Positions 1-64,000 of a DNA stretch of 64,000 nucleotides are shown here, one piece after another. Within the stretch, counting starts at the first letter, position 1. Each line of letters opens with the position of its first letter. The translations under genes were made by a program, and so were the position numbers. The notes below the pieces were generated by a model. That model ran no database searches, was not told the origin of the DNA, and saw nothing but the letters and a program-made list of their open reading frames with translations. The DNA is from Orbicella franksi (taxonomy: Eukaryota): NCBI GenBank assembly GCA_964199315.1, contig OZ116702.1, forward strand, positions 18,166,001 to 18,230,000, written 5' to 3'.

Positions 1-437
1 AGATATGGTTAAGCTAACAAATATACAGTTGGAGCAAAATTTTGCTGCACGTATTGTATTGGGACTCGGGAAGTACAACCATATCTCACAAGGCATCAAA
101 TCCTTGAATTGGCTGCAGGTCAGCAATAGACTCTACATAAATGACGCTGTGATGACTTTCAAATGTATTCATAATCTTGTTCCAGACTACTTGATTGATA
201 AATTCATTTTCCAATCTCAAATCCCTACAAGAAACACCAGACAGAGTAATGACTTAAACATTCCACGTTACCAACTGGCTACCGGACAAAGATCATTTGC
301 ATATCGTGGAGCAAAAATCTGGAATGAGCTGAGTGATGATTTGAAAAGTTTACCTTCTGTGAAAGCTTTTAAGGGACACTTGATCAAACATATTTGAAAT
401 GTCTGTCTGTCTGTCTGTCTGTATGTATGTATGTATG
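1..437 (+). mobile_element. 3' end of a CR1/L2-group LINE (ORF2 C-terminus plus microsatellite tail)
   Basis: ORF 5..397 has the typical L2/CR1 ORF2 tail (QNFAARIV...L.W...FK...GQRSF.YRGAKIWN.L); followed by a (GTCT)n(GTAT)n tail at about 399-437. Confidence 0.8.
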
Positions 438-1721
438 TAACAACAAGTACATGAAGTCTCATGATGACAAAGCACCTTCAAAATACATCATGTATCTCGA
501 CGCAAACAATCTGTACAGTAGGGCTGTGAGCCAGTATCTACCAACTGGTAATTTCAGATGGAAGAAAATCGAAAAACTTGATATATCAAAGTATGAAGAA
601 GACGGTAAAAAGGACTGACTTTAGAAGTTGATCTCGAATATCCAAAAGAGCTGCATGATCTTCATAATGATTATCCTCTTGGACCTGAGCACGTGAATTT
701 AACTGAAAATATGTTGTCAGAGTATTGTCAAAAAATCAAGAACAAATACAACATATCAATTGGACAAGTAAAAAAAACTGATTCCAACCTTGAGCAAAAA
801 AATAAATATGTTCTTCACTATTGAAATTTACAATTGTATATGGATTTAGGATTAAAACTAACCAAAGTACATTGAGCATTAGAATTCAATCAATCTCTAT
901 GGCTGAAACAGTATATCGACTTCAATACACAAAAAAGAACTCAAGTGAACAATTCATTTGAAAAAGATTTCTTCAAACTAATGAATAATTCAGTATTTGG
1001 AAAGACGATGGAAAACATTCGAAAAAGAGTAGATGTGGGACTTGTAACTGATAAAAATAAACTATTAAAAATGTCATCGAAAACCGACTTATATATCATC
1101 AAAAATATTCAACAAAAATCTTATGGCAGTACATTAAAGATCAAAGAAACACTAACCCTAAACAGGCCAGCATATGTAGGTATGTCTATTCTTGATCTCA
1201 GCAGGACATTGATGTATGATTTCCATTATAATTATATCAAACAAAAATACAGTAACAAAGCAAAATTATTATTCACAGACACAGACAGTTTAACATATGA
1301 AATAGAAACAGAAGATGTGTATGAAGACTTCTGGCAAGACAAAAATAAATTTGACAACAGTGATTATAATAAAGATAGTAAATTCTATGATGAAACAAAT
1401 AAAAAAGTCATCGGTAAATTCAAGGATGAAGCAGCTGGTGCAGTTATAAAAGAATTTATTGATTTGAGAAGTAAAATATATTCATATATTAAAGACAATA
1501 ACGAAAACAGGAAGACAGCCAAAGGCATCAAGAAGATTGTTATAAAAAAGGATATTCAATATGACGATTATAAAAACACACTATTCAATACCTAGCAGAT
1601 GTACCACAAAATGACAGCAATTCGAAGCGATACAGGAAGCTATGAGCTCAACAAAGTATCACTGTCATACTTCGATGATAAGAGATTCATACATACTTGT
1701 AATAATAGAATAACAAGTTAT
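438..1721 (+). pseudogene. Polinton/Maverick-type family B DNA polymerase, C-terminal part, frameshifted
   Basis: PolB motifs YLDANNLY, KLMNNSVFGKTMEN, FTDTDSL, IGKFKDE spread over several frames (ORFs 394..618, 945..1595) with stops and frameshifts. Confidence 0.85.
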
Positions 1722-3136
1722 TCCTATCAACTAGATATATATACACGGTATTAAACAATAGGCTAATTGCTGGACTAGTTGCATTACAATAAGTGATAGT
1801 TATACTGGAAAACAATAGGTGTGAAGACAGAAACTACGGGGACGAGTATAAACTGCGTGGGTGCAGTACAATATAAAGAAAGTGTCAAGCGCTCTTCAAG
1901 TAGAATTTGTTCTCGTGCCGGCATTTAGAAATAAGTTCTGATCTTTTGTTTAGTAGATTGTCGTTGCTATGTTTGATAATCATTAGTTTTTCTGTGAGGC
2001 AGAGGTCGCATCGTTTGGAAATGTTGTTGTAGGGTCTTGCACGGCTAATAATTGACCATTTGATGTTGAAGTCTTGTTTTTTGTCGTGTAGTTGCCAGAT
2101 GTATTTAGAAAGCTCGGTGCTGTTGATGTGTTTTCTGTGCTTAAATGTGGATTTGTGCTGCGAGAATCTCTGTTTGAATGTTCCTTCTGTCAGTCCAATG
2201 TAGTTCTTGGTTGTGTTGTTAGTTGTAACTTGTGCGTTGTAGATTACACTGGAAGTCAGGCATTTGTTGTCTAGCGGGCATTGGTCTTTTTTGCGGCAGT
2301 TGCATTGCTCTCCGGTGATTGCGTTGGCGTTGTTGTCGGCGTTTGTTATTTTCATGTTGTGTTTGTTGATTACTGTTTTCATGTTGTCCATGCAACTGTA
2401 GCTGACTTTGACGTTGTTTTTGTTGAAGAGGCTGTGGTATTTATGTTGGTTCGGAAAGTGCTTAGATATGAGCTTCAGGAATGTTCTACCGATGTTTGTC
2501 TTTACGTTTTTACTAAATGGAGGGTTGTACCATATAATGTTTCTTTGTCTGTTGCGTCGGGGGCGTGTTGGTTGATTGTCTTCGTTGTAAATTAGTGTTT
2601 CAGAGTATCCGCTGGCTTTCAAAGCAGTTTCGTAGATTGGTTTGGCCTTGTTGAATTCGTGTTCGTTGCATGAGTTGGCGGAAATACGGCGATTGATGGA
2701 TGCTGGAAGTTGCTTTATTATGTTAGGTGGGTGGTTAGACTTTGTGTTGATGTACTGCGGCTCGTCGTTAGGCTTTCTGTAGGGGCAGTAGGTACCTTTT
2801 GTAAGATCGAAGGTGACGTCCAGGTAGTTAACAATTTTCATGTTAGTCTGTATGGTAATGTTAAGTCCATATGTCTTGAAGCGTCTTGTTATGTCCTTCC
2901 TTGTACGGTCTGCTTGAGGTCCGGAGATGTTTTTGAAGATGGCAAGTCCGTCGTCTCTGTAAAGCCCGATGTTGTCTATCCCGTATATGTTACACAGGTC
3001 GTCGAGAATGAATAAGCCTACGAGCTCGCATACTTCGGCTCCGTCGAAGCTGCCCATAGTAACGTCAAAAGAACTGTTGTTTTTCTTGATCCAGGCGGTG
3101 TTACTGTCAAAGAGAAGGGATTTTCTTGAATGCATA
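1720..3136 (-). repeat. Inverted copy of the 3' 1.4 kb of the Penelope element (ORF 1885..3162)
   Basis: Reverse complement of 3664-5080; the translations differ only at YIG/YTG and LKSA/LKNA. Confidence 0.95.
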
Positions 3137-4915
3137 TTCATACCCGCTGACAAAACAACCAACTACTACGAAGTAGACAAAGCTTCGCACGACAAGCTTC
3201 TCAAGGACAATATCACATCGACGTACAAGAAAGCAAATTCTAATACGATTACTGCTATTAACAAAGAAGCTCAAGTCATTGCTACTAATCTGAACATTGA
3301 CGACCGCGCGGAACGCATGGCTGAACGACAGGCTTTTATAACACTCAAAGACCATAAAGACAACTTCCAGAACAAACCTACATGTAGACTCATTAACCCT
3401 GCAAAAAGTGAGATTGGACGTATCAGTAAAGAAATCCTCGCGAACATTAACACGACTGTGAGACAGAAGACTGGCCTTAACCAATGGAAAAACTCATCAT
3501 CCGTCATCAACTGGTTCTCCTCTATACAACACAAAGATCAACATACCTTCGCCGTATTTGACATTGAGAACTTCTACCCTTCCATTACTGAGAAACTTCT
3601 TACAGACGCAATCAACTTCGCCAAACAATTCACTTCCATTACGGACCGCGACATCGATATTATTATGCATTCAAGAAAATCCCTTCTCTTTGACAGTAAC
3701 ACCGCCTGGATCAAGAAAAACAACAGTTCTTTTGACGTTACTATGGGCAGCTTCGACGGAGCCGAAGTATGCGAGCTCGTAGGCTTATTCATTCTCGACG
3801 ACCTGTGTAACATATACGGGATAGACAACATCGGGCTTTACAGAGACGACGGACTTGCCATCTTCAAAAACATCTCCGGACCTCAAGCAGACCGTACAAG
3901 GAAGGACATAACAAGACGCTTCAAGACATATGGACTTAACATTACCATACAGACTAACATGAAAATTGTTAACTACCTGGACGTCACCTTCGATCTTACA
4001 AAAGGTACCTACTGCCCCTACAGAAAGCCTAACGACGAGCCGCAGTACATCAACACAAAGTCTAACCACCCACCTAACATAATAAAGCAACTTCCAGCAT
4101 CCATCAATCGCCGTATTTCCGCCAACTCATGCAACGAACACGAATTCAACAAGGCCAAACCAATCTACGAAACTGCTTTGAAAGCCAGCGGATACTCTGA
4201 AACACTAATTTACAACGAAGACAATCAACCAACACGCCCCCGACGCAACAGACAAAGAAACATTATATGGTACAACCCTCCATTTAGTAAAAACGTAAAG
4301 ACAAACATCGGTAGAACATTCCTGAAGCTCATATCTAAGCACTTTCCGAACCAACATAAATACCACAGCCTCTTCAACAAAAACAACGTCAAAGTCAGCT
4401 ACAGTTGCATGGACAACATGAAAACAGTAATCAACAAACACAACATGAAAATAACAAACGCCGACAACAACGCCAACGCAATCACCGGAGAGCAATGCAA
4501 CTGCCGCAAAAAAGACCAATGCCCGCTAGACAACAAATGCCTGACTTCCAGTGTAATCTACAACGCACAAGTTACAACTAACAACACAACCAAGAACTAC
4601 ACTGGACTGACAGAAGGAACATTCAAACAGAGATTCTCGCAGCACAAATCCACATTTAAGCACAGAAAACACATCAACAGCACCGAGCTTTCTAAATACA
4701 TCTGGCAACTACACGACAAAAAACAAGACTTCAACATCAAATGGTCAATTATTAGCCGTGCAAGACCCTACAACAACATTTCCAAACGATGCGACCTCTG
4801 CCTCACAGAAAAACTAATGATTATCAAACATAGCAACGACAATCTACTAAACAAAAGATCAGAACTTATTTCTAAATGCCGGCACGAGAACAAATTCTAC
4901 TTGAAGAACGCTTGA
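3137..4915 (+). CDS. Penelope RT-GIY-YIG ORF (5'-truncated, open)
   Basis: RT motifs FDIENFYPSI, MGSFDGAEVCELVG, LYRDDGL; endonuclease VIY...Y(T)G, RF.QH, with CNC-x5-C and CDLC cysteine motifs. The true element frame starts at about IFIPADKT. Confidence 0.88.
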   Translation, partial: FIPADKTTNYYEVDKASHDKLLKDNITSTYKKANSNTITAINKEAQVIATNLNIDDRAERMAERQAFITLKDHKDNFQNKPTCRLINPAKSEIGRISKEILANINTTVRQKTGLNQWKNSSSVINWFSSIQHKDQHTFAVFDIENFYPSITEKLLTDAINFAKQFTSITDRDIDIIMHSRKSLLFDSNTAWIKKNNSSFDVTMGSFDGAEVCELVGLFILDDLCNIYGIDNIGLYRDDGLAIFKNISGPQADRTRKDITRRFKTYGLNITIQTNMKIVNYLDVTFDLTKGTYCPYRKPNDEPQYINTKSNHPPNIIKQLPASINRRISANSCNEHEFNKAKPIYETALKASGYSETLIYNEDNQPTRPRRNRQRNIIWYNPPFSKNVKTNIGRTFLKLISKHFPNQHKYHSLFNKNNVKVSYSCMDNMKTVINKHNMKITNADNNANAITGEQCNCRKKDQCPLDNKCLTSSVIYNAQVTTNNTTKNYTGLTEGTFKQRFSQHKSTFKHRKHINSTELSKYIWQLHDKKQDFNIKWSIISRARPYNNISKRCDLCLTEKLMIIKHSNDNLLNKRSELISKCRHENKFYLKNA

Positions 4916-5095
4916 CACTTTCTTTATATTGTACTGCACCCACGCAGTTTATACTCGTCCCCGTAGTTTCTGTCTTCACACCTATTGTTTTCCAGTATAA
5001 CTATCACTTATTGTAATGCAACTAGTCCAGCAATTAGCCTATTGTTTAATACCGTGTATATATATCTAGTTGATAGGAATGCTTATCATTAAATA

Positions 5096-5135
5096 CTGTC
5101 TGATGAGTGCGTAAGCACGAAACTCGGAGTAACAG
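5096..5135 (+). ncRNA. Minimal type I hammerhead ribozyme in the Penelope 3' repeat
   Basis: Stem I CTGT/ACAG, CTGATGA (5100-5106), stem II GTGC-GTAA-GCAC, GAAA (5119-5122), short stem III ACT-CGG-AGT, GUA cleavage triplet ending at 5131. Confidence 0.88.
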
Positions 5136-5231
5136 CAAATCTTGCCTCTTCGTTATTACTCATATACTCAGCTCTACACTATATGTGTATTGAGCACTAT
5201 TTTAATGGGATCTGCTACTTCCTCATATGGT

Positions 5232-5275
5232 TAGAATAACAAGTTATGCGTATGGACATTATAAAACAGAGCAAA
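5232..5275 (+). pseudogene. Last codons of the same polB, displaced by the Penelope insertion
   Basis: Reads RITSYAYGHYK and joins 1706-1721 through the duplicated TAGAATAACAAGTTAT. Confidence 0.75.
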
Positions 5276-6104
5276 AGCCTCTTTACTGTTATATTTTATT
5301 TTCTAATACGTCAGAAAAATTTTCATTGCATGACTCATTTCCAAGGGAAAGTCCCGCTGATATGAGATCATCAACTTCTTGTCTTTCTGAGAATGTCTTC
5401 CAGTCTTTCTGAGAAATGTCACGCAATAGTGTAGATGGGTGGTATTGAGATGGGCAGTATCAAGTCATAGTGAAAATGGTCTCATACCCCCATCTCCTAT
5501 ACTACTCCCATTCAAGCTTGAATTTTGCAGGCTTTTCTTCACAGCTCCTTAAGCTGTGCTAATAACTGTGATGATCATTCATGTCTTTACATCTTTCTCT
5601 GCAGTTCAAATGGTAATTTTACTTGTAAAATAGAGGTAACAACTTAAAGCGTTGCATGGATATCACACATGTGTATCATTCCTTCAGTCATACTATACTG
5701 CAAATCAATGTTTGACTAGGTTTAACAACTGTCAACACTTGTGGTTAAGTCATGAAAGACATTTACATAAGCAGACATTGCTCTTTGATGTGCGTGAGAT
5801 AAATATTATTTTGTCCTTAGAACTACAATAACAATTACGTTCAACAAGAATAATTGTGATCTATTCATTTCTTTGCCTTATATGCTTGATCCCGGTTTCT
5901 GTCGGGATGCAGACAGCCTAAACAAAACTCTGTTATTATGTGTAATGGATACAAGATAAACGATATCAAGTTATCATTTATAATTACTGCTCACCTGTTC
6001 TCATACTGAGCAACGCCTGGTGCTGTCATGACTCTCACTAGTGCAAGTAGCTAGTTTGCGATTTGTCTGTATTTTCCCCGCCCATTATCAATAAACAGCT
6101 GGAC

Positions 6105-6362
6105 TACAGGGTTGGGTGCACACCTGCCACTTAGCTTCTCACGTAGCAGGCCACCTGAGGCTTATATCTATCCGGGTGTGGCATGCGCCACTTTCATTGG
6201 CTCATCCCTTATTGCCAGGTGTGGCACACGCCACACTTGTTGGCTCATCCATCACTTGCAGGGTGTGTTGCTACCACTCCTATTGTCATGTACCTATTTA
6301 CAGGCTGTGTTGCCGCCACCCTTAGATTTACCAGGGAGCACCCAACAACCTTAGTCCCATTT
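6105..6362. repeat. GC-richer island with an internal direct repeat, possibly a DIRS/Ngaro terminal-repeat remnant
   Basis: GTGTGGCA..CGCCAC...TTGGCTCATCC occurs twice (about 6175-6210 and 6220-6250); identity of the parent element is a guess. Confidence 0.25.
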
Positions 6363-6584
6363 ACTGCCAAATGGTTGTCAACTTTATTGTGCACTTCTGT
6401 AAGTGTCTGAAGTTGTTAATATGGGATATTCCATAATTTATATTCACTTGCAGTTAAGTAATTAAAATAGTTATGTGAACTTCCATCCTGGTCAAAAAGT
6501 TCGCTAGAAAATTTGTGCAGTAATGTGTATGAATATCCAATTGAAAACATTCTTTGAAATTGACATGGGATATATGACAAATAC

Positions 6585-6891
6585 CTGTCTTACTAGTAGT
6601 TTTTCTTCCATAGCTTGATATCGGCTTTCCCTTGATGTACCAGGTTTTCCATCTTCTAACCACTCCCCTTCAGATCCCTTCAGATTACTTGACAGGACCG
6701 CATCACTACTGACGTTAATACTGCTGTTCACAGACTGAGACACTTCTCCACTGTCTGCAGCTCGCTCACTTTGAATACCACCAAAACTACCAACAGAGGA
6801 ATTGTGGCCTTCTGTTTCTTTCCTCAAACGATCAAGTTCGTGCTTCATTTCACTCAGCTGAGATTCGTAGTTGTCAATCACATCTAGCACT
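6585..6891 (-). CDS. CEP70: CEP70-like coding exon (7th in window): (K)VLDVIDNYESQLSEMKHELDRLRK...YQAMEEKLL(VRQ)
   Basis: Acceptor TTCTTTCAG at 6892; phase 2 matches upstream exon end AA|; resembles human CEP70 LLCLIDYYESKI as recalled. Donor either after 6594 (GTAAGA) or 6585 (GTATTT), both phase 0. Confidence 0.8.
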
Positions 6892-8892
6892 CTGAAAGAA
6901 TGTTGACGATTATTTCACATATCATGTTATGTAAAATTAATCAAAACTTTCTATTTTTGGATATCCACGTAAAACCTAACTAATATTTTATTTTACACGA
7001 GTAAAGTCCATATATACAAGTTGCTAATTCTTTCTTACAAAACAAGATTCAAGGCATTTTATCAAAGGTTTCTTTGGAAAAATAGTTGTTTCTTCGTTGA
7101 GCAAATTAAAGCACTCAGAGAACTCAAAGAACAAACACAAGTCACGCTTTCACTGTAGAAAATTCCTTTGTGACCAGTAAAAAAAGGGAGCGAGTTTCAT
7201 CTTGGCCATTCCTGCAAAATAAATATTCACTTTTTTGGATGGCCTGATTCTTGGGTATTGGAGTACAACCTGTTTCGCACCCAATCCAGTTCGCATCCAC
7301 CGAGTTTGCACCCCTGAACTCATTAGAAACTTTGTATTTCGAGTTTGCCTTCACCTTCAATGCATTGAAGAACAACAAATAAACATCGGAAATTGGAGAG
7401 TAGACCAACGACCATTGAACCATTTGTTGTCCATAAAAGCACCATAACCAATAGCACCAGATGCATCAGAACTGACGGAAAAGTCAGGCAAAGGCTCAAG
7501 GGTGGGAAGAAGGAAAAAGGATATTCCATTCCACTGACCAAAAAGATTCTACCCACCAGGCCAAGTCCTTTCTAAACTCCACATTAAGACGTATTGGATG
7601 AGAATCATTCCGGAAACAGGACAATAAATCAATCATCCAGCGAAGAAAGGTGTGACCTGGTCAAACCACCATGCGGGCATGATGCAACCGACCAATCAAT
7701 GATTGAAGATCTTTTTTAGTACAACATTTGCGGGTTGACCAATGGGTGAGAGCCTCTTCCAAAGTAAAAAATTTATCAGCTGGAAGGCGTGCAATCTGAG
7801 CTGCTGTATCTAATTCAATTCTCAGGACCACCATGCAGGAGGCTGGACCCAAGCATTTCTGAAGGTGCAAAGGAAGACCCAACCTGGCCACCACTGCTAC
7901 AGCTACTTGAAGGTTGGAGGCACAGACCACTGAGTTTGCTGGAGCTGCCATAATGAAATCATCTAAATAATGCAACAGGGCCTCAATCCCATTGTTATGG
8001 ACCAAAATCCACTCGACCAATTCTGCAACTGAGTTGGAGCTGAGTGAAGCCTAAATGGTAAGGCGAGATCTACGTAATGAGCACTGCGCCACTTCAGGCC
8101 CAATAGATGGCAGTCCAAAGGATGAATAGAAATATTCCGGTATGCAGACTCAATATCAAATTTAGCCGTGAGGGCACCCAGCCCAAATTTAGAAACCATC
8201 TTAATAATATCATCCATTTTGATGTGCTGGAGATGCCAGGATTCTGGATCGATTCCATCGTTGATGCTGTGGCCTTGCAGCAAGGATAGGTCCACGATAA
8301 GGCGCCATTTGCCCAGCTGCCCTTTCTTAGGAATCACCCCAAAACTGCTTACGTGAAGGTTTTGCACTGGTGGGGCATCAAAAGGACCCACTACACGGCC
8401 TAGCCTGACCTCGTTAGCTAAATACACATCAATCACCCCGGAATGTTGGTAAGCGGACAATTTATTTCTTCTAGCTGAGTTCAAAGTTACAGGTTTATTG
8501 CAACCAAGTCTAAAGCCTTCCTTGATACCCTGAAAGACAAAGTTTGCCATTGCCTTATCAGCATAGAGAGTCAATTCAGCTTCAAATAACTCAAAGTTTA
8601 GTGAAGACACTTCCCTAACCGCTGGCAATGTCAAAGAGGAGCCTAGGATGAAAATAGTAATAATAACAAATTCTGGTAGTAAAGAAGACTAGAAATACGA
8701 CAAAGGATCTGTTCAAAAGGATAGAGACACAAATAGAATCAAACAAGCTAACACAACTAAAGAACGAAAACAATAATTAATTCAACTCAGTATTTAACAG
8801 GGGAACAACAAGAGCAAGACAGTTAACGGTGCTTGCTACGCTTTGGCTCCTCAGGATCCAGTGAGCGAACATGAGATGATTGTAGCACAATT

Positions 8893-10827
8893 GAAGGGGT
8901 GAGTGCAAAACCATGCTAAGTGACGATTTGGGTGAAAATAAAATTTTCGCGAAAGGGCTTGAATTTTTGCATGTGGTCTTCAATGTAATAGAAAAACGTG
9001 GCCCTGTATTTTTGTCGCTGGTTTTTGCTTCGTTTTCAAGTTATAACGTATGCAAAAATACTTGGCTTTTCCTAGCCATGTCTTTACGAGTTTATTTGTT
9101 GAACAGCAAACAGGCAGACTGTTTATAGTGTATCAAGTCAAAATCAAATCTCACAGCATATATAGAACAGAAATCTGGGAACAGATTGTTTACGTCAGGT
9201 ATTGTGACGTGAGCACAACACGTGAATCGATCAAGAGTCAAACGAAATTCATCAAACAAAAAAGAGATGTACTGCATTAGAGCTCTGCCAAGTAATATCT
9301 TAAGCATTGTTTTAAAGTGCCTTGTGTGCCTGCCCGGTGGTTGAGAGGCATCATAAAGCCTCGATAAACCCGTAAGTCATCAGCACGTTTTAAAGAATCA
9401 AAATGTGTTCTGAAACTTCGAAGGCAGCTGATATACCGTAATCGTGTTATCGGCGTTCCAAGTCAGATCGAGCCAGGCAGCAAAGTCCAAGAGCAGTTCT
9501 TGCCCAAAAAAAATACCCTCTGGTGAGTCGTGGCCCATTTGCCAAGCATTGCTAGCATCAAAGTTTGGAAAGCGAGAACTGGTTTTAGACTTACAAAATT
9601 TGTCTTGTATCAACCGCCATGTTTTCCTGCGCACGAGGTGTAAAGACCCTTCCCGACATGCATTGCGATCACGTTCTGCGGACGTTTCTCGAACTGGTAA
9701 CTAGATTGTTTAAACATAAGAATGGCCAACAAGTAGCGATCAATTGTAACATAGATCTGTGATCCAGGTTGCATTGATTTTATTTCAAATCGGCATGATT
9801 TGTAGTGTTTTGAGCTTCTGTGATCAGCGGACATGCAGATGTATGAAGACCCATACGTTGCGGAGAAGGGTTAATCTGTTAATATGTCAGCCCTATTTAT
9901 AGCGCGTTTTCACGTGAAATCAACATCATTGAGCTTATAAGTTGCGTGAAATTACCATTTTGCTGTTTTCTAAGTGAAACTAGCATCCTTGCCCTCACGC
10001 GTTAACGTGAAATCAACATTTTAACCTATTTAGACCTGAAATCAACATCATTGAGCGTATGCACTGTGTGACATTGACATTTTGCTGGTTTCTAAGTGAA
10101 ACCAACATCCTTGCCATCACGCGTTAACGTGAAATCAACATTTTAACCTATTTAGACCTGAAATCAACATCACTGAGCTTATGCATTGTGTGAAATTGAC
10201 ATTTTGCTCATTTCTAAGAGAAATCAACCTCCTTGCTGTCACGCGTTAACGTGAAATCAACATTTAAACCTTTTTTGACCTAAAATCAACATTTTTGAGC
10301 TTATACGTTGCGTGAAATTGACATTTTGCTGTTTTCTAAGTGAAATCAAAGTCCTTGCGGACGCAGCGGGCCGATCCTTTGTTATGATAAACCGAGGCGA
10401 GACTTCGACTTATAACAAAGGCTTGGCTTGGCTATTATAACAAAGGATCGGCTCTGTTTATCATAACAAAGGCCCGACTTCGTTTATTTGAAGACCTCGG
10501 CGGGAAAAGGGCATTAGGTATTTTAATCAAAAGTGAACTTTGTCGAAAACGCTCCAAATTTCGCATGCAGTTTTGTTTAGGTATGTTTAACAATGTCCCG
10601 TAGTTTTTCCACTAAGCTTCGCTTCGTTTTCGAGATATTGTGTATGCAGAAAAACCACTCGGTTTTCCTAGTGGCGTCTTTATAAATGAAGCAAAAACCA
10701 GCGACAAAAATACAGGACCACGTTTTTCTATTACATTGAAGACCACATGCAAGAATTCAAGCCCTTTCGTGAAAATTTTTTTTTTCACTCAAATCGTCAC
10801 TTAGCATGGTTTTGCACTCACCCCTTC
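8893..10827. mobile_element. Non-autonomous DNA transposon with about 140-bp TIRs and AATT TSD (Sola-like by TSD, inference)
   Basis: GAAGGGGTGAGTGCAAAACCATGCTAAGTG... at 8893 mirrors ...CACTTAGCATGGTTTTGCACTCACCCCTTC ending 10827; AATT at 8889-8892 and 10828-10831; removal restores a TAGCACAAT x3 run. Confidence 0.85.
9910..10345. repeat. Tandem array, about 121-122 bp unit, about 3.5 copies, inside the TIR element
   Basis: AAATCAACAT(C/T) unit starts at about 9918, 10039, 10161, 10283. Confidence 0.85.
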
Positions 10828-12512
10828 AATTATTAGCACAATGAAGTAGCACAATGATTGCCCCAGCACCTGCTACATGCATGGTGAAACTCACAGTGTG
10901 GATTAACTGCAATGCAAGGACCAGCATTCCAAGAATAGCAAATGACCTTACTAGAAGCATTACCAGAGGCCTCTGCCTGGGATGAGACAACACTGGATGA
11001 GGCTGGGCGAGTGCAAACTTGAGCGCCAGCTGTACGGTAGTTGAAAAGCTGAACATGCATCTTAGACCAGTCGGTGACTTTTTCTGCTGCCGCGTGCTCC
11101 CTGAAGGCCCGCTCATAGTCCAGCCAACAAAACCCACTAAATTGATGATATGTTCGGAGTTTTAAAAGCTTGTAGCTTGTCAGATCTCTCCATCGATGAG
11201 GGAAAGACGAGCAGATAATGAGATAAAAACTGGAAAAGGTTTCCATCCACGAAGCGATGTCCGTAATCAGGAGCTTCCATTTTTTAGGCGTGTGCGACAA
11301 CACTAAGTGGCCACTGAATTAAAGTTGCAGCTCCTGCTGAGGAATGGTAATGTTTTCTGCTAATAAATCTTCCAGATTCACGAACTTTCCTGCAGTGATT
11401 CAAGAAACAGCCTTGGAAAGGCATTGGTGAGTAGCCAGGGCCAACCACAAAAGGCTGTTGAAAAGGTGAGGCTGTCAGTGAGGGAACCGCCATAGGACTT
11501 ACAAATAGTTGAGAAGCAAAAACAGAATTAACTGTAGCCAGTAGGCTGTAAACCGCAGAAGAACAAGGTGCCATGGAAGACAAAACAGCCAAGGAAAATA
11601 CAGGAACGAAAGATGGGACGACAAGAGACGACAACATACCTGTTGATACATTTGCTCGCGAAGCCATTGGTACTGGAGGAGTACTGGACGAAGAAGTCAA
11701 CGGCAAAAACCCAGCAGGAGCTGATGAAGACCAAGATTGATGAAAGCTGCATGCATCCAAGTGTGCCGCATGAGTAGCAAGGGAAGAACCTTGAGCGGCA
11801 ATGGCAGGAAGGCCTTAAGAAACTGAATAAGAGTCAACCGTGGCAGATAACAACTGCTGTACGATAGCTGAAATTGAAGTTTGGATGGCCTGAATCACAG
11901 AGGCTAAAAATTCTGGTGATATGGAAGCACTAGCAGGAGTACCAGATGCTTGCACAGATGTCGACAGGGCATTAGTTGTGACTGAAATGGCGGACGCTGG
12001 AGCTGAAGACACTGCCGGCACAGAGCTATCCAAACCATTTTTAGTACGTCGAGGAGGCATGACAGCCAAGGAGATTGCAAAATGGTGAAGGAAACAGAGT
12101 GATAACTGCTGGCCAACAGCAGATCTCCCAGTTAACTCTGATTATTGATAATCTCATTTATTTAATAGTTTTGAATTCTTACTGTAGTTGGCAGGACCCT
12201 GTTGATAACAGCACTTTGTACTGAAGGGTTATCCTGGGAAAACATTCAATGAGGAAGAGGAGGAGGAGGATCATTTCCCAAAATGTTTTGTTCCTTTTCC
12301 TCTTTGGTTCAAGTATCACTCTTTCAGACCATTTACCGATCAGATTTGTGACCTACTGGCGTGCTCTCTTTCAAACTTTGATGCAAAATTGGCAACTGAT
12401 GATAAGGGCCAAACGACTACAAGTTATTGGGGTTATACTTGCAAACCAAATGGAACAAACCTAACCGGAACTTCTACCGTATAATTTCTAAAGATACTTA
12501 CAAAAAAAAGAG

Positions 12513-13239
12513 CAGTAATATAATCCGTAAAATCCAACTTTTCCAACCCTCAAGTAAAGAAGTTTTGAAGCCTTGAAACTTGCAGTATGATTTAACAGCA
12601 AGGGGAATATATTAAGCCAGGAGGAATTTATTTGGGATGGTGCAAAAGACGGATTTCACAGAAATGTGAATATTAAACAACCATTATTATATCACTTCCC
12701 TCTATTCCTGTAAGTATGTTATGTAATATTATTACTATAATATTGTATAAGATACTTACAGAAGGGAAGTAATATAATAATGGTTGTTTAATATTCACAT
12801 TTCCGTGAAATCCGGAAAATCCATCTTTTCCACCCCTCAAATACAGAAGTTTGAAGCCAAAGAACTTGCAGTATGATTTAACAGCAAGGGAATATATTAA
12901 GCCAGGAGTTCATTTGAGAGGGCAGAAAAGACGGATTTTCCGGACTTCAAAGAAATGTGAATATTAAACACCATTATTATATTACTTCCTTTTATTTCTG
13001 TATCTTATATAATATTATAATATTATATAAGATACTTACAGGAATAAAGGGAAGTAATATAATAATGGTTGTTTAATACTGTATTCACATTTCCGTGAAA
13101 TCCGGAAAATCCGTCTTTTCCGCCATCTCAAATGAACTCCTCGTGGCTTAATGTATTCCCCTTGCTGTTAAATCATACTGCAAGTTTCAAGGCTTCAAAC
13201 TTCTTTACTTTGGGGGCGGAAAAGTCGGATTTTCCGGAC
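12513..13239. repeat. Compound fold-back (palindromic) repeat
   Basis: About 230-bp module present forward, partly inverted, forward, inverted; AT-rich palindrome centres near 12735 and 13015. Confidence 0.8.
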
Positions 13240-13858
13240 TCCTAAATTTCTCTGCCTGACTGAAATAGCTTCAAATAACTCAGAGATGTTTGTACAACAA
13301 ATTGAAAGTATGAAACTTCTTGTTATGAGTGCTCATTTCGTTAAATCAGTTCAGTCTTTAAAGACTCGTACAAACAGTTTTAAACTTTTTGAAAGCAGTT
13401 GTTTACGTAGTGAATTTATGATAATCTGCTAATTTTTATGTTCGACGTGAATTAGCCTGAATGACTTGAAAACTCTCCAGAAAACACAATCAAGAAATGT
13501 GGAAAGACAAATCTATTGTTGACGTAGAAAGGCTCCCTTGATTACAGTGGTGCTGTTAGTGATTTGCATTTGACCTTGGTTCATCGTCAATGGCAAATTA
13601 GGATTGATGAGTGGCGTGAAACGCCTTCATCTAGTTGAAGTAACAAGTTCTTTTCATCCTTGAGGTGCAGAAAGGGCCCCAAAAACAAGTCCGGGGCTTT
13701 TGGGATAATTACACTACTGTTCTTGGTTCCTCGTTAACACATTTCATTAAAAAGATTATACACCAGATGAATTGCGCTTGTTGAAAAGGAAAAAGTCTTG
13801 TCACGGTAAAGAAGCCGCTTGGTTTCAGTAACACTTGAATTATTTACGTTGATCTCAG

Positions 13859-16800
13859 GTTCAATGGCAAATGACAACGGTGTCAGCTTTTCATGCATAG
13901 TAGCGGTCACAAGGTCATCAGTGAGATACCTTAACGTTCCACCTATTACATATATGGTAAGGTATGCGCCAGCTCTGTCAGATTTATTCACAAGTTTCCA
14001 TCCATGATATTTAAGCAGAAGACTTGTAGCTTTTTTACAACCAGCGATTGACAGAGGAAATGCTGCGAGCAAAGAAACCATGTCGACAGCTTAACAACAA
14101 AAAGAGCAAGAGCACTGCAATCTGTTACTTGGCTCCCGTAATCAGTGGAAGGTGCAGTGTTGTAAGTGCAAAATGCATTTGTAATGTGAAAGAAAAGGCT
14201 TTGCCAAAGGCTTGGAACTCGATTTGCCAGAAACGTGATATTTGTGATAGAGCGATTTCAGGTTTGTAAATGTTCAAAGGCTGAAATGATAGAATGACAT
14301 TGTATAACACATGTTCAATTCTTGACGCACATTATCCTACTTTCTTTCAGGTATATCAAACGTAGCGTTCTTCTTCAGTGCAATTTACACTCAAGAAAAA
14401 AAGAAAGGAAGTATCCAGGAAAGCGAAGATGAAAGTGATAACAGTAACGAAGAATTTGAATCATGCCAAGTACCTAGTTCCACTTCACAGCAGTGGCTCG
14501 ATGGAAATTTGGCTTCTGTCAACAAAGCCCTCTGCCCTGCGATTTCCTATTGGGTCACGCTAACGACATTAAATGGTGCTCCTGCAAGTACGATTTCCGT
14601 GCACAAGGCGTTATTGAATTATGGAGTAGACGTTATTGTGGATCAGGTAAAGCGTCTTGTTTAGAATGCAGACTGTTTATTTATGAGTGTACACATTGTA
14701 ACGTTTTCAAGACACGAAAGCAACACTTATTAACACTCAATTAAATAAGTTTAGTCTTAAGGAAAACAAAATACACGGCACTTAAATAAAGTGCTGGCTG
14801 TCTGGAATAACCATAGGGGCTAGAGGAGTCAGACAGCCAGTTAAAATCTTGCAAATTTCCACACAGTTTTTAAAATGCTCTACTTTATGCCTTTTAGGTT
14901 CAATTCCAAGAAGGAAAGGAATGTCCTGCCATGAAAGAGCTTTATAAAGTTTTAAAAGACCACAAAAACCAACATATGCAGGACCTCGTTCTATCATCGC
15001 ATCGGCATTGCTACAAACAAGAAGCCAGGAAAGTTATTGGCGATGATATCAGCTTGATCAGTACACAACAATTGGAAGAGTGTGGCAAAGAGAATGTAGT
15101 GCTAGTTACCATCATCAACAAGAAGTTTCAATCATCTTTGGCCAGCGTGATAGAACGCCTTATCAAGGCAAAGTTACAAATTGACAAGTTCGGATTCACA
15201 GCCTCGAACATTGCAGTGCAACCACCCAGCCCTATGGTGCAAAACGACAAGAGGTTCTCAGATAAGTTGACAATCCTGGTAAACGACATTTCCATTGCAA
15301 TGGAAAAGCTCAGTTATGCCACTTACAGGGGAAAGGTCTACAAAAAGGAAAGCAGGGCAAAGTATGTGTTTTCACACAGATGTGAGGCCCATGCGTTCAT
15401 GAATACTCTTGCCACCAATGAATTCTTCAAGCCTAGACTCATTCGAGAAATGAGAAAAGTGGTGGAGCTATTAGCCGACCCGTACTGCGAATTGTTTAGA
15501 CCACTGGTAATTGTCTATGACCTAATCAAAGTCAACCAAGGCGTCTGTTGGTCGCTAAAAGAGAGGTCCTTCATAAATGATCCTATCCAAGAAGATAAAA
15601 TTGGAAAAGTATCTCCCAGAGCGTTTCCTCCCTTTGACTCAATGCAAGAACCAGATCCAAACTACTTTTGCCAGATCCTCGAAAACAGCCTAAGTCCAGA
15701 AGAACAGTCAAACTTCTGCGAAGATTTCTTGAAGTTGCTTAGTTACAAGAAGAAGCTCAAAGATAAAGTGCCTTGTTTAGTCAGAGACGCTAACAGCGAT
15801 AAAACAAGTCTGTTTTTTCCAATCCTGGGCCTTGTGAACCACGGAAACGTTACCACAGTGACTAAACAACGAGCATTCAACAAGTCTATGATCTCTAAGT
15901 TCACCAAAGTGATATTCATAGATGAAGCTACAGAATCTACACTTGACTTCAACGACTGGAAAACGTTGACACAAGGAGGTTACTCGGCGCACGATGTCAA
16001 ATACCAGGCAGCAAAATCATTTATCAACAGATGCCCAATGATCATCACAAGCCACCGGAAGCTTGACTTCGGTCCTTCCGACCAGCCTGCAATGGACAGA
16101 CGATTGTCCACGTACGAATTCTGTAGCCTGCTAAACCCACAAGAGTGCAGCCACATGGCTAAGGAACCACCCCATGGACTGTGTACTCTGGGCCACCAAA
16201 AAGGCCAGGACACATAGAGATGATGGTGAAGAAGATCCAATTGAAACAGAGGAAGAGCAATCTTTCCTCGAAGACGGAATCTTGCAAGAAAAGGAAAAGG
16301 ACGAACTACGCGCTTTGTGTTTAGACCAGGGAGCGGACGACACCTGCAATCAGTCTGTAAGGGAAGACGAAATCCCACAAGACGCTGTGCCAGACACTGA
16401 AAGTGAGTCAGATTCATGCAGCCAATCAGGCGATATCGCAGATATCTTGGAAAACCAGCTTGGAATGCTGAAGCCAGAGTCTTTAACATAGGATAATAAC
16501 CCACATGCTGGACACAGAGCAGGAAAAGCAACAAAGACAAGTCCTGTTTGAGCAGGAGCGCTACGCTCAGCGTAAAGCCTGGTTAAAGGACAGAGGCGTG
16601 TCTAGTCAGAACGCAGAGCTTCTTCCCGAGGAATCTGACGAACCAACGCCTTCACCAATCGCAAGAGATCTCAAGAGGTTTACATGCGCCCAAACGCATT
16701 GCCAAGCTGCCCGGAAAGCCTTCGAGGGTGCGTGGCTGAAGGAGACGGAAAAAGAGTTGCAGGACTGTGTAAGGCGCTTGCACTCTACCCAACATCCCCC

Positions 16801-17287
16801 GACGAGAAATTAATTGGAGGCATACCAGGAGGTATTGGAAGATAAGCTGAAGAACCACCACAAAAACCTTGGCACGCTTGGCTCTAAAGAGGCCTTGGAG
16901 GAGTGGAGGCGCACGTGCGTCTCCCTTGGTCTACTAGACAGGGGACACCAGCATTTGGTGAAATGCATCTTTGAGGCCTTACCAACCAAAGAAGAACTTG
17001 GACCTTTGCCTACAGGTTCACAACAGGAGACAGGAGGGACACGGGCTGGGAAAGCATCAGAAAGTGACGACGAAAGAAGCTTGTTCATTACGCCGCTTCC
17101 CAGGGCTGCTCCAGCGACCTCGCCGTCGCGTGCCAGTTCAAACGCCTATGACCTGGTGGTTTTAGAGGAGTTGATGCGCAACAGCACTAGAGGTAGTAAG
17201 AGAAAGAGGTCAAAGCGTTGTGCTCACAGTCAAGTGAGTGAGAAGAGGCCTCAAAAAACTCTGCTTAATTACTTCAGTCAGAAATAG
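13859..17287 (+). pseudogene. Spliced SF3 (D5/NS1-like) helicase gene, decayed, with C-terminal PIP box
   Basis: Exons 13859(or 13829)-13956, 14045-14261, 14351-14646, 14898-17287 join in frame through GT-AG introns; Walker A relic VRDANSDKTS, Walker B VIFIDE, motif C IITS; frameshifts near 16140 and 16485, stop at 16811. Confidence 0.75.
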
Positions 17288-17592
17288 AAATTACATTAAA
17301 TAATGAAACGAATATCACTGTACCAAGCTTAGGTGCAGAAAGAGTTAAAGTTGAAGTTACGATTGACTCAACTAATTACCCAGGCAGTGAGGCCTGGGTT
17401 TAAATTTCGGCTGTTTTTTTTCCACGTTCAGTCACAAATCGCCGTCTGGTCTCTAAAGCACATGAGTCACCTGTGCATGCGTACAGCACGTGGAATTTAC
17501 AGAGGTTGTCATCAAAAAAAGTTAGCACGGATTCCATGATTTCTAGGGCAATGAAATCACATACAAACGAACACACCATTCGTACATAAAGT

Positions 17593-18101
17593 ATGGTGAA
17601 TTTTAAGCTTTATTAACTTATCACTACTCACGATGACTTCGATAGCGTTGATCCTAGCAGTATGCAGGACACCTATCATATATGAACTCAGTTAAATGAC
17701 CTTGCTCTCCATGAGTTCTTGTAACTCAGTGGATAGAGCGCCCGCCCGGTGTTCGGGAGGTCATGGGTTTGATTCCTGTCGGGGACTCAGCATTTTTCTT
17801 TGTCCCACGCTCGTGTCATGTTGATTAATTCACCTTCACATTTCATTGCCAAGCTTAAAATTCACCATCTTTATTAACCTATCACTACTCACGATGACTT
17901 CGATAGCGTTGATCCTAGCAGTATGCAGGACACCTATCATATATGAACTCAGTTAAATGACCTTGCTCTCCATGAGTTCTTGTAGCTCAGTGGATAGAGC
18001 GCCCGCCCGGTGTTCGGGAGGTCATGGGTTCGATTCCTGTCGGGGCCTCAGAATTTTTCTTTGTCCCACGCTCGTGTCATGTTGATTAATTCACCTTCAC
18101 A
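17593..18101 (+). repeat. tRNA-like tandem repeat (261-bp unit, about 1.9 copies) with a short inverted 5' junction
   Basis: Units start at 17608 and 17869; A box TAGCTCAGTGG, B box GGTTCGATTCC, then a T run; 17593-17610 is the reverse complement of 17851-17868. Confidence 0.85.
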
Positions 18102-18111
18102 AATTGTGATG

Positions 18112-18480
18112 TTATAGGAGATTAATAAAGTTGACCCTCCTCGAATTTTTAAGTCTGTGCATTTTCCCAAGCTCAGATATTCGTCGAAATATTTCGCACA
18201 AATTTACAGAGACCAGTATGGAACTGCCATGTTGGTGTACCTCCGCAGTACACCTACATTGCAGCCGGAAAATATTGTAAACATCTGGAACTTACTTTGG
18301 CTATCTAGGCAACTGATTATCTGTACTGAACAAACAAGCATTTACATGAGCACTTTTCCTAATACTTTAACTTCTAAATGGGCTAAAAATCACGAGATAA
18401 GTATATGATTTCGACAACCGCATTCGTAGGTCTATGTCACTCACTGCCATAACTATGAAATTCAAAATGTCTCGCTTGCT
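18112..18480. mobile_element. MITE-family fragment, homologous to 58570-58880
   Basis: Shared blocks ATTCGTCGAAAT...CACAAATTTACAGAG, AACATCTGGAACTTACTTTGG, GAAATTCAAAATG. Confidence 0.65.
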
Positions 18481-18847
18481 TGAGAAACGCAAATAACAAT
18501 GACAAAGGCTAAGGAAAATAGACTGAAACATTTATATGTTGATATAAAGACCTTGACTCATTTCACACCCTAAAGACTTGCAAACAAGTAATAAGCTATT
18601 AATCGATTCCAAGAAATGCAATCAAAAGCAGAATAGCTTAAGCACATCAATTCAGTTGAATTTCGTACAACTTCAAATGCAGAACATTTAGCTCAGTTGC
18701 AGTATAGCTATTGCTTCTCAGTATAATGACTGCCTGGGTACACGCAGCAAAGCGTCTAGTTGTTTAATGACTATGAGTACTTGCACTTGAAAGATGAACA
18801 GAGTGTGACGTTAAGACTGACTACTTTTGTACATGTTTGTAGTGTTG

Positions 18848-20552
18848 TTAAACTAGTGGCATTTTGAGTACAGCCCTTTTCTTGAGAGAATCTGCTGTTC
18901 TTCCCTCTTGAAATTTGAAATCGGAATCTCTCAGAATGGCCGTCCATTGTCCATATCCGTGCCTGTTCATTCCTCGCTTGAGAAAATTGTCCTCGTCTGC
19001 CATGAATTTCATCACCCGATGAAGTTTCCTCTGATTTCGCAGGTTCTCGGTGGGAATTACAACCTTCCTGGGAGGAGACAGGCTTGCCTTTTCCATAGTT
19101 TCAACCGGAAGTGTCAAGCTAGAAGTTGAACCGCCAAACCTTGCCTGTACACCTTCGTCCACTTCTGAACCCTTGCTTCCTTGAAGCTTTTGTAGACACT
19201 CGCAAGCCTTCACAGCAACTTTGTGCAATCTCCGCTTTTGATAGTGAACTTTGGCAACAGCAGAACTGTGTTTCTGGTCTTCCGACAAAATCCTTTGCTC
19301 CTTGCTGGTGAGCTGATTGAGGCTTTCCATCTCAACAATTTGGCGATAACACATAGGATGAATGTACTTTCCAACAGCATCAAAAACCAGTCTTCTCATA
19401 ATTTCACCCAATTTACTGTGTTGGCCAAGTGTTACTCTGTTGACAAGAACGAAATCACACTCGGGCTTGCGCAGCGGTCTGACATACGAGATGTAGCCAT
19501 CGAGAACTTGCATGTTTGCATCGGTCAGAATCAAAGAATCAAATCCTTACTTTCCAGCAGCCTTGAACGTTTTCTGATCAATAAATCCACCCTTTTCCTT
19601 AGCTGTAGCAATCATGTCCACCATCAAATATTGATAAGTCATGGGACGCAACCCCTTCACTTTAATGAACAGATACATGGCAACGAATTTCATGGCAAAT
19701 GTCAAGTCTGAAGGGTTGACTTGAGCTGGACTCGATTTGCAAATCTTCACGGTATTTTCATAACGCAGCAGAGGAAATTTCACCACCTCCAACAACTCCT
19801 CCGTTATTGCCCAGTGGCCTCTTGCTTCCAGTGTCTCAATGTCAAAATCTTGCATCCACTACAATGTCATCATTTTTGCAACTGTCTTTCATGCTCTTTT
19901 GAGGTACAACTCTGTTGCAGAGAACTTTCGAAGAACTGCCTCCAGCGTGCCATGAAGTTTTCTGAAGTTGATCATTTCAGAAATGGCATCTATGTAGCCT
20001 AAACGCTCACATGTCCAAGCTTGCATTCGTCTTGTAAGTAGTCGATAAACTTGAACAAATCTGGAGAACACAAACTAAAGTCCACCATGTCAAAAGTCAA
20101 CTCTTCCTCGTCTTCACAACAAAATCTAAAAAACTTAAAGCACCTTGTCTCTAATTGTTGAGCTGCACGATCTTTCTTGCAACCACCACCACTTCCATCT
20201 CATGAATACTTCAACAAAGTCACACAACAATGAAAATGAGAGAAGTAACTTTCCGGCATGTTTTGTAGTCTCACTTGTTTGATCTTGAATTGTGTTCACC
20301 ATTGGAATATTTCTTGCTACCTTTAGCAAATCTGTGATTTCTTTTGAATTGGGCTTTTCGAGAGAAAAGAACCAACTGTGCTTGGTATTAACATGTTTTC
20401 TGCACCCTCTGAATTTGAAATCCATCATGGTCACACTCTCATATTGGGCAGTGATACAAGCTGTCGGTTTCATCCTTTTCCAAGTGAAGCCATTTTGGTT
20501 TGGGTAATGCTCCATCAAAATCCGACCAATCGACTTTGCACTTCTTGCTCAT
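18848..20552 (-). pseudogene. C2H2 finger - tyrosine recombinase - Myb/SANT (telobox-like) fusion gene, decayed
   Basis: N-terminal YHCPI.ECDH...CRKHVNTKH; YR motifs KGLRPMTY (Arg), KTFK, HPMCYR (HxxR relic), HSSAVAKVHY (Tyr); C-terminal F.ADED.FLK.G..RHG.GQW.AIL.D..FKF..GRT.DSLK.R; several stops and frameshifts. Confidence 0.75.
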
Positions 20553-20837
20553 TTTGCCTTTTGAAGAGCATTTGGCCAACACGATCTCCTTTAAATCTAA
20601 ACCATAACCAAGGAGTCGATGACAAATAAAGGAACTGCATGTTTGTATTTGCCAAGGCATGCCCTTACTTGCCCGCCCTCATTACTATTGTGCAAAATTC
20701 ATGACAGTAAGATGTAACCAAACTTGCCGAAGCAGGTCTGAGTACACCTCATTGTTCGCCTTATTCACAAATGACACCATAATTTGGGAACATAATCAAA
20801 ATGCGTAAAAAATGACCCCAAATCTGTTCCCAAATGA

Positions 20838-21390
20838 CCAATTTGGGGACAATATGTTCCATTTACAGACAGGAACTCGGAACAAAACAGTCCTAAATGT
20901 CCAATTGTTTAACAAACTGTTCCATTCATAGAGGGGAATTTGGAACAAAGCGGTCCTAAAAATATCAATTTGGGAACGATATGTTCCGTTGGCATGTGAG
21001 AATTTGGAACAAAACAGTCCTAATTTACCAATTTGGGAACGAATTGTTCTGTTTACAGAGAGGAACTCGGAACAAAACAGTCCTAATTTACCAATTCGGG
21101 AACAATGTGTTCCATTTACAGAGGGGACCTTGGAACAAAACAGTCCTAAATGACCAATATGGGAACAATGTGTTCCGTTTACAGATAGGAACTTGGAACA
21201 AAACAGTCCTAAATGACCAATTTGGGAACAATCTGTTCCATTTACAGAGGGGACCTTGGAACAAAACAGACCTAATTTATCAATTTTGGAACAATGTGTT
21301 CCATGCACAGATAGGAACTCGGAACAAAACAGTCCTAATTTATCAATTTGAGAACAATATGTACCATTTACAGTTGGGAACTCAGAACGA
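20838..21390. repeat. 63-bp minisatellite, about 9 copies, each with a GGAAC-N5-GTTCC palindrome
   Basis: GGAACAAA(A/G)C(A/G)G(T/A)CC recurs at about 20879, 20942, 21006, 21069, 21132, 21195, 21258, 21321. Confidence 0.92.
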
Positions 21391-21789
21391 AATGTTCCTC
21401 TTTTACACCAGAGTGAAGGTTTTGTTCCTACATTGTAAAAAATCTGGTCCTCTTATAGTCAATAGGAACACAAAAACGAGGAACAGTCGATACTAGAGGA
21501 ACGTTCCTTTTGAAATATAGGAACAGCCAACAAAACTTAAAGTCAGCGAGAAAACGAGGCAAAGACTAAAGAAAAACTCAAAAAAGCGTAGGTCAAGCAC
21601 TTAGGTGAAATGGAAACAATATTTAAAATCTGGTGAAGTTTGTTTCACTCAAACGTAGCAAAACGTGCAATGATAAATTTTTGGGAAGTGTATAGGAGGA
21701 GGAGGACGACAACGACGACGACGATGACGACGATAATTATTATTACTAGAAGATGTTTGCTGTCTGCAAATACTTAGTTATACTTAGTT

Positions 21790-22110
21790 AGCTTAGTGTC
21801 TGTTGCTTCTTGACTCTGGAGACATTTTCCTTTTTAGTATGCAATGCAGTTTTATTGTCACACTCATCACAACAAGATTTATGCCAAATGCTGCCACAAT
21901 GACTTTCAAATGTCCAAGCAATTCCATTTCCTTCCTCCAAATTTTCCCAGTCAACTGCTAAATGTAATTCTCCTGCCTAATGAAATGATGTAAAGTTGTG
22001 TTCTGTAGGGAGATATCCAGCACCAGAGACGTGTCCTTTTGAATCAGCAGGACACAAAGTGTTTTCAGTTGTTTCCTTCTGGAAATAATACATTTTAGCC
22101 AGACAACAGC
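21790..22110 (-). pseudogene. Degenerate coding relic with Cys/His motifs, family not identified
   Basis: Reads ..FQKETTENTLCPADSKG..GAGY......*AGELHLAVDWENLEEGNGIAWTFESH..SIWHKSCC..; has a stop and a frameshift and does not fit the CEP70 exon chain. Confidence 0.3.
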
Positions 22111-22189
22111 TTCAGGCAATGACAAGCTAACACCTTTCTCTGCATCTCCAAATCAACTCATTTCTTTGTTATGTTGAATCGAATACCAA

Positions 22190-22525
22190 AGACAAAATTT
22201 AGAATAAGATCCTGTTCCTACTATCTGAACAAAGAGGATGTGTTGCAGAAATGTGGAGAAAGGGCAGCAAGAGCAAGTGCAGATTAATTGCAAATTAAGA
22301 CTGCCAAAAATTTCATATTTTTAGTAGGAAAATTATCTGTATAAGCATACAAGATGTCGGTAATAGAAATATAACAATTCTAGTCCTATGTACATTAATT
22401 TTATACAAAATGTTAGGTAAAACGTGCATGATTCATGAGAAAGAACAAGAACAAGAACTTCATGGGGAGGTCTCATGAGTGAAAAACCTTACCACTGTCA
22501 ACTAGCGGGAATTAGAAAATCGGGC
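22190..22525. repeat. Dispersed repeat, second copy at about 52200-52525
   Basis: Shared TTGCAGAAATGT(G/A)GAGAAAGGGCAGCAAGAGCAAGTGCAGA, CTAGTCCTA, ACTAGC.GGAATTAGAAAAT. Confidence 0.75.
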
Positions 22526-22734
22526 TTTGTGCTATTTATCAGGAATTGATTAGTATGGGAATGCATATAATCCTACTAAGTTTGGTGCTTGTAGCAAAAT
22601 TTGCGAAATTCAAAAGTTATGCCGCCAGATTATTTTGAGAAACTCTTAAAATGCTTTTGATGGTCATTTATTATCTGTTTACCATCTTTTTTCAAAGCCA
22701 CTTAACAGATATCCATTAGTGTACGCTCTCTTAA

Positions 22735-23508
22735 AGTGGATATGAAGTAAAATATAATTGCTGCTTATTTGAAAGGCTTTTCAAAGTAAAGAAGAATGGC
22801 ATTTTCCTTTTTGGAATATCTTTTTTCGTTTTAGAGATATTTACATTCTTGTATTGTGGAAATGGGGAAAGCAATGATGTCATAAATAGTTCCACTTAAA
22901 CAGTAAAACACTGAATCAAGAATATCTTTAGAAATATTGGGGAAGAGTTCTTCAAACTTGGCACCAGAAATGTACATCACAAAAGAAAACAGAATGACAC
23001 CTGTGTTGTTGCCATGGCAACACTCTTGGCTTCAGTCTCTTTTGTGAAAAACCAAATATGCCAATTTGCAACCCTTTAAAAAGGGACAGAGGGTCTCGCT
23101 CTCAACACACATGGTTCCCATATTGTCTTAACTCTCCCCATTGGATTGTTGGGAGTGGATGATCCTTGTTTAAGATCAAATCTGGGAATTTTAGTCTTAA
23201 TTAAAACAGGATCAGCGGCATAACTGTTGTCATGGCGATGGCACTCCAGGTGTCATTTTGTTTCTTTTGTGACATACATTTCTGATGCCAAGTTTAAAGA
23301 ACACTGCTCTAATATGTAGTGGAGTGATGGAGTGTTGAACTGTTTTAGTGGAACCACCTATGACATCATCACTTTCCTCATTTGCATAATACAAAAATGT
23401 AAATATCTCTAAAACGAAAAAGGATATTCCAAAAAGAAAAATGCCATTCTTCTTTACTTTGAAAAGCCTTTCAAATGAGCAGCAATTATTTTTTACTTCA
23501 TAGGCACT
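22735..23508. mobile_element. Kolobok-type MITE (AG...CT ends, TTAA TSD)
   Basis: TTAA at 22731-22734 and 23509-23512; about 140-bp imperfect TIRs (AGTGGATATGAAGTAAAA.../...TTTTACTTCATAGGCACT). Confidence 0.85.
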
Positions 23509-24172
23509 TTAAATAGGTCACATATATGTGTCTTCTAGAAATCTCCAAATGAAATGCTGTTATAATCTACTGAGTACATACACAGTTGTTTAATTCAGGC
23601 ACTGTGTTTTTAGTGCACTAGTCCATCTCACTGAATGATACTTTGGTGTGCTGAAAAGTGCACCAATCAACCGTTGTACCAGTGCAAGCGATGTGTTGAC
23701 AGTCTTGGGAGGCTGTACCATACACATGGTCTCTCAAGGACCTGGTGTATGCTTCTAACTATTTAACAGATATCTGTTAGTGTACTTTTTCCCATGTGAG
23801 GTCACACATAAGAATTAGAATGTTCCAGAATCTTCTTATAAGTCACGGCTGAATGACTGCTTGTTAAAGACTGTTCTATAGAAAGTTCTGAAAATTTCAC
23901 TTAGACAATTTTTCGTAACAGCCATAGTCATTGAACACTAATTCATAATTGGCAATAGTCAATAACTAATCAGTTTATTATTCAATGATTATCCATTGAT
24001 GATGTGCTAATAATATTGATGTCAATGATCATCGATTAATTACATCAAGATGTGTGCATCAGTTAATCTTCATGATTACGAACCATTTCTTCCACTTCCT
24101 GGGGGAAAGAGACTTACCATTTACAAGTACATCTAGATAAACAATTATATGGCAAGTCTAGTATTTTCTTAC

Positions 24173-24255
24173 TTTTGATCCATGGTACTCTGTTTTGGAG
24201 AACATTTTGAAAAGGTGTTGGCAACTTTCCTTCTTCTTTCAAGCCTCTTTTCCTC
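24173..24255 (-). CDS. CEP70: CEP70-like coding exon 6: EEKRLERRRKVANTFSKCSPKQSTMDQ(K)
   Basis: TTTTTCAG acceptor, GTAAGA donor, 83 nt, phase 0 to 2, in frame with both neighbours. Confidence 0.8.
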
Positions 24256-25347
24256 CTGAAAAATAATTTGCCACTGACATAAAGACTAGTGAGACAATCT
24301 GAACAAGTGCAGAGTGCAATTTACAGCTCTGAAATACAGTAGTCAAGCACGTCCTCACCCCAGCCAGTCATGATTACTCCCAGTTTCTATTGACTTTGGT
24401 AGTCAGCAAGGGCTTTTCCCCTTACAGAATATGAACGGGCAGATGCCATAATGAGACAATATCAGCAGTGTTGTGTCATGTGTGTATCTTCGTTCAAGGT
24501 CCAAAAATAACTTACAATTACCGTTTGTCAAGAAAGCTTTGAATTTTGCTGTGGTGTTTTAGGTTAATTTTTGTCATCTTAAATTCAATAATACATTGAA
24601 GTTGCAAAAACAACATTCTTCTTTTCACGCCAACACTTTTAACTTAATTTCCCCACAAAGATACATAACAAACACCCAATATACTCAGCGACTATCTTGA
24701 GGGTTTGAGGACCAAATGTGATGTCACATGACAGATCTTTGAGAGCATTTCTGAGCTGCATGTGCTCATATTACAGTCTTGTGCAAAAGTAATGCAAGTG
24801 AATTTCAACGAAATTCCTGGCTTTTCTTGCTTTTCGAAGAAATTCCACTTGAAACAATATTTCAAGGAAATTTCCCCATATTTTCATGATGCCTGTTGTC
24901 CCAGTCCACGCAAATTTTTGAACGATAATTTGCAGTGTGTGATAATTTGCTGGGAATTTTTGAGTGATAATTCGTTCCTCCCGTAAGTTCTCCACAATTT
25001 TTTGAACGATAATTCGCTGTTCCCAAAAATTTGCTGCAATTTTTCTGACGATCTTCCATCAATAGGCTAAAAGCTATGAGCGAAATAAATGACTTCTCTG
25101 AAGATTGAGTGTGAAAGAAGCTGTTAATCTGCCAAAATAACATCACAACTCCACGAACTGTTAGCTATGAAATTCACCTGGTTATTTCACTAAGAGAACC
25201 CGCTTATTGACTGATCTAAAGCCCCAAAACACCACAGTTCCAATAAGTAAATGTACTTGATGTAGAATCTCTGCATGGTCTTGCATTGTTTGCTGCCATA
25301 GTGACTGTTCGTTACCAGGAATCAGTAGCTGCGAATGAAGAATTTAA

Positions 25348-25900
25348 AGTGCCCATGTCACCAAATTTTTTACTTTTTCATTCAAAAGTCCACATTAAAA
25401 AAGGCACTTCTGCCAAAAACTTTTTTGATTTGAACAAAATGCGAATTTTTTTTCATTTTTTTTAATCCTACTTTTGTTTGGTACATCCCTTCTGCTGATT
25501 GACAAAGTACGGGTTCATCAATGACATCATGTGACATAGTTTCAGGAATGCTTGTTGCCATGGCTCCCTTGTTTACTATAAATGAAAGAGGTCATCAAGG
25601 TTGTTTTCACCGAATACAAACTGACTCAGTAATGTCCTCTATAGAGAGTGCTTCTAAAAAGAAAGCAACCGATATAGCAGTGGAAACGAAGGAATATCAA
25701 ATCGAAGTTGAAGCAAGTGATTGGGTTTTGGGACTCAACAAGTCGCCAACAAGAGATAATTCGCTAGAACCTTACGCAGATGAACCCTTAGTGGATGAAG
25801 AGTGGCTCGTAAACTATAAGAAAGAGAAGGAGGAAAAAGATCAGCTAGAAAATGAGTTGAAACAACGCTTGGAAAATGTTGTATGAAAATGCTATGAATT
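25348..25900 (+). mobile_element. Left end of a Kolobok-like element with a decayed accessory (KolX-like) ORF
   Basis: TTAA|AGTGCCCATG terminus resembles the 22735 MITE end; ORF 25521..25886 has PYADEPLVDEEWL..Y..E.EE...LE.EL..RL. No right end found. Confidence 0.45.
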
Positions 25901-26798
25901 ACTGGTTCTGTGGTGGATAAAACGTGCTCGAGAAGACCAGAAAAGCTGTCTACAGATGAAAAAGCATTTATAGATCAGCAGATGCACAAGAACAGCAAGA
26001 TGAAAAGCCACTAGATCTAGAAGAAGCTTGCAAAGCATGGGATTCCTGTGTGTTCGTCCACCATGCGAAGTTCTTGCCACTGGCAAGGCTTATCAGGTTA
26101 AAAACTCGTAATAACTGTTAAAAACGAATAGTGGTTGTACAATCATGTACTATTGTAATGGAGGTCTTCCAGAATTGTTCAACCCTACAAGTTTAAGGGT
26201 TCCAAAGAATACTACAAAGGCAACGAAAATGGAGCAAAATACACCCAGTCCTTTTATAACAAAATAATAACCACGAGGGGGCTGGCATGGAATAAATAAC
26301 AGCTGAATGGTCTTGTGAGTGTTCAGCATTGACAACATTCTGGTTTTCTATATAAGTAAAGAACCTAGTAACTTTTACATTCAAAGGAGGTTTTGATAAC
26401 CCTTGTTTATGAAGTTTAGGCTGTATTGGGGTACGATATGTATTGCTGCCACTTTGCAAAACACAGAGATCATTGATTGTAGCGTGTGGCGTTTCCAGCT
26501 AGAGAAAGATGTGTTTTGATTGAAAATTCCTCACAACTTGTTGCTGGCTGTTTGCTTTAGTGGCTTAAATAATACCCAGAACTTGAGTTTTTGTTTTGTT
26601 TATGGAATGAACTGATCTTGCCGTCTTCATAATAGGATAAGTACATTCTAATTCTCTGTGTAAAGAGAGTGAACTCAAGAGAACGAACCTACTTGAAAAC
26701 ATTTTGCAAATTTTATACATGTGAGATTCAAGTAACATATGTCATGGATAACACTGTATGTTACTCTCTTATACAGCGATCGATGACTGCATACCGTG

Positions 26799-29700
26799 TG
26801 TAACGAGTATGCGTACACAAAGTACAAGTCCAGTTCCCGCCTCGGGGATCACGTGACAGCGGGGCTCATGTGGTCGGCCATGTTGTAGTTTTCGTCATTG
26901 CTATTTAGTGCATTAAATAAGTTGTTTTGCGGACACTGTTGTTTATTTACTTGTCGTTACATGGTGTCAGAAGTTTCCCGAATCCACACTACAAGAAAAC
27001 CAAATGATTTGTGGCAGAAGTCGCCGAATTTATGAGCGAACGCAGTGGTGAAGATAGCGAACAGCTTCCTTCAACAAGTCCAATTTCAAGTTTGACAACA
27101 ATGGCGAATTTCCAAATACCTCCTCCTGACATACTCGAGTTAAACGATGGTTCGACAGCATCCAATTGGCGAACTTGGGTCTCGGCTTGGAATAATTACA
27201 GGTTGGCTACGAAGCTAGATAACGAGGAAGAAGCGCGCCAAGTAGCGACCCTTTTGGCAGTAATTGGAAAAGAAGCGAACAAAGTGTTTCATACTTTTAC
27301 ATGGGCCTCGCCAGACAAGGCCAAGAAAATCGCTTTGGTTGTAACCAAGTTTGAAGAGTATTGCATTCCCAGGGAAAACACTATTTACGAATGTTTCCTT
27401 TTCTTTACGCAGGATCAGCGGGAATCTGAAACTGTTGACCAATATTTGATGGAGCTTTGCCAAACTGCAGCAAATTGTGATTTCAAGTCAATCACACCCG
27501 ATCAGCTTCTCTGGGATCGACTGGTGACAGGTACCAAAACTGCCAAGGTACGTGAAAATTTGCTCAAAGAGAAGAAATTGACCCTTGAGAAAGCTATAGA
27601 TATCGCTCATGCTGCCGAGAGTACGGCCGTGCAAGTGAAAGTTATGTCTGCTGAGTCCGGATTGAGTGCTGTGAAAGAGAAACAGAAAGAGAAAGAGCAG
27701 TCAGAAAATCTCCCGTCTGTCAGCGGTGGCTGGATCAAGGACTGCAGATTCTGTGGTCGGAACCACGAAAGACGCAGCTGTCCTGCCTTTGGTCAGATAT
27801 GTGCATATTGTAAAAAGAAGAATCATTTTGTTGTCAAGTGCCCAGCAAAAAGCAAGGTGTCTAATATCCAAATGCGATTCTATTTAAGTGCTGCAGGCGT
27901 TGGTAACGGAGGTCGTGAGATGGTGACCCTTACTGTATCAAAGGAGCCTAAGGCCCTTTCAGGTCATGATGTAACTTTCTTGATGGACACTGGGGCTGAA
28001 TGCAATCTTTTGCCCTTGGATGTCTACAAGAGGGCGACAGACGATTTACACTTGAAATTCCTCAATGCATGCGGAAAGTCAGTCCTGGTTTTAGCTAATG
28101 GAGATGAGCAACCCATTGAGGGCAAAGCCACAGTGTATGTCTCCTGCAGAGGAAATGCGCACAAAATAGAAGTCAATGTAGTCAGGGGCCATGGGTATGA
28201 GCCCATACTGTCCAAGCAGACAATGCTGAAAATGAAGTTGATAAAGATCTTGACAGTGACCGAGATCCACGCATCAATGTACTGAAGACAGACACAGAAC
28301 CATTGCTGGAAGAGTATGACGGTGTATTTAAAGGCCTTGGAAAGTTGGACGGACAATACCACATCGTAAGAGACGAGTCCATCAGACCTATAGTACATCC
28401 TCCACGGCGTCTACCTGTTGCAATGACTGGGCGAGTTCAGAGGAAACTCGAAGAAATGGCAGCTGCCAACATAATCAAACAAATCGACCAACCTACTGAC
28501 TGGGTGTCAAGTATGCTAGTAGTGAGCAAGCCATCCACTGAAGCTGAGGGGGAAACCAAATTATGAATCTGTTTAGATCCCAGAGATCTGAATCTTGCCA
28601 TAAAGCATGAACACTTCCCGATGCCCACAATTGAAGAAATTGCAACTAGGCTGAATGGGGCAAAACTCTTCAGTGTTTTTGATGCCAGTAATGGTTTCTG
28701 GCAAGTAGAACTTGATGATGAGTCTAGTACTTTAACAACATTTAACACCCCGTTTGGGCGTTACCGTTGGAAGCGAATGCCATTTGGCACCAATAGTGCA
28801 CCGGAAGTTTGGCAGCGCAAAATGCGAGAGCACATTGAGGGGCTTAAAGGAGTAAAGGTCATTGCAGATGATTTTGTCATCGCTGGATTTGGCAACACAC
28901 CTGCTGAGTGGCAGGCAGATCATGACCGGAATGTGTGTGCCTTCCTGGAGTGCTGCCGTGAGAGAAACCTGAAGTTGAACAAGAAGAAAGCTCGACTGAG
29001 ACAGCAAGAAGTTCCTTTCATCAGACACGTTCTAACCCCCAAGGGACTGAAACCAGATCCACTCAAGGTAGAGGCCATTGTGGGAATGCCAAACCCCAGT
29101 GATGTTCAGTCCTTACATAGGTTTCTTGGCAAAGTTCCTCCCACGTCTATCTGAAGAAACAAAGGTCCCGAGAAGACTCACTGAAAAGGATGCTGAGTGG
29201 TGTTGGATGAAAAGTTATGCAGATGCTGTGGCCCGTGTCAAGGAAATGATTGTATCTGCACCTGTACTTGCCTACTATGACATCAATAAGCCAGTGGTCA
29301 TTCAATGCGACGCTTCCCAAAGCGGACTTGGCGCAGTTCTGTTACAAGAAGAGGGCCCAGTGGCTTACAGCTCTCGTGTGATGACTCAAACTGAACAAAA
29401 CTATGCTCAGATTGAAAAAGAGCTACTCGCCATAGTTTATGCGTGTGAGAAATTTCATCAGTACATCTTTGGAAGGAGCAATGTAATTGTGCAGTCAGAC
29501 CACAAGCCACTGGAAACGATATTCAGGAAGCCCATCCACAGTTCACCAAAACGCCTCCAACGCATGCGCCTCCGCCTGCAGAACTATGACATCCAAGTGG
29601 AATACAAGAAAGGAGAGACCATGTTCTCGGCTGACACATTAAGTCGTGCATACTTGGAAAATGAGTGTCAGACCCAGGACAGTGACATCCGTTCTACCAG

Positions 29701-31444
29701 AGAACAACTGTTTGCTTTTGAGTTAGAACAGATTAAACATGATGAAGATCTAAGTGTCTCCCCTACTCGTCTGGAAAAGCTGCGTGAGGAGACTTGCCAA
29801 GGACGAAGAATTGGAGATTCTATCTGATGTTATCCATGAAGGTTGGCCAGAGACCCTAGCAGAAGCTCACAAATATGACAGGCGTCGGAGGCAAGTAATT
29901 GAGCTGTATTGGAACAGCTGTGATGAGCTGACCACAGAAGATGGAATGGTATACAAGGGTCATCGTCTTGTGATACCATTTAAAGAGCGTCCTGGCGTTG
30001 TAAAGAGCCTGCATGAATCACATGTTGGAATAGAAGAGACATTGCGTCGTGCCCGCGACACTGTTTACTAGCCTGGGATCACAGCCCAGCTCAAAGATCA
30101 CCTGTCAAGGTGTGGAATCTGTAACCGTTATTAGCCCGAACAATGTAAAGAACCATTAAAGCCTCGTGATGTGCCTAATTTGCCTTGAGAGAAAGTTGGA
30201 GTTGATCTATTTGTGCTGGATAGGCAGTCATTTTTGATAGCCATTGATTACTACTCTGGTTATTTTGAAGTGCAAGATATGAGTAGCACCACCAGCACCC
30301 GTGTGATCACTGTTCTAAAGGCGTCGTTTTCCAGGCATCGTATTCCTGTGACCGTCATCAGTGACAATGGGCCTCCCTTCAACAGTGAAGACTTCAAGAC
30401 TTTCAGTAAGGAATGGGACTTTCACCACGTCACATCAAGCCCTTATCACGCACGTAGTAATGGTCGTGTTGAAAATGCAGTTAAGACCTGCAAATCATTG
30501 CTGACCAAAGCCCGAGCTGATAAGTGTGATCCTCTGCTGGCGTTACTTGAGTGGCGCAACACACCAACTGAGGGTATGAATGCTTCTCCTGTTCAGTTAC
30601 TATATAGTAGGCGAACACGCATCCGTCTCCCAGTAGCCAAGAAATTGTTAACTCCAGAGGTGATAACTGATGTCCCCGAAAAGATCAAGATCAGGAAGCA
30701 GAAACAGAAACACTACTATGATCGCCACTCGCATGGACTGCCAAAATTGCACGACGGTGATGCCATTAGAATGCGATTACCATGCGAGAAGGAATGGTCA
30801 CTGGGGTGCGTCATTGGCGAGGAGGGGGCCCGTTCCTACTTGGTTGAGGTGAATGGAAAGCATTATCGTTGAAACCGCAAATGGCTCAGAGCAACACCCA
30901 AGGAGTTACCAGAGTAAGTGGAGACGAACCTCGAGCTGACGGATCCTACTGAACTGGTTGAGTCAAGCCCAGCTGAGCTGCCACAGCCAATGACACCATC
31001 ATCACCAGTAGTTTCTGGGCCACACACTGAAGGTCATCCAGTGCGTGATCGCCACCCGCCACTGTGGCTAAAAGATTACAAGTGCTAAAATAAGACACTG
31101 ACTCTACCTTGTGCTTTTTTACTTTGGCTTTATTATGTACTTGTGCAGAGCATTTCAGTTGGTTACAGTGTTAAATGCACAAGGTTTTCTAAGGCAGATT
31201 TGAACATGATGTTATTGTTTTCTTCTATTAGTATCAACGTTCTGTCTGCATTTACTGAACTATTAGACTTCGGAAGGGAGATGTAACGAGTATGCGTACA
31301 CGAAGTACAAGTCCAGTTCCCGCCTCGGGGATCACGTGACAGCGGGGCTCATGTGGTCGGCCATGTTGTAGTTTTCGTCGTTGCTACTTAGTGCATTAAA
31401 TAAGTTGTTTTGCGGACACTGTTGTTTATCCACTTGTCGTTACA
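26799..31444 (+). mobile_element. Full-length Gypsy/Ty3 LTR retrotransposon (Mag-like), decayed ORFs
   Basis: 163-bp LTRs TG...CA at 26799-26961 and 31282-31444; TSD CCGTG; PBS TGGTGTCAGAAG (tRNA-Leu type) 26962-26973; PPT 31271-31281. Confidence 0.97.
27011..30872 (+). pseudogene. Gypsy gag-pol: two CCHC knuckles, protease, RT, RNase H, integrase
   Basis: CRFCGRNH...CAYCKKKNHF; MDTGAECN; VIADD; QCDASQSGLG, EKELLAI; SDNGPPF, GRVENAVK; broken by stops and frameshifts. Confidence 0.93.
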
Positions 31445-31800
31445 CCGTGTTCTCTGGCAAGATTTTACAAACAAATACATGAATCCCAATTTATCTTGGG
31501 TAACTTACATGACAGTTGTTTCGTACAATGGTCAGTCGCAAAACCAAAATTGCATGAACGCTGTCAAACTGCCATTCATTGCCTTGCAAAATTTCATGTA
31601 TAGGTTGGTGAATAGCCCTCGCAATTTTTCGTTAACTTATCGAAAATTCAAATAAAAATCGTCCTTTGTTCTAGTAAATTATCGCTCCACAAGCCTTGAA
31701 ATTTCAATCGAGCCTTTGAGCGAACTTTCATCAAAAAATCACGGGAACGAAGAATGAAATTTTGCGCACTTCGCTTGCGTTACTTTTGCACAATACTGTA

Positions 31801-32297
31801 TGTAATCTAAAAACAGAAATAAGAGAGTAGAATAAAGTTGCCTGTTGTCTTCTTGTTAGTTTTCATTCTATGTCACATTTGTGCAATGGGATGTACTTTC
31901 TGTTGATCTCCCTTTAAAATATGGTTGTTGAATTGTTGTGACATCGCTTTGATCGTTACTACAATATGCCTTTATGTGGCTATCCCATTTCACCATTGTC
32001 TGGGTGCTGTCATGTGGTTCTTGTTTTTTGTCTCGCATTTCACCGTTGGTTATTAATTTATTAACAGTTTGAAAGAAACAGAACCGCATGACAACAGCCA
32101 GACAATGGTGAAATGTGATAGCCACATAAAGGCAGGCATATTGTAAAAACGATCGAAGTGACATCACCACCACAATATTTTTAAATGCAGATAAACGGAA
32201 ATTACAATGCATCACAAAATCATGGCACAGAATGAAAACTAACAAGAAGACAACAGACAAGTTTATTCTACTCTTTTATTTCTGTTTTTAGATTACA
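31801..32297. mobile_element. MITE with about 70-bp TIRs and TA flanks
   Basis: TGTAATCTAAAAACAGAAATAAGAGAGTAGAATAAA... mirrors ...TTTATTCTACTCTTTTATTTCTGTTTTTAGATTACA. Confidence 0.8.
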
Positions 32298-33079
32298 TAG
32301 TACCATATCCTCACTGCATACCCATTACCTCATTGCATAAGTTATAAGTTATAAGTTATGGGAAGAGTCCGCGACTGATGAGGCAATAGGCATGCAACAA
32401 GGATATGAGCGGATGTGAGCTTGGTCAACTGCCACCAGGGGAGGTGGGTGGGTCGCAAAAGACGACTGTCTTTGTGGAGTACAGGACGAAAAGACCACAC
32501 TTCAAGTGGAGAGACCAAATCTAAACTCCAAATGGCGCAAAGTATTACCGACACTACCAGCACAGGCGAAAATGGGGGAATGTGATGGAATAACAGCATG
32601 TTTTGCAATGAGCTAATTAATTATGCAGTGAGAATAGTACCATATCCTCACTGCATACTCATTACATCATCACATAAGATTAAGTTATAACAAGAGTCTG
32701 CTCCTGCCCTCACCACCACGACAACAGCTCATAAATTGCCGAACAACACAGACACCACACGTTTCCAACATGACTCCCCTTTAATTCTCTCTATTACTCA
32801 GATCCTCTTATAACCATAATCCCAAAATGAACTTTAAAACAAAAAGGGACTGACAAAACATAATGCAAGCGGGAAATAAGACTAATATAATGATTTAAAC
32901 AATGCATCATAGGTTGCTGGGATGAGACGCCCGTGTCTGGCAAAGGGAATGCAAGGTGGGAATAGGAAAAGAATCAGCTGTACTGGACATCCTAGTATAA
33001 TGTCAAGCCATACCCTTACTGCGCCATCCCAAGTAACGGGATATATCATCTTGCAAACAACCTAGCATATTAAGACTAT

Positions 33080-34133
33080 TCAAAAGCCGAGCCAGAAGCT
33101 GTGACGTGTTTCACCACAATCCAACTCCGCCCCTGTGAGGTGTTTACGTAAACGATTATTAACCGCAGAACCCAAGAAAGGTTTTTGGCTAACAACCCTT
33201 CCTCGTTCAGAAGCCCTAAAGAAATAACCCCTGTCCAGCAGGATATTTAACAAATTACAAACAGACAAATAATATTTGATCCAAGCAACTAGCCAAACTC
33301 CAAGGTCTTGAATGGGTTATAAATAAACGGACTGGTTGCACTACCCTGTGTATTCTTAGTCAAGGTCAGTTTTAGCAAAAATCCCTTTCGATCCTTCAAC
33401 CTGAATACTTGATTGGCCAGCAGACGGCCTAAATCTGAAGCACGATCCCTGGTGAAAAAATGAACAATGAAGAAAACTGTATCCCTAATCAAAATATACT
33501 TGTTTACTACAGTTAAGAGTGTACCCTCCCTAACTGAACTCCTAAAAAAATCTATTAACTTGGTAAACTTAGTAAAAAACAACGGGACTGCCTGGGAAGG
33601 TAAAATAGCCCTAGCAGCCTGTTCCCCCTGAATAAACTTAAGATACTCTCTAACACAAGGGTGCACCATGGGGTTAGAATCGCACAAACGGCCAATATTG
33701 TTGAAAAAAATGGCCCTGAGTTTCCCTAGTAACGAGTCTACCCAGCCAGCGGTCAAACACGAGGGGCAATTACAACCAGCACGTGAACACGATTGAGTAT
33801 GAACTACAGTTCTGCCTCACTGGTCTCTGCTTATCAAGAACTTAATGATATCATCTGAGGTACAGAAGAAACACACTTCAGAGGGGATAAGGAAGCTAGG
33901 AAATCTGACAGTTGCCATTCCAGGTGGACTTCTGTCGCTGATAAGGCTTCTTTCTTGACACATCAGCGAATTCCTGGAAACGTCTGGATATCCCCACGTG
34001 ATCTATGTTTATTAGGCTGCCCCATTGGCATAAGACTGGTTCGTGAACCGCACACCTGACAAAAATTGGCATCAAGGTCAGTTGAATACAAACACACAGA
34101 ACGGTGTTGGGTGGCTTTCCAAATTCTTGCAAC
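33080..34133 (-). pseudogene. Zn-finger plus tyrosine recombinase ORF of the DIRS element
   Basis: C..Y.TD.DANFCQVCG; TRDRASDLG (catalytic Arg region); ETRHSFW (HSxR relic). Confidence 0.75.
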
Positions 34134-34309
34134 CTGGGAACGAATAGCATAAACAAAAGCTGTCAAGTCACTGGCAGACACATTGAAAAGCTCAAAGGTC
34201 CCGTTGTAGGCTACGCCGGAGCCACTATGGGGAACGTCGAGAAGGAAAAAGAAGCACCAAACTGGAGCCTCTTCTACCCAAAAAGTACGCAGTCAACAAT
34301 CAGAACTTG

Positions 34310-34560
34310 AAGGGGTGCCCACCATAAAGGTCGCGTGTGAAAGTCGGGAATGACCAAAGTGAATGTGTCGTGGAAATCTTGACTGAATATGTAATGAAGA
34401 AGGGAACCGATGAGGACAAAAGGTGGAAAAACATAAACGTTTTGACGAGCAGGTAAAGGGTTGGCAAAAACGTTTACCCCTGCAGAGCCAGTAGTAGGCC
34501 AAGGGGTGAAGTGAGGTAGCGGGATCCCATTCCTAGCCCTCTCTCTGGCAATTACTATCC
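34310..34560 (-). pseudogene. DNA adenine methyltransferase-like domain of the DIRS pol ORF
   Basis: PHFTPW...GVNVF......VYVFPPFVLIG.LL......TLVIPD...RPLWW. Confidence 0.65.
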
Positions 34561-36864
34561 TGGGACATCAAATCAGATGAAGGAGGGCCGAAAAATCGCT
34601 CCAAGTACAACCACGTCTCGGGGGCAAGCATACAATCAAGGTCTGATAAATCCCGCAAAGGTTCCTCTGCTGGGTTATGGCTGGATGGAATGTAGAAAGT
34701 CTGGATGCTGAAATTAAAATCGCAACTATCACCGAAAATATCCTTCACAAGGTCATTAATGCCCGAGTTTTTACAGCCATCACCATCTGCCAAGGGAATA
34801 CCACCAAGGGAAACAATCCTTCTACTCATCCAAAAAACAGCAATACAAAATCTTGACGTGAAGATCTCCATCGATGTAAACAAACAGCCTTGCAGATTGA
34901 CTAAGCTGAGAAATCGCTTTAATCATCTTGTGGATATAAAACTTGCATCTACGGACTGCCAGACTGAATGAAATTACCTTCCCCGCAAATCTCTGAAGCA
35001 TTTTGAGGCCAATGTTGAAGGAAGCCAACATCTGCTCTCAAACTGCTTAACTTGAGCATCTTATCATCTGGCAGTAGGAATGCTTGACACAAAGAATCGC
35101 ACAAGAAACCAAAAAAGCGTACCTTTGTGGACGCAACCCATTGCAACTTTGCAATACCAATAAAATATCCCGCCTCTATAAGCAGATAACACATGATTTA
35201 GGCAGCCGCATCAGCAAGGACTTTGCTTGGAACTAAACTGGCAAGAGCAGGGGAACAAAAAAGCTGGCCAACATGGTGATCATCGATGTACTGCGACACA
35301 GGAACACCAAGCAAACGAGCTGCACCAGTAACAAACAAACCCAGGTTATAATAGATAAAGGCACTTGCCTTCCAGCCAAACGGTAGAGTATAAAATGTGA
35401 AATACACATCATTCCATTCAAGGCCAAAATATGTACGTGACGAGGAACAGAGGAGCACATGTTGATAGCCGCTCTTATTGTCAGAAGACGTCTGAAAATG
35501 TCCAGGGAGAACATATCTGGGCAAGTCCAGATGATGATCAAGCCGAAAGGGGAGGTCCCTTATCCAAAGATTCAAATATCACTCGTCATGACAAAGATAG
35601 GGCTTTGAAGGCTCCACTGTAAGAGGAAGGACTAAATGAGGTGGGGTCACCTCACCAACCTCACCCTACACATCAAGTACTCCAGCGGTTACCCACTCAA
35701 GCACAATCTCGTGAAATAAAGTCTTGAAATTTTTCACAAATCTTAGAATTGCTGAGCTGTATAGAGGGTGGACGTGGCACGTCGTACGAGCAACCCTTGA
35801 AATTTCCTTTTAATGGCTTGAAAAAACAGTCAATGTTTACACCCTCCCGGACGATGTTAATAAAGTTCACTTGAGACAAGCTATGACCACTAAGTAATCT
35901 CTCCTACACTGGCAAATGATTATGAATTTTCCCCCCTCTGAAAAATGTAGGATCAAAGAAACGTAACTGCCCGATCTTAGCCAGGTCCAGGGAAGCAACG
36001 ACCATACTCAGCGAAGGGAGGGGGCCAACGAAAGGGGAAGTCCCCTGCTTTATATCACACACAGGGATATCACCAGAAGGAGGAGCAAGTCCACTAACTT
36101 TGAAATAAAATGAAACAGGACCCTATAAGGAAAAGGGAGAAGATTTATAAATGAAAACGTGAAAACAATCCAAAAGCAGGGGAACCACCCCTTCGTTGAC
36201 CCTGTGCTCCAAACTAGGTCCGAAATTGAGACACAGAGCAGGTCCCCCCAAGGTCAATGAAGAAAGCAGGTAAACTAGGAGAAAAAGGAACACGTAAAAC
36301 AAGCTAATGCGAAAACAAAAATTCATTGTAAACTGAGGCAGAAGGGACTACTGTCCAACACAACCACGACCAAACTGTTGCCTTGCTGGTGGGGCACGGC
36401 ACACCCAAGCGATATGTCCCCATCTTAAGCACCTGAAACACTGAACCTGAGCACGGCAAGGGTAGGGAGCTGGCTTGCCCACTGTAGAACCATGACGAAC
36501 AGGCATGGCAGGTGGAGGCACCTTTCCGACACCCGTACGTGATCCCCCAACAACCCCAGCAAAAGAAGGTGAAGCTGTTGGTCATCCACAAAATCCGACC
36601 TGGTCTTAATCTCATCCAAAGTAGCAGCGTACTCATTCGCTTTCTGGTTGTTCTCATTTCTCACCAGACGCAATGATAACAGTAAGAGCTTAACTGCCTC
36701 ACGCTTGTGAAACATTACTGCTGGGCGATTTATATACCGATGAAGCACAGCCAAGGCCGACTTGGAACTCTCTAGCGTCCTAAGGCATTCCAAGGAAGCG
36801 ATCTTTTCCTCTAATACTCTAATGCGATCGACAGCCTATCATGAAAAAAGAATAAACTCGAGGC

Positions 36865-37525
36865 CATTGCCTTCACCAGTGATATGCCCCAAAGCACTCC
36901 AAGAAATAATTAACCCAAAACATCACTGGCAGTACACTGAAACATTCTCCACCAGTGGAGTCCACAATACAAATCAGTGCAAGAAAACAATAAATTCCCC
37001 TACATCACAATATTGCCTTCACTTGTGGCAAAGCATAACACTTAAAAAGCTTAGCCATATAAATAAAACTATGCATATACCCCGCAAAACTGTTTTCACT
37101 AGTGAAAATCCCCAAGTTATAAGTACATTGATTGCAACACCTACTGAAGATATGCCTTCACTAGTAAAAGCTAGCAGTATACCAAATAAAGTACAAACCC
37201 TCCAATAAACTCCTTCACTGGTGGAATACCGATTTAAACTGAATGCAATACTGCCTTCACCGGTGGAAATCCTTAAATCATGTGCAACTTGTAATATCTA
37301 TACCACAAGCTGCTTTTGCCAGTTCAGTAAAACTAGCATTATCCCAAAGTACAAACATTGTACCAAACTCCTTCACCGTTGGAATACCAAATTAAAATGC
37401 ACGCAAAACTGACTTCACCGGTGGAAACCCATAATACTCAAACATATACATGCCACAAACTGCCTTCACCAGTAGAAACTATACCAAAGTATGAGTGCTC
37501 TATACTAAATTCTTTCACTGGAGAC
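36865..37525. repeat. Array of about 12 short palindromic motifs CTTCAC(C/T)(A/G)GTG(G/A) with variable spacers
   Basis: Copies near 36868, 36945, 37014, 37093, 37153, 37211, 37252, 37312, 37369, 37411, 37461, 37511. Confidence 0.7.
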
Positions 37526-37902
37526 ATGACACAAACGAGGCTTTTCTTACTCTAGCCGGCGCTAAATCCATCCCAAATTAATCATGCCAGAAACCAAGAT
37601 GAAACCCAAAATACCAAAGGAACAAACAGCTAAAAGAAATTTGTAACTAGGCAAAAACAAGAGCAATAAAGAGGAAAACAAAAAACACATGGGGCATGAG
37701 AACATTTCTACGTAAAAAAGTCCAACCAAAGCGTGCAGAATAAACCGAAAAGACACGTGTTGACAAAATGTTTGTATCGCGCACCAAAATAAAACCGAAA
37801 CCCGTACAAACATTATGCCAGACCGAAGAAAGAACACTAACCAGGCTAAGCAGAAAAAAAGACTAACCCTTCACATAAAAAGAACAAGAAAAACAAATTT
37901 AC

Positions 37903-38040
37903 CTCATCCGCAGAGCAAGGTGCCGGGGCACACTCTCCTATTGCTTCCAACACTTGAGGAGGATTTTGCACTGGCTCTGCGTCTCGTTGCACTCCAGCAG
38001 GAGCTGGCGGGTCAGGAAGAACACTAGGTTCATTGGCCAT
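37903..38040 (-). CDS. Putative leader exon of the DIRS element (MANEPSVLPD...CSADE, 46 codons)
   Basis: ATG at 38040, open 138 nt, GAG|GTAAAT donor in phase 0. Confidence 0.6.
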
Positions 38041-38312
38041 AGAAATAGCGGGCTGGTGGCGGCTGAGCAAACCGTGAAAAAAATTGCAAAACACGACTGT
38101 CTTTGTGAAGTACAGGATGAAAAGACCACACTTCAAGCAGAGAGACCAAATTTAAACCCCAAAAGGTGCAAAGTATTACCGACGCTACCAGCACAGGCGA
38201 AAATGGGGGAATGTGATGGAATAACCCCATGTTTTGCAATGAGCTAATTAATTATGCAGTGAGAATAGTATGAGCATATACAGCTCACAAATACGCATGT
38301 GGGTTCCCTATG

Positions 38313-38891
38313 CCTGGCATAGTCAATTGAACCCAAACCAACTGTATTTCAATCGAATTCAATTGAACTAAATCGAATTCAATTCATGGATTGAGTTCCA
38401 TTGAGTTTGGCAATTGAACCAAATTGAAGTAACACAAAATTAACTGGACAATCAAACTAAATCGAACTTTTGATTTCTGAACTCTTGAGTTTTTGTAAAA
38501 CCGGTGATGAAAATCAATAACTAGTTTTTTGAGGTTCCAGTTACTGCAGTATAACACGTGCTTTTCGTGTTTTTGAGTCCACATAACATGATCTTTGTTC
38601 CAGCGAATTTATTCACCGAACACAATCAAAAGCAATCCATTAGATTGTGTTTGATTGAGTTTGGCTGCTGAACTGAGTCAAACACAATCTTATGGATTGA
38701 GTTCAATTTGGTTTGATTGATTTCGACTGGTTGGGAAATTGAACTCACACAAAGTTCGGTGTTTGATTTGGTTCGATTGCCAAACTCAATCCGTGGATTT
38801 AGTTCGGCAATCCATGGATTGAGTATAACTCAAATCCACGGATTGAGTTATACTGGGTTTGATTTCCCAGCATTTGATTGACTCTGCCGGG
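38313..38891. mobile_element. MITE with 6-bp TSD CCTATG and internal ATTGAA/TTCGATT micro-repeats
   Basis: TIR CCTGGCATAGTCAAT / ATTGACTCTGCCGGG; CCTATG at 38307-38312 and 38892-38897. Confidence 0.8.
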
Positions 38892-39129
38892 CCTATGCCA
38901 CTGCTTTATTTGTGGGACGTAATCATTGCCAGCTCTTGCTCTATTGCGTTGTCATTTTACTTCTATGCTCAGCTTTTTGGCTGGATTTGGTTGCAGTTTT
39001 CAAGGTAAGTTATTTTCCATTTTTTAATCGCTCTGTCATGCTGCTTTGCTATTAGTTTTTTTAGACAGTGCAATAAAGCTCAGTAATGAGCTATGCAATC
39101 TCCTTTCAAAAGGGATATTTCAATTGACA

Positions 39130-40695
39130 AAATGGACTTCAAACTCTATAAAGGTTATGGAAACCATGCCTCTTCGCCAACACTTGTGCCGACCACTGAG
39201 CCTGAAAAAATGTCACACTCATTAAAAGCACTGAGTACTTCATGGAACACAAAGGATGAAGTTCTGATGTTTACAAATGCTTCCAGTATCTTGACAGAGA
39301 AGGACCCTAAGACAAAGAGAAGCTTGATTAGTTTGTACTCAAAAGTCTTCAATCCCATGGGTTTGCTGACTCCATTTCTAATGATTCCAAAGTTGCTGTT
39401 TCAAGAATTGTGGACTCCAGGTCTAGACTGGGATCAGCCACTAGACTCAGACATCGTTAACTCTTGGGAGACCGGGAAACACGAACTAGCAAACATTGAC
39501 CAAATCAAAGTTCCAAGGTGGTTACTACGAAATCTTTCTGCAATTGTCAAAGTTGAGCTCCATGGATTTGGTGATGCCAGCAAAAGAACTTATAGGAGAG
39601 GGGTTTACATTTGTGCTGAGGATAAGGATGGCCACAGAATCTCCAACTTAGTTATGGCCAAGTCAAGGGCAGTACCAGTGAAACGAATCAGTTTGCCAAG
39701 ACTGGAGCTTCTTGCAGCATACAACACAGCTAAGCTACTTGACTATGTTATTCAAACTCTCTGAATTGTGGTGGATGCAGTATATGGTTGGTCAGATAGT
39801 CAGATTACTCTTGCTTGGATCAGGAGACCAAGTTCCTATTGGAAAGTATTCATTGCAAACAGAGTTCAAGATATTCACCAATGAGTAGCACCAAGCCAGT
39901 GGAGATTTTGTCCAGGAAGTCAAAATCCTGCACACCTGGTGACAAGGGGAATTCCTACATCTAAACTCAGAGACTGCAAGCTATGGTGGAAACCTCCACA
40001 TTCGTTACAATAGCCGTGCAGTCACTGGCCTGTTAGTGAAGTGCTGAAAGCAGTTCCAGAGGAGTGTCTTATGGAAGCAAGGAACGAATTTGTTGGCGTA
40101 AATGACATTGTTTGTCTAGCAACGGTTCAAGAAAGCATTCCCTCACTGGCATTACGATATGAAACATGGCAACGCTTGGTACAAGTAACTGCATGGACCC
40201 TAAAGTGGTCACGTTTACATGGGGAGCCAAAGAAAGGAAAGCTGTCTGCAGAGGAATTAAAGGAATCTGAATTCATGTGGCTCAGAAACAGACAAAGAGT
40301 TGTTTTCCTCCTGGAAATTGAGGAACTGTGTAACAAGGGACAAGTGAATCAGAAGAGTAGCATCGTTAAGTTGGATCCACAACTTGATCAAACCAAGAAG
40401 CTACTGGTGGTTGGTGGATGTCTGCAGTTTGCTCAGATTCCAGAAGAAGCCAAGCATCAAATCATTATACCACATGATGACCCAGTTGTTGAGAAATTGA
40501 TTATGCACTTTCATGTCAAAGCTTGCCATGCAGGTCCAGAGATGACTCTGGCCATTCTCCGTCAACGTTTCTGGCTCACACAAGGACAACAAGAGGTAAA
40601 GCGCATTTTGACAAAATGTTGCCGTTACCAACCAAAGGAGTACAGATAACACCACCATTCATGAACACTGGACTGGACTTTACAGATCCACTGTA
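39130..40695 (+). mobile_element. BEL/Pao LTR retrotransposon internal fragment (RNase H region to start of integrase)
   Basis: TKR.L.S..SKVF.P.GL..P, ELHGFGDAS, AKSR..P.K.ISLPRLELLAA, NPA...TRG, H....HAG......LRQRFW; no LTRs seen. Confidence 0.9.
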
Positions 40696-41526
40696 AGAAC
40701 CACATGTCTTGCCAACATTAAAAATTTATAGCCGGATTCCAACTCGGAAAATATTACAGAATTTCAACAGAAAGTCTCATTCAAAATAATGTCTAACAGC
40801 ACTTGACCTTTCTTTAGAAATCATTCACGATTCTGAGCACTGTTTAGGCTACTAACAAGTCTCAGCATGATCTACTGTAACCTCCAAGGTGAATGCTATG
40901 ATCTCAACTGACTAAATGCTTGACAGTGAAAAATTGGTGCAGAATTTCAGCAACAACATAACCTATCTTAATCCGTTGAAATTTTTTTTAAGAATGCCCA
41001 GAGATTCCAAGGACTATTGGTTTTGAAGATTTCAAGTTAACAAATTTTCCAGCCAAGTTTCAGCATGCCATAAAACATAGGCACACAAAGCGTGCAACAG
41101 TTATTTTTTTGAGTGTGCAAAGTCTTGCAGATAGGAGCATTCATGGAGCTGTTTACAGTAATGATTTGGTTAATTTGTTAAGTTTTTTTGGTTGCAATGT
41201 ACAGCAAGAAAGAAACTGGGAATTGGTGATGCACATACGATGTTACATCAGTAATGGTAAGATTGCTAAATAGTAAGCCGTAAAATGTTTGACTGAACAA
41301 ACTACAGTAATCTGACACGTCTCCAGATTAATGTAGATACCATCTTATTTTCTAACAAGCAATTTGATTCGTTCTTTGATACAACCCACGCTGTGATTGG
41401 TGTGACACATGCACATGCATAACTCTCTCACTCACCAATCACATAGCCCTTCCAACCCCCAAGAGGAATTTTTGCTCAGAAATACTCAAGTTAAGAGACC
41501 TTTTCGCATTTTATACGAGTCATAAG

Positions 41527-42895
41527 TTGTGACCTTCCATGGGAAAAGATAAATTAACGTGTACCCATTAAAACGGGGAAAAATAACAGCTAACAGACGG
41601 CAAAAGAATGGCTTATGAAGGCGTTAAAACACCTTACTCATCCATTTAAACGGATAACAAGTAATTTCAAACGCTTGAGCATCAGCGTTTTAACGGCAGC
41701 ACATAGCAGCACATAGCTTTGGCAAGGCCAAAGCATTAAAACGAGTGTTTATCATTTGACTGTAGCCGTTAAAACGGATAGTCCGCACTGTTACAACAGA
41801 TAAACGTTTGGACAGACAAGGAATGAGCTTCTCAACAAATCAAAGAGAAGGAAACTGGTTGTTTAGTTGTAGTAATGTTTCGAACTTACATATTTTAGAA
41901 AAGCTTCCCTCCACTCGTTGTAAGTTGTTGTTGTCTCCGCTCGTCATCAGCCATCCGAAACTTGCAACAGTTCGAACGCGAATGACCAATTCAAAACAAA
42001 GCGATTCTCAGCCACACACAGAAGCCTGATTCAACTAAATAACGTGTGTTCATTTGGTGAATTAATATTTTCTTCAAATAAGCTTAAATATACTTCCCTC
42101 CTTTTCGTACTTCTCAAGCCAAAACACGACTCCATCATGGCATGGAATCGAGGTGTATTGTAGAGCCCTGGGAACAAAATGAAAAAGACGTGGGCATTGG
42201 ATTAACATAACACCCAGTAGCAGGCGAAGACAGAAAATGATGGACGCTGAAAACTTCAAATTTTGCGAATCGACTTACAGAAAGCTGGACCATTATAAAA
42301 TTAACATTTTCGTGGGAGGAGATTAGTTACAGTACTACTGGCAAACGTTTGCAATTATCCCGCTATGAGCTTCGATCAATCATAAGTGATCTTTGTCAAG
42401 ATTCAAGTTTCATATGTTTGTATTCTCCATCAAACATCAATTAAATAATTCCGAAGAATTAGCATGTCTACTTCTTGCTGTTTGAGCGGTTTGTTTAATG
42501 AGCGGATGTTTAATCGACATTAGTAGCAAAAAAAAACTTTATGATTGAACGGTTTATAGCGTGATGACATTAGAATTAATGGCCCCTTTTCTGAGCCGTT
42601 AAAACGTTTTGTGACATAAAATTTAACAACTACTGTTAGCCGTCAAAACGGATGCCTTTCTGAGCCGTTTAAACGTTTTGACATAAAGTTAACGCCTATC
42701 GTTAACCGTTAAAACGGCTCTTTATAAAACGTTTAACAGATGATTTTTGCCGTTTTAACGGCTTGTGTTAAAATGCAAATGCCATGTTAATGGGTTTTCA
42801 TACCGTTAAAACGGGTAATGAACGGAATGTTAATGTTTTTAGACGTTTTAACGGGAAGCTGTTAATGTACGTTTTCCTGTGGAAGGTCGCAGTTT
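41527..42895. mobile_element. MITE-like element with imperfect TIRs, rich in (CCG)TTAAAACGG motifs
   Basis: GTGACCTTCCATGGGAAAAG..AATTAAC at the left mirrors GTTAATGTACGTTTTCCTGTGGAAGGTCGC at the right; TSD not resolved. Confidence 0.5.
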
Positions 42896-43184
42896 ACCCT
42901 TTTTACACAACACAATACAACAACACTACTTCACCGAAAATAGAAAGAAAGAGAGAAAAACCTCTCTGACACATTGAAAGTCTGATTTAATTAAATTGCA
43001 CTTTAACTTGGTATTGCGCAGTCTTCAAAGAATATTTGAGCAGTTTTCATACTTTTTACCTTTAAAAATATCGGAGTGAAATGAATGTCATCAAATAAAA
43101 CTATTAAACTGCTACTGCAGAGACGTAAAAACGGTCAAGAAATGAAAGCTTCTTTTTTGTTTAATATCCTGGAAACAATAGCCA

Positions 43185-43590
43185 ATAACTTGTCAGCTCT
43201 AATTGAATTTCCTCCCACATAAAAAACAAAAGTGTTAAGTTACCATTTGTAACTAAAGATAGCAAACATCTTGTGGGAAAGAGTGGTGACAATTCGTCAG
43301 CTCTAATTGAATTTACTCTCTTGTGAAAAACAAGAGTGTCAAATTACCCTTTGTAACTAAAAAATAAAAATATCTCATTATATTTGCATGCAACAAAAAC
43401 AAAACAATCATCACCTGCACTTACTATTGTCAACATTAGAACTGTTTCAAATCTAAATAGTCTTGTCTCCTCTAAAACATGTCCTAAGAACTAGAAGCGA
43501 CGATTCGTGACCTCTAATTGAATTTAATCCTTGTGAAAAACAAAAGTATCAAGTTACCTTTGTAACTAAAAATAAAAATATCTCGTGGCA
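43185..43590. repeat. Three degenerate copies of an about 100-bp module
   Basis: CTCTAATTGAATTT...AAAAACAA.AGT.T.AA.TTACC.TT.GTAACTAAA near 43192, 43296, 43510. Confidence 0.7.
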
Positions 43591-44719
43591 TTTGCATACT
43601 ACTAACTCATGAACTGTTTCAAACCTCAAGGCTCATTTCGTTAGCAACTAAAATCCTCAGCCTAACCCACAGAAAACGTCGAAGTAAGCCCAATATATGA
43701 ATACTTCCTCCTCTTTTATAGAAGAATAAATATGGCCGTTCTAAACTGTGTCGGGATCAAATGTTCTCACATACCATTTACCTTTACAACAAGAAATTTG
43801 ATTGGCTGTTTATAGTAGATCCAATCTGATTCGTGTGACATACATACATCCCTCACTCTCTCACTCACTCATCCATTGACCCGTCCATAGTATACCCGAC
43901 CTGCCGACTAAGAGGTATTTTTTTTTTACAAAAAAATAACTCAAAAATGGCTTAAATTTGCTAGTGAACATAGCAATTTTTTAAATTGTTCAGTTCACAT
44001 ACTGACGGGAGTAATGATACTCTGATTTCCCTACCCTTCCTTATACACTGTACATAAATTTGTGACATCCCTGCCTTTGTATATACCTGGAACCTGAGAA
44101 AGGTCCATTTTTCAGGTGGAGCCTGAAAAGTAGAGGTCATTATAGGAAGTACTCTCCCTCGTGGGGGACTTAAGCTAGCGAAATTGCTAGCAAAATTGGT
44201 TATGCCTATAAATAGAGTTGATGTGTTCCTGCCATTTGGCAATTGCTGCTTCATAGAACTGTTTTCTGTTTATTCACGGTATTTATCTTTAAATTTCACC
44301 GCAGAGTTTTAAGCTTTCCTTACAAGCTTCTTGTTAGTAATAAGACCTTGTGTTGCACAATTCAGAGAAAAATCATTATCGCAACTTCAAATTGGTTTTG
44401 TGCTACATGCTTGTCCAATTTTGAAATTACTCCCAGGCCCTATCCTCCAGAATTATACTTCACTTGGTCCACTTACTATTACTAATCTGCTTGCCAAGCA
44501 GCTATTGTGACTATTTTGCAATCTACACTGTACATGTAATTAGTTTGTTCAGTCAAAAGCTTATGAGGAGACAAAATTTGGCAACAATGGTAACTTGCAA
44601 CCCATCTCAAAATAACACCATTGCTTGTAGTATATCTACTTGGTACTTTTCTAGCAACAAATCTACTTCCTAGGACCTATGCAGCATTATTTAATTAACA
44701 ACAGTCTAGAGATCCTTAC

Positions 44720-44893
44720 CGCTTTAACAAGATCTTGACATCTTGTTTTTAGTCTTGAGATTTCTGCTTCCTTTTGAGTGATTTTCTCTTCTAACTGCAC
44801 ATTTGTTGCTACAAGTTCAGATTTGTCCCTCGTCAGCTCTCGTACTTCCTCTCCATGACGTTGAAGTTCTACCAAGCGCAACCCTTCCATTTC
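44720..44893 (-). CDS. CEP70: CEP70-like coding exon 5: EMEGLRLVELQRH...RCQDLVKA
   Basis: TCCAAG acceptor, GTAAGG donor, 174 nt, phase 0 to 0, coiled-coil composition. Confidence 0.85.
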
Positions 44894-45699
44894 CTTGGAT
44901 TTGAAAAAAGTTTAAAATGCAATCCATACATTCTTAAAAATAAAAGTGGTAACAACTTAAAACTATCCCTCTCTAGAGCAATGCAGGGTTCTCATTAAGA
45001 GCTGCCTACGGGCTAAAAAAAAGTGGCTTCTTAGATTTTGAGCTGTTTCCTTTTCGTGACAAGGCTTAATATTACATATCTTTCTCTGACATGATGACAA
45101 TCTGCTGGTCTACCATGTTTTAATTCATGGCACTGTTACTTTCAATTTCACTCTAGTTTTTGGTTGTGTCAATTTATAGATATGAATGGGAAAGTCAAAT
45201 GCAGTCATGAAGACCAAAGGTACAAAGAACAATGATTCCTTTTGTGAACAAAGAAGAAAAGTAAGAGTGAAAAGGAGCATAAAACACCAGCAGTCACAAC
45301 TGTGGAATCATCACTGGATAGCCACATTTCCAATGGGCAAAAATAAGAATGTGCAATTGTTGGTAATTATGAATAAGGATGTTTACCCACATGTACATTA
45401 TACTGTAAGGCAATTAATCTGCCATCAAAAGATTTGGAAATTGATATTGACTCTAACACAGCTTTAAGATTCGTCAGGCAGTGTTTCTAATGGGTAGTAC
45501 TCAATAGAAGACAAAATACTCTAGCTGTATTGAAACACAAGGCAAAATGGCATGAAAGTGACAGCCACGGCTGGCTAAGATGTGGTAGCTAAAAGCAGGA
45601 AAACGCAATACAATGTTGCGTATGGCTAAACACATAGTTATTTGACACTGAACCATGTTTTCACTGGAATGACTCTTTCCTGTCTTCAACATCTCTCAT

Positions 45700-46420
45700 G
45701 AGTTATTCAGTTTACAAAAAGAAGCAAAAGTAAACTATGCTGTTTTGAAGTCATCTTGACTCCATTATCATGTAGAGAAAAGAAAATAATGGTCAAGATG
45801 TTAATTTCTAAGCTGAAGCATCGCAATAGTCTCATTAACTTGACTACTGCCATGTTCCTAAATTCTGCGATCCAAAATGACCAAATTTTGACAAGCAAAA
45901 CCGTCCAGATCATCTTAACATTCAAAGACCAGAAATCCGCTGACGCAGTTCAAAAACAGCTGATAGATCTTGACAACAAAATCAGAACAGAGATACAACC
46001 ACTCTCCAAAAGTCCAAAATTAGTGACAAGCTCTGGCTACAAGAGGGAAAGCCTGCTCTCACAAACCAACAATACATTGTTTATAATTTAAAATGTGATC
46101 TGCACAATGCAGATTGTGTTGGCTATACCACTCATCCTGTTTACCACAGCATCAAAGAACATAAAGCCTCTGCTATTGGCAAGCACTTAAACTCTTAATT
46201 AGACCATGTTACACTTAAATACAAAATCTATATTCTTACACTTTTCACACTATAAAATTAACATCTCAACCATTATTTTCTTTTGTCTAATTGATAATGG
46301 AGTCAAGATGACTTTGAAAGCCGTCCTGATATAAATGGTGCCATGTAATCAGTCAACCTGATCGCCTGAAGACTAGCAGTAAGCAGTCAAAACGTCACGA
46401 TCTACATCTCAAGTGACTAC
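45700..46420 (+). mobile_element. Old Penelope-like 3' fragment (GIY-YIG relic and dead hammerhead)
   Basis: ..NQQYIVYNLKCDL...DCVGYT....HSIKEH..SAIGKHL at about 46050-46200; CTGAAGA...AAAA CGTC core at 46366-46396. Confidence 0.7.
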
Positions 46421-48099
46421 ATCGTGAGACAAACATTAATATGCTTTATTATGGCATCTCCCACAATGAACAACAACAACCTTTTCCATAACGTGTTTGT
46501 TCTTCATGACCCAGTGCTGCATTAGTCTTCTGTAACAATATCTTAATGGTTGAGTTTCCAATTTTTTACATTTGACGGAATGTTCCTTTTAATATATCTG
46601 ATCCTGTTGAAAATGATATTAATTTAAATCAAAGCTAATTCCTAAGTAATGTTCCTGAGTTACTTGATGAAAATTCTACTGGTTTTGTTTTAACACAGCC
46701 CAACATTAACTGAGGCAGGAACTGACATTTCACAATGCTTCATGGCATAACTGAGGACTTTCACCTGACTATTGACTGGAAAAATAAATAATTTATACTA
46801 TTTTCGGAGAGCTGGAGAAGGCAAGGGGTGGTTGGTTGTGGTCTTGCCACTTTCAGAGGGCTCGCTACCTTTGGGGGAGGGGGGGTCGCTACTTTCCGGA
46901 TTATTAGCAGCCACGACTTTACTTTCTGGAGCTCGCTACTTTCAAGGGATCGTTACTTTCGAAAGTTTGCAGTTCAGTGGTACCAAAATGACAATTTTAT
47001 GGTTTTGATTCTCATTAAAGCAGACACGAAATACTTCTCATACAACATATTTATGTCGATTTTACATCATTATGTAAAATTACAGTCTGTTGTTCATCAT
47101 TTGTCAAAATACACTTCAAAAGACTTCTGGAAGTTTAGTTTCACATCAATTTTTTTTGTCTGCACAATAGTCCTTGCTTCACAGGCATTGTAGACCTACA
47201 TTATTTATTGCATGTTAAGGGCACTTTTTATCTCACACCCCGCTATTATGGACTCTCACTATTATAGACACTAAACAACGTTCCCTAGCGTGTCTGCTAT
47301 AACGATAGTTGACTGCACCGACAAAAGTTTTGAAAACAAAGGTCTTTCTCAAGTACCAAGGGAAGTTTTGAATGGAAACAGGGGTCGTACTACTATTTTA
47401 ATGATGCTATCTCGCGTTTTCTTTTTGGGTATCTGGATATGGGAAATAAAATACCAGCATTCAGTATACTATATACATAGATTACGATCACACTAAATAT
47501 TTAAGAGTGTTATACTGTTTTAACTGTGATCAATAGCAAAAATTAATCTCTCTAAAACAATCTCCAATAACTTTGCTTTCTACTTACTCTTTCCGTTTGA
47601 TTGTAAAAAAAAATTTATGAAATTTAACATGCATGTGTACAGTGTAAAGTTACCAATAAAAAGTATCTGTAAAGTGAGGTTTACTTGGTATTCGAACATG
47701 TCACTGATCAGAGGAACGTGTCCATTGTCTAGTTTGAGAACATCTAGGGCTCTGGGCTTTTCTTTGAAACAAACAAAACTGTCAATATTAAGTGTGTGTT
47801 AACTGGAAGTCATGGAGCTACTGTAAACAGCCGCTTACAAGTCCTGGGCTTATACAATTTTGCAAGGGGTTTTGAATGGGCTTCTAGCCCGAGGGGCTTA
47901 TATCTGGGGGCATTATAAATGGAATTTACAAAAAAAAAAAACGTTTGAAATGAGCTACAGCAATATTGATCAAAATACATTTTCATGTACCAGTTCTTAA
48001 TTAAGGTCCAAAACATCACCAAACATCAAATTCGTTTCATTTTAAACTAGAGGAGGGTGTCGTCGTCGTCGTTGTCGTCGCCTTCATCATGCCACATGT

Positions 48100-48700
48100 G
48101 GTAAAAGAGGTTCAAACAAAGTGGAGAAAATCAATGAATGTGCCCTTCGCTTTGTGACATGTGACAAATCAACCATGTGCAAGACACTACTTAAACAACT
48201 TAACCTGCTGTCTTCACATAATCAAAGAACAGTTGAAATGGGCACCAGTGTTTACAAAATTGTCCATGGGTATAAAGTCCCCAAAGGTATTGCAGAGCTA
48301 CTGAAAGAGCAATCCACTAATTATAACCTTACAGGAAACTACAATCATATTGAAGCTGTTTAAAGTAACAACTACAACTAATGGACCCAAGTCATGGCGT
48401 TATACTAATGCTAAGATTTGGAATGCTCCTCCTGACCAAATTGCAGTGCTAAAGAAAATCGGAACATTTAAGAACTTGATTTCAAAGATGGATTTTTAAA
48501 ATCTCACATTTTAATTATGTGAATACACGTCTTTTCTACACAACTTTAATAAGATGACTGTAAATAATTACGTGACCATTTTCATTTTTTATGGAGAATA
48601 TACTATATATAGATTTTTGTTGCTATTTTTATTTCGTGGCATGTCTGTAAAGTCGCTATTTAGCTAAGTGCATTTGACCATGTTAAATAAAGGCTACTGA
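48100..48700 (+). mobile_element. CR1/L2-group LINE 3' fragment
   Basis: EKINECALRFV..DKS....LL..LNL.S..NQR.....VYK...YNL.G...KIWN.LPD relic, AATAAA near 48688. Confidence 0.7.
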
Positions 48701-50073
48701 CTTTTCTTGTTCTGGTCTGTTGAAGATAGCTTCCTTAGGATTGCTGACTAGTTTTACCATCTTGTCCTCTATTTATCATCAACCTTTGACACTCCTTGGA
48801 AATTTTTCCATATTTCCGTAGTTTTAACTGAAAAACAGCTAAACAAACAGCTATCACTACTGAATTCACATAGATCCCTAGAATCAAGACCTTGGAATAA
48901 ACAACTAAGTCTTGTCAGCATGTGGAAGGATGACCTTTCCCTTCAAAAATTTCTGTTTCAAAACAGTTTCTATCAGTTTCAAATTCTTCCTGACATTTTT
49001 AGCATTCTGGGTCAGAAAAGTCAACCGGAGTAAAACAGCTGATTGCATAACATGACGAAACATCGCAAAATGTAAGATTCATACAGATGTGCGCAGTAGA
49101 TATGTACTTCAATGTGCATGTGAGTAAAAGCAAAAGGACACTGGAAACAAGAAAGTTTGTGTTACTCAAGTGATGTGATATCAAGAGTTTAATGTTGAAA
49201 GTCTACGGCAAAATGTGTCACAAATATTAAATTAATTCAATTAAAAGGAGCTCCCAAATTTGAAGCTATTGCTTAGTGAAAATTCAAGGACTTTCAAGGA
49301 CCTATATTTATGCCAGCAAATTTCAAGTACTGTCAAACAAACAGCAAGAGCTCATAAGTTTCAAGATTCTTGGAATAAAAGCTTCCAGTGGGTAATCCGT
49401 GATACATGTAAAGACGACGACCTTCTGTTTTGTTTGTAAGTTGGAGTTATCCTACGCCCGCTGGAATTATCATAATATTCATTTATTACCCTACATGTAT
49501 CTCCAAGGACAACTAGATTTTAGTTTGGACAAGCAAAACTAAAATTGCACTTGTCCATTGGTTGAAGTCAAAATGTTTGCTGCACCCTGCTTCTGATCTG
49601 CAGAGGATATCGATTCTGAATCTGGGAACCAAACTTTTCCAAATCTTACTGAGATGTGCCAATTGTTGCACTGTGTAATAACAGGCTATTGATTTTCCAC
49701 TGTATACCTTGTAAATTATCAGCACAGCATTCATGTCAACAAACTAAATGAATTTGACATTGTCTCATATAAGAGCTTATAGAACATATTATTGTAGGGT
49801 AACTGGTATGGCCAGAAGGATGTCATCAAATAGTTATGTGTTGATGTATTCACTCCATTTGAAGATATAGCCCAGGAAAACTCTTTTGCCCACCCAGCCA
49901 CAACTTTTTGACCTGTGACTCTGTGTGTCACTGAATTTTCCCCAGTGAATTAATTATTGAAGTGTGTAATAGTATCCTATTGATTCAGATGAAGAGATGT
50001 AGTGTCAGTGGTACATACATGCAATAGCAACATGAACCACATGAATTTTCAGTAACCTTACCAGGAGACTTAC

Positions 50074-50121
50074 CTGAGTCTTGAGCTTTTCTTCCTCCAG
50101 CTCTTTTTGTAGAGTCCTGAT
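50074..50121 (-). CDS. CEP70: CEP70-like coding exon 4: IRTLQKELEEEKLKTQ
   Basis: TTTCCTTATAG acceptor, CAG|GTAAGT donor, 48 nt, phase 0 to 0. Confidence 0.85.
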
Positions 50122-50362
50122 CTATAAGGAAAGCACAACTTACAGTTGCATATCTGACCTCAGTTCAATTTGTTATTAACTAAAACTACAGTAGGAAATT
50201 ATTTTAAGCCTTGCACTGCCATTCTCTTACATGTATGTAATCTGAAACAAGCTGACAAGAGTTTATTCTGCCAGAACATTGTTCTTTGTTATGTATTCCT
50301 GTAAGTCTTGAAAAATGGCCGAAGAAAATATAACATAATTACATTGAATCCTATAAACACAC

Positions 50363-50411
50363 CTCCATTTCAAATCGATAACCTCTTTCCCTTTCTTCAT
50401 CAGCATCTCTC
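50363..50411 (-). CDS. CEP70: CEP70-like coding exon 3: (Q)RDADEERERGYRFEME
   Basis: ATCCTTAG acceptor, GAG|GTGTGT donor, 49 nt, phase 2 to 0. Confidence 0.8.
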
Positions 50412-50791
50412 CTAAGGATAATAAAACACATGTAAGTATCTACTTTTGAACACCTCCCGCATGGAAGACACCTCCCAAAAGTTCCAGGATGGTTGACTGA
50501 CTGGACCTGAGCAGCCAGAATGTTACGAGACTCTCAGAGGTTACAAATAATTTAAGAAGAATAAACAGAAAACCTTTTGTGTACCTTTTCTTGTGGCAGA
50601 ACACAAGAGGTAGGATGTGTTCTAGTGCTTCGTTTGATACACTCTGTTATCCTCCCCAGAACCACGTGTAATATTTTAGGTACTAAACATTTTTTGCATT
50701 TAGTGCTATTTTCAAACTTCTATACAATCATGTACATTTGTCAGAGCTCAAATAAAGAGTAAAAACTTTTTGCTTCTCTTCAGTCAGTGCT

Positions 50792-51650
50792 TTATTTAAG
50801 GACAGGACTCGAGACTAACTTTTTTCTTTTTTGAAAACTTTTATGGTGCCTGTTACATTTTTTCCTATCACCTCCCCTGTAAGTAAAACATTTGCGCCTC
50901 TTGCACTTGTTTTGCACACGCACTATGCAATCTGCAGGTACATGTTTATGGTTGGATTTCAGTATAATTTTCAACAGATAACAGCTAGTTTTTCAGCTGA
51001 AAGAAGTTAACAGTTAGCGGTTAGTGATACACTGCTATTCTGGTATGTTTTGGTTTTAGTACACATTCATCAAATTTGATTGGGTCACAGTGGGAAAATT
51101 TTGCTTTCATTTCAGTTGCTTACTTGGTAGCATAGTTGATTACATCAATGCCAACCATAGCGCGCACGTGGTGGTTAAAGTATGCTTTGTGTGATGCACA
51201 GAATGTGTGCGCACTAACAATAGTAGGCACTGTCCTTAATTCTTTTCTCTCTCTCTGTGGTCAAGCTTTTTCTTAGTGTTTCAAATAACTTGTCAAATTG
51301 CTAATTATCGTTACAGCCTCTGTGTCACCTTGTTAAATCCACAATTAAACTACAACAACATTTAAAGGCATTTCAAAGATCATCTTCATTTGGAAATTGT
51401 AACAAAGTTTTCTCACAGACAGACTGACAACTGGCAATGCTATCAATCCACTTCAGCAAGCATTTGTGCAGCTATTTACATTCCAATCTGAGAATTGGGA
51501 AACTACATATCAGCAGTGAATAATTTAACCACACATCATCATTTTTGGTAATTTTGTCAATATTTGCCTTGTTACATCTCAATCAGCAGGAACAAACAGA
51601 CCTGTCAGGAATCCCTTCACATAATTTTGTGATCCCCCCTTGTATGTAAT
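50792..51650 (-). pseudogene. Unidentified degenerate coding relic
   Basis: Long protein-like stretches across frames (WIDS...VCEKTLLQFP.EDDL; VSAHILCITQSILNHHVRAMVGIDVINYATK; HCDPIKFDECVLKPKH) with stops. Confidence 0.3.
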
Positions 51651-52639
51651 AACTTGTAAGAATGAATGCTGCATGTTTCACTTTTGCTATTATTTTTTAG
51701 GATTTCAAATTTCCTGCACACCACCATGTTTATTTTTTGAAAGGCTTGATGGGGAAACTATGACGTCACTGCACAGTTGAAGAGATACAAAAATACTTCT
51801 AAACATTTATACTTCATATTATGGAAGAATATGCAGTTCCAATGAGAAAATTTCGTGGCACTGACATCATAAATTACCATAAAGTAAACATGACAACCCC
51901 AGTTATTTAACCTGAAAACCAAGTACTCTGCAATTGTATTCCAACGACTTACATGTATAGCCTGGCAGTATAGTCTGCATGCAGCCCTTTTCAATTCTAG
52001 TTTGCAGGCTTCACATCATATTAAAATACCCATTTCATTCCATGAGCTTCCCTCTCTACCTAAAACCAGCATGAAGAGTGAGGGCTCTGGAAATGTCACT
52101 GGTTTGAAATTTGAAAATCGTACTCATACTCAACCTCATACGGTTGGTCCATTATCTAAAGGTCCCTAGTTTCTACTGTACCTGCATTGAATCGCATAGA
52201 TAAAATTTAGAATGAGATGATGCTCCTAACATCTGAACCAACAGAAATAATATTATTGCAGAAATGTAGAGAAAGGGCAGCAAGAGCAAGTGCAGACTAT
52301 TGCAAATTAAGGCTCCTTTTCATTTATACTATTAATAGGAAAACTACATTTATTAGCACAAGAACAAGGAAAACTGTAACAATTCTAGTCCTAAGTGCAC
52401 CAATAATGTAAAAATGTAAGGTAAAAACATACAGTAATTCTCAAAAAGAACAAAAAGAAAAACATTGCAGGGGTCTTATGAGTGAAGCTGATTATTGCTA
52501 ACTAGCTGGAATTAGAAAATTAAGTGAATAACAAATAACTGATACAATATGCTCATAACTACTGTGCACTTAATTACTGACAATAGCGTGGGCATGGATA
52601 GTTCATAGTTCATAACAAAATCAACAGGGTATAAAATGT

Positions 52640-53180
52640 CTCCAAAGTGAGTATTATAAGAAATATTAAACGTAGAAATGACATCAACTCGGGAAAAAAA
52701 TGCGAGTTCCAGATGGGATTTGAACCCATGACCCTCTGTCATCTAGCCGCACACTCTAACTACTGAGCTACTGGAGACTCTATGGTGAGCAAGGGTGAAA
52801 TGTGGGTCTTTGACTGGAACCGCTTTGTGCGGTCACACAGCTAAACAATGACTTGGCACATATGAACTCATAACTGCATCAAGCGGTCACATTGAGGCAT
52901 ATCAAAGATGCAACCAACCACACTCCAAAGTGAGTATTATAAGAAATATTAAATTAACAAATGACATCAACTTGGAAAAAAATGCAAGTTCCAGATGGGA
53001 CTTGAACCCACGACCCTCCATGATCCAGCCACTCCATGTTCTAACCACTGAGCTACATGTACAGGAGACTCCACAGAGTCTCCTGAGTAGCACAGTGGTT
53101 AGAGCAATTGGCTAGATCATGGAGGGATCCCATCTGAAACATAGATTTTTTTCTGTGTTGATGTGATTTCTACATTTAAT
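52640..53180 (-). repeat. Second tRNA-like tandem family (283-bp unit, about 1.5 copies) ending in a fold-back
   Basis: Units start at 52640 and 52923; minus-strand A box TAGCTCAGT, B box GGTTCAAATCC, T run; hairpin CAGGAGACTC-CACA-GAGTCTCCTG 53062-53085 followed by about 100 bp of inverted copy. Confidence 0.82.
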
Positions 53181-53399
53181 ATAGAATGTTTATCTTAAAT
53201 TTTTTTTTTCATTCCAAACAAACCTACATATAAATTTGGTCTTATATTTTCAAAACTGGTATGGTTAAATTAATAATAGTCTTTTCATTTGTATCTCAGT
53301 TTAATTTAATTTAATCCATTTTCACTGCACAAATTGTAAGCCATAAATTAAAAACAGTGAGGAAGGACTAGAAAGGAATATTAGAACCAAACGGGCTAG

Positions 53400-54150
53400 C
53401 CCACCCAAGATACATAAAAACAAAACAAAGAAAAAAGCTGTTTAAATACAGTGTCAATAAACATCAAAGGGCTACTTTGACGTCCAAGTAACATTTGGGC
53501 AGTCAGGATCAAAGTTTTCGCATTTATAAAAGTCTCTACATCATCTCTACCCTTCAAGCATGACTGGCTAAGATTATCAGTCCTAAGTCCTTCGGGTAGG
53601 TTATTCCATAAATAAGGAATTCTATTTAAAAACATGCCCTTAAAAAGATCAGTTCTTACTAGGTTCAATTTCAGGTTTATAGCTTGAATAGGGCCTTAGT
53701 CTTTGATCCGAGCAAAATTCAAAATATGAGTCAAATGCTCAATTGGAGTATCCACATTTGAATTTGTAGAATGTTGTGGTCTTTGACCTCTCTTCGGTAC
53801 ACCAGTGGAAGAAGATCTAATCGCTTAAAGAGCTTGCTGTAAGTTAGCTCTGGCAGGAGAACCTGCGTCGCACATCCTTAGACTCCCTCTATTAGTTTTA
53901 TCAGGATGACAGACTTCGGGCTCCAGATTTTGGAGGCATAATCAAGGTGAGAACGCACAAGCACCACGTAAAGAGACCTCGAAGTTGGTGAAAGTTGGGC
54001 ACTTAGGCCAATACAGGGTCCGACAAATATTTTTGACAAAACTTGTCCCTGGGCAAGTGGCATGTCAAAATCACTTGCCCAACAGAATGAGCTAGTTGTC
54101 CCAGTTAATAATGGTAGAGGACAAGCGATTCCTTGAACTGTAGCAAAATC
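53400..54150 (-). mobile_element. CR1/L2-group LINE 3' fragment
   Basis: SLYVVLVRSHLDYASKIWSP, LDLLPL.YRRE..DL..FYK, FLNRI..LWNNLP. Confidence 0.8.
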
Positions 54151-54919
54151 AATTCACATTATAGTTTAGGAGCCATATTAACAATAACAACTTAAGGACT
54201 TACATTAAATACTGATGCATCTGAGTGATGTTATGAATAAACTGCAAACACAGAACTTGAAGCTGTCTTTTATTTCTACTATGAGTCTCAATAAAAGTCA
54301 CAGAGGATTGTTTAGGGACCACAATGCGAGATTATTGGTGACTTAATTTACAGCTCAACCATTTCGGTTGGAACACTCATCTGCATGTCTTTGCATTGTA
54401 TTCCTTGTTGTATTCAACACCATTCGCCTTTCGCTTTGTCGTACCCAGAGTACAGTGTCACAGGATTTCCTGACAAACTTATCCGTAAATTATAACTCAT
54501 ACCTTGAACTTTGATCCACAAAATGGTAGAAAAACATGTTATGAGGGGTGTAGCAGCCAGGCCTTCAGAGGTTTACATTGGAAAGTACTGGGTATGAAAC
54601 TCATGAAGAGATGTAGAATGGCGATCGAAAAGTAAAAAAAAAGTGATATGTATTTATTGCATTTCGAAAGGCTTCGATGGGAATTTCTCAAGGTAAACAT
54701 TTAATACTTGGATATCTATAATTTATTGCGTGAAATTGCTCATAAGTCAATTGCTACAGCCTGGCAGGCTTTTACTAGAAATAAAACACTTGCCTGGTAT
54801 TCTTTTCAACTTGTCCCAGGCGTCCGGGTCTAATATTTGTCGCACCCTGTAATAGTTCGTCAAATGAATCCTAGCGTCCTGTTGGCCCTAGCTTATTCAC
54901 CTGTGCAAACATGAGCTCA

Positions 54920-55110
54920 CTAAATCATCGCAAGTGATGAGCACTCCAAGGCAATGCTGATTGTCCACTCTCATCAGAATTTTTACTCCCATGATGTACT
55001 CGTGGATAACATGATGTAGTCGTGCATATCGAGCATTTATCTGCATTGAAGGCCAGCTTCCAGGTATTACTCCTTTTCAACCAGGTTATCAATATCTCTT
55101 TGCAACGATG
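54920..55110 (-). mobile_element. LINE RT C-terminal fragment, probably upstream part of the 53.4-54.1 kb element
   Basis: W....W.LAFNADKC.......V..Q..LGVLIT.D. Confidence 0.65.
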
Positions 55111-56533
55111 CACAGTCACAGGTGGATCTTATAGGTCTTATAGGTCTTGTTTTTTTTTTGGTCTTTGTTTTATTCTTTGTTCTCTTTTGTTTTGTTTGTT
55201 CTTGTTTTTTCTTCTCTTTGATTATGCATATCGCAACCAAGATGAAGAATACTGATTTTCTTCTATTTACTCAGCTGTTTAGTTTTTAGTGCAGAGTGCA
55301 CTATTAGGATTGTTTAGGGGCCTGCTGTTCAGTAAGGCACTAACCCACCAAGGCGATAACACAATAAGGTGTAAACTTTAATGTTTGTTTAATTAATTAA
55401 TTTCAATTAATCAATTAGCTTTGTGGGAAGGGGCCTGCGTGGGGTAACTATAGGTACCCGTGCGCATTTTGCAAAACGCATCTTGCTTACGTTGCTGTTT
55501 TTGATACCTTGACAAAAATATATATATGGTTTTGCAAATCTAATGCGATCGTTGTGGTGCTATTCTCTTAACACCAAAAAAAATTTGCTCCAAACGCATG
55601 CGTAGATTAGTTAGTGTCAAAGTCGATTATATCTTAGCATTCTCGTCCCCAGAGGCCATGCTCCTTTTAGTCAGCTCCAAGAATCGCAACCTCTGGGAAG
55701 GTCCAATTTTTTGAGCATGCACAGAGTAATCGTTTTGTTTTCTCAGCCAATCAGATTTGTCAGTCTTGACTCTAAGCATGTCCAAGGACAAATATCTGAG
55801 CATATTTTTGCCCCAAATGGAGGCTATTGTGTTTCTAATCCTTCACATATTTTTCACAACATGCACGGTCATAAAAATTGGGGAATATCACTCAAATATT
55901 TCCCAGTTGTAGCTGGGGAATATTCTGTCACGTGACGCATTTAGACCAATTGCACTTGAGCAAAAATGTTTGATGGATTATTAACACTCGTATTTTTGGA
56001 CCTCTCTCTTAAACAACACCCGATTAAACTCTACTGTTTTGGCAGCCATGTGGGATGTGAGGCCGTGTTGGGTTCTGGATAATATTGATGAACCGTGGGA
56101 CAGTTTGGGTCGCTTCGATCATCTCCTGGTGAGAAGGTAGTTTTCATAAAATCGTTCATAATTGGCCCCGTCTGTGACCAATCACCCGGATAGAACACAG
56201 ATGTATGGAAGCAATCGCAATCGTCCCAATTGCTACCAGCTTTGATGATCATCTTTGCAATGTTCTCATGTAATCACCCAATCGTAATATCACTTTCTGA
56301 AGTGACAGCGGTGACTGAAATGATCAGGGCAATTATATGAGAACCAGTCTTAAGTATTATGCCTCCACAGCAGTTGGCCATTTACTACACTTCAAGCACC
56401 CACTGTCTAAGCATGTCTGGAAGGTGTTTCAAACAATTTTAACATGCTCCAAATGCATTTCAAACAAAGATGCCCTTGAAATAATAATAACATAAGCCCT
56501 CTCTATATAGAGAGAGTCACATGAAATACTGAC

Positions 56534-56657
56534 TGAATTCTTTGAGAAGAGCTGATCAGTTCCTGGACCATTGATTGTCTCCTATCACAATCAGTCATCA
56601 ACTTGTCCAATGTGTTCTGCAAATTCTTGGAGGTGAACTCCTCTAGCACAACAGCTC
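56534..56657 (-). CDS. CEP70: CEP70-like coding exon 2: (G)AVVLEEFTSKNLQNTLDKLMTDCDRRQSMVQELISSSQRI
   Basis: CTCCTTTTAAAAG acceptor, GTCAGT donor, 124 nt, phase 1 to 2; parallels human CEP70 ...QQNMIQELIETNQQL as recalled. Confidence 0.85.
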
Positions 56658-57487
56658 CTTTTAAAAGGAGAAGAAAATATTAAAAAATAATTACAAAATA
56701 AGTCTCTGTTTGCTGGGAAACAAATCTGGACATTGTTACTGTGTGAACCACTGAGCCCTGCATTTGTCATTTTAAAACATGCAAGTACAATGTTCCATAA
56801 ATTAAACCTAAACTTCTAACTTGGTTGGCACCATTTTTTAAAGTGCTCAAAAATAGCTGAATTTTGGCATGTGGGCTTCGTTCCACCTGAGAAACATTAC
56901 TCTGAAGTTTTTTTCGCTGGGTTGCTCTTCATTCTCGAGAAATAACGTATACAAAAAAGGCACACAAGTTGGAAAAACCGAGTTGTTTACTGCATACACA
57001 ATATCTCAAAAACGAAGCGCACTTTAGCGCGAAAACTACGGGACATTGTTTAACATACCTGAACAAAACTGCATGTGAAATTTGGAGCGTTTTCAACAAA
57101 GTTCACTTTCGATTAAAATACCTAATGCCCTTTTCCCGCCGAGTCCTTCAAATAAACGAAGCCGGGCCTTTGATATGATAAACCTAGCCGATCCTTTGTT
57201 ATAATAGCCAAGTCAAGCCTTTGTTATGAGTCGAAGTCTCTCCTCGGTTTATTATAACAAAGGATCAGCCCACCGTGACCGCCAGGACTTGGATTTCACT
57301 TAGGAACCAGCAAAATGTCAATTTCATGCAACATACATAAGCTCAATTTTATTGATTTCAGGTCAAAAGTGGTTAAAATACTGACTCATGTTAATGGGTG
57401 ACAGCAAGGATGTTGATTTCTCTTAAAAAGCAGCAAAATTTCAATTTCACGCAACGTATAAGCTCAAAAATGTTGATTTTACGTCTA

Positions 57488-57774
57488 GGTAAAGTCTGCA
57501 TGTGAGCCAAGTGGCCCATCAGGCCGGAGCTTATCCCGGATTCTGTAGCATGAAGCGACTAGGAGTATTTCTACTCCCCCCTGGATGGGATGCTAGTCCA
57601 TCGCAGGGTTACCCCCAGCATTAAGTTCGCCGTTACCCATTTATACACCTGGGTGGAGAGAGGCACTGTGAGAGTAAAGTGTCTTGCCCAAGAACACAAC
57701 ACAATGTCCCCGGCCAGGGCTCGAACCCGGACTGCTCAATCCAGAGACGAGCGCACTAACCATGAGGCCACCAC
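57488..57774 (-). mobile_element. tRNA-derived SINE with 9-bp TSD
   Basis: Minus-strand A box TGGCCTCATGG, B box GGTTCGAGCCC, central TTGGGCAAGACACTT...CCCAGGTGTATAAATGGGTA; TSD TTACGTCTA 57479-57487 and 57775-57783. Confidence 0.88.
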
Positions 57775-58210
57775 TTACGTCTAAATAGGTAAAAATGTTG
57801 ATTTTATGTTAATGCATGACGGAAAGGATGTTGATATCACTTAAAAACAGCAAAATGTTAATTTCATGCAACGTATAAGCTCAAAAATGTTGATTTCAGG
57901 TCTAAATAGGTAAAAACGTTGATTTCACATTAACGTGTGACAGCAAGGATGTTCATTTCACTTAGAAAACAGTGAAATGTTGATTTCATCAGAACGTGTG
58001 ACCACAGATTGGCTCATTTCACATAAGGTCAGTAAAATGCTCAAGGCTCTTGTGGTTAGGGTTTAAGCTAATTAGGATTAGAGATTAGTCCAACGTTATT
58101 CAGCAGGGTTAGGGCTTCAGTTGTGGTTTGTTTAGGCAACTAGTAACAGTCACCATAGGTTGATTTCCCTACGAAGTAGTCAAGTTTGTTAGTTGGACTA
58201 TAAAAAGAAA

Positions 58211-58318
58211 TAAAAATAATAAAAAATAATTAAATAATAATAATAACAATAACTATAACAATAATAATAATGATAATAACAATAACAATAACAATAATAA
58301 TAATAATAATAATAATAA
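58211..58318. repeat. (AAT/AAC)n microsatellite
   Basis: Directly visible; probably the tail of a minus-strand retroposon piece at 58320-58445. Confidence 0.9.
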
Positions 58319-58446
58319 AAACCAGGACTTGTATGCCATGTTCAGTCAGCTGATAAACATCGCAACTACCTTGTCGAACTAGGATAGTCAAATCAAATAC
58401 AGCAATATACGTAGATGTCACTACTAAACAGTCAAAGAAGAGGGCC

Positions 58447-58966
58447 TATAGAGCATTTTTATTGTCATGCAATAAAAAATAATATCAAAAACCATTCAGT
58501 AGATAAGGTCAAGAAATTGTGATATTACAGAAGGTAAATAAAGAGGGCAGTTCTCCAAGTTTAAGTTGCATGCGTTGTCCCAAAGTTGACACATTCGTCG
58601 AAATGTTCTGCACAAATTTACAGAGCCTAGTATGGAGCCGCCATGTTGGTGTTCTTTGGTACACCAATATGGCGGCCGAAAATAGTGTTAACATCTGGAA
58701 CTTACTTTGGTTATCTGGGAAAGTGATTATCTACACTGAACAAATAAACATTAAATAAGCACTTATCCCAATACAGCAACATCTTAAACAGCTAAAAATG
58801 ACGAGATAAATACATATTTTTCGACAAACGCAATCATAGCTTTATGTCACGCACCGCCATAACTTCGAAATTCAAAATGCACTGGTACCTCTTATGCCTG
58901 ATGAGGATAACAACTTTTTAGTTTTGGATTTAAGAACGTGATGACTTCACGTGAAAACGCTCTATA
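58447..58966. mobile_element. MITE (TATAGAGC...GCTCTATA ends) nested in the TIR element
   Basis: TATAGAGCATTTT at 58447 mirrors AAAACGCTCTATA ending 58966; body homologous to 18112-18480. Confidence 0.7.
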
Positions 58967-60251
58967 AACAGGGCTGACAGATTAACAAATTAACCCTTCT
59001 GCACAACATACGGGTCTCCATACATCTGCATGTCCACTGATCCCTGAAGTTCAAAACACGACAAATCATGCCAATATGAAGTAAAATTAACGCAACCTGG
59101 ATCACAGATCTATGTTACAATTGATCGCTACTTGTTGGCCATTATTATGTTTAAATGAAAAAAGAAAAACGATCTAGTTACCAGTTCGAGAAACATCTGC
59201 AGAACATGATTGCAATGAATGCCGGGAAGGGTCTTTACACCTCGTGCGCGGGAAAACATGGCAGTTGATACAAGACAAATTTTATCACTATAAAACCAGT
59301 TCTCGCTTTCCAAACTTTGACGCTAGCAACGCTTGGCAAATGGGCCACAACTCACGAGAGGGTATTTTTCTTGGGCAAGAACTGCTCTTGGACTTTGCTG
59401 CCTGGATCGATCTGACTTCAAATGCCAATACCTTGATTGTATCAGTTTGTTCAAACATCAGAGAGCACATTTTGATCCTTTCAAACATGCTGATGACTTA
59501 CAGGTTTGCTGCCTGGCTCAATCTGACTTCGAAGACCAATAACATGATTACGGTATATCAGCTGCCTTCGAAGTTTCAGAACACATTTTGATTCTTTAAA
59601 ACATGCTGATGACTTATACGTTTATCAAAGCCTTATGATGCCTCTCAACCACCAGGCAGGCATACAAGGTACTTTAAAATTCACCATCTTTATTAACTTA
59701 TCAATGCTTAAGATATTAGTTGACAGAGCTCTAATGCGGCACATCTCTTTTTTGTTCAATGGTATTTCGTTTGACGCTCAATCGATTCACGTGTTGTGTT
59801 CACATCACAATAACCGATGTAAACAATCTGTTCCCAGATTTCCGCTCTATATACTATTTTCCTTTGACTTAAAGACAGCTAAGATTCTGTGGAATACACT
59901 ACAAACAGTCTGCCTGTTTGCTGTTCAACAAAATACTAAGAAGGTTTCTTTTATTTTTCATTCAACAAAAGATCTCCAAAAGAGGCCACTCGGAAAACTG
60001 ATTTTTTTTGCATACGAAATGTTTCTGAGGTGAAACGAAGCCTACATGCCAAAATTCAGCTATTTTTGAGCACTTTCAAAAATGGGCGAAAAATCCAGGG
60101 GATGTTCTTGCCCGTGGCCTTTCAATTATGCTGATGAAATATATACGGTATTACAGTAGTTTCCTCCATTTGAAGCCAAAACCACTTCAAATCAATATTG
60201 ATTTTAAAAGCCCTATACACAAGCAGACATTACTGAAGGTAAACACAGTTA

Positions 60252-60439
60252 CAGTGGAATTCTGCCTTAGGACCACCCAGTTAACACGGCCACCTCGTTA
60301 TTACGACCACTTTATTCTGGCCCAAACAAAAGCTCACTCAGTCATGTTCTTATTTAAAGAACCCCTTTAATATGACCACCCCGTTAATACGGCCAGATAT
60401 TTGTGGCTTGTTGGTGACCAGATTAACAGGGTTTCACTG
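60252..60439. mobile_element. Tc1/mariner-type MITE (CAGT...ACTG, TA TSD)
   Basis: TA|CAGTGGAA at 60250 and TTTCACTG|TA at 60441. Confidence 0.75.
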
Positions 60440-61015
60440 TACTTGATTTGAGACTTACAATGTACATGTAAAACAACTGGACACCTGAAAGACTGATTAA
60501 ATCAATTTCAGTTTTCGTTAGGCAAAACAGAGTCCAAAAAAATGTTTATTTAGTTCCTTGGGAAGTTCCCTTGTCACATAGCCATCCCTGGCGCCAAAAG
60601 TCAGTTTAAGTAAAAGGTTTGTCACTATAATTATGAGATGTAACTTTACCTTTTTTTACTGTGCAAAGAACCTGTGCTTCTTTTCACCAAATTCATACTA
60701 GAAATTGATGGGAATTTATGCTTAGCTAGATATTTCTTGTTGATCTTGAGTTAGGTTAAGACAGAAAAACAGCTTTTGTGTTTTTGTGGATGTTCATGAA
60801 ATAGCCATAACTCATAAAGTCCTATGTAAATAGTTTGCTGGCGCAGAAAAAATATTGAAGTCCCGAAACATTTTATGGCTTTTTTGAGAACTACCGGTAT
60901 AGTGATTGCTCTCACTATCTATGCTACAATAAAGTGTATTTGCTGTTGTTCATTGCAGATATTTGCTATCAATTAAAAGCTCTTCATAACACTACGAAAT
61001 ATGCCCCTTACTTAA

Positions 61016-61636
61016 GGACATTCGTGCGAAAATTTTCCAATCGATAGAATTTGTTTTAAATTTTGACTGTAGCCATATAATGAGTAACTTGTGTCAGAAA
61101 TGCAAAACATTGGGTGTCACTGACTTCGTTTCACAGATAAAGCATGTGGAAAACTACCCTGATTTTGAAAACTTGGTGCACGTCATTCAGCATGGTCTAC
61201 AGGGGTTTATAGTTAAAAACACTGAAGGTGAGTCAATGGAGGCAAATGATCTTAGTCATATTTTGTAGAAGTGGGTCTGTTGCAAAAATAATTCCAAATG
61301 TTACCAACATTTTCACAAAACTTAACCCTTCAAGTGGCATTTGAAACTGTCACACAGATAAACAGAGCTAAAAAGAATGGAATTTGATGGTGCATTTTGC
61401 AAAAAATTCAAACTTCTAATCAATAGATTCTCTTCATTCTTTTGTTAAATGTAGAAAATCGGTAGAGAAAATGATCCATCCAAAGAAAAATAGGGGTCAC
61501 TGAACATTCAAGATCATTAAATCCAGGTAAAGCTATAGTAATGGCCACCTGCCCTACCATTGTTCATTTCATTACTTAGCACGCTCTCTCATGCATGCAT
61601 AGTAAGGATGTGCTGAAACAATTAGCACGAACGTCC
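61016..61636. mobile_element. Kolobok-type MITE (GG...CC ends, TTAA/TCAA flanks)
   Basis: TTAA|GGACATTCGTGC mirrors GCACGAACGTCC|TCAA. Confidence 0.7.
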
Positions 61637-62144
61637 TCAAGGTGATTCCCTAGAAATAACACTTGACATTAGATTTTTTTCAAATTTTTGTGGTTGTTCC
61701 TAATAATGCAGGTATTCGAAATGTGCGATTAAAAACATATAAGAGTCATAACTCACCAAAGGTGCGTCAAAAATCTGTGTAATGGTACTCATTACATGAG
61801 TTTTTCCTTTTCTGAATGCCGCTACGTTTTGGGGTATTAGTGGCCAAACACATGGAGTTAATATTAAAAAGTCTCAATAGATACATTGCATCGTCTTAAA
61901 GGAACAATTTGGTATGTGTTTCTTAGCAAAAATGTACATCTTGGATCAGAGTTGACAAAAAGTATTTCTAGTGTGTGTCTTCTAGGGGTGGTAAGGTTCA
62001 GGTCACAAGTGAAATGGTAAGTAACCATTTTTGGCAGTTACCTGACGTTAACATTTTTTCTTACTCATTCAGTGGAAAGACAATGAATTAAAGACTAATT
62101 TAACGCAATAAAAAAGGTACCTTACGGTGCTTGTTTAAGAGAAA

Positions 62145-62444
62145 CGTGAGGTAAAGTCTGCATACGAGCCAAGTAGCCCATTAGGCCAGAGCTTATCCCG
62201 GCTTCTGTAGCATGAAGCAACTAGGAGTATTTCTACTCCCCCCTGGATGGGATGCTAGTCCATTGCAGGGTTACCCCCCTGCATTAAGTTCGCTGGTACC
62301 CATTTATACACCTGGGTAGAGGGGGGCACTGCGAGAGTTAAGTGTCTTGCCCAAGTACACAACACAATGTCCCTGGCCAGGGCTCAAACCCAGACTGCTT
62401 GATCCAGAGACAAGCACACTACCATGAGGCCACTGCACCTCCAG
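62145..62444 (-). mobile_element. Second copy of the same SINE with 10-bp TSD
   Basis: Colinear with 57488-57774; TSD TTAAGAGAAA 62135-62144 and 62445-62454. Confidence 0.88.
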
Positions 62445-63057
62445 TTAAGAGAAAACAAGCATTTATTTCGCTGTCGAGCATAGCTTGATGGAAATTTCTG
62501 ATGTTGTGTGTTGCACACGCTCATGTGCGGGCACGCTACCGACGCAAAAATCATGTGCAGTAGGGATGCACAATGCAATACTTAGGAATCACCTTAAGAT
62601 GTAGTCATGCAGAGGAATCAAATTGCCTAGTTCATATGAATATCTGTGCTTTGAGACTGATACATTATGGTAGAACATGATCCAGTGGATTTCATTTTCA
62701 CATGGCCTTTCTTGTTGTAGAAATACTAAACCAAAGACAGCTGGTAAAAAATGCAGAACTCGGTGTCAAATCATTATTTTTACAGGAGTTCCCCTTAGCT
62801 TGAAGGGAATAAAATATTTTGATCTACTTTTTTTGTCATAATCATTCACTCACCCAACCCAACATTTGATCCAAGTTTGAGTGAAATTGATGATTTGAGC
62901 TGTATCACCTCCTGCATGGTTTTGTCATGGACACACTCTTAATTACATATGTTTTGCAAAGGGAACAGCAGAAACAATGATGAAATAAAAACAAACCACA
63001 AAAAACTAACACTGAAATCAGAAAATCACAGTTTCTTATTTTCATCTGCAGACTAAC

Positions 63058-63163
63058 CTACAGGAATCTGTTGAAGTCGGCTGGAAGGTAACACCATGAC
63101 AGGTTGATAGCCATGATGTCTCAGTTTGCAGTTGACCTCTTCCCATTCTGCCATCACTCCTGC
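63058..63163 (-). CDS. CEP70: CEP70-like coding exon 1 in window: AGVMAEWEEVNCKLRHHGYQPVMVLPSSRLQQIPV
   Basis: CCTTTTGTAG acceptor, GTTAGT donor, 106 nt; AEWEEVN.KL..HG..PV matches the CEP70 N-terminal AEWESINVLLMMHGLKPL as recalled. Confidence 0.85.
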
Positions 63164-64000
63164 CTACAAAAGGATATTTTATGTAGTCATTTATTTGCCT
63201 CATCATAAATATCTACTCTAACTTCTTCTATGAACTCTGTCTATGTTCCATGTGCAAAAACAGAGTCCTAATTGATTATTCCTGGGGATGGGTTTCATGT
63301 GTTCATGTGTTTCGTAGTTATAAAATTATTGTTGACTTGGTCAGATGGCTGGATCTCATCAGCATTTGTTGTTATCCTCTGTACCAAACTGAACTTACAA
63401 GCTAAGAATGCAGGGGTAAAATATCTTGCAATTGGCTTTAGCTGAGTATTTATCACCATTGGGTTGAGTTAGAACAAAGGTGTGACCTTTGCTGAGTAGT
63501 GATTTTTCACTCTCAGTAAGATTGAAGTGCTCTGAAATTCACAGTTACAGCAAGTTTGTCACAAGGGGGATCAGAGGTGTTATGGACAAGCATTGTTGAG
63601 TTTTCAGTTATTTCCAATCACTTAGTTATTTTTGGACTGAAACCCATTTCCTCTGGATTTGGCCTTTTTTTTTTTTTCAGTCATTTACTCAGGGCTATTC
63701 CAGACTCGGTTATTTCAAACTCCCCCATTATTTCAAATTGATTTCTGTTCCCCTTGGCTTAAAAATTATCGCCCCCATTTATTTCGAACTCTACTGGTAG
63801 AGTTACAAAATAAACATCATCATAAAACAGGCTGCAAAGAAAACCCATTTTGGGGTTACCCTTTGTGCAAGCTGTACCTATCATGTATTAGCCCAAACGT
63901 CATTCTCACTAGTCCCAAAGAATTTTATCTTATACAGTACTTCTGTAATTTGAATTTCCTCAAAATTTTGCCAGGAAACTTCACTTGCTCAAAAAGGACA

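Follow-up and report, generated by a model that had tools for sequence, protein, structure and literature searches.

We found that the helicase gene at positions 13859–17287 of a 64,000-nt stretch of the Orbicella franksi genome (contig OZ116702.1, positions 18,166,001 to 18,230,000 of the forward strand; hereafter the window, whose first letter is position 1) is one half of a two-gene, capsid-less DNA transposon of 9.4 kb, which spans positions 12271–21697. The other half is a gene on the opposite strand (18848–20552, minus) that encodes a C2H2 zinc finger, a tyrosine recombinase and a Myb/telobox domain. The copy in the window is dead. The first-pass annotation, made from the letters alone, had assigned the helicase to a mobile element; the gene is indeed multi-copy and not a host gene, and the element ends and the facing recombinase had been missed. 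Complete elements measure 6.7–10.4 kb, typically 7–9 kb, and carry two genes.

The joined ends of the element resemble a loxP site

The element begins with a 13-bp arm (12271–12283, plus strand) that has one mismatch to sister copies. Immediately outside it lies the left 6-bp core, GGAGGA (12265–12270, plus), which is continuous with the (GGA)n flank and derived from the target. At the other end, the inverted partner of the arm (21679–21691, plus) is followed by the right 6-bp core, ATAGGA (21692–21697, plus), which is subfamily-specific and carried by the element. When the ends are joined, they form a loxP-like site, with 13-bp inverted arms around a 6-bp core; a typical tyrosine-recombinase site is described as having 11–13 bp arms and a 6–8 bp spacer (PMC3212892). 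Exact head-to-tail junctions of this kind occur 10 times genome-wide versus 0 for the control, often between different subfamilies. The tandem junctions are identical to the predicted circle junction, and junction sequence alone cannot tell a tandem from a circle.

Comparison of the left and right cores of 40 elements gives agreement in 14, 16, 26, 25, 39 and 39 elements at positions 1 to 6, respectively. The two cores share 2–3 bp and are fully identical in only three of the 40. The right core is nearly fixed within each subfamily (modal in 9/13, 12/17 and 10/16 elements) and the left core tracks the flank. By this comparison, four bases of the core are supplied by the element itself, and its match to the target is limited to the terminal GA. 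Coupling sequences renewed at each jump, as in Tn916, are disfavoured by the near-constancy of the right core within subfamilies. The flanks are mostly simple repeats, (GGA)n, (GA)n or (GAA)n for subfamilies A, C and D and (TGA)n/(AAT)n for subfamily B, and the purine share of the left flank reaches 0.85 for C and 0.96 for D.

Inside the left end, repeats of about 290 bp with long inverted arms around AT-rich palindromes (12522–13238) form a candidate replication origin. These palindromic repeats are retained in every helicase-deleted copy examined, and 9 of the 17 left-end regions compared have AT-rich palindromes (AT 0.85 or more). A 63-bp tandem array with GGAAC..GTTCC palindromes (20828–21382), located upstream of the recombinase gene, may, judging from its sequence, provide accessory binding sites. 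A 1.38-kb segment between the two genes (17378–18761) does not belong to the element; it is a later insertion that is absent from sister copies, with short inverted ends, two tandem 261-bp tRNA-derived SINE-like units (Rfam tRNA matches at 17715–17787 and 17976–18048) and a near 6-bp flanking duplication.

The window contains further repeats outside the element. A Gypsy-type LTR retrotransposon (26799–31450) has 169-nt repeats at 26799 and 31282 (96%) and pieces of reverse transcriptase, RNase H and integrase, and remnants of a BEL/Pao retrotransposon (Peptidase_A17, integrase zinc finger) lie at 39090–40649. At 32455–38270, 185-nt direct repeats 5.6 kb apart surround an ALOG-domain ORF (33289–33816, minus) and may mark a DIRS-like tyrosine-recombinase retroelement. 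A perfect (100%) inverted repeat of 1423 nt (1720–3142 and 3658–5080, 515-nt spacer) runs across long low-complexity ORFs and is either a very recent inversion-duplication or an assembly artefact. Inverted copies (about 90%) of a separate repeat family with 122-bp tandem units are present at 9159–10653 and 56986–59853, and a 129-aa frame at 45702–46091 has a weak DUF5087 match (E 6e-4).

The facing gene encodes a predicted tyrosine recombinase

The recombinase gene is broken in the window by frameshifts near 20408, 20196 and 20008 and by stops at 19891, 19861 and 19549. Its product has 570–590 aa and comprises a C2H2 finger, a recombinase core and a TRF1-like Myb domain. The structural model (pLDDT 84.7) matches XerA (Z 14.4, rmsd 12.7), XerH (Z 13.8, rmsd 4.8, 292 aa), an integron integrase (Z 12.0) and Cre (Z 11.5), and its Myb part matches the TRF1 Myb domain (Z 10.0). 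Across 37 aligned relatives, the catalytic R, K, R and H are invariant and Y is present in at least 90%; in intact relatives, the catalytic set is R321, K349, H416–R419, H446 and Y455.

Pfam and PDB sequence profiles gave no match to the recombinase core. DUF3504 and GCR1_C, characteristic of CryptonA and CryptonF, respectively, were found in 0 of 37 relatives at E 0.1, and the C-terminal domain is a Myb in place of GCR1_C. The Pfam integrase models missed the relatives too, which makes this absence weak evidence. Sequence and model together make the predicted recombinase the likely mobilising enzyme of the element. A convergent recombinase gene lies within 5 kb at 51 of the 54 helicase loci in the same genome, and at 32 of 34 metagenome helicase loci with room for it. 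The recombinase family comprises 1541 clusters at 50%, including the jellyfish Rhopilema.

The helicase has an SF3 fold and is decayed in the window

The ORF at 14898–16217 has weak Pfam matches to DUF5906 and to the papillomavirus E1 helicase, and the window helicase ORF has no match among PDB sequences. Its proposed identity as an SF3 helicase is borne out by fold comparison, for which we used the predicted structure of a coral relative 64% identical to the window protein; among the best matches are SaPI5 primase-helicase (Z 12.4), AAV2 Rep40 (12.1), B19 NS1 (12.0), vaccinia D5 (11.7) and E1 (10.8). The SF3 signature is complete, with an AAA+ fold, Walker A, Walker B, motif C and Arg finger. 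In the window, these motifs lie on the plus strand at about 15783–15806, 15915, 16041 and 16098, respectively, and Walker A is degenerate in this copy only. Mapping against an unbroken relative 88% identical confirms the decay noted at first pass: both Walker A glycines are replaced, frameshifts occur near 16145 and 16480, and a stop interrupts the frame at 16811.

The N-terminal ~190 aa of the helicase, the domain interrupted by introns, have no match in Pfam or in a PDB profile search and no usable one in the structure Atlas, and the AlphaFold model has pLDDT below 50 over residues 1–193. No HUH motif was seen in the element, the N-terminal domain being unmatched and its model having such low pLDDT, and no primase or polymerase domain was detected in it. 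At the C-terminus, a basic patch is followed by a PIP-box-like sequence motif, QxxLxxYF (17252–17275, plus). Of 50 long relatives, 43 carry a PIP-like motif at the C-terminus, 8 of them with the Gln, a frequency that is not controlled for chance. We take motifs of this type to be PCNA-binding (PIP) motifs, and the helicase may bind PCNA through its own.

The first-pass annotation had called the gene virus-like, which holds for the helicase fold only. That the element is an integrated small DNA virus or satellite, Polinton-like or small and circular, whose capsid was lost or is borrowed, appears improbable to us. SF3 helicases are replication proteins of viruses and plasmids, an intronless clade of the gene exists (see below), and the pairing of a recombinase with a helicase replicase and integration into eukaryotic genomes is shared with tyrosine-recombinase Polinton-like viruses and MELD viruses, as described for them (PMC12220804, PMC8502044, PMC11131425). 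Those viruses, however, have 10–50 kb and genes for capsid and packaging ATPase, whereas the element has two genes, introns and a size that leaves no room, nor any ORF, for capsid and ATPase genes. No capsid, packaging ATPase, reverse transcriptase or DDE transposase gene lies between the ends; no third gene was found between the ends of four copies in the same genome, and none is conserved in 17 left-end regions. In addition, viral contigs contain no relative of the helicase or recombinase, none was found in phages, the viral Foldseek matches of both proteins are only 9–17% identical, and the introns are conserved over a wide clade.

Two spliceosomal introns are conserved among helicase genes

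Three GT-AG pairs, at 13957–14044 (88 bp), 14262–14350 (89 bp) and 14647–14897 (251 bp), lie exactly where the first-pass gene model had them and, with phases 0/1/0, join four open frames from the ATG at 13864. Introns 2 and 3 of that model stand, found at the same site and phase in other copies, while intron 1 with a coding exon 1 is unsupported. The supported exons, all on the plus strand, are 14045–14261, which contains a conserved start Met at 14060; 14351–14646, which encodes the N-terminal domain without known fold and an acidic linker; and 14898–17287, which encodes the SF3 helicase domain and a helical C-terminal part.

Introns 2 (phase 1) and 3 (phase 0) are present at identical position and phase, with GT-AG borders, in 13 of 13 scored copies from the same genome, representing subfamilies A, B and C; 14 copies were tried and one, whose anchor was unmatched, was dropped. 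A lack of junction conservation had been named as a refutation of the first-pass reading; for these two introns the junctions are conserved. Intron 2 measures 89–109 nt and intron 3 200–333 nt, with differences that are not multiples of three among 99%-identical copies, and the flanking exons keep their frame with a pN/pS of 0.16–0.40 between subfamilies. In a wider survey of 85 loci (80 metagenome and 5 from the same genome), 49 of the 60 loci that could be scored at site 2 have an insertion there, as have 49 of 56 at site 3; automatic detection found GT-AG borders in 43/49 and 47/49 of them, respectively. A 96-nt 'gap' at residue 696 among metagenome loci proved to be an artefact of gene model P0257.

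Four outside contigs (L116, L119, L145 and L181) lack intron 3 precisely at the predicted junctions and keep intron 2. L116 is 99.6% identical to subfamily B. The intron 2 donors of the four contigs are mostly non-consensus (GTTTGT, GTTAGG, GTTAGT). The contigs are either part-spliced RNA or intron-loss DNA copies, and under either origin the exact absence indicates that intron 3 was spliced at some time. PolyA RNA yielded 1, 0, 56 and 37 reads from four runs (94 in total, on both strands) and zero splice joints over a 10-kb stretch that includes the 5′ part of an A copy and a D copy; X21/X22 may lack the organism. Fourteen RNA runs contained 0.69–0.82 of the query words; because non-RNA datasets held as much, the word content of these runs probably stems from DNA. 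P elements offer an analogy for regulated intron retention, and intron 2 might likewise be retained in a regulated way.

Exon 1 of the first-pass model (13864–13956, plus) matches subfamily A copies only, and its ATG is absent from two of five A-type copies inspected. From locus L189 it differs at 9 codons non-synonymously and at 2 synonymously; for exon 2 the figures are 10 and 6 over 67 codons. Furthermore, the database gene models of Montipora, Oculina and Desmophyllum begin at the Met equivalent to 14060, and the Porites model runs through it. We therefore reject exon 1 as coding, on the grounds of its A-only match, missing ATGs, non-synonymous excess and the start used by relatives; it is likely 5′ UTR. 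Intron 1 (plus strand), which has a strong donor and GT-AG borders in A-type copies only, is possibly a 5′ UTR intron. Since intron 1 and exon 1 are not supported as coding, the supported N-terminal extension of the 428-aa ORF is about 177 residues, not the roughly 215 proposed.

Two trees, built from two pieces of the helicase for which 69 and 64 of the 85 loci, respectively, were long enough (identical rows collapsed, midpoint root), each separate a clade without introns 2 and 3, with support of 100/99 and 98/98. The introns are thus lineage-specific: both are conserved across clade I, but members of the sister clade are intronless (L162/L163, L168/L170) or have other introns, two in subfamily D and one in L175-type loci. 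On these midpoint-rooted trees, it is simpler to assume that the ancestor had no introns and that they were gained later.

The element is dispersed, young in part, and has helicase-less derivatives

In the O. franksi genome (497 Mb), the helicase has 57 matches, which fall on 54 loci and into at least four subfamilies. The loci are dispersed and differ in their flanks, while their ends are sharp and common to them. We give virtually no credence to a domesticated host gene: such a gene could have introns, as this one does, and annotated gene models exist in several corals, but copy number (at least 54 loci) and element ends refute it, and the window copy is broken. Within-subfamily identity is 98.6–99.7% for B, C and D (6, 6 and 8 copies) and 88.6–93.7% for A (4 copies). 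The window copy belongs to A, the oldest subfamily and a dead one in this genome, and A-type last exons are unbroken in other assemblies. The sister subfamilies spread recently. Named relatives come from corals, an anemone and a jellyfish.

Among 57 exact left ends, 38 belong to copies with helicase and recombinase, 13 to copies with recombinase only, one to a 3′-truncated copy with helicase only, and five to copies with neither gene (two isolated matches, two truncated tandem pieces and one short). No complete element without recombinase was seen among these left ends, and the exact-pattern search by which they were found revealed no gene-free MITE-like derivatives. Internal deletions were mapped in 12 of the 13 helicase-less copies; counted by type, they occur two, one and four times in subfamily B and four times and once in C, and the repeated ones lie at 2, 4 and 4 unlinked loci. 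Helicase-less copies and deletions recurring at unlinked loci indicate that the helicase is not needed in cis. In subfamily B, 7 helicase-less and 6 whole copies are comparably spread, a pattern equally compatible with a dispensable helicase and with one acting in trans.

Two observations concern single loci. One helicase-less copy, L113 (G000:C3:22349448-22353777), combines a left end of A type with a right part closer to C, and is a possible recombinant between subfamilies. The copies at G000:C9:483486 and G000:C11:488229 lie near contig starts, agree in flank and tandem arrangement, and are not independent insertions; they represent either a segmental duplication or an assembly duplicate.

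The recombinase-only copies also bear on whether the helicase takes part in movement at all. The element could be a plain CryptonV-type transposon that cuts and pastes as a circle, with the helicase a long-kept passenger or accessory, although we regard this as unlikely. Recombinase-only elements at 13/57 left ends and recurring deletions speak for a passenger, as do a recombinase family far larger than that of the helicase (195+50 proteins) and the citation of CryptonV as microsatellite-targeting and cnidarian (PMC8869645). Against it, the helicase exons are under purifying selection (the same pN/pS of 0.16–0.40) across lineages only 31–70% identical, the helicase nearly always faces a recombinase, and a selfish element seldom retains 3.4 kb uselessly.

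A proposed cycle of excision, copying and re-insertion

We consider it likely that the element is a two-gene transposon that is excised as a circle by its recombinase, re-inserts at GA, and has its circle copied from a left-end origin by the spliced SF3 helicase. Specifically, the tyrosine recombinase would excise the element as a circle. Re-insertion would take place at a 'GA', either within a microsatellite that is purine-rich or of (TGA)n type or at the end of a copy already in place. Neither circles nor empty sites nor transcripts of the element were seen. The helicase would copy the circle from the palindromic left-end origin with host replication proteins, and might recruit PCNA through its C-terminal motif. 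It would act in trans, or be a booster of copy number and not essential.

For integration, we envisage, by analogy with integrons, a single-strand exchange at the core's GA edge that replication then completes; in integrons, one-sided homology is described as the outcome of a single strand exchange finished by replication (PMC3458562). A two-strand exchange followed by biased repair of the heteroduplex core would be expected to leave a similar core pattern. The likeness to integron attC x attI and to CTXphi lies in one-sided short core homology and in a role of replication, proposed or demonstrated, in completing integration (PMC3458562, PMC3442271). Unlike the coral element, those systems are bacterial and use folded single-strand substrates, and the coral mechanism is inferred from core sequences alone.

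A more far-reaching reading is possible, which we hold as rather doubtful. The element would then represent an undescribed class of animal mobile elements, an integrative plasmid-like transposon that exits by one-strand exchange and replicates its circle with a PCNA-recruiting SF3 helicase. Its spliceosomal introns would have been gained independently at least three times from an intronless ancestor, intron 2 retention might provide self-control, and CryptonV-like elements without a helicase would have descended from it by reduction.

Relation to known elements

We classify the element as a Crypton-type DNA transposon, probably CryptonV-like. As in Cryptons, a tyrosine recombinase is the likely sole integrase, there are no TIRs or TSDs in the DDE sense, and both ends carry a short motif, here shared only in part. 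Unlike Cryptons, the element has a second, spliced gene for an SF3 helicase, a recombinase with a C2H2 finger and a TRF-like Myb domain, visible 13-bp inverted arms, and just 2–3 bp shared with the target. The helicase-bearing family may already be included in the CryptonV entries of Repbase or under a 'Crypton-H' label in repeat libraries.

Crypton ends are described as short (4–6 bp) direct repeats without TIRs, animal Cryptons having no terminal repeats (PMC3212892). By comparison, the element has 6-bp cores at both ends, identical in 3/40, with the inverted arms inside them. Microsatellite targets and cnidarian hosts are shared with CryptonV, which is cited as a target-specific group of cnidarian elements that insert into microsatellites (Kapitonov & Jurka 2012, Repbase Reports, as cited in PMC8869645). 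The word 'helicase' does not occur in the available text of the Crypton survey (PMC3212892). Likewise, the available full-text literature, whose scope excludes Repbase and most subscription papers, contains no description of a Crypton with an SF3 helicase (cf. PMC5753468, PMC4455052, PMC11071296, PMC7805219, 10.64898/2026.10.13.758929).

Two further comparisons are informative. The telomere-targeting recombinases of endogenous nimaviruses are described as combining a C2H2 finger with a SAM-like domain and inserting into simple repeats, but nimaviruses are large viruses, and the likeness rests on domain make-up and target (PMC10871703). The element is also like Helitrons, as a capsid-less eukaryotic transposon with its own helicase and tandem arrays.

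Helitrons encode an HUH nuclease and an SF1 (Pif1) helicase. The coral element differs from them in that its helicase is of SF3 type; no HUH motif was seen in it, with a low-confidence model for the N-terminal domain.

Implications

The element is a DNA transposon of the tyrosine-recombinase kind to which a replication-type helicase has been added, and there is a fair chance that the family is already present in repeat databases. It connects capsid-less transposons with the replication modules of small DNA viruses, points to intron gain and exact intron loss inside a DNA transposon, and provides a predicted eukaryotic recombinase for which a match of about 2 bp to the target would suffice. For active Cryptons, clean excision as well as an increase in their number has been reported (PMC9977147), and the mechanism of copy gain is described as not shown experimentally (PMC13565253). 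The family combines a putative replicative helicase, well-defined ends and young copies with derivatives that naturally lack the helicase, and makes the question of how Cryptons gain copies testable.

Follow-up and report, generated by a model that had tools for sequence, protein, structure and literature searches.

A Crypton-type mobile element of corals and sea anemones with a virus-like helicase and simple-sequence-repeat targets

Gene content of the locus

The window, which is the whole stretch of 64,000 nucleotides of the Orbicella franksi genome that was analysed (GCA_964199315.1, OZ116702.1:18166001-18230000; positions are counted from its first letter), contains two convergent genes, one for a helicase and one for a tyrosine recombinase, together with a block of repeats upstream of each and simple-sequence repeats at the outer edges (Table 1). 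A helicase gene with a PIP-like tail (plus strand), facing a YR gene with a Myb domain (minus strand), had been proposed in the initial annotation of this DNA, and this arrangement is confirmed. Related loci in other assemblies and metagenomes are denoted by L numbers.

Table 1. Positions of the element copy, its parts, its flanks and the insertions within it.
Feature	Position	Strand	Remarks
Left flanking microsatellite GAGGAA(GAG)n...GGA	12251-12270		Read directly; terminal GGA common to the element's spacer
Left terminus, right-arm half of core site: TCATTTCCC, then AAAATG...GTTCC	12271-12279	+	L001 homology starts here
Alternating inverted and tandem repeat block	12500-13240		Period about 290 bp; upstream of helicase gene; AATCCG/CGGATT motifs
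Helicase exon 1, cysteine-rich N-terminus	14060-14263	+	tblastn with L003 upstream ORF; NCBI gene models P0004, P0010, P0013
Helicase exon 2	14341-14649	+	tblastn with L003 upstream ORF; NCBI gene models
Helicase large exon	14898-17287	+	Stop codon at 17285-17287
PIP-like C-terminal motif QKTLLNYFSQK	17252-17284	+	Fits PIP box
SINE insertion, two tandem copies	17593-18101	+	Tandem repeat 261 bp x 1.9, 97%; not part of element
Dispersed-repeat insertion	18101-18469		78% match to window 58514-58879; not part of element
Tyrosine recombinase gene	18848-20552	-	Decayed; reads from 20552 down to 18848
Myb domain, TRF1/TRF2-like	18887-19021	-	Weak Pfam Myb_DNA-binding match
GGAAC/GTTCC-rich array	20828-21540		Upstream of recombinase gene; scattered sites reach about 21540
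Right terminus, left arm GGGAAGTG and spacer TATAGGA of core site	21683-21697	+	Read directly; L001 homology stops here
Right flanking microsatellite (GGA)3 (CGA/CAA)n...(ATT)n	21698-21745		Read directly

The helicase is probably a D5-like member of SF3, and its gene contains introns; all three NCBI gene models splice exon 1 to the helicase. In the product of the large exon, an N-terminal alpha/beta domain precedes the SF3 ATPase, which is followed by an acidic linker, a helical C-terminal domain and the PIP-like tail. The Pfam matches of the core ORF (14931-16217) to the SF3 families DUF5906 and PPV_E1_C are weak but agree with each other; in an intact relative these are joined by Parvo_NS1, with all three falling on one stretch and all under their cut-offs (26.3 bits against 27.6 for DUF5906). 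Walker A (GDANSGKT) and Walker B (VIFIDEA) are kept across the helicase relatives. The homologues number 215, all from stony corals among the matches listed, and one is named 'SF3 helicase domain-containing protein' in UniProt. A Foldseek search with a structural model (pLDDT 58, poor in the ATPase core) returned the D5-type helicases of NCLDV (probability 1.0, E ~1e-3). Pfam, PHROG and Foldseek revealed no domain typical of a primase, a polymerase or an origin-binding protein.

At the C-terminus, the window tail QKTLLNYF fits the PIP consensus Q-x-x-[ILM]-x-x-[FY]-[FY] completely. Each of the 12 homologues that extend to this C-terminus has [IL]-x-x-[YF]-[FY] at its end, so that PIP positions 4, 7 and 8, and the placement at the very C-terminus, are kept throughout, and 7 of the 12 have S/T-x-Q-K/Q after a basic run; the canonical Gln at position 1 is missing from most family members. 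From the motif, we infer that the helicase tail binds PCNA.

The recombinase consists of an N-terminal C2H2-like zinc finger, a SAM-like domain, a catalytic domain and a C-terminal Myb domain. Its catalytic residues and fold were confirmed in intact relatives. An alignment of 22 full-length relatives shows R307, K335, R407, H432 and Y441 as invariant, and the HxxR histidine is present in its consensus (HPTRYR), though not among the invariant columns listed. The top Foldseek matches of an AF2 model (pLDDT 80) are all tyrosine recombinases, including XerA, XerD, Cre and the Tn1549 integrase, although a Pfam search of the recombinase domain gave no match to DUF3504 or Phage_integrase. The Myb domain matches TRF1/TRF2 in PDB profiles (E ~4e-7) and the TRF2 Myb domain in Foldseek (TM 0.8).

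Both genes are decayed in the window, as had been noted. The helicase gene has two frameshifts (near 16141-16151 and 16481-16485) and one in-frame stop (16811-16813), and both glycines of its P-loop are replaced (RDANSDKT, compared with GDANSGKT in relatives). The recombinase gene has one frameshift (near 20406-20410) and eight in-frame stops (20135, 20126, 20114, 20090, 20075, 19889, 19859 and 19547); the H..R, H and Y are retained even though the gene is broken. Across the relatives, both genes are under purifying selection, with dN/dS values of 0.16-0.55 for the helicase and 0.09-0.18 for the recombinase.

The two later insertions reported between the genes are present, the second of them at slightly different coordinates from the 18112-18480 given at first. 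The first insertion is a tRNA-derived SINE, because each of its tandem 261-bp units holds a tRNA-like segment (17715-17787 and 17976-18048). With both removed, the two stop codons lie ~0.68 kb apart, in agreement with the earlier estimate of about 0.7 kb; the corresponding distance in intact relatives is 0.2-0.5 kb.

A two-gene unit with precise ends

The window alone cannot show that the two genes are linked, and they are separated there by two unrelated insertions. Their co-occurrence, order and common boundaries were compared across loci. Where metagenome loci extend far enough downstream, 37 of 38 have the genes as a convergent pair (median gap 416 bp), and a pair with the same order and spacing occurs in Porites, Nematostella and other assemblies. 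Both members are intact in L003, L007 and L008-L012; Porites lobata L002 has three pairs, and in Nematostella L006 an intact recombinase gene adjoins a helicase remnant. One coral assembly has five dispersed 9.1 kb copies, 99.3-99.9% identical, with both genes intact and each in a different gene context, which speaks for recent movement as a unit. Shared ends enclose both genes, and the proposal that the two belong to a single element is upheld; their order, orientation and spacing agree in several genera. That they are unrelated neighbouring repeats, perhaps split by a Helitron-like end at 18759, gains something from the differing histories of the helicase and recombinase modules (see below), but is refuted by the conserved order, orientation and spacing, the shared boundaries and the near-identical dispersed copies, and we give it practically no credence; no support was found for such an end, and position 18759 falls within the normal intergenic interval of a pair conserved at many loci.

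Complete, recently mobile units are 6.8-9.2 kb long and have precise ends and only two genes, those for the recombinase and the helicase. No further conserved ORF, capsid gene or polymerase gene was found inside them, as the initial annotation had claimed for capsid and polymerase. Named hosts of homologues are Porites, Montipora, Acropora, Oculina, Desmophyllum and Nematostella. The segment 12271-21697 of the window is very probably a decayed copy of a hexacoral DNA transposon that is autonomous and has two genes; this copy is dead and riddled with later insertions. Its true start lies 1.6 kb to the left of the position first proposed (13859), a boundary that therefore excluded the second, palindromic repeat block upstream of the helicase gene.

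The ends are fixed and unlike each other, terminal inverted repeats are absent, and a palindromic core site is formed only when the two are joined. The TCGTTTCCCAAAA terminus is common to copies from Porites, Nematostella and the metagenomes, and the right end of the window copy is built like GGGGAATGTATATGA in Porites and GGGAAACGTATATGA in Nematostella. Precise head-to-tail junctions are found in L002, L007, L010, L048 and L081, and the site at these junctions has 8-bp inverted arms, GGGAAACG and CGTTTCCC, around an 8-bp spacer. The joined ends thus form a core site of the recombinase type. Such head-to-tail copies could come from insertion beside a resident copy or from unequal exchange. 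A single contig, that of L007 (1.85x coverage), has an assembler suffix denoting 'circular'; it consists of three units in tandem and may be artefactual.

Each end shares ATGA, AGGA or AAGA with its flank, and the single copy in L003 has ATGA on both flanks. The target is a tri- or tetranucleotide microsatellite, the unit of which matches the last 3-4 spacer bases of each family: spacer ATGA goes with (GAT)n flanks, AGGA with (GGA)n or (GGAA)n, and AAGA or AGAA with (GAA)n or (GGAGAA)n. Flanks analogous to the left flank in the window are present in other copies, and spacer-matching microsatellites adjoin the window copy, all five copies in the single coral assembly, and L001, L003, L006, L015, L037, L044, L057, L075 and L081.

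The phased repeat array reported upstream of the recombinase gene is real, with 8.7 copies of a 63-bp unit at 20828-21373 (80% matches). Each unit has one GGAAC-N5-GTTCC palindrome and further GGAAC copies; five palindromes are exact, compared with 0.25 expected. A GGAAC cluster occupies the same position in L001, L002, L003, L006 and L007, and a single site is present in L005; GGAAC palindromes upstream of the recombinase gene are kept in every family. Its description as iteron-like is less secure, since the motif stays with the recombinase module when helicase modules swap, and the array may consist of recombinase or accessory sites rather than a replication iteron. The block at 12500-13240 has comparable counterparts at the same position in L003, L007 and L008, and its AATCCG/CGGATT motif is common to the window, L003 and L008 but not L007. 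We regard this block as a candidate helicase-linked site, and a better candidate than the GGAAC array. The recombinases of L003 and L008 are 94% identical whereas their helicases are only 48% identical, so the partnership is modular and not strictly co-inherited.

Relationship to known elements

The element is a Crypton-type mobile element of corals and sea anemones that also encodes a virus-like helicase, and it targets simple-sequence repeats. It has the catalytic R-H-R-Y set, no Pfam match to reverse transcriptase, and short direct repeats at its ends. In the description available, CryptonV comprises target-specific Cryptons of cnidarians that insert in microsatellites (PMC8869645). Compared with that description, the element is alike in its cnidarian hosts, in being a tyrosine-recombinase DNA transposon and in its target-site-specific insertion in microsatellites. 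It most probably belongs to this Repbase group, and its type has probably already been named there (Repbase Reports 2012). The term 'candidate undescribed DNA element' in the initial annotation is therefore doubtful. The open literature that was searched makes no mention of a helicase in Cryptons; if the Repbase entries omit it as well, the gene pair, the core site, the rule relating spacer to target and the swapping of modules would be new to the open literature.

Crypton ends carry short direct repeats, and movement through circles has been proposed for the group (PMC3212892). The classical groups CryptonF, S, A and I (Goodwin 2003; Kojima & Jurka 2011, PMC3212892) resemble the element in having a tyrosine recombinase and no reverse transcriptase, in lacking terminal inverted or long direct repeats, in the 4-6 bp direct repeats at the ends, taken to be crossover sites, and in the proposal of a circular intermediate. 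They differ in that animal Cryptons are described with a single gene and without a C-terminal domain, whereas the present element has a zinc finger, a Myb domain and an SF3 helicase partner; it also targets microsatellites, and its recombinase has no Pfam DUF3504 or Phage_integrase match.

There is a likeness in logic to prokaryotic integrative replicons, in that the element too combines a tyrosine integrase, an SF3 helicase with a DUF5906-type P-loop, and arrays of repeated sites. These replicons—the phage satellite P4, PICI-type islands and archaeal integrative plasmids—combine an integrase with a D5/P4-type primase-helicase and iterons, and pass through a cycle of circle excision, replication and reintegration; by analogy, the element may follow the same logic. 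They belong to another domain of life, their proteins carry a primase domain (none was recognised in the element), and they attach in tRNA or other unique genes rather than in microsatellites. No sequence kinship to them was detected beyond the SF3 core, and there was no PHROG match. The yeast 2-micron plasmid is a nuclear circle on which a tyrosine recombinase (Flp) acts at sites (FRT) with inverted arms and an 8-bp spacer; unlike the element it does not integrate and has no helicase, and Flp amplifies its copy number. Helitrons encode a Rep (HUH) endonuclease fused to an SF1 helicase, and have 5'-TC...CTRR-3' ends and a hairpin. Helitron identity was rejected for the element, which has an SF3-like helicase, no detected HUH domain, and TCGTTTCCC and GGGAAACG-N7 as its ends.

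Possible modes of movement

The initial annotation envisaged a circle that excises, replicates and reintegrates. Excision and reintegration would fit the observations that head-to-tail junctions rebuild the palindromic core and that the flanks match the spacer; that the helicase, together with PCNA, copies the circle is conjecture. In such a cycle, the recombinase would pair both ends and excise a double-stranded circle, rebuilding the core site. On the circle, the helicase would load at the element-borne repeat block and its PIP-like tail would recruit host PCNA and polymerases, so that the circle is copied, sometimes to multimers. The accessory DNA-binding domains might then place the recombinase on the palindromic GGAAC array beside the core, and the core site of the circle would recombine with a microsatellite sharing short spacer homology. 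Integration of multimers, or insertion beside resident copies, would yield the head-to-tail arrays observed. More broadly, and as a tentative proposal, the element could be the equivalent, in the eukaryotic nucleus, of the integrative plasmids and satellites of bacteria and archaea. Its PCNA-hooked SF3 helicase would then replicate the excised Crypton-type circle from an element-borne palindromic origin, and helicase-plus-origin modules would swap freely between recombinase lineages.

A possible alternative, also to be held loosely, is that in the same element the helicase is an accessory factor of transposition and no circle is replicated. It might melt or remodel the microsatellite target or the synapse, promote branch migration, or load repair synthesis at the donor site by way of PCNA, and the element would move either in simple cut-and-paste fashion or through repair-mediated copy-and-paste. 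In other systems transposases commonly have an AAA+ or helicase partner, examples being MuB, TnsC and the Pif1-type helicase of Helitrons. Consistent with an accessory role, the searches found neither a primase nor a polymerase nor a recognisable origin-binding domain, the PIP-like tail suits repair synthesis as well as replication, and the GGAAC array tracks the recombinase rather than the helicase module. However, SF3 helicases elsewhere typically serve to replicate small DNA replicons, each helicase module has its own large, origin-like palindromic block just upstream, and the precise multimeric head-to-tail arrays are easily explained by circle replication.

It is very unlikely that the element is what remains of a small integrated DNA virus, or of a polinton-like virus, after loss of the capsid genes. 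The combination of tyrosine recombinase and SF3 helicase genes is known from polinton-like viruses (PMC4642659), and the nearest structural neighbours of the helicase are viral D5-type helicases. Polinton-like viruses have capsid genes and are 14-40 kb in length (PMC4642659), whereas the element occurs as complete, recently mobile two-gene units with precise ends and no capsid gene; moreover, its helicase gene has spliceosomal introns, and neither protein has a relative in the viral contigs of IMG/VR or a PHROG match. Telomere-repeat- and rDNA-specific tyrosine recombinases are also found in the endogenous nimaviruses of crustaceans, where they are carried in very large arthropod viral genomes (PMC10871703).

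The helicase and recombinase genes form one mobile unit

The Orbicella franksi element carries an SF3-like helicase gene and a convergent tyrosine recombinase (YR)-Myb gene; its features are listed in the table. The initial annotation had described the helicase, the YR-Myb gene, the repeat array and two later insertions between the genes correctly; all of these were located, the insertions as a SINE pair and a dispersed repeat. Its left boundary of 13859 moves to 12271.

Features of the element in window coordinates, with core sites and target flanks at related loci (L numbers; a slash marks an element boundary)
Feature	Position or locus	Strand	Description
Left end	12271		GGA/TCATTTCCC
Repeat block upstream of helicase gene	12500-13240		alternating inverted and tandem repeats; outside the initially annotated bounds
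Helicase exon, cysteine-rich	14060-14263	+	matches one gene of intact relatives
Helicase second exon	14341-14649	+	matches the same gene
Helicase large exon	~14898 to stop 17285-17287	+	matches the same gene
Later insertion, tandem pair of tRNA-derived SINE copies	17593-18101		between stop codons; tRNA-like segments 17715-17787 and 17976-18048
Later insertion, dispersed repeat	18101-18469		between stop codons; second copy at 58514-58879, 78% identity
YR gene	20552 to stop 18848-18850	-	one frameshift, eight in-frame stops
Tandem array	20828-21373		63 bp x 8.7
Right end	21697		GGGAAGTGTATAGGA/GGAGGAGGAC
Window ends, joined on paper			GGGAAGTG-TATAGGAT-CATTTCCC
Junction	L007		GGGAAACG-TGGATGAT-CGTTTCCC; perfect 8-bp inverted arms
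Nematostella ends, joined on paper	L006		GGGAAACG-TATATGAT-CGTTTCCC
Spacer end ATGA	L003, L006, L008-L012		flank (GAT)n
Spacer end AGGA	window, L037, L057		flank (GGA)n or (GGAA)n
Spacer end AAGA or AGAA	L015, L044, L075, L081, L001		flank (GAA)n or (GGAGAA)n

The two genes constitute a bounded unit that has recently transposed as a unit. One coral assembly (Porites, L008-L012) contains five dispersed 9.1-kb copies that are 99.3-99.9% identical, with both genes intact and each copy in a different gene context. A helicase profile scan of metagenomes returned 80 loci, and linkage was counted in the 38 that extend 700 bp or more downstream; a convergent recombinase is present in 37 of the 38, the median gap being 416 bp, and in the one exception the helicase is truncated. 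Intact pairs are found elsewhere: the L003 pair comprises a helicase exon of 767 aa and a recombinase of 591 aa, whose stops are separated by 207 bp, L007 has three intact pairs, and Porites lobata (L002) has three pairs arranged head to tail. At the Nematostella locus the recombinase is intact and only a remnant is left of the convergent helicase. The contigs of two distant recombinases (L004 and L005) are too short for gene context, and L001, which ends inside the helicase, informs on the ends and on a helicase-deleted derivative rather than on the downstream partner.

The linkage proposed in the initial annotation is thus strongly confirmed by the metagenome loci, the dispersed copies and the intact pairs. 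The reading of the two genes as independent neighbours, under which they would occur separately elsewhere and never share flanks, is rejected; no such pattern was observed. Both genes are under purifying selection, with dN/dS, computed on a filtered set of pairs that are not independent, lying at 0.16-0.55 in the helicase and at 0.09-0.18 in the recombinase. The window copy is dead, and the related Porites families appear to have been active recently.

Termini, junctions and microsatellite targets

Tyrosine recombinase core sites usually consist of inverted 8-bp arms around an 8-bp spacer, as in Cre/loxP and Flp/FRT. The joined ends of these elements form a circle junction resembling such a site, and the elements insert into microsatellites that match the spacer. 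The L003 element spans 6559-15791, plus an ATGA that either end has in common with its flank; its left flank reads ...GATGATGA/TCGTTTCCC and its right end GGGGAATGTATATGA/AGG.... Both L003-type ends are directly joined in L002, as GGGGAATG-TATATGAT-CGTTTCCC. The spacer ends agree with the flanking repeats (see table), as is predicted for crossover within a short overlap of homologous sequence.

L001, which shares 80-86% identity with the window element, contains three head-to-tail copies, with ~1.1 kb of pure (GGAGAA)n (5905-7017) lying exactly between two of them; the microsatellite at this junction is greatly expanded. The same locus includes an internally deleted copy (1514-5922) in which the helicase is gone (window ~13650 joined to 18848) and the recombinase, array and ends are kept, and which may be a helicase-less derivative.

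The L007 contig (ENA ERZ25070530, ctg131812_1.85x_c, 21,646 bp) consists of three ~7.3-kb head-to-tail units that are 99.5% identical, at 1.85x coverage, and its name bears the assembler suffix usual for circular contigs. An extrachromosomal multimer would explain it, as would an artefact of assembling a tandem array; given the three-unit tandem array and the 1.85x coverage, the 'circular' flag is not accepted as proof of a circle.

Gene products and repeat blocks

The C-terminal piece of the window recombinase retains the H..R, H and Y motifs and the Myb domain, and it has 646 homologues in a representative library, the full-length ones being 560-700 aa. Among 22 full-length recombinases, R307, K335, R407, H432 and Y441 are invariant, with the His of HxxR in the consensus HPTRYR, and an N-terminal CPxxxC...H....H zinc-finger-like motif and the C-terminal Myb domain are common to all. 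Pfam at E <= 1 gives no recombinase-family match, so the assignment rests on the conserved residues and the fold. The best Foldseek matches of the AF2 model (mean pLDDT 80) are XerA, XerD, XerH, Cre and the Tn1549 integrase; the differing orientation of the two domains makes for weak E-values, yet the list of matches is uniform. The closest Myb domains, by profile and fold comparison, are those of TRF1 and TRF2.

The helicase gene contains two introns in NCBI gene models and has 215 homologues, the named ones all from stony corals. Its core ORF (14931-16217) has weak Pfam matches to the SF3 families DUF5906 and PPV_E1_C, and the intact L003 relative matches Parvo_NS1 as well, on the same stretch. 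The ATPase motifs are conserved among relatives. In the window copy there are frameshifts near 16141-16151 and 16481-16485 and a stop at 16811-16813, and the P-loop (15770-15800) reads RDANSDKT versus GDANSGKT in relatives, so that both invariant Walker A glycines are replaced within a long ORF and the open frame is no sign of a working enzyme. The AF2 model has a pLDDT of 58 and is poor in the ATPase core; its meaningful Foldseek neighbours, matches that are suggestive only, are D5-type helicases of giant viruses. A PDB sequence profile search gave no match for the helicase, and no primase, HUH or polymerase domain was recognised with Pfam, PDB profiles or PHROGs. Neither protein has a match in PHROGs or relatives in IMG/VR profile scans.

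The window helicase ends in QKTLLNYFSQK, which fits a PCNA-interacting (PIP) box. The motif [IL]-x-x-[YF]-[FY] closes 12 of 12 homologues that reach the same C-terminus, followed by S/T-x-Q-K/Q in seven, and Gln at PIP position 1 is found in some homologues only; PCNA binding by the tail is therefore plausible on the strength of this motif.

Five GGAAC-N3-7-GTTCC palindromes are present in the window, all within the tandem array, versus 0.25 expected. Over the final kb leading up to the right end, GGAAC/GTTCC pentamers are concentrated in the window element, L003, L006, L007 and L008. L001 and L002 have exact palindromes at this place as well, and the distant L005 has a single one. The array architecture varies by family, with 63-bp units in the window and a duplicated ~530-bp block in Porites, and the short motif is conserved. 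All families also have a conserved GTTC(C) ~17-20 bp in from the left terminus (window 12271-12300, L001, L037, L044, L050 and L081), so that joining of the ends into a circle would place GGAAC-type sites to either side of the core site. Blocks comparable to the one upstream of the window helicase occupy the same position in L003, L007 and L008, and the AATCCG motif of this block is common to some families only. In one of the near-identical Porites copies (L012, reverse-complemented) the helicase-upstream region has an extra ~3.8-kb insertion at ~1595-5401.

L003 and L008 have recombinases that are 94% identical and termini and GGAAC regions that are 82-91% identical, and their helicase proteins are only 48% identical; L003 6858-12446 and L008 (reverse-complemented) 4174-9990, which comprise the helicase module and upstream block, have no nucleotide match. 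Helicase modules thus seem, from these comparisons, to have been exchanged between element lineages. From this identity pattern we infer that the GGAAC array goes with the recombinase module and the palindromic block with the helicase module, where it would be the better candidate origin. The GGAAC repeats may be accessory 'arm-type' sites for the zinc-finger or Myb domains, or regulatory sites.

Affinities and proposed mechanism

The element has all of the features of classical Cryptons: a tyrosine recombinase, no terminal repeats, short direct end repeats and a proposed circle (PMC3212892). It differs in its C-terminal Myb domain, whereas animal members were described without a C-terminal domain, and in its helicase partner, which that account does not mention. 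CryptonV is described as target-specific in cnidarians, and microsatellites are the specific insertion site of some of its families (PMC8869645). Because host, enzyme and target agree, we file the element, by description, as a probable member of CryptonV, and its initial designation as undescribed is doubtful. The open papers searched, on Cryptons with a helicase, on Crypton-H, C, R and X, and on a YR with an SF3 helicase in Nematostella, contain no description of such a helicase partner. The closest functional analogues are prokaryotic integrative replicons with an integrase, a D5/P4-type helicase and iterons.

We propose that the recombinase would excise the element as a circle, that the helicase would replicate the excised circle together with PCNA and polymerases of the host, and that the circle would reintegrate. 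The main rival posits the same element with the helicase as a transposition or repair accessory factor, not a replicative enzyme. A degraded virus is rejected, as is a Helitron or Helitron end, since no defining Helitron features are present.

Cryptons have, to our knowledge, received very little experimental work, and we know of no proof of a circular intermediate in animal families. This family offers a test case with a defined core site, a spacer-target rule and a helicase with a PCNA-type tail, and the many intact near-identical Porites copies aid testing. It could reveal how a recombinase comes to select simple repeats as safe places to insert, and whether episomal replication is open to a eukaryotic transposon. 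For annotation, coral 'uncharacterized proteins' with this helicase or Myb domain are transposon genes, and some long microsatellites lie at junctions between these elements.
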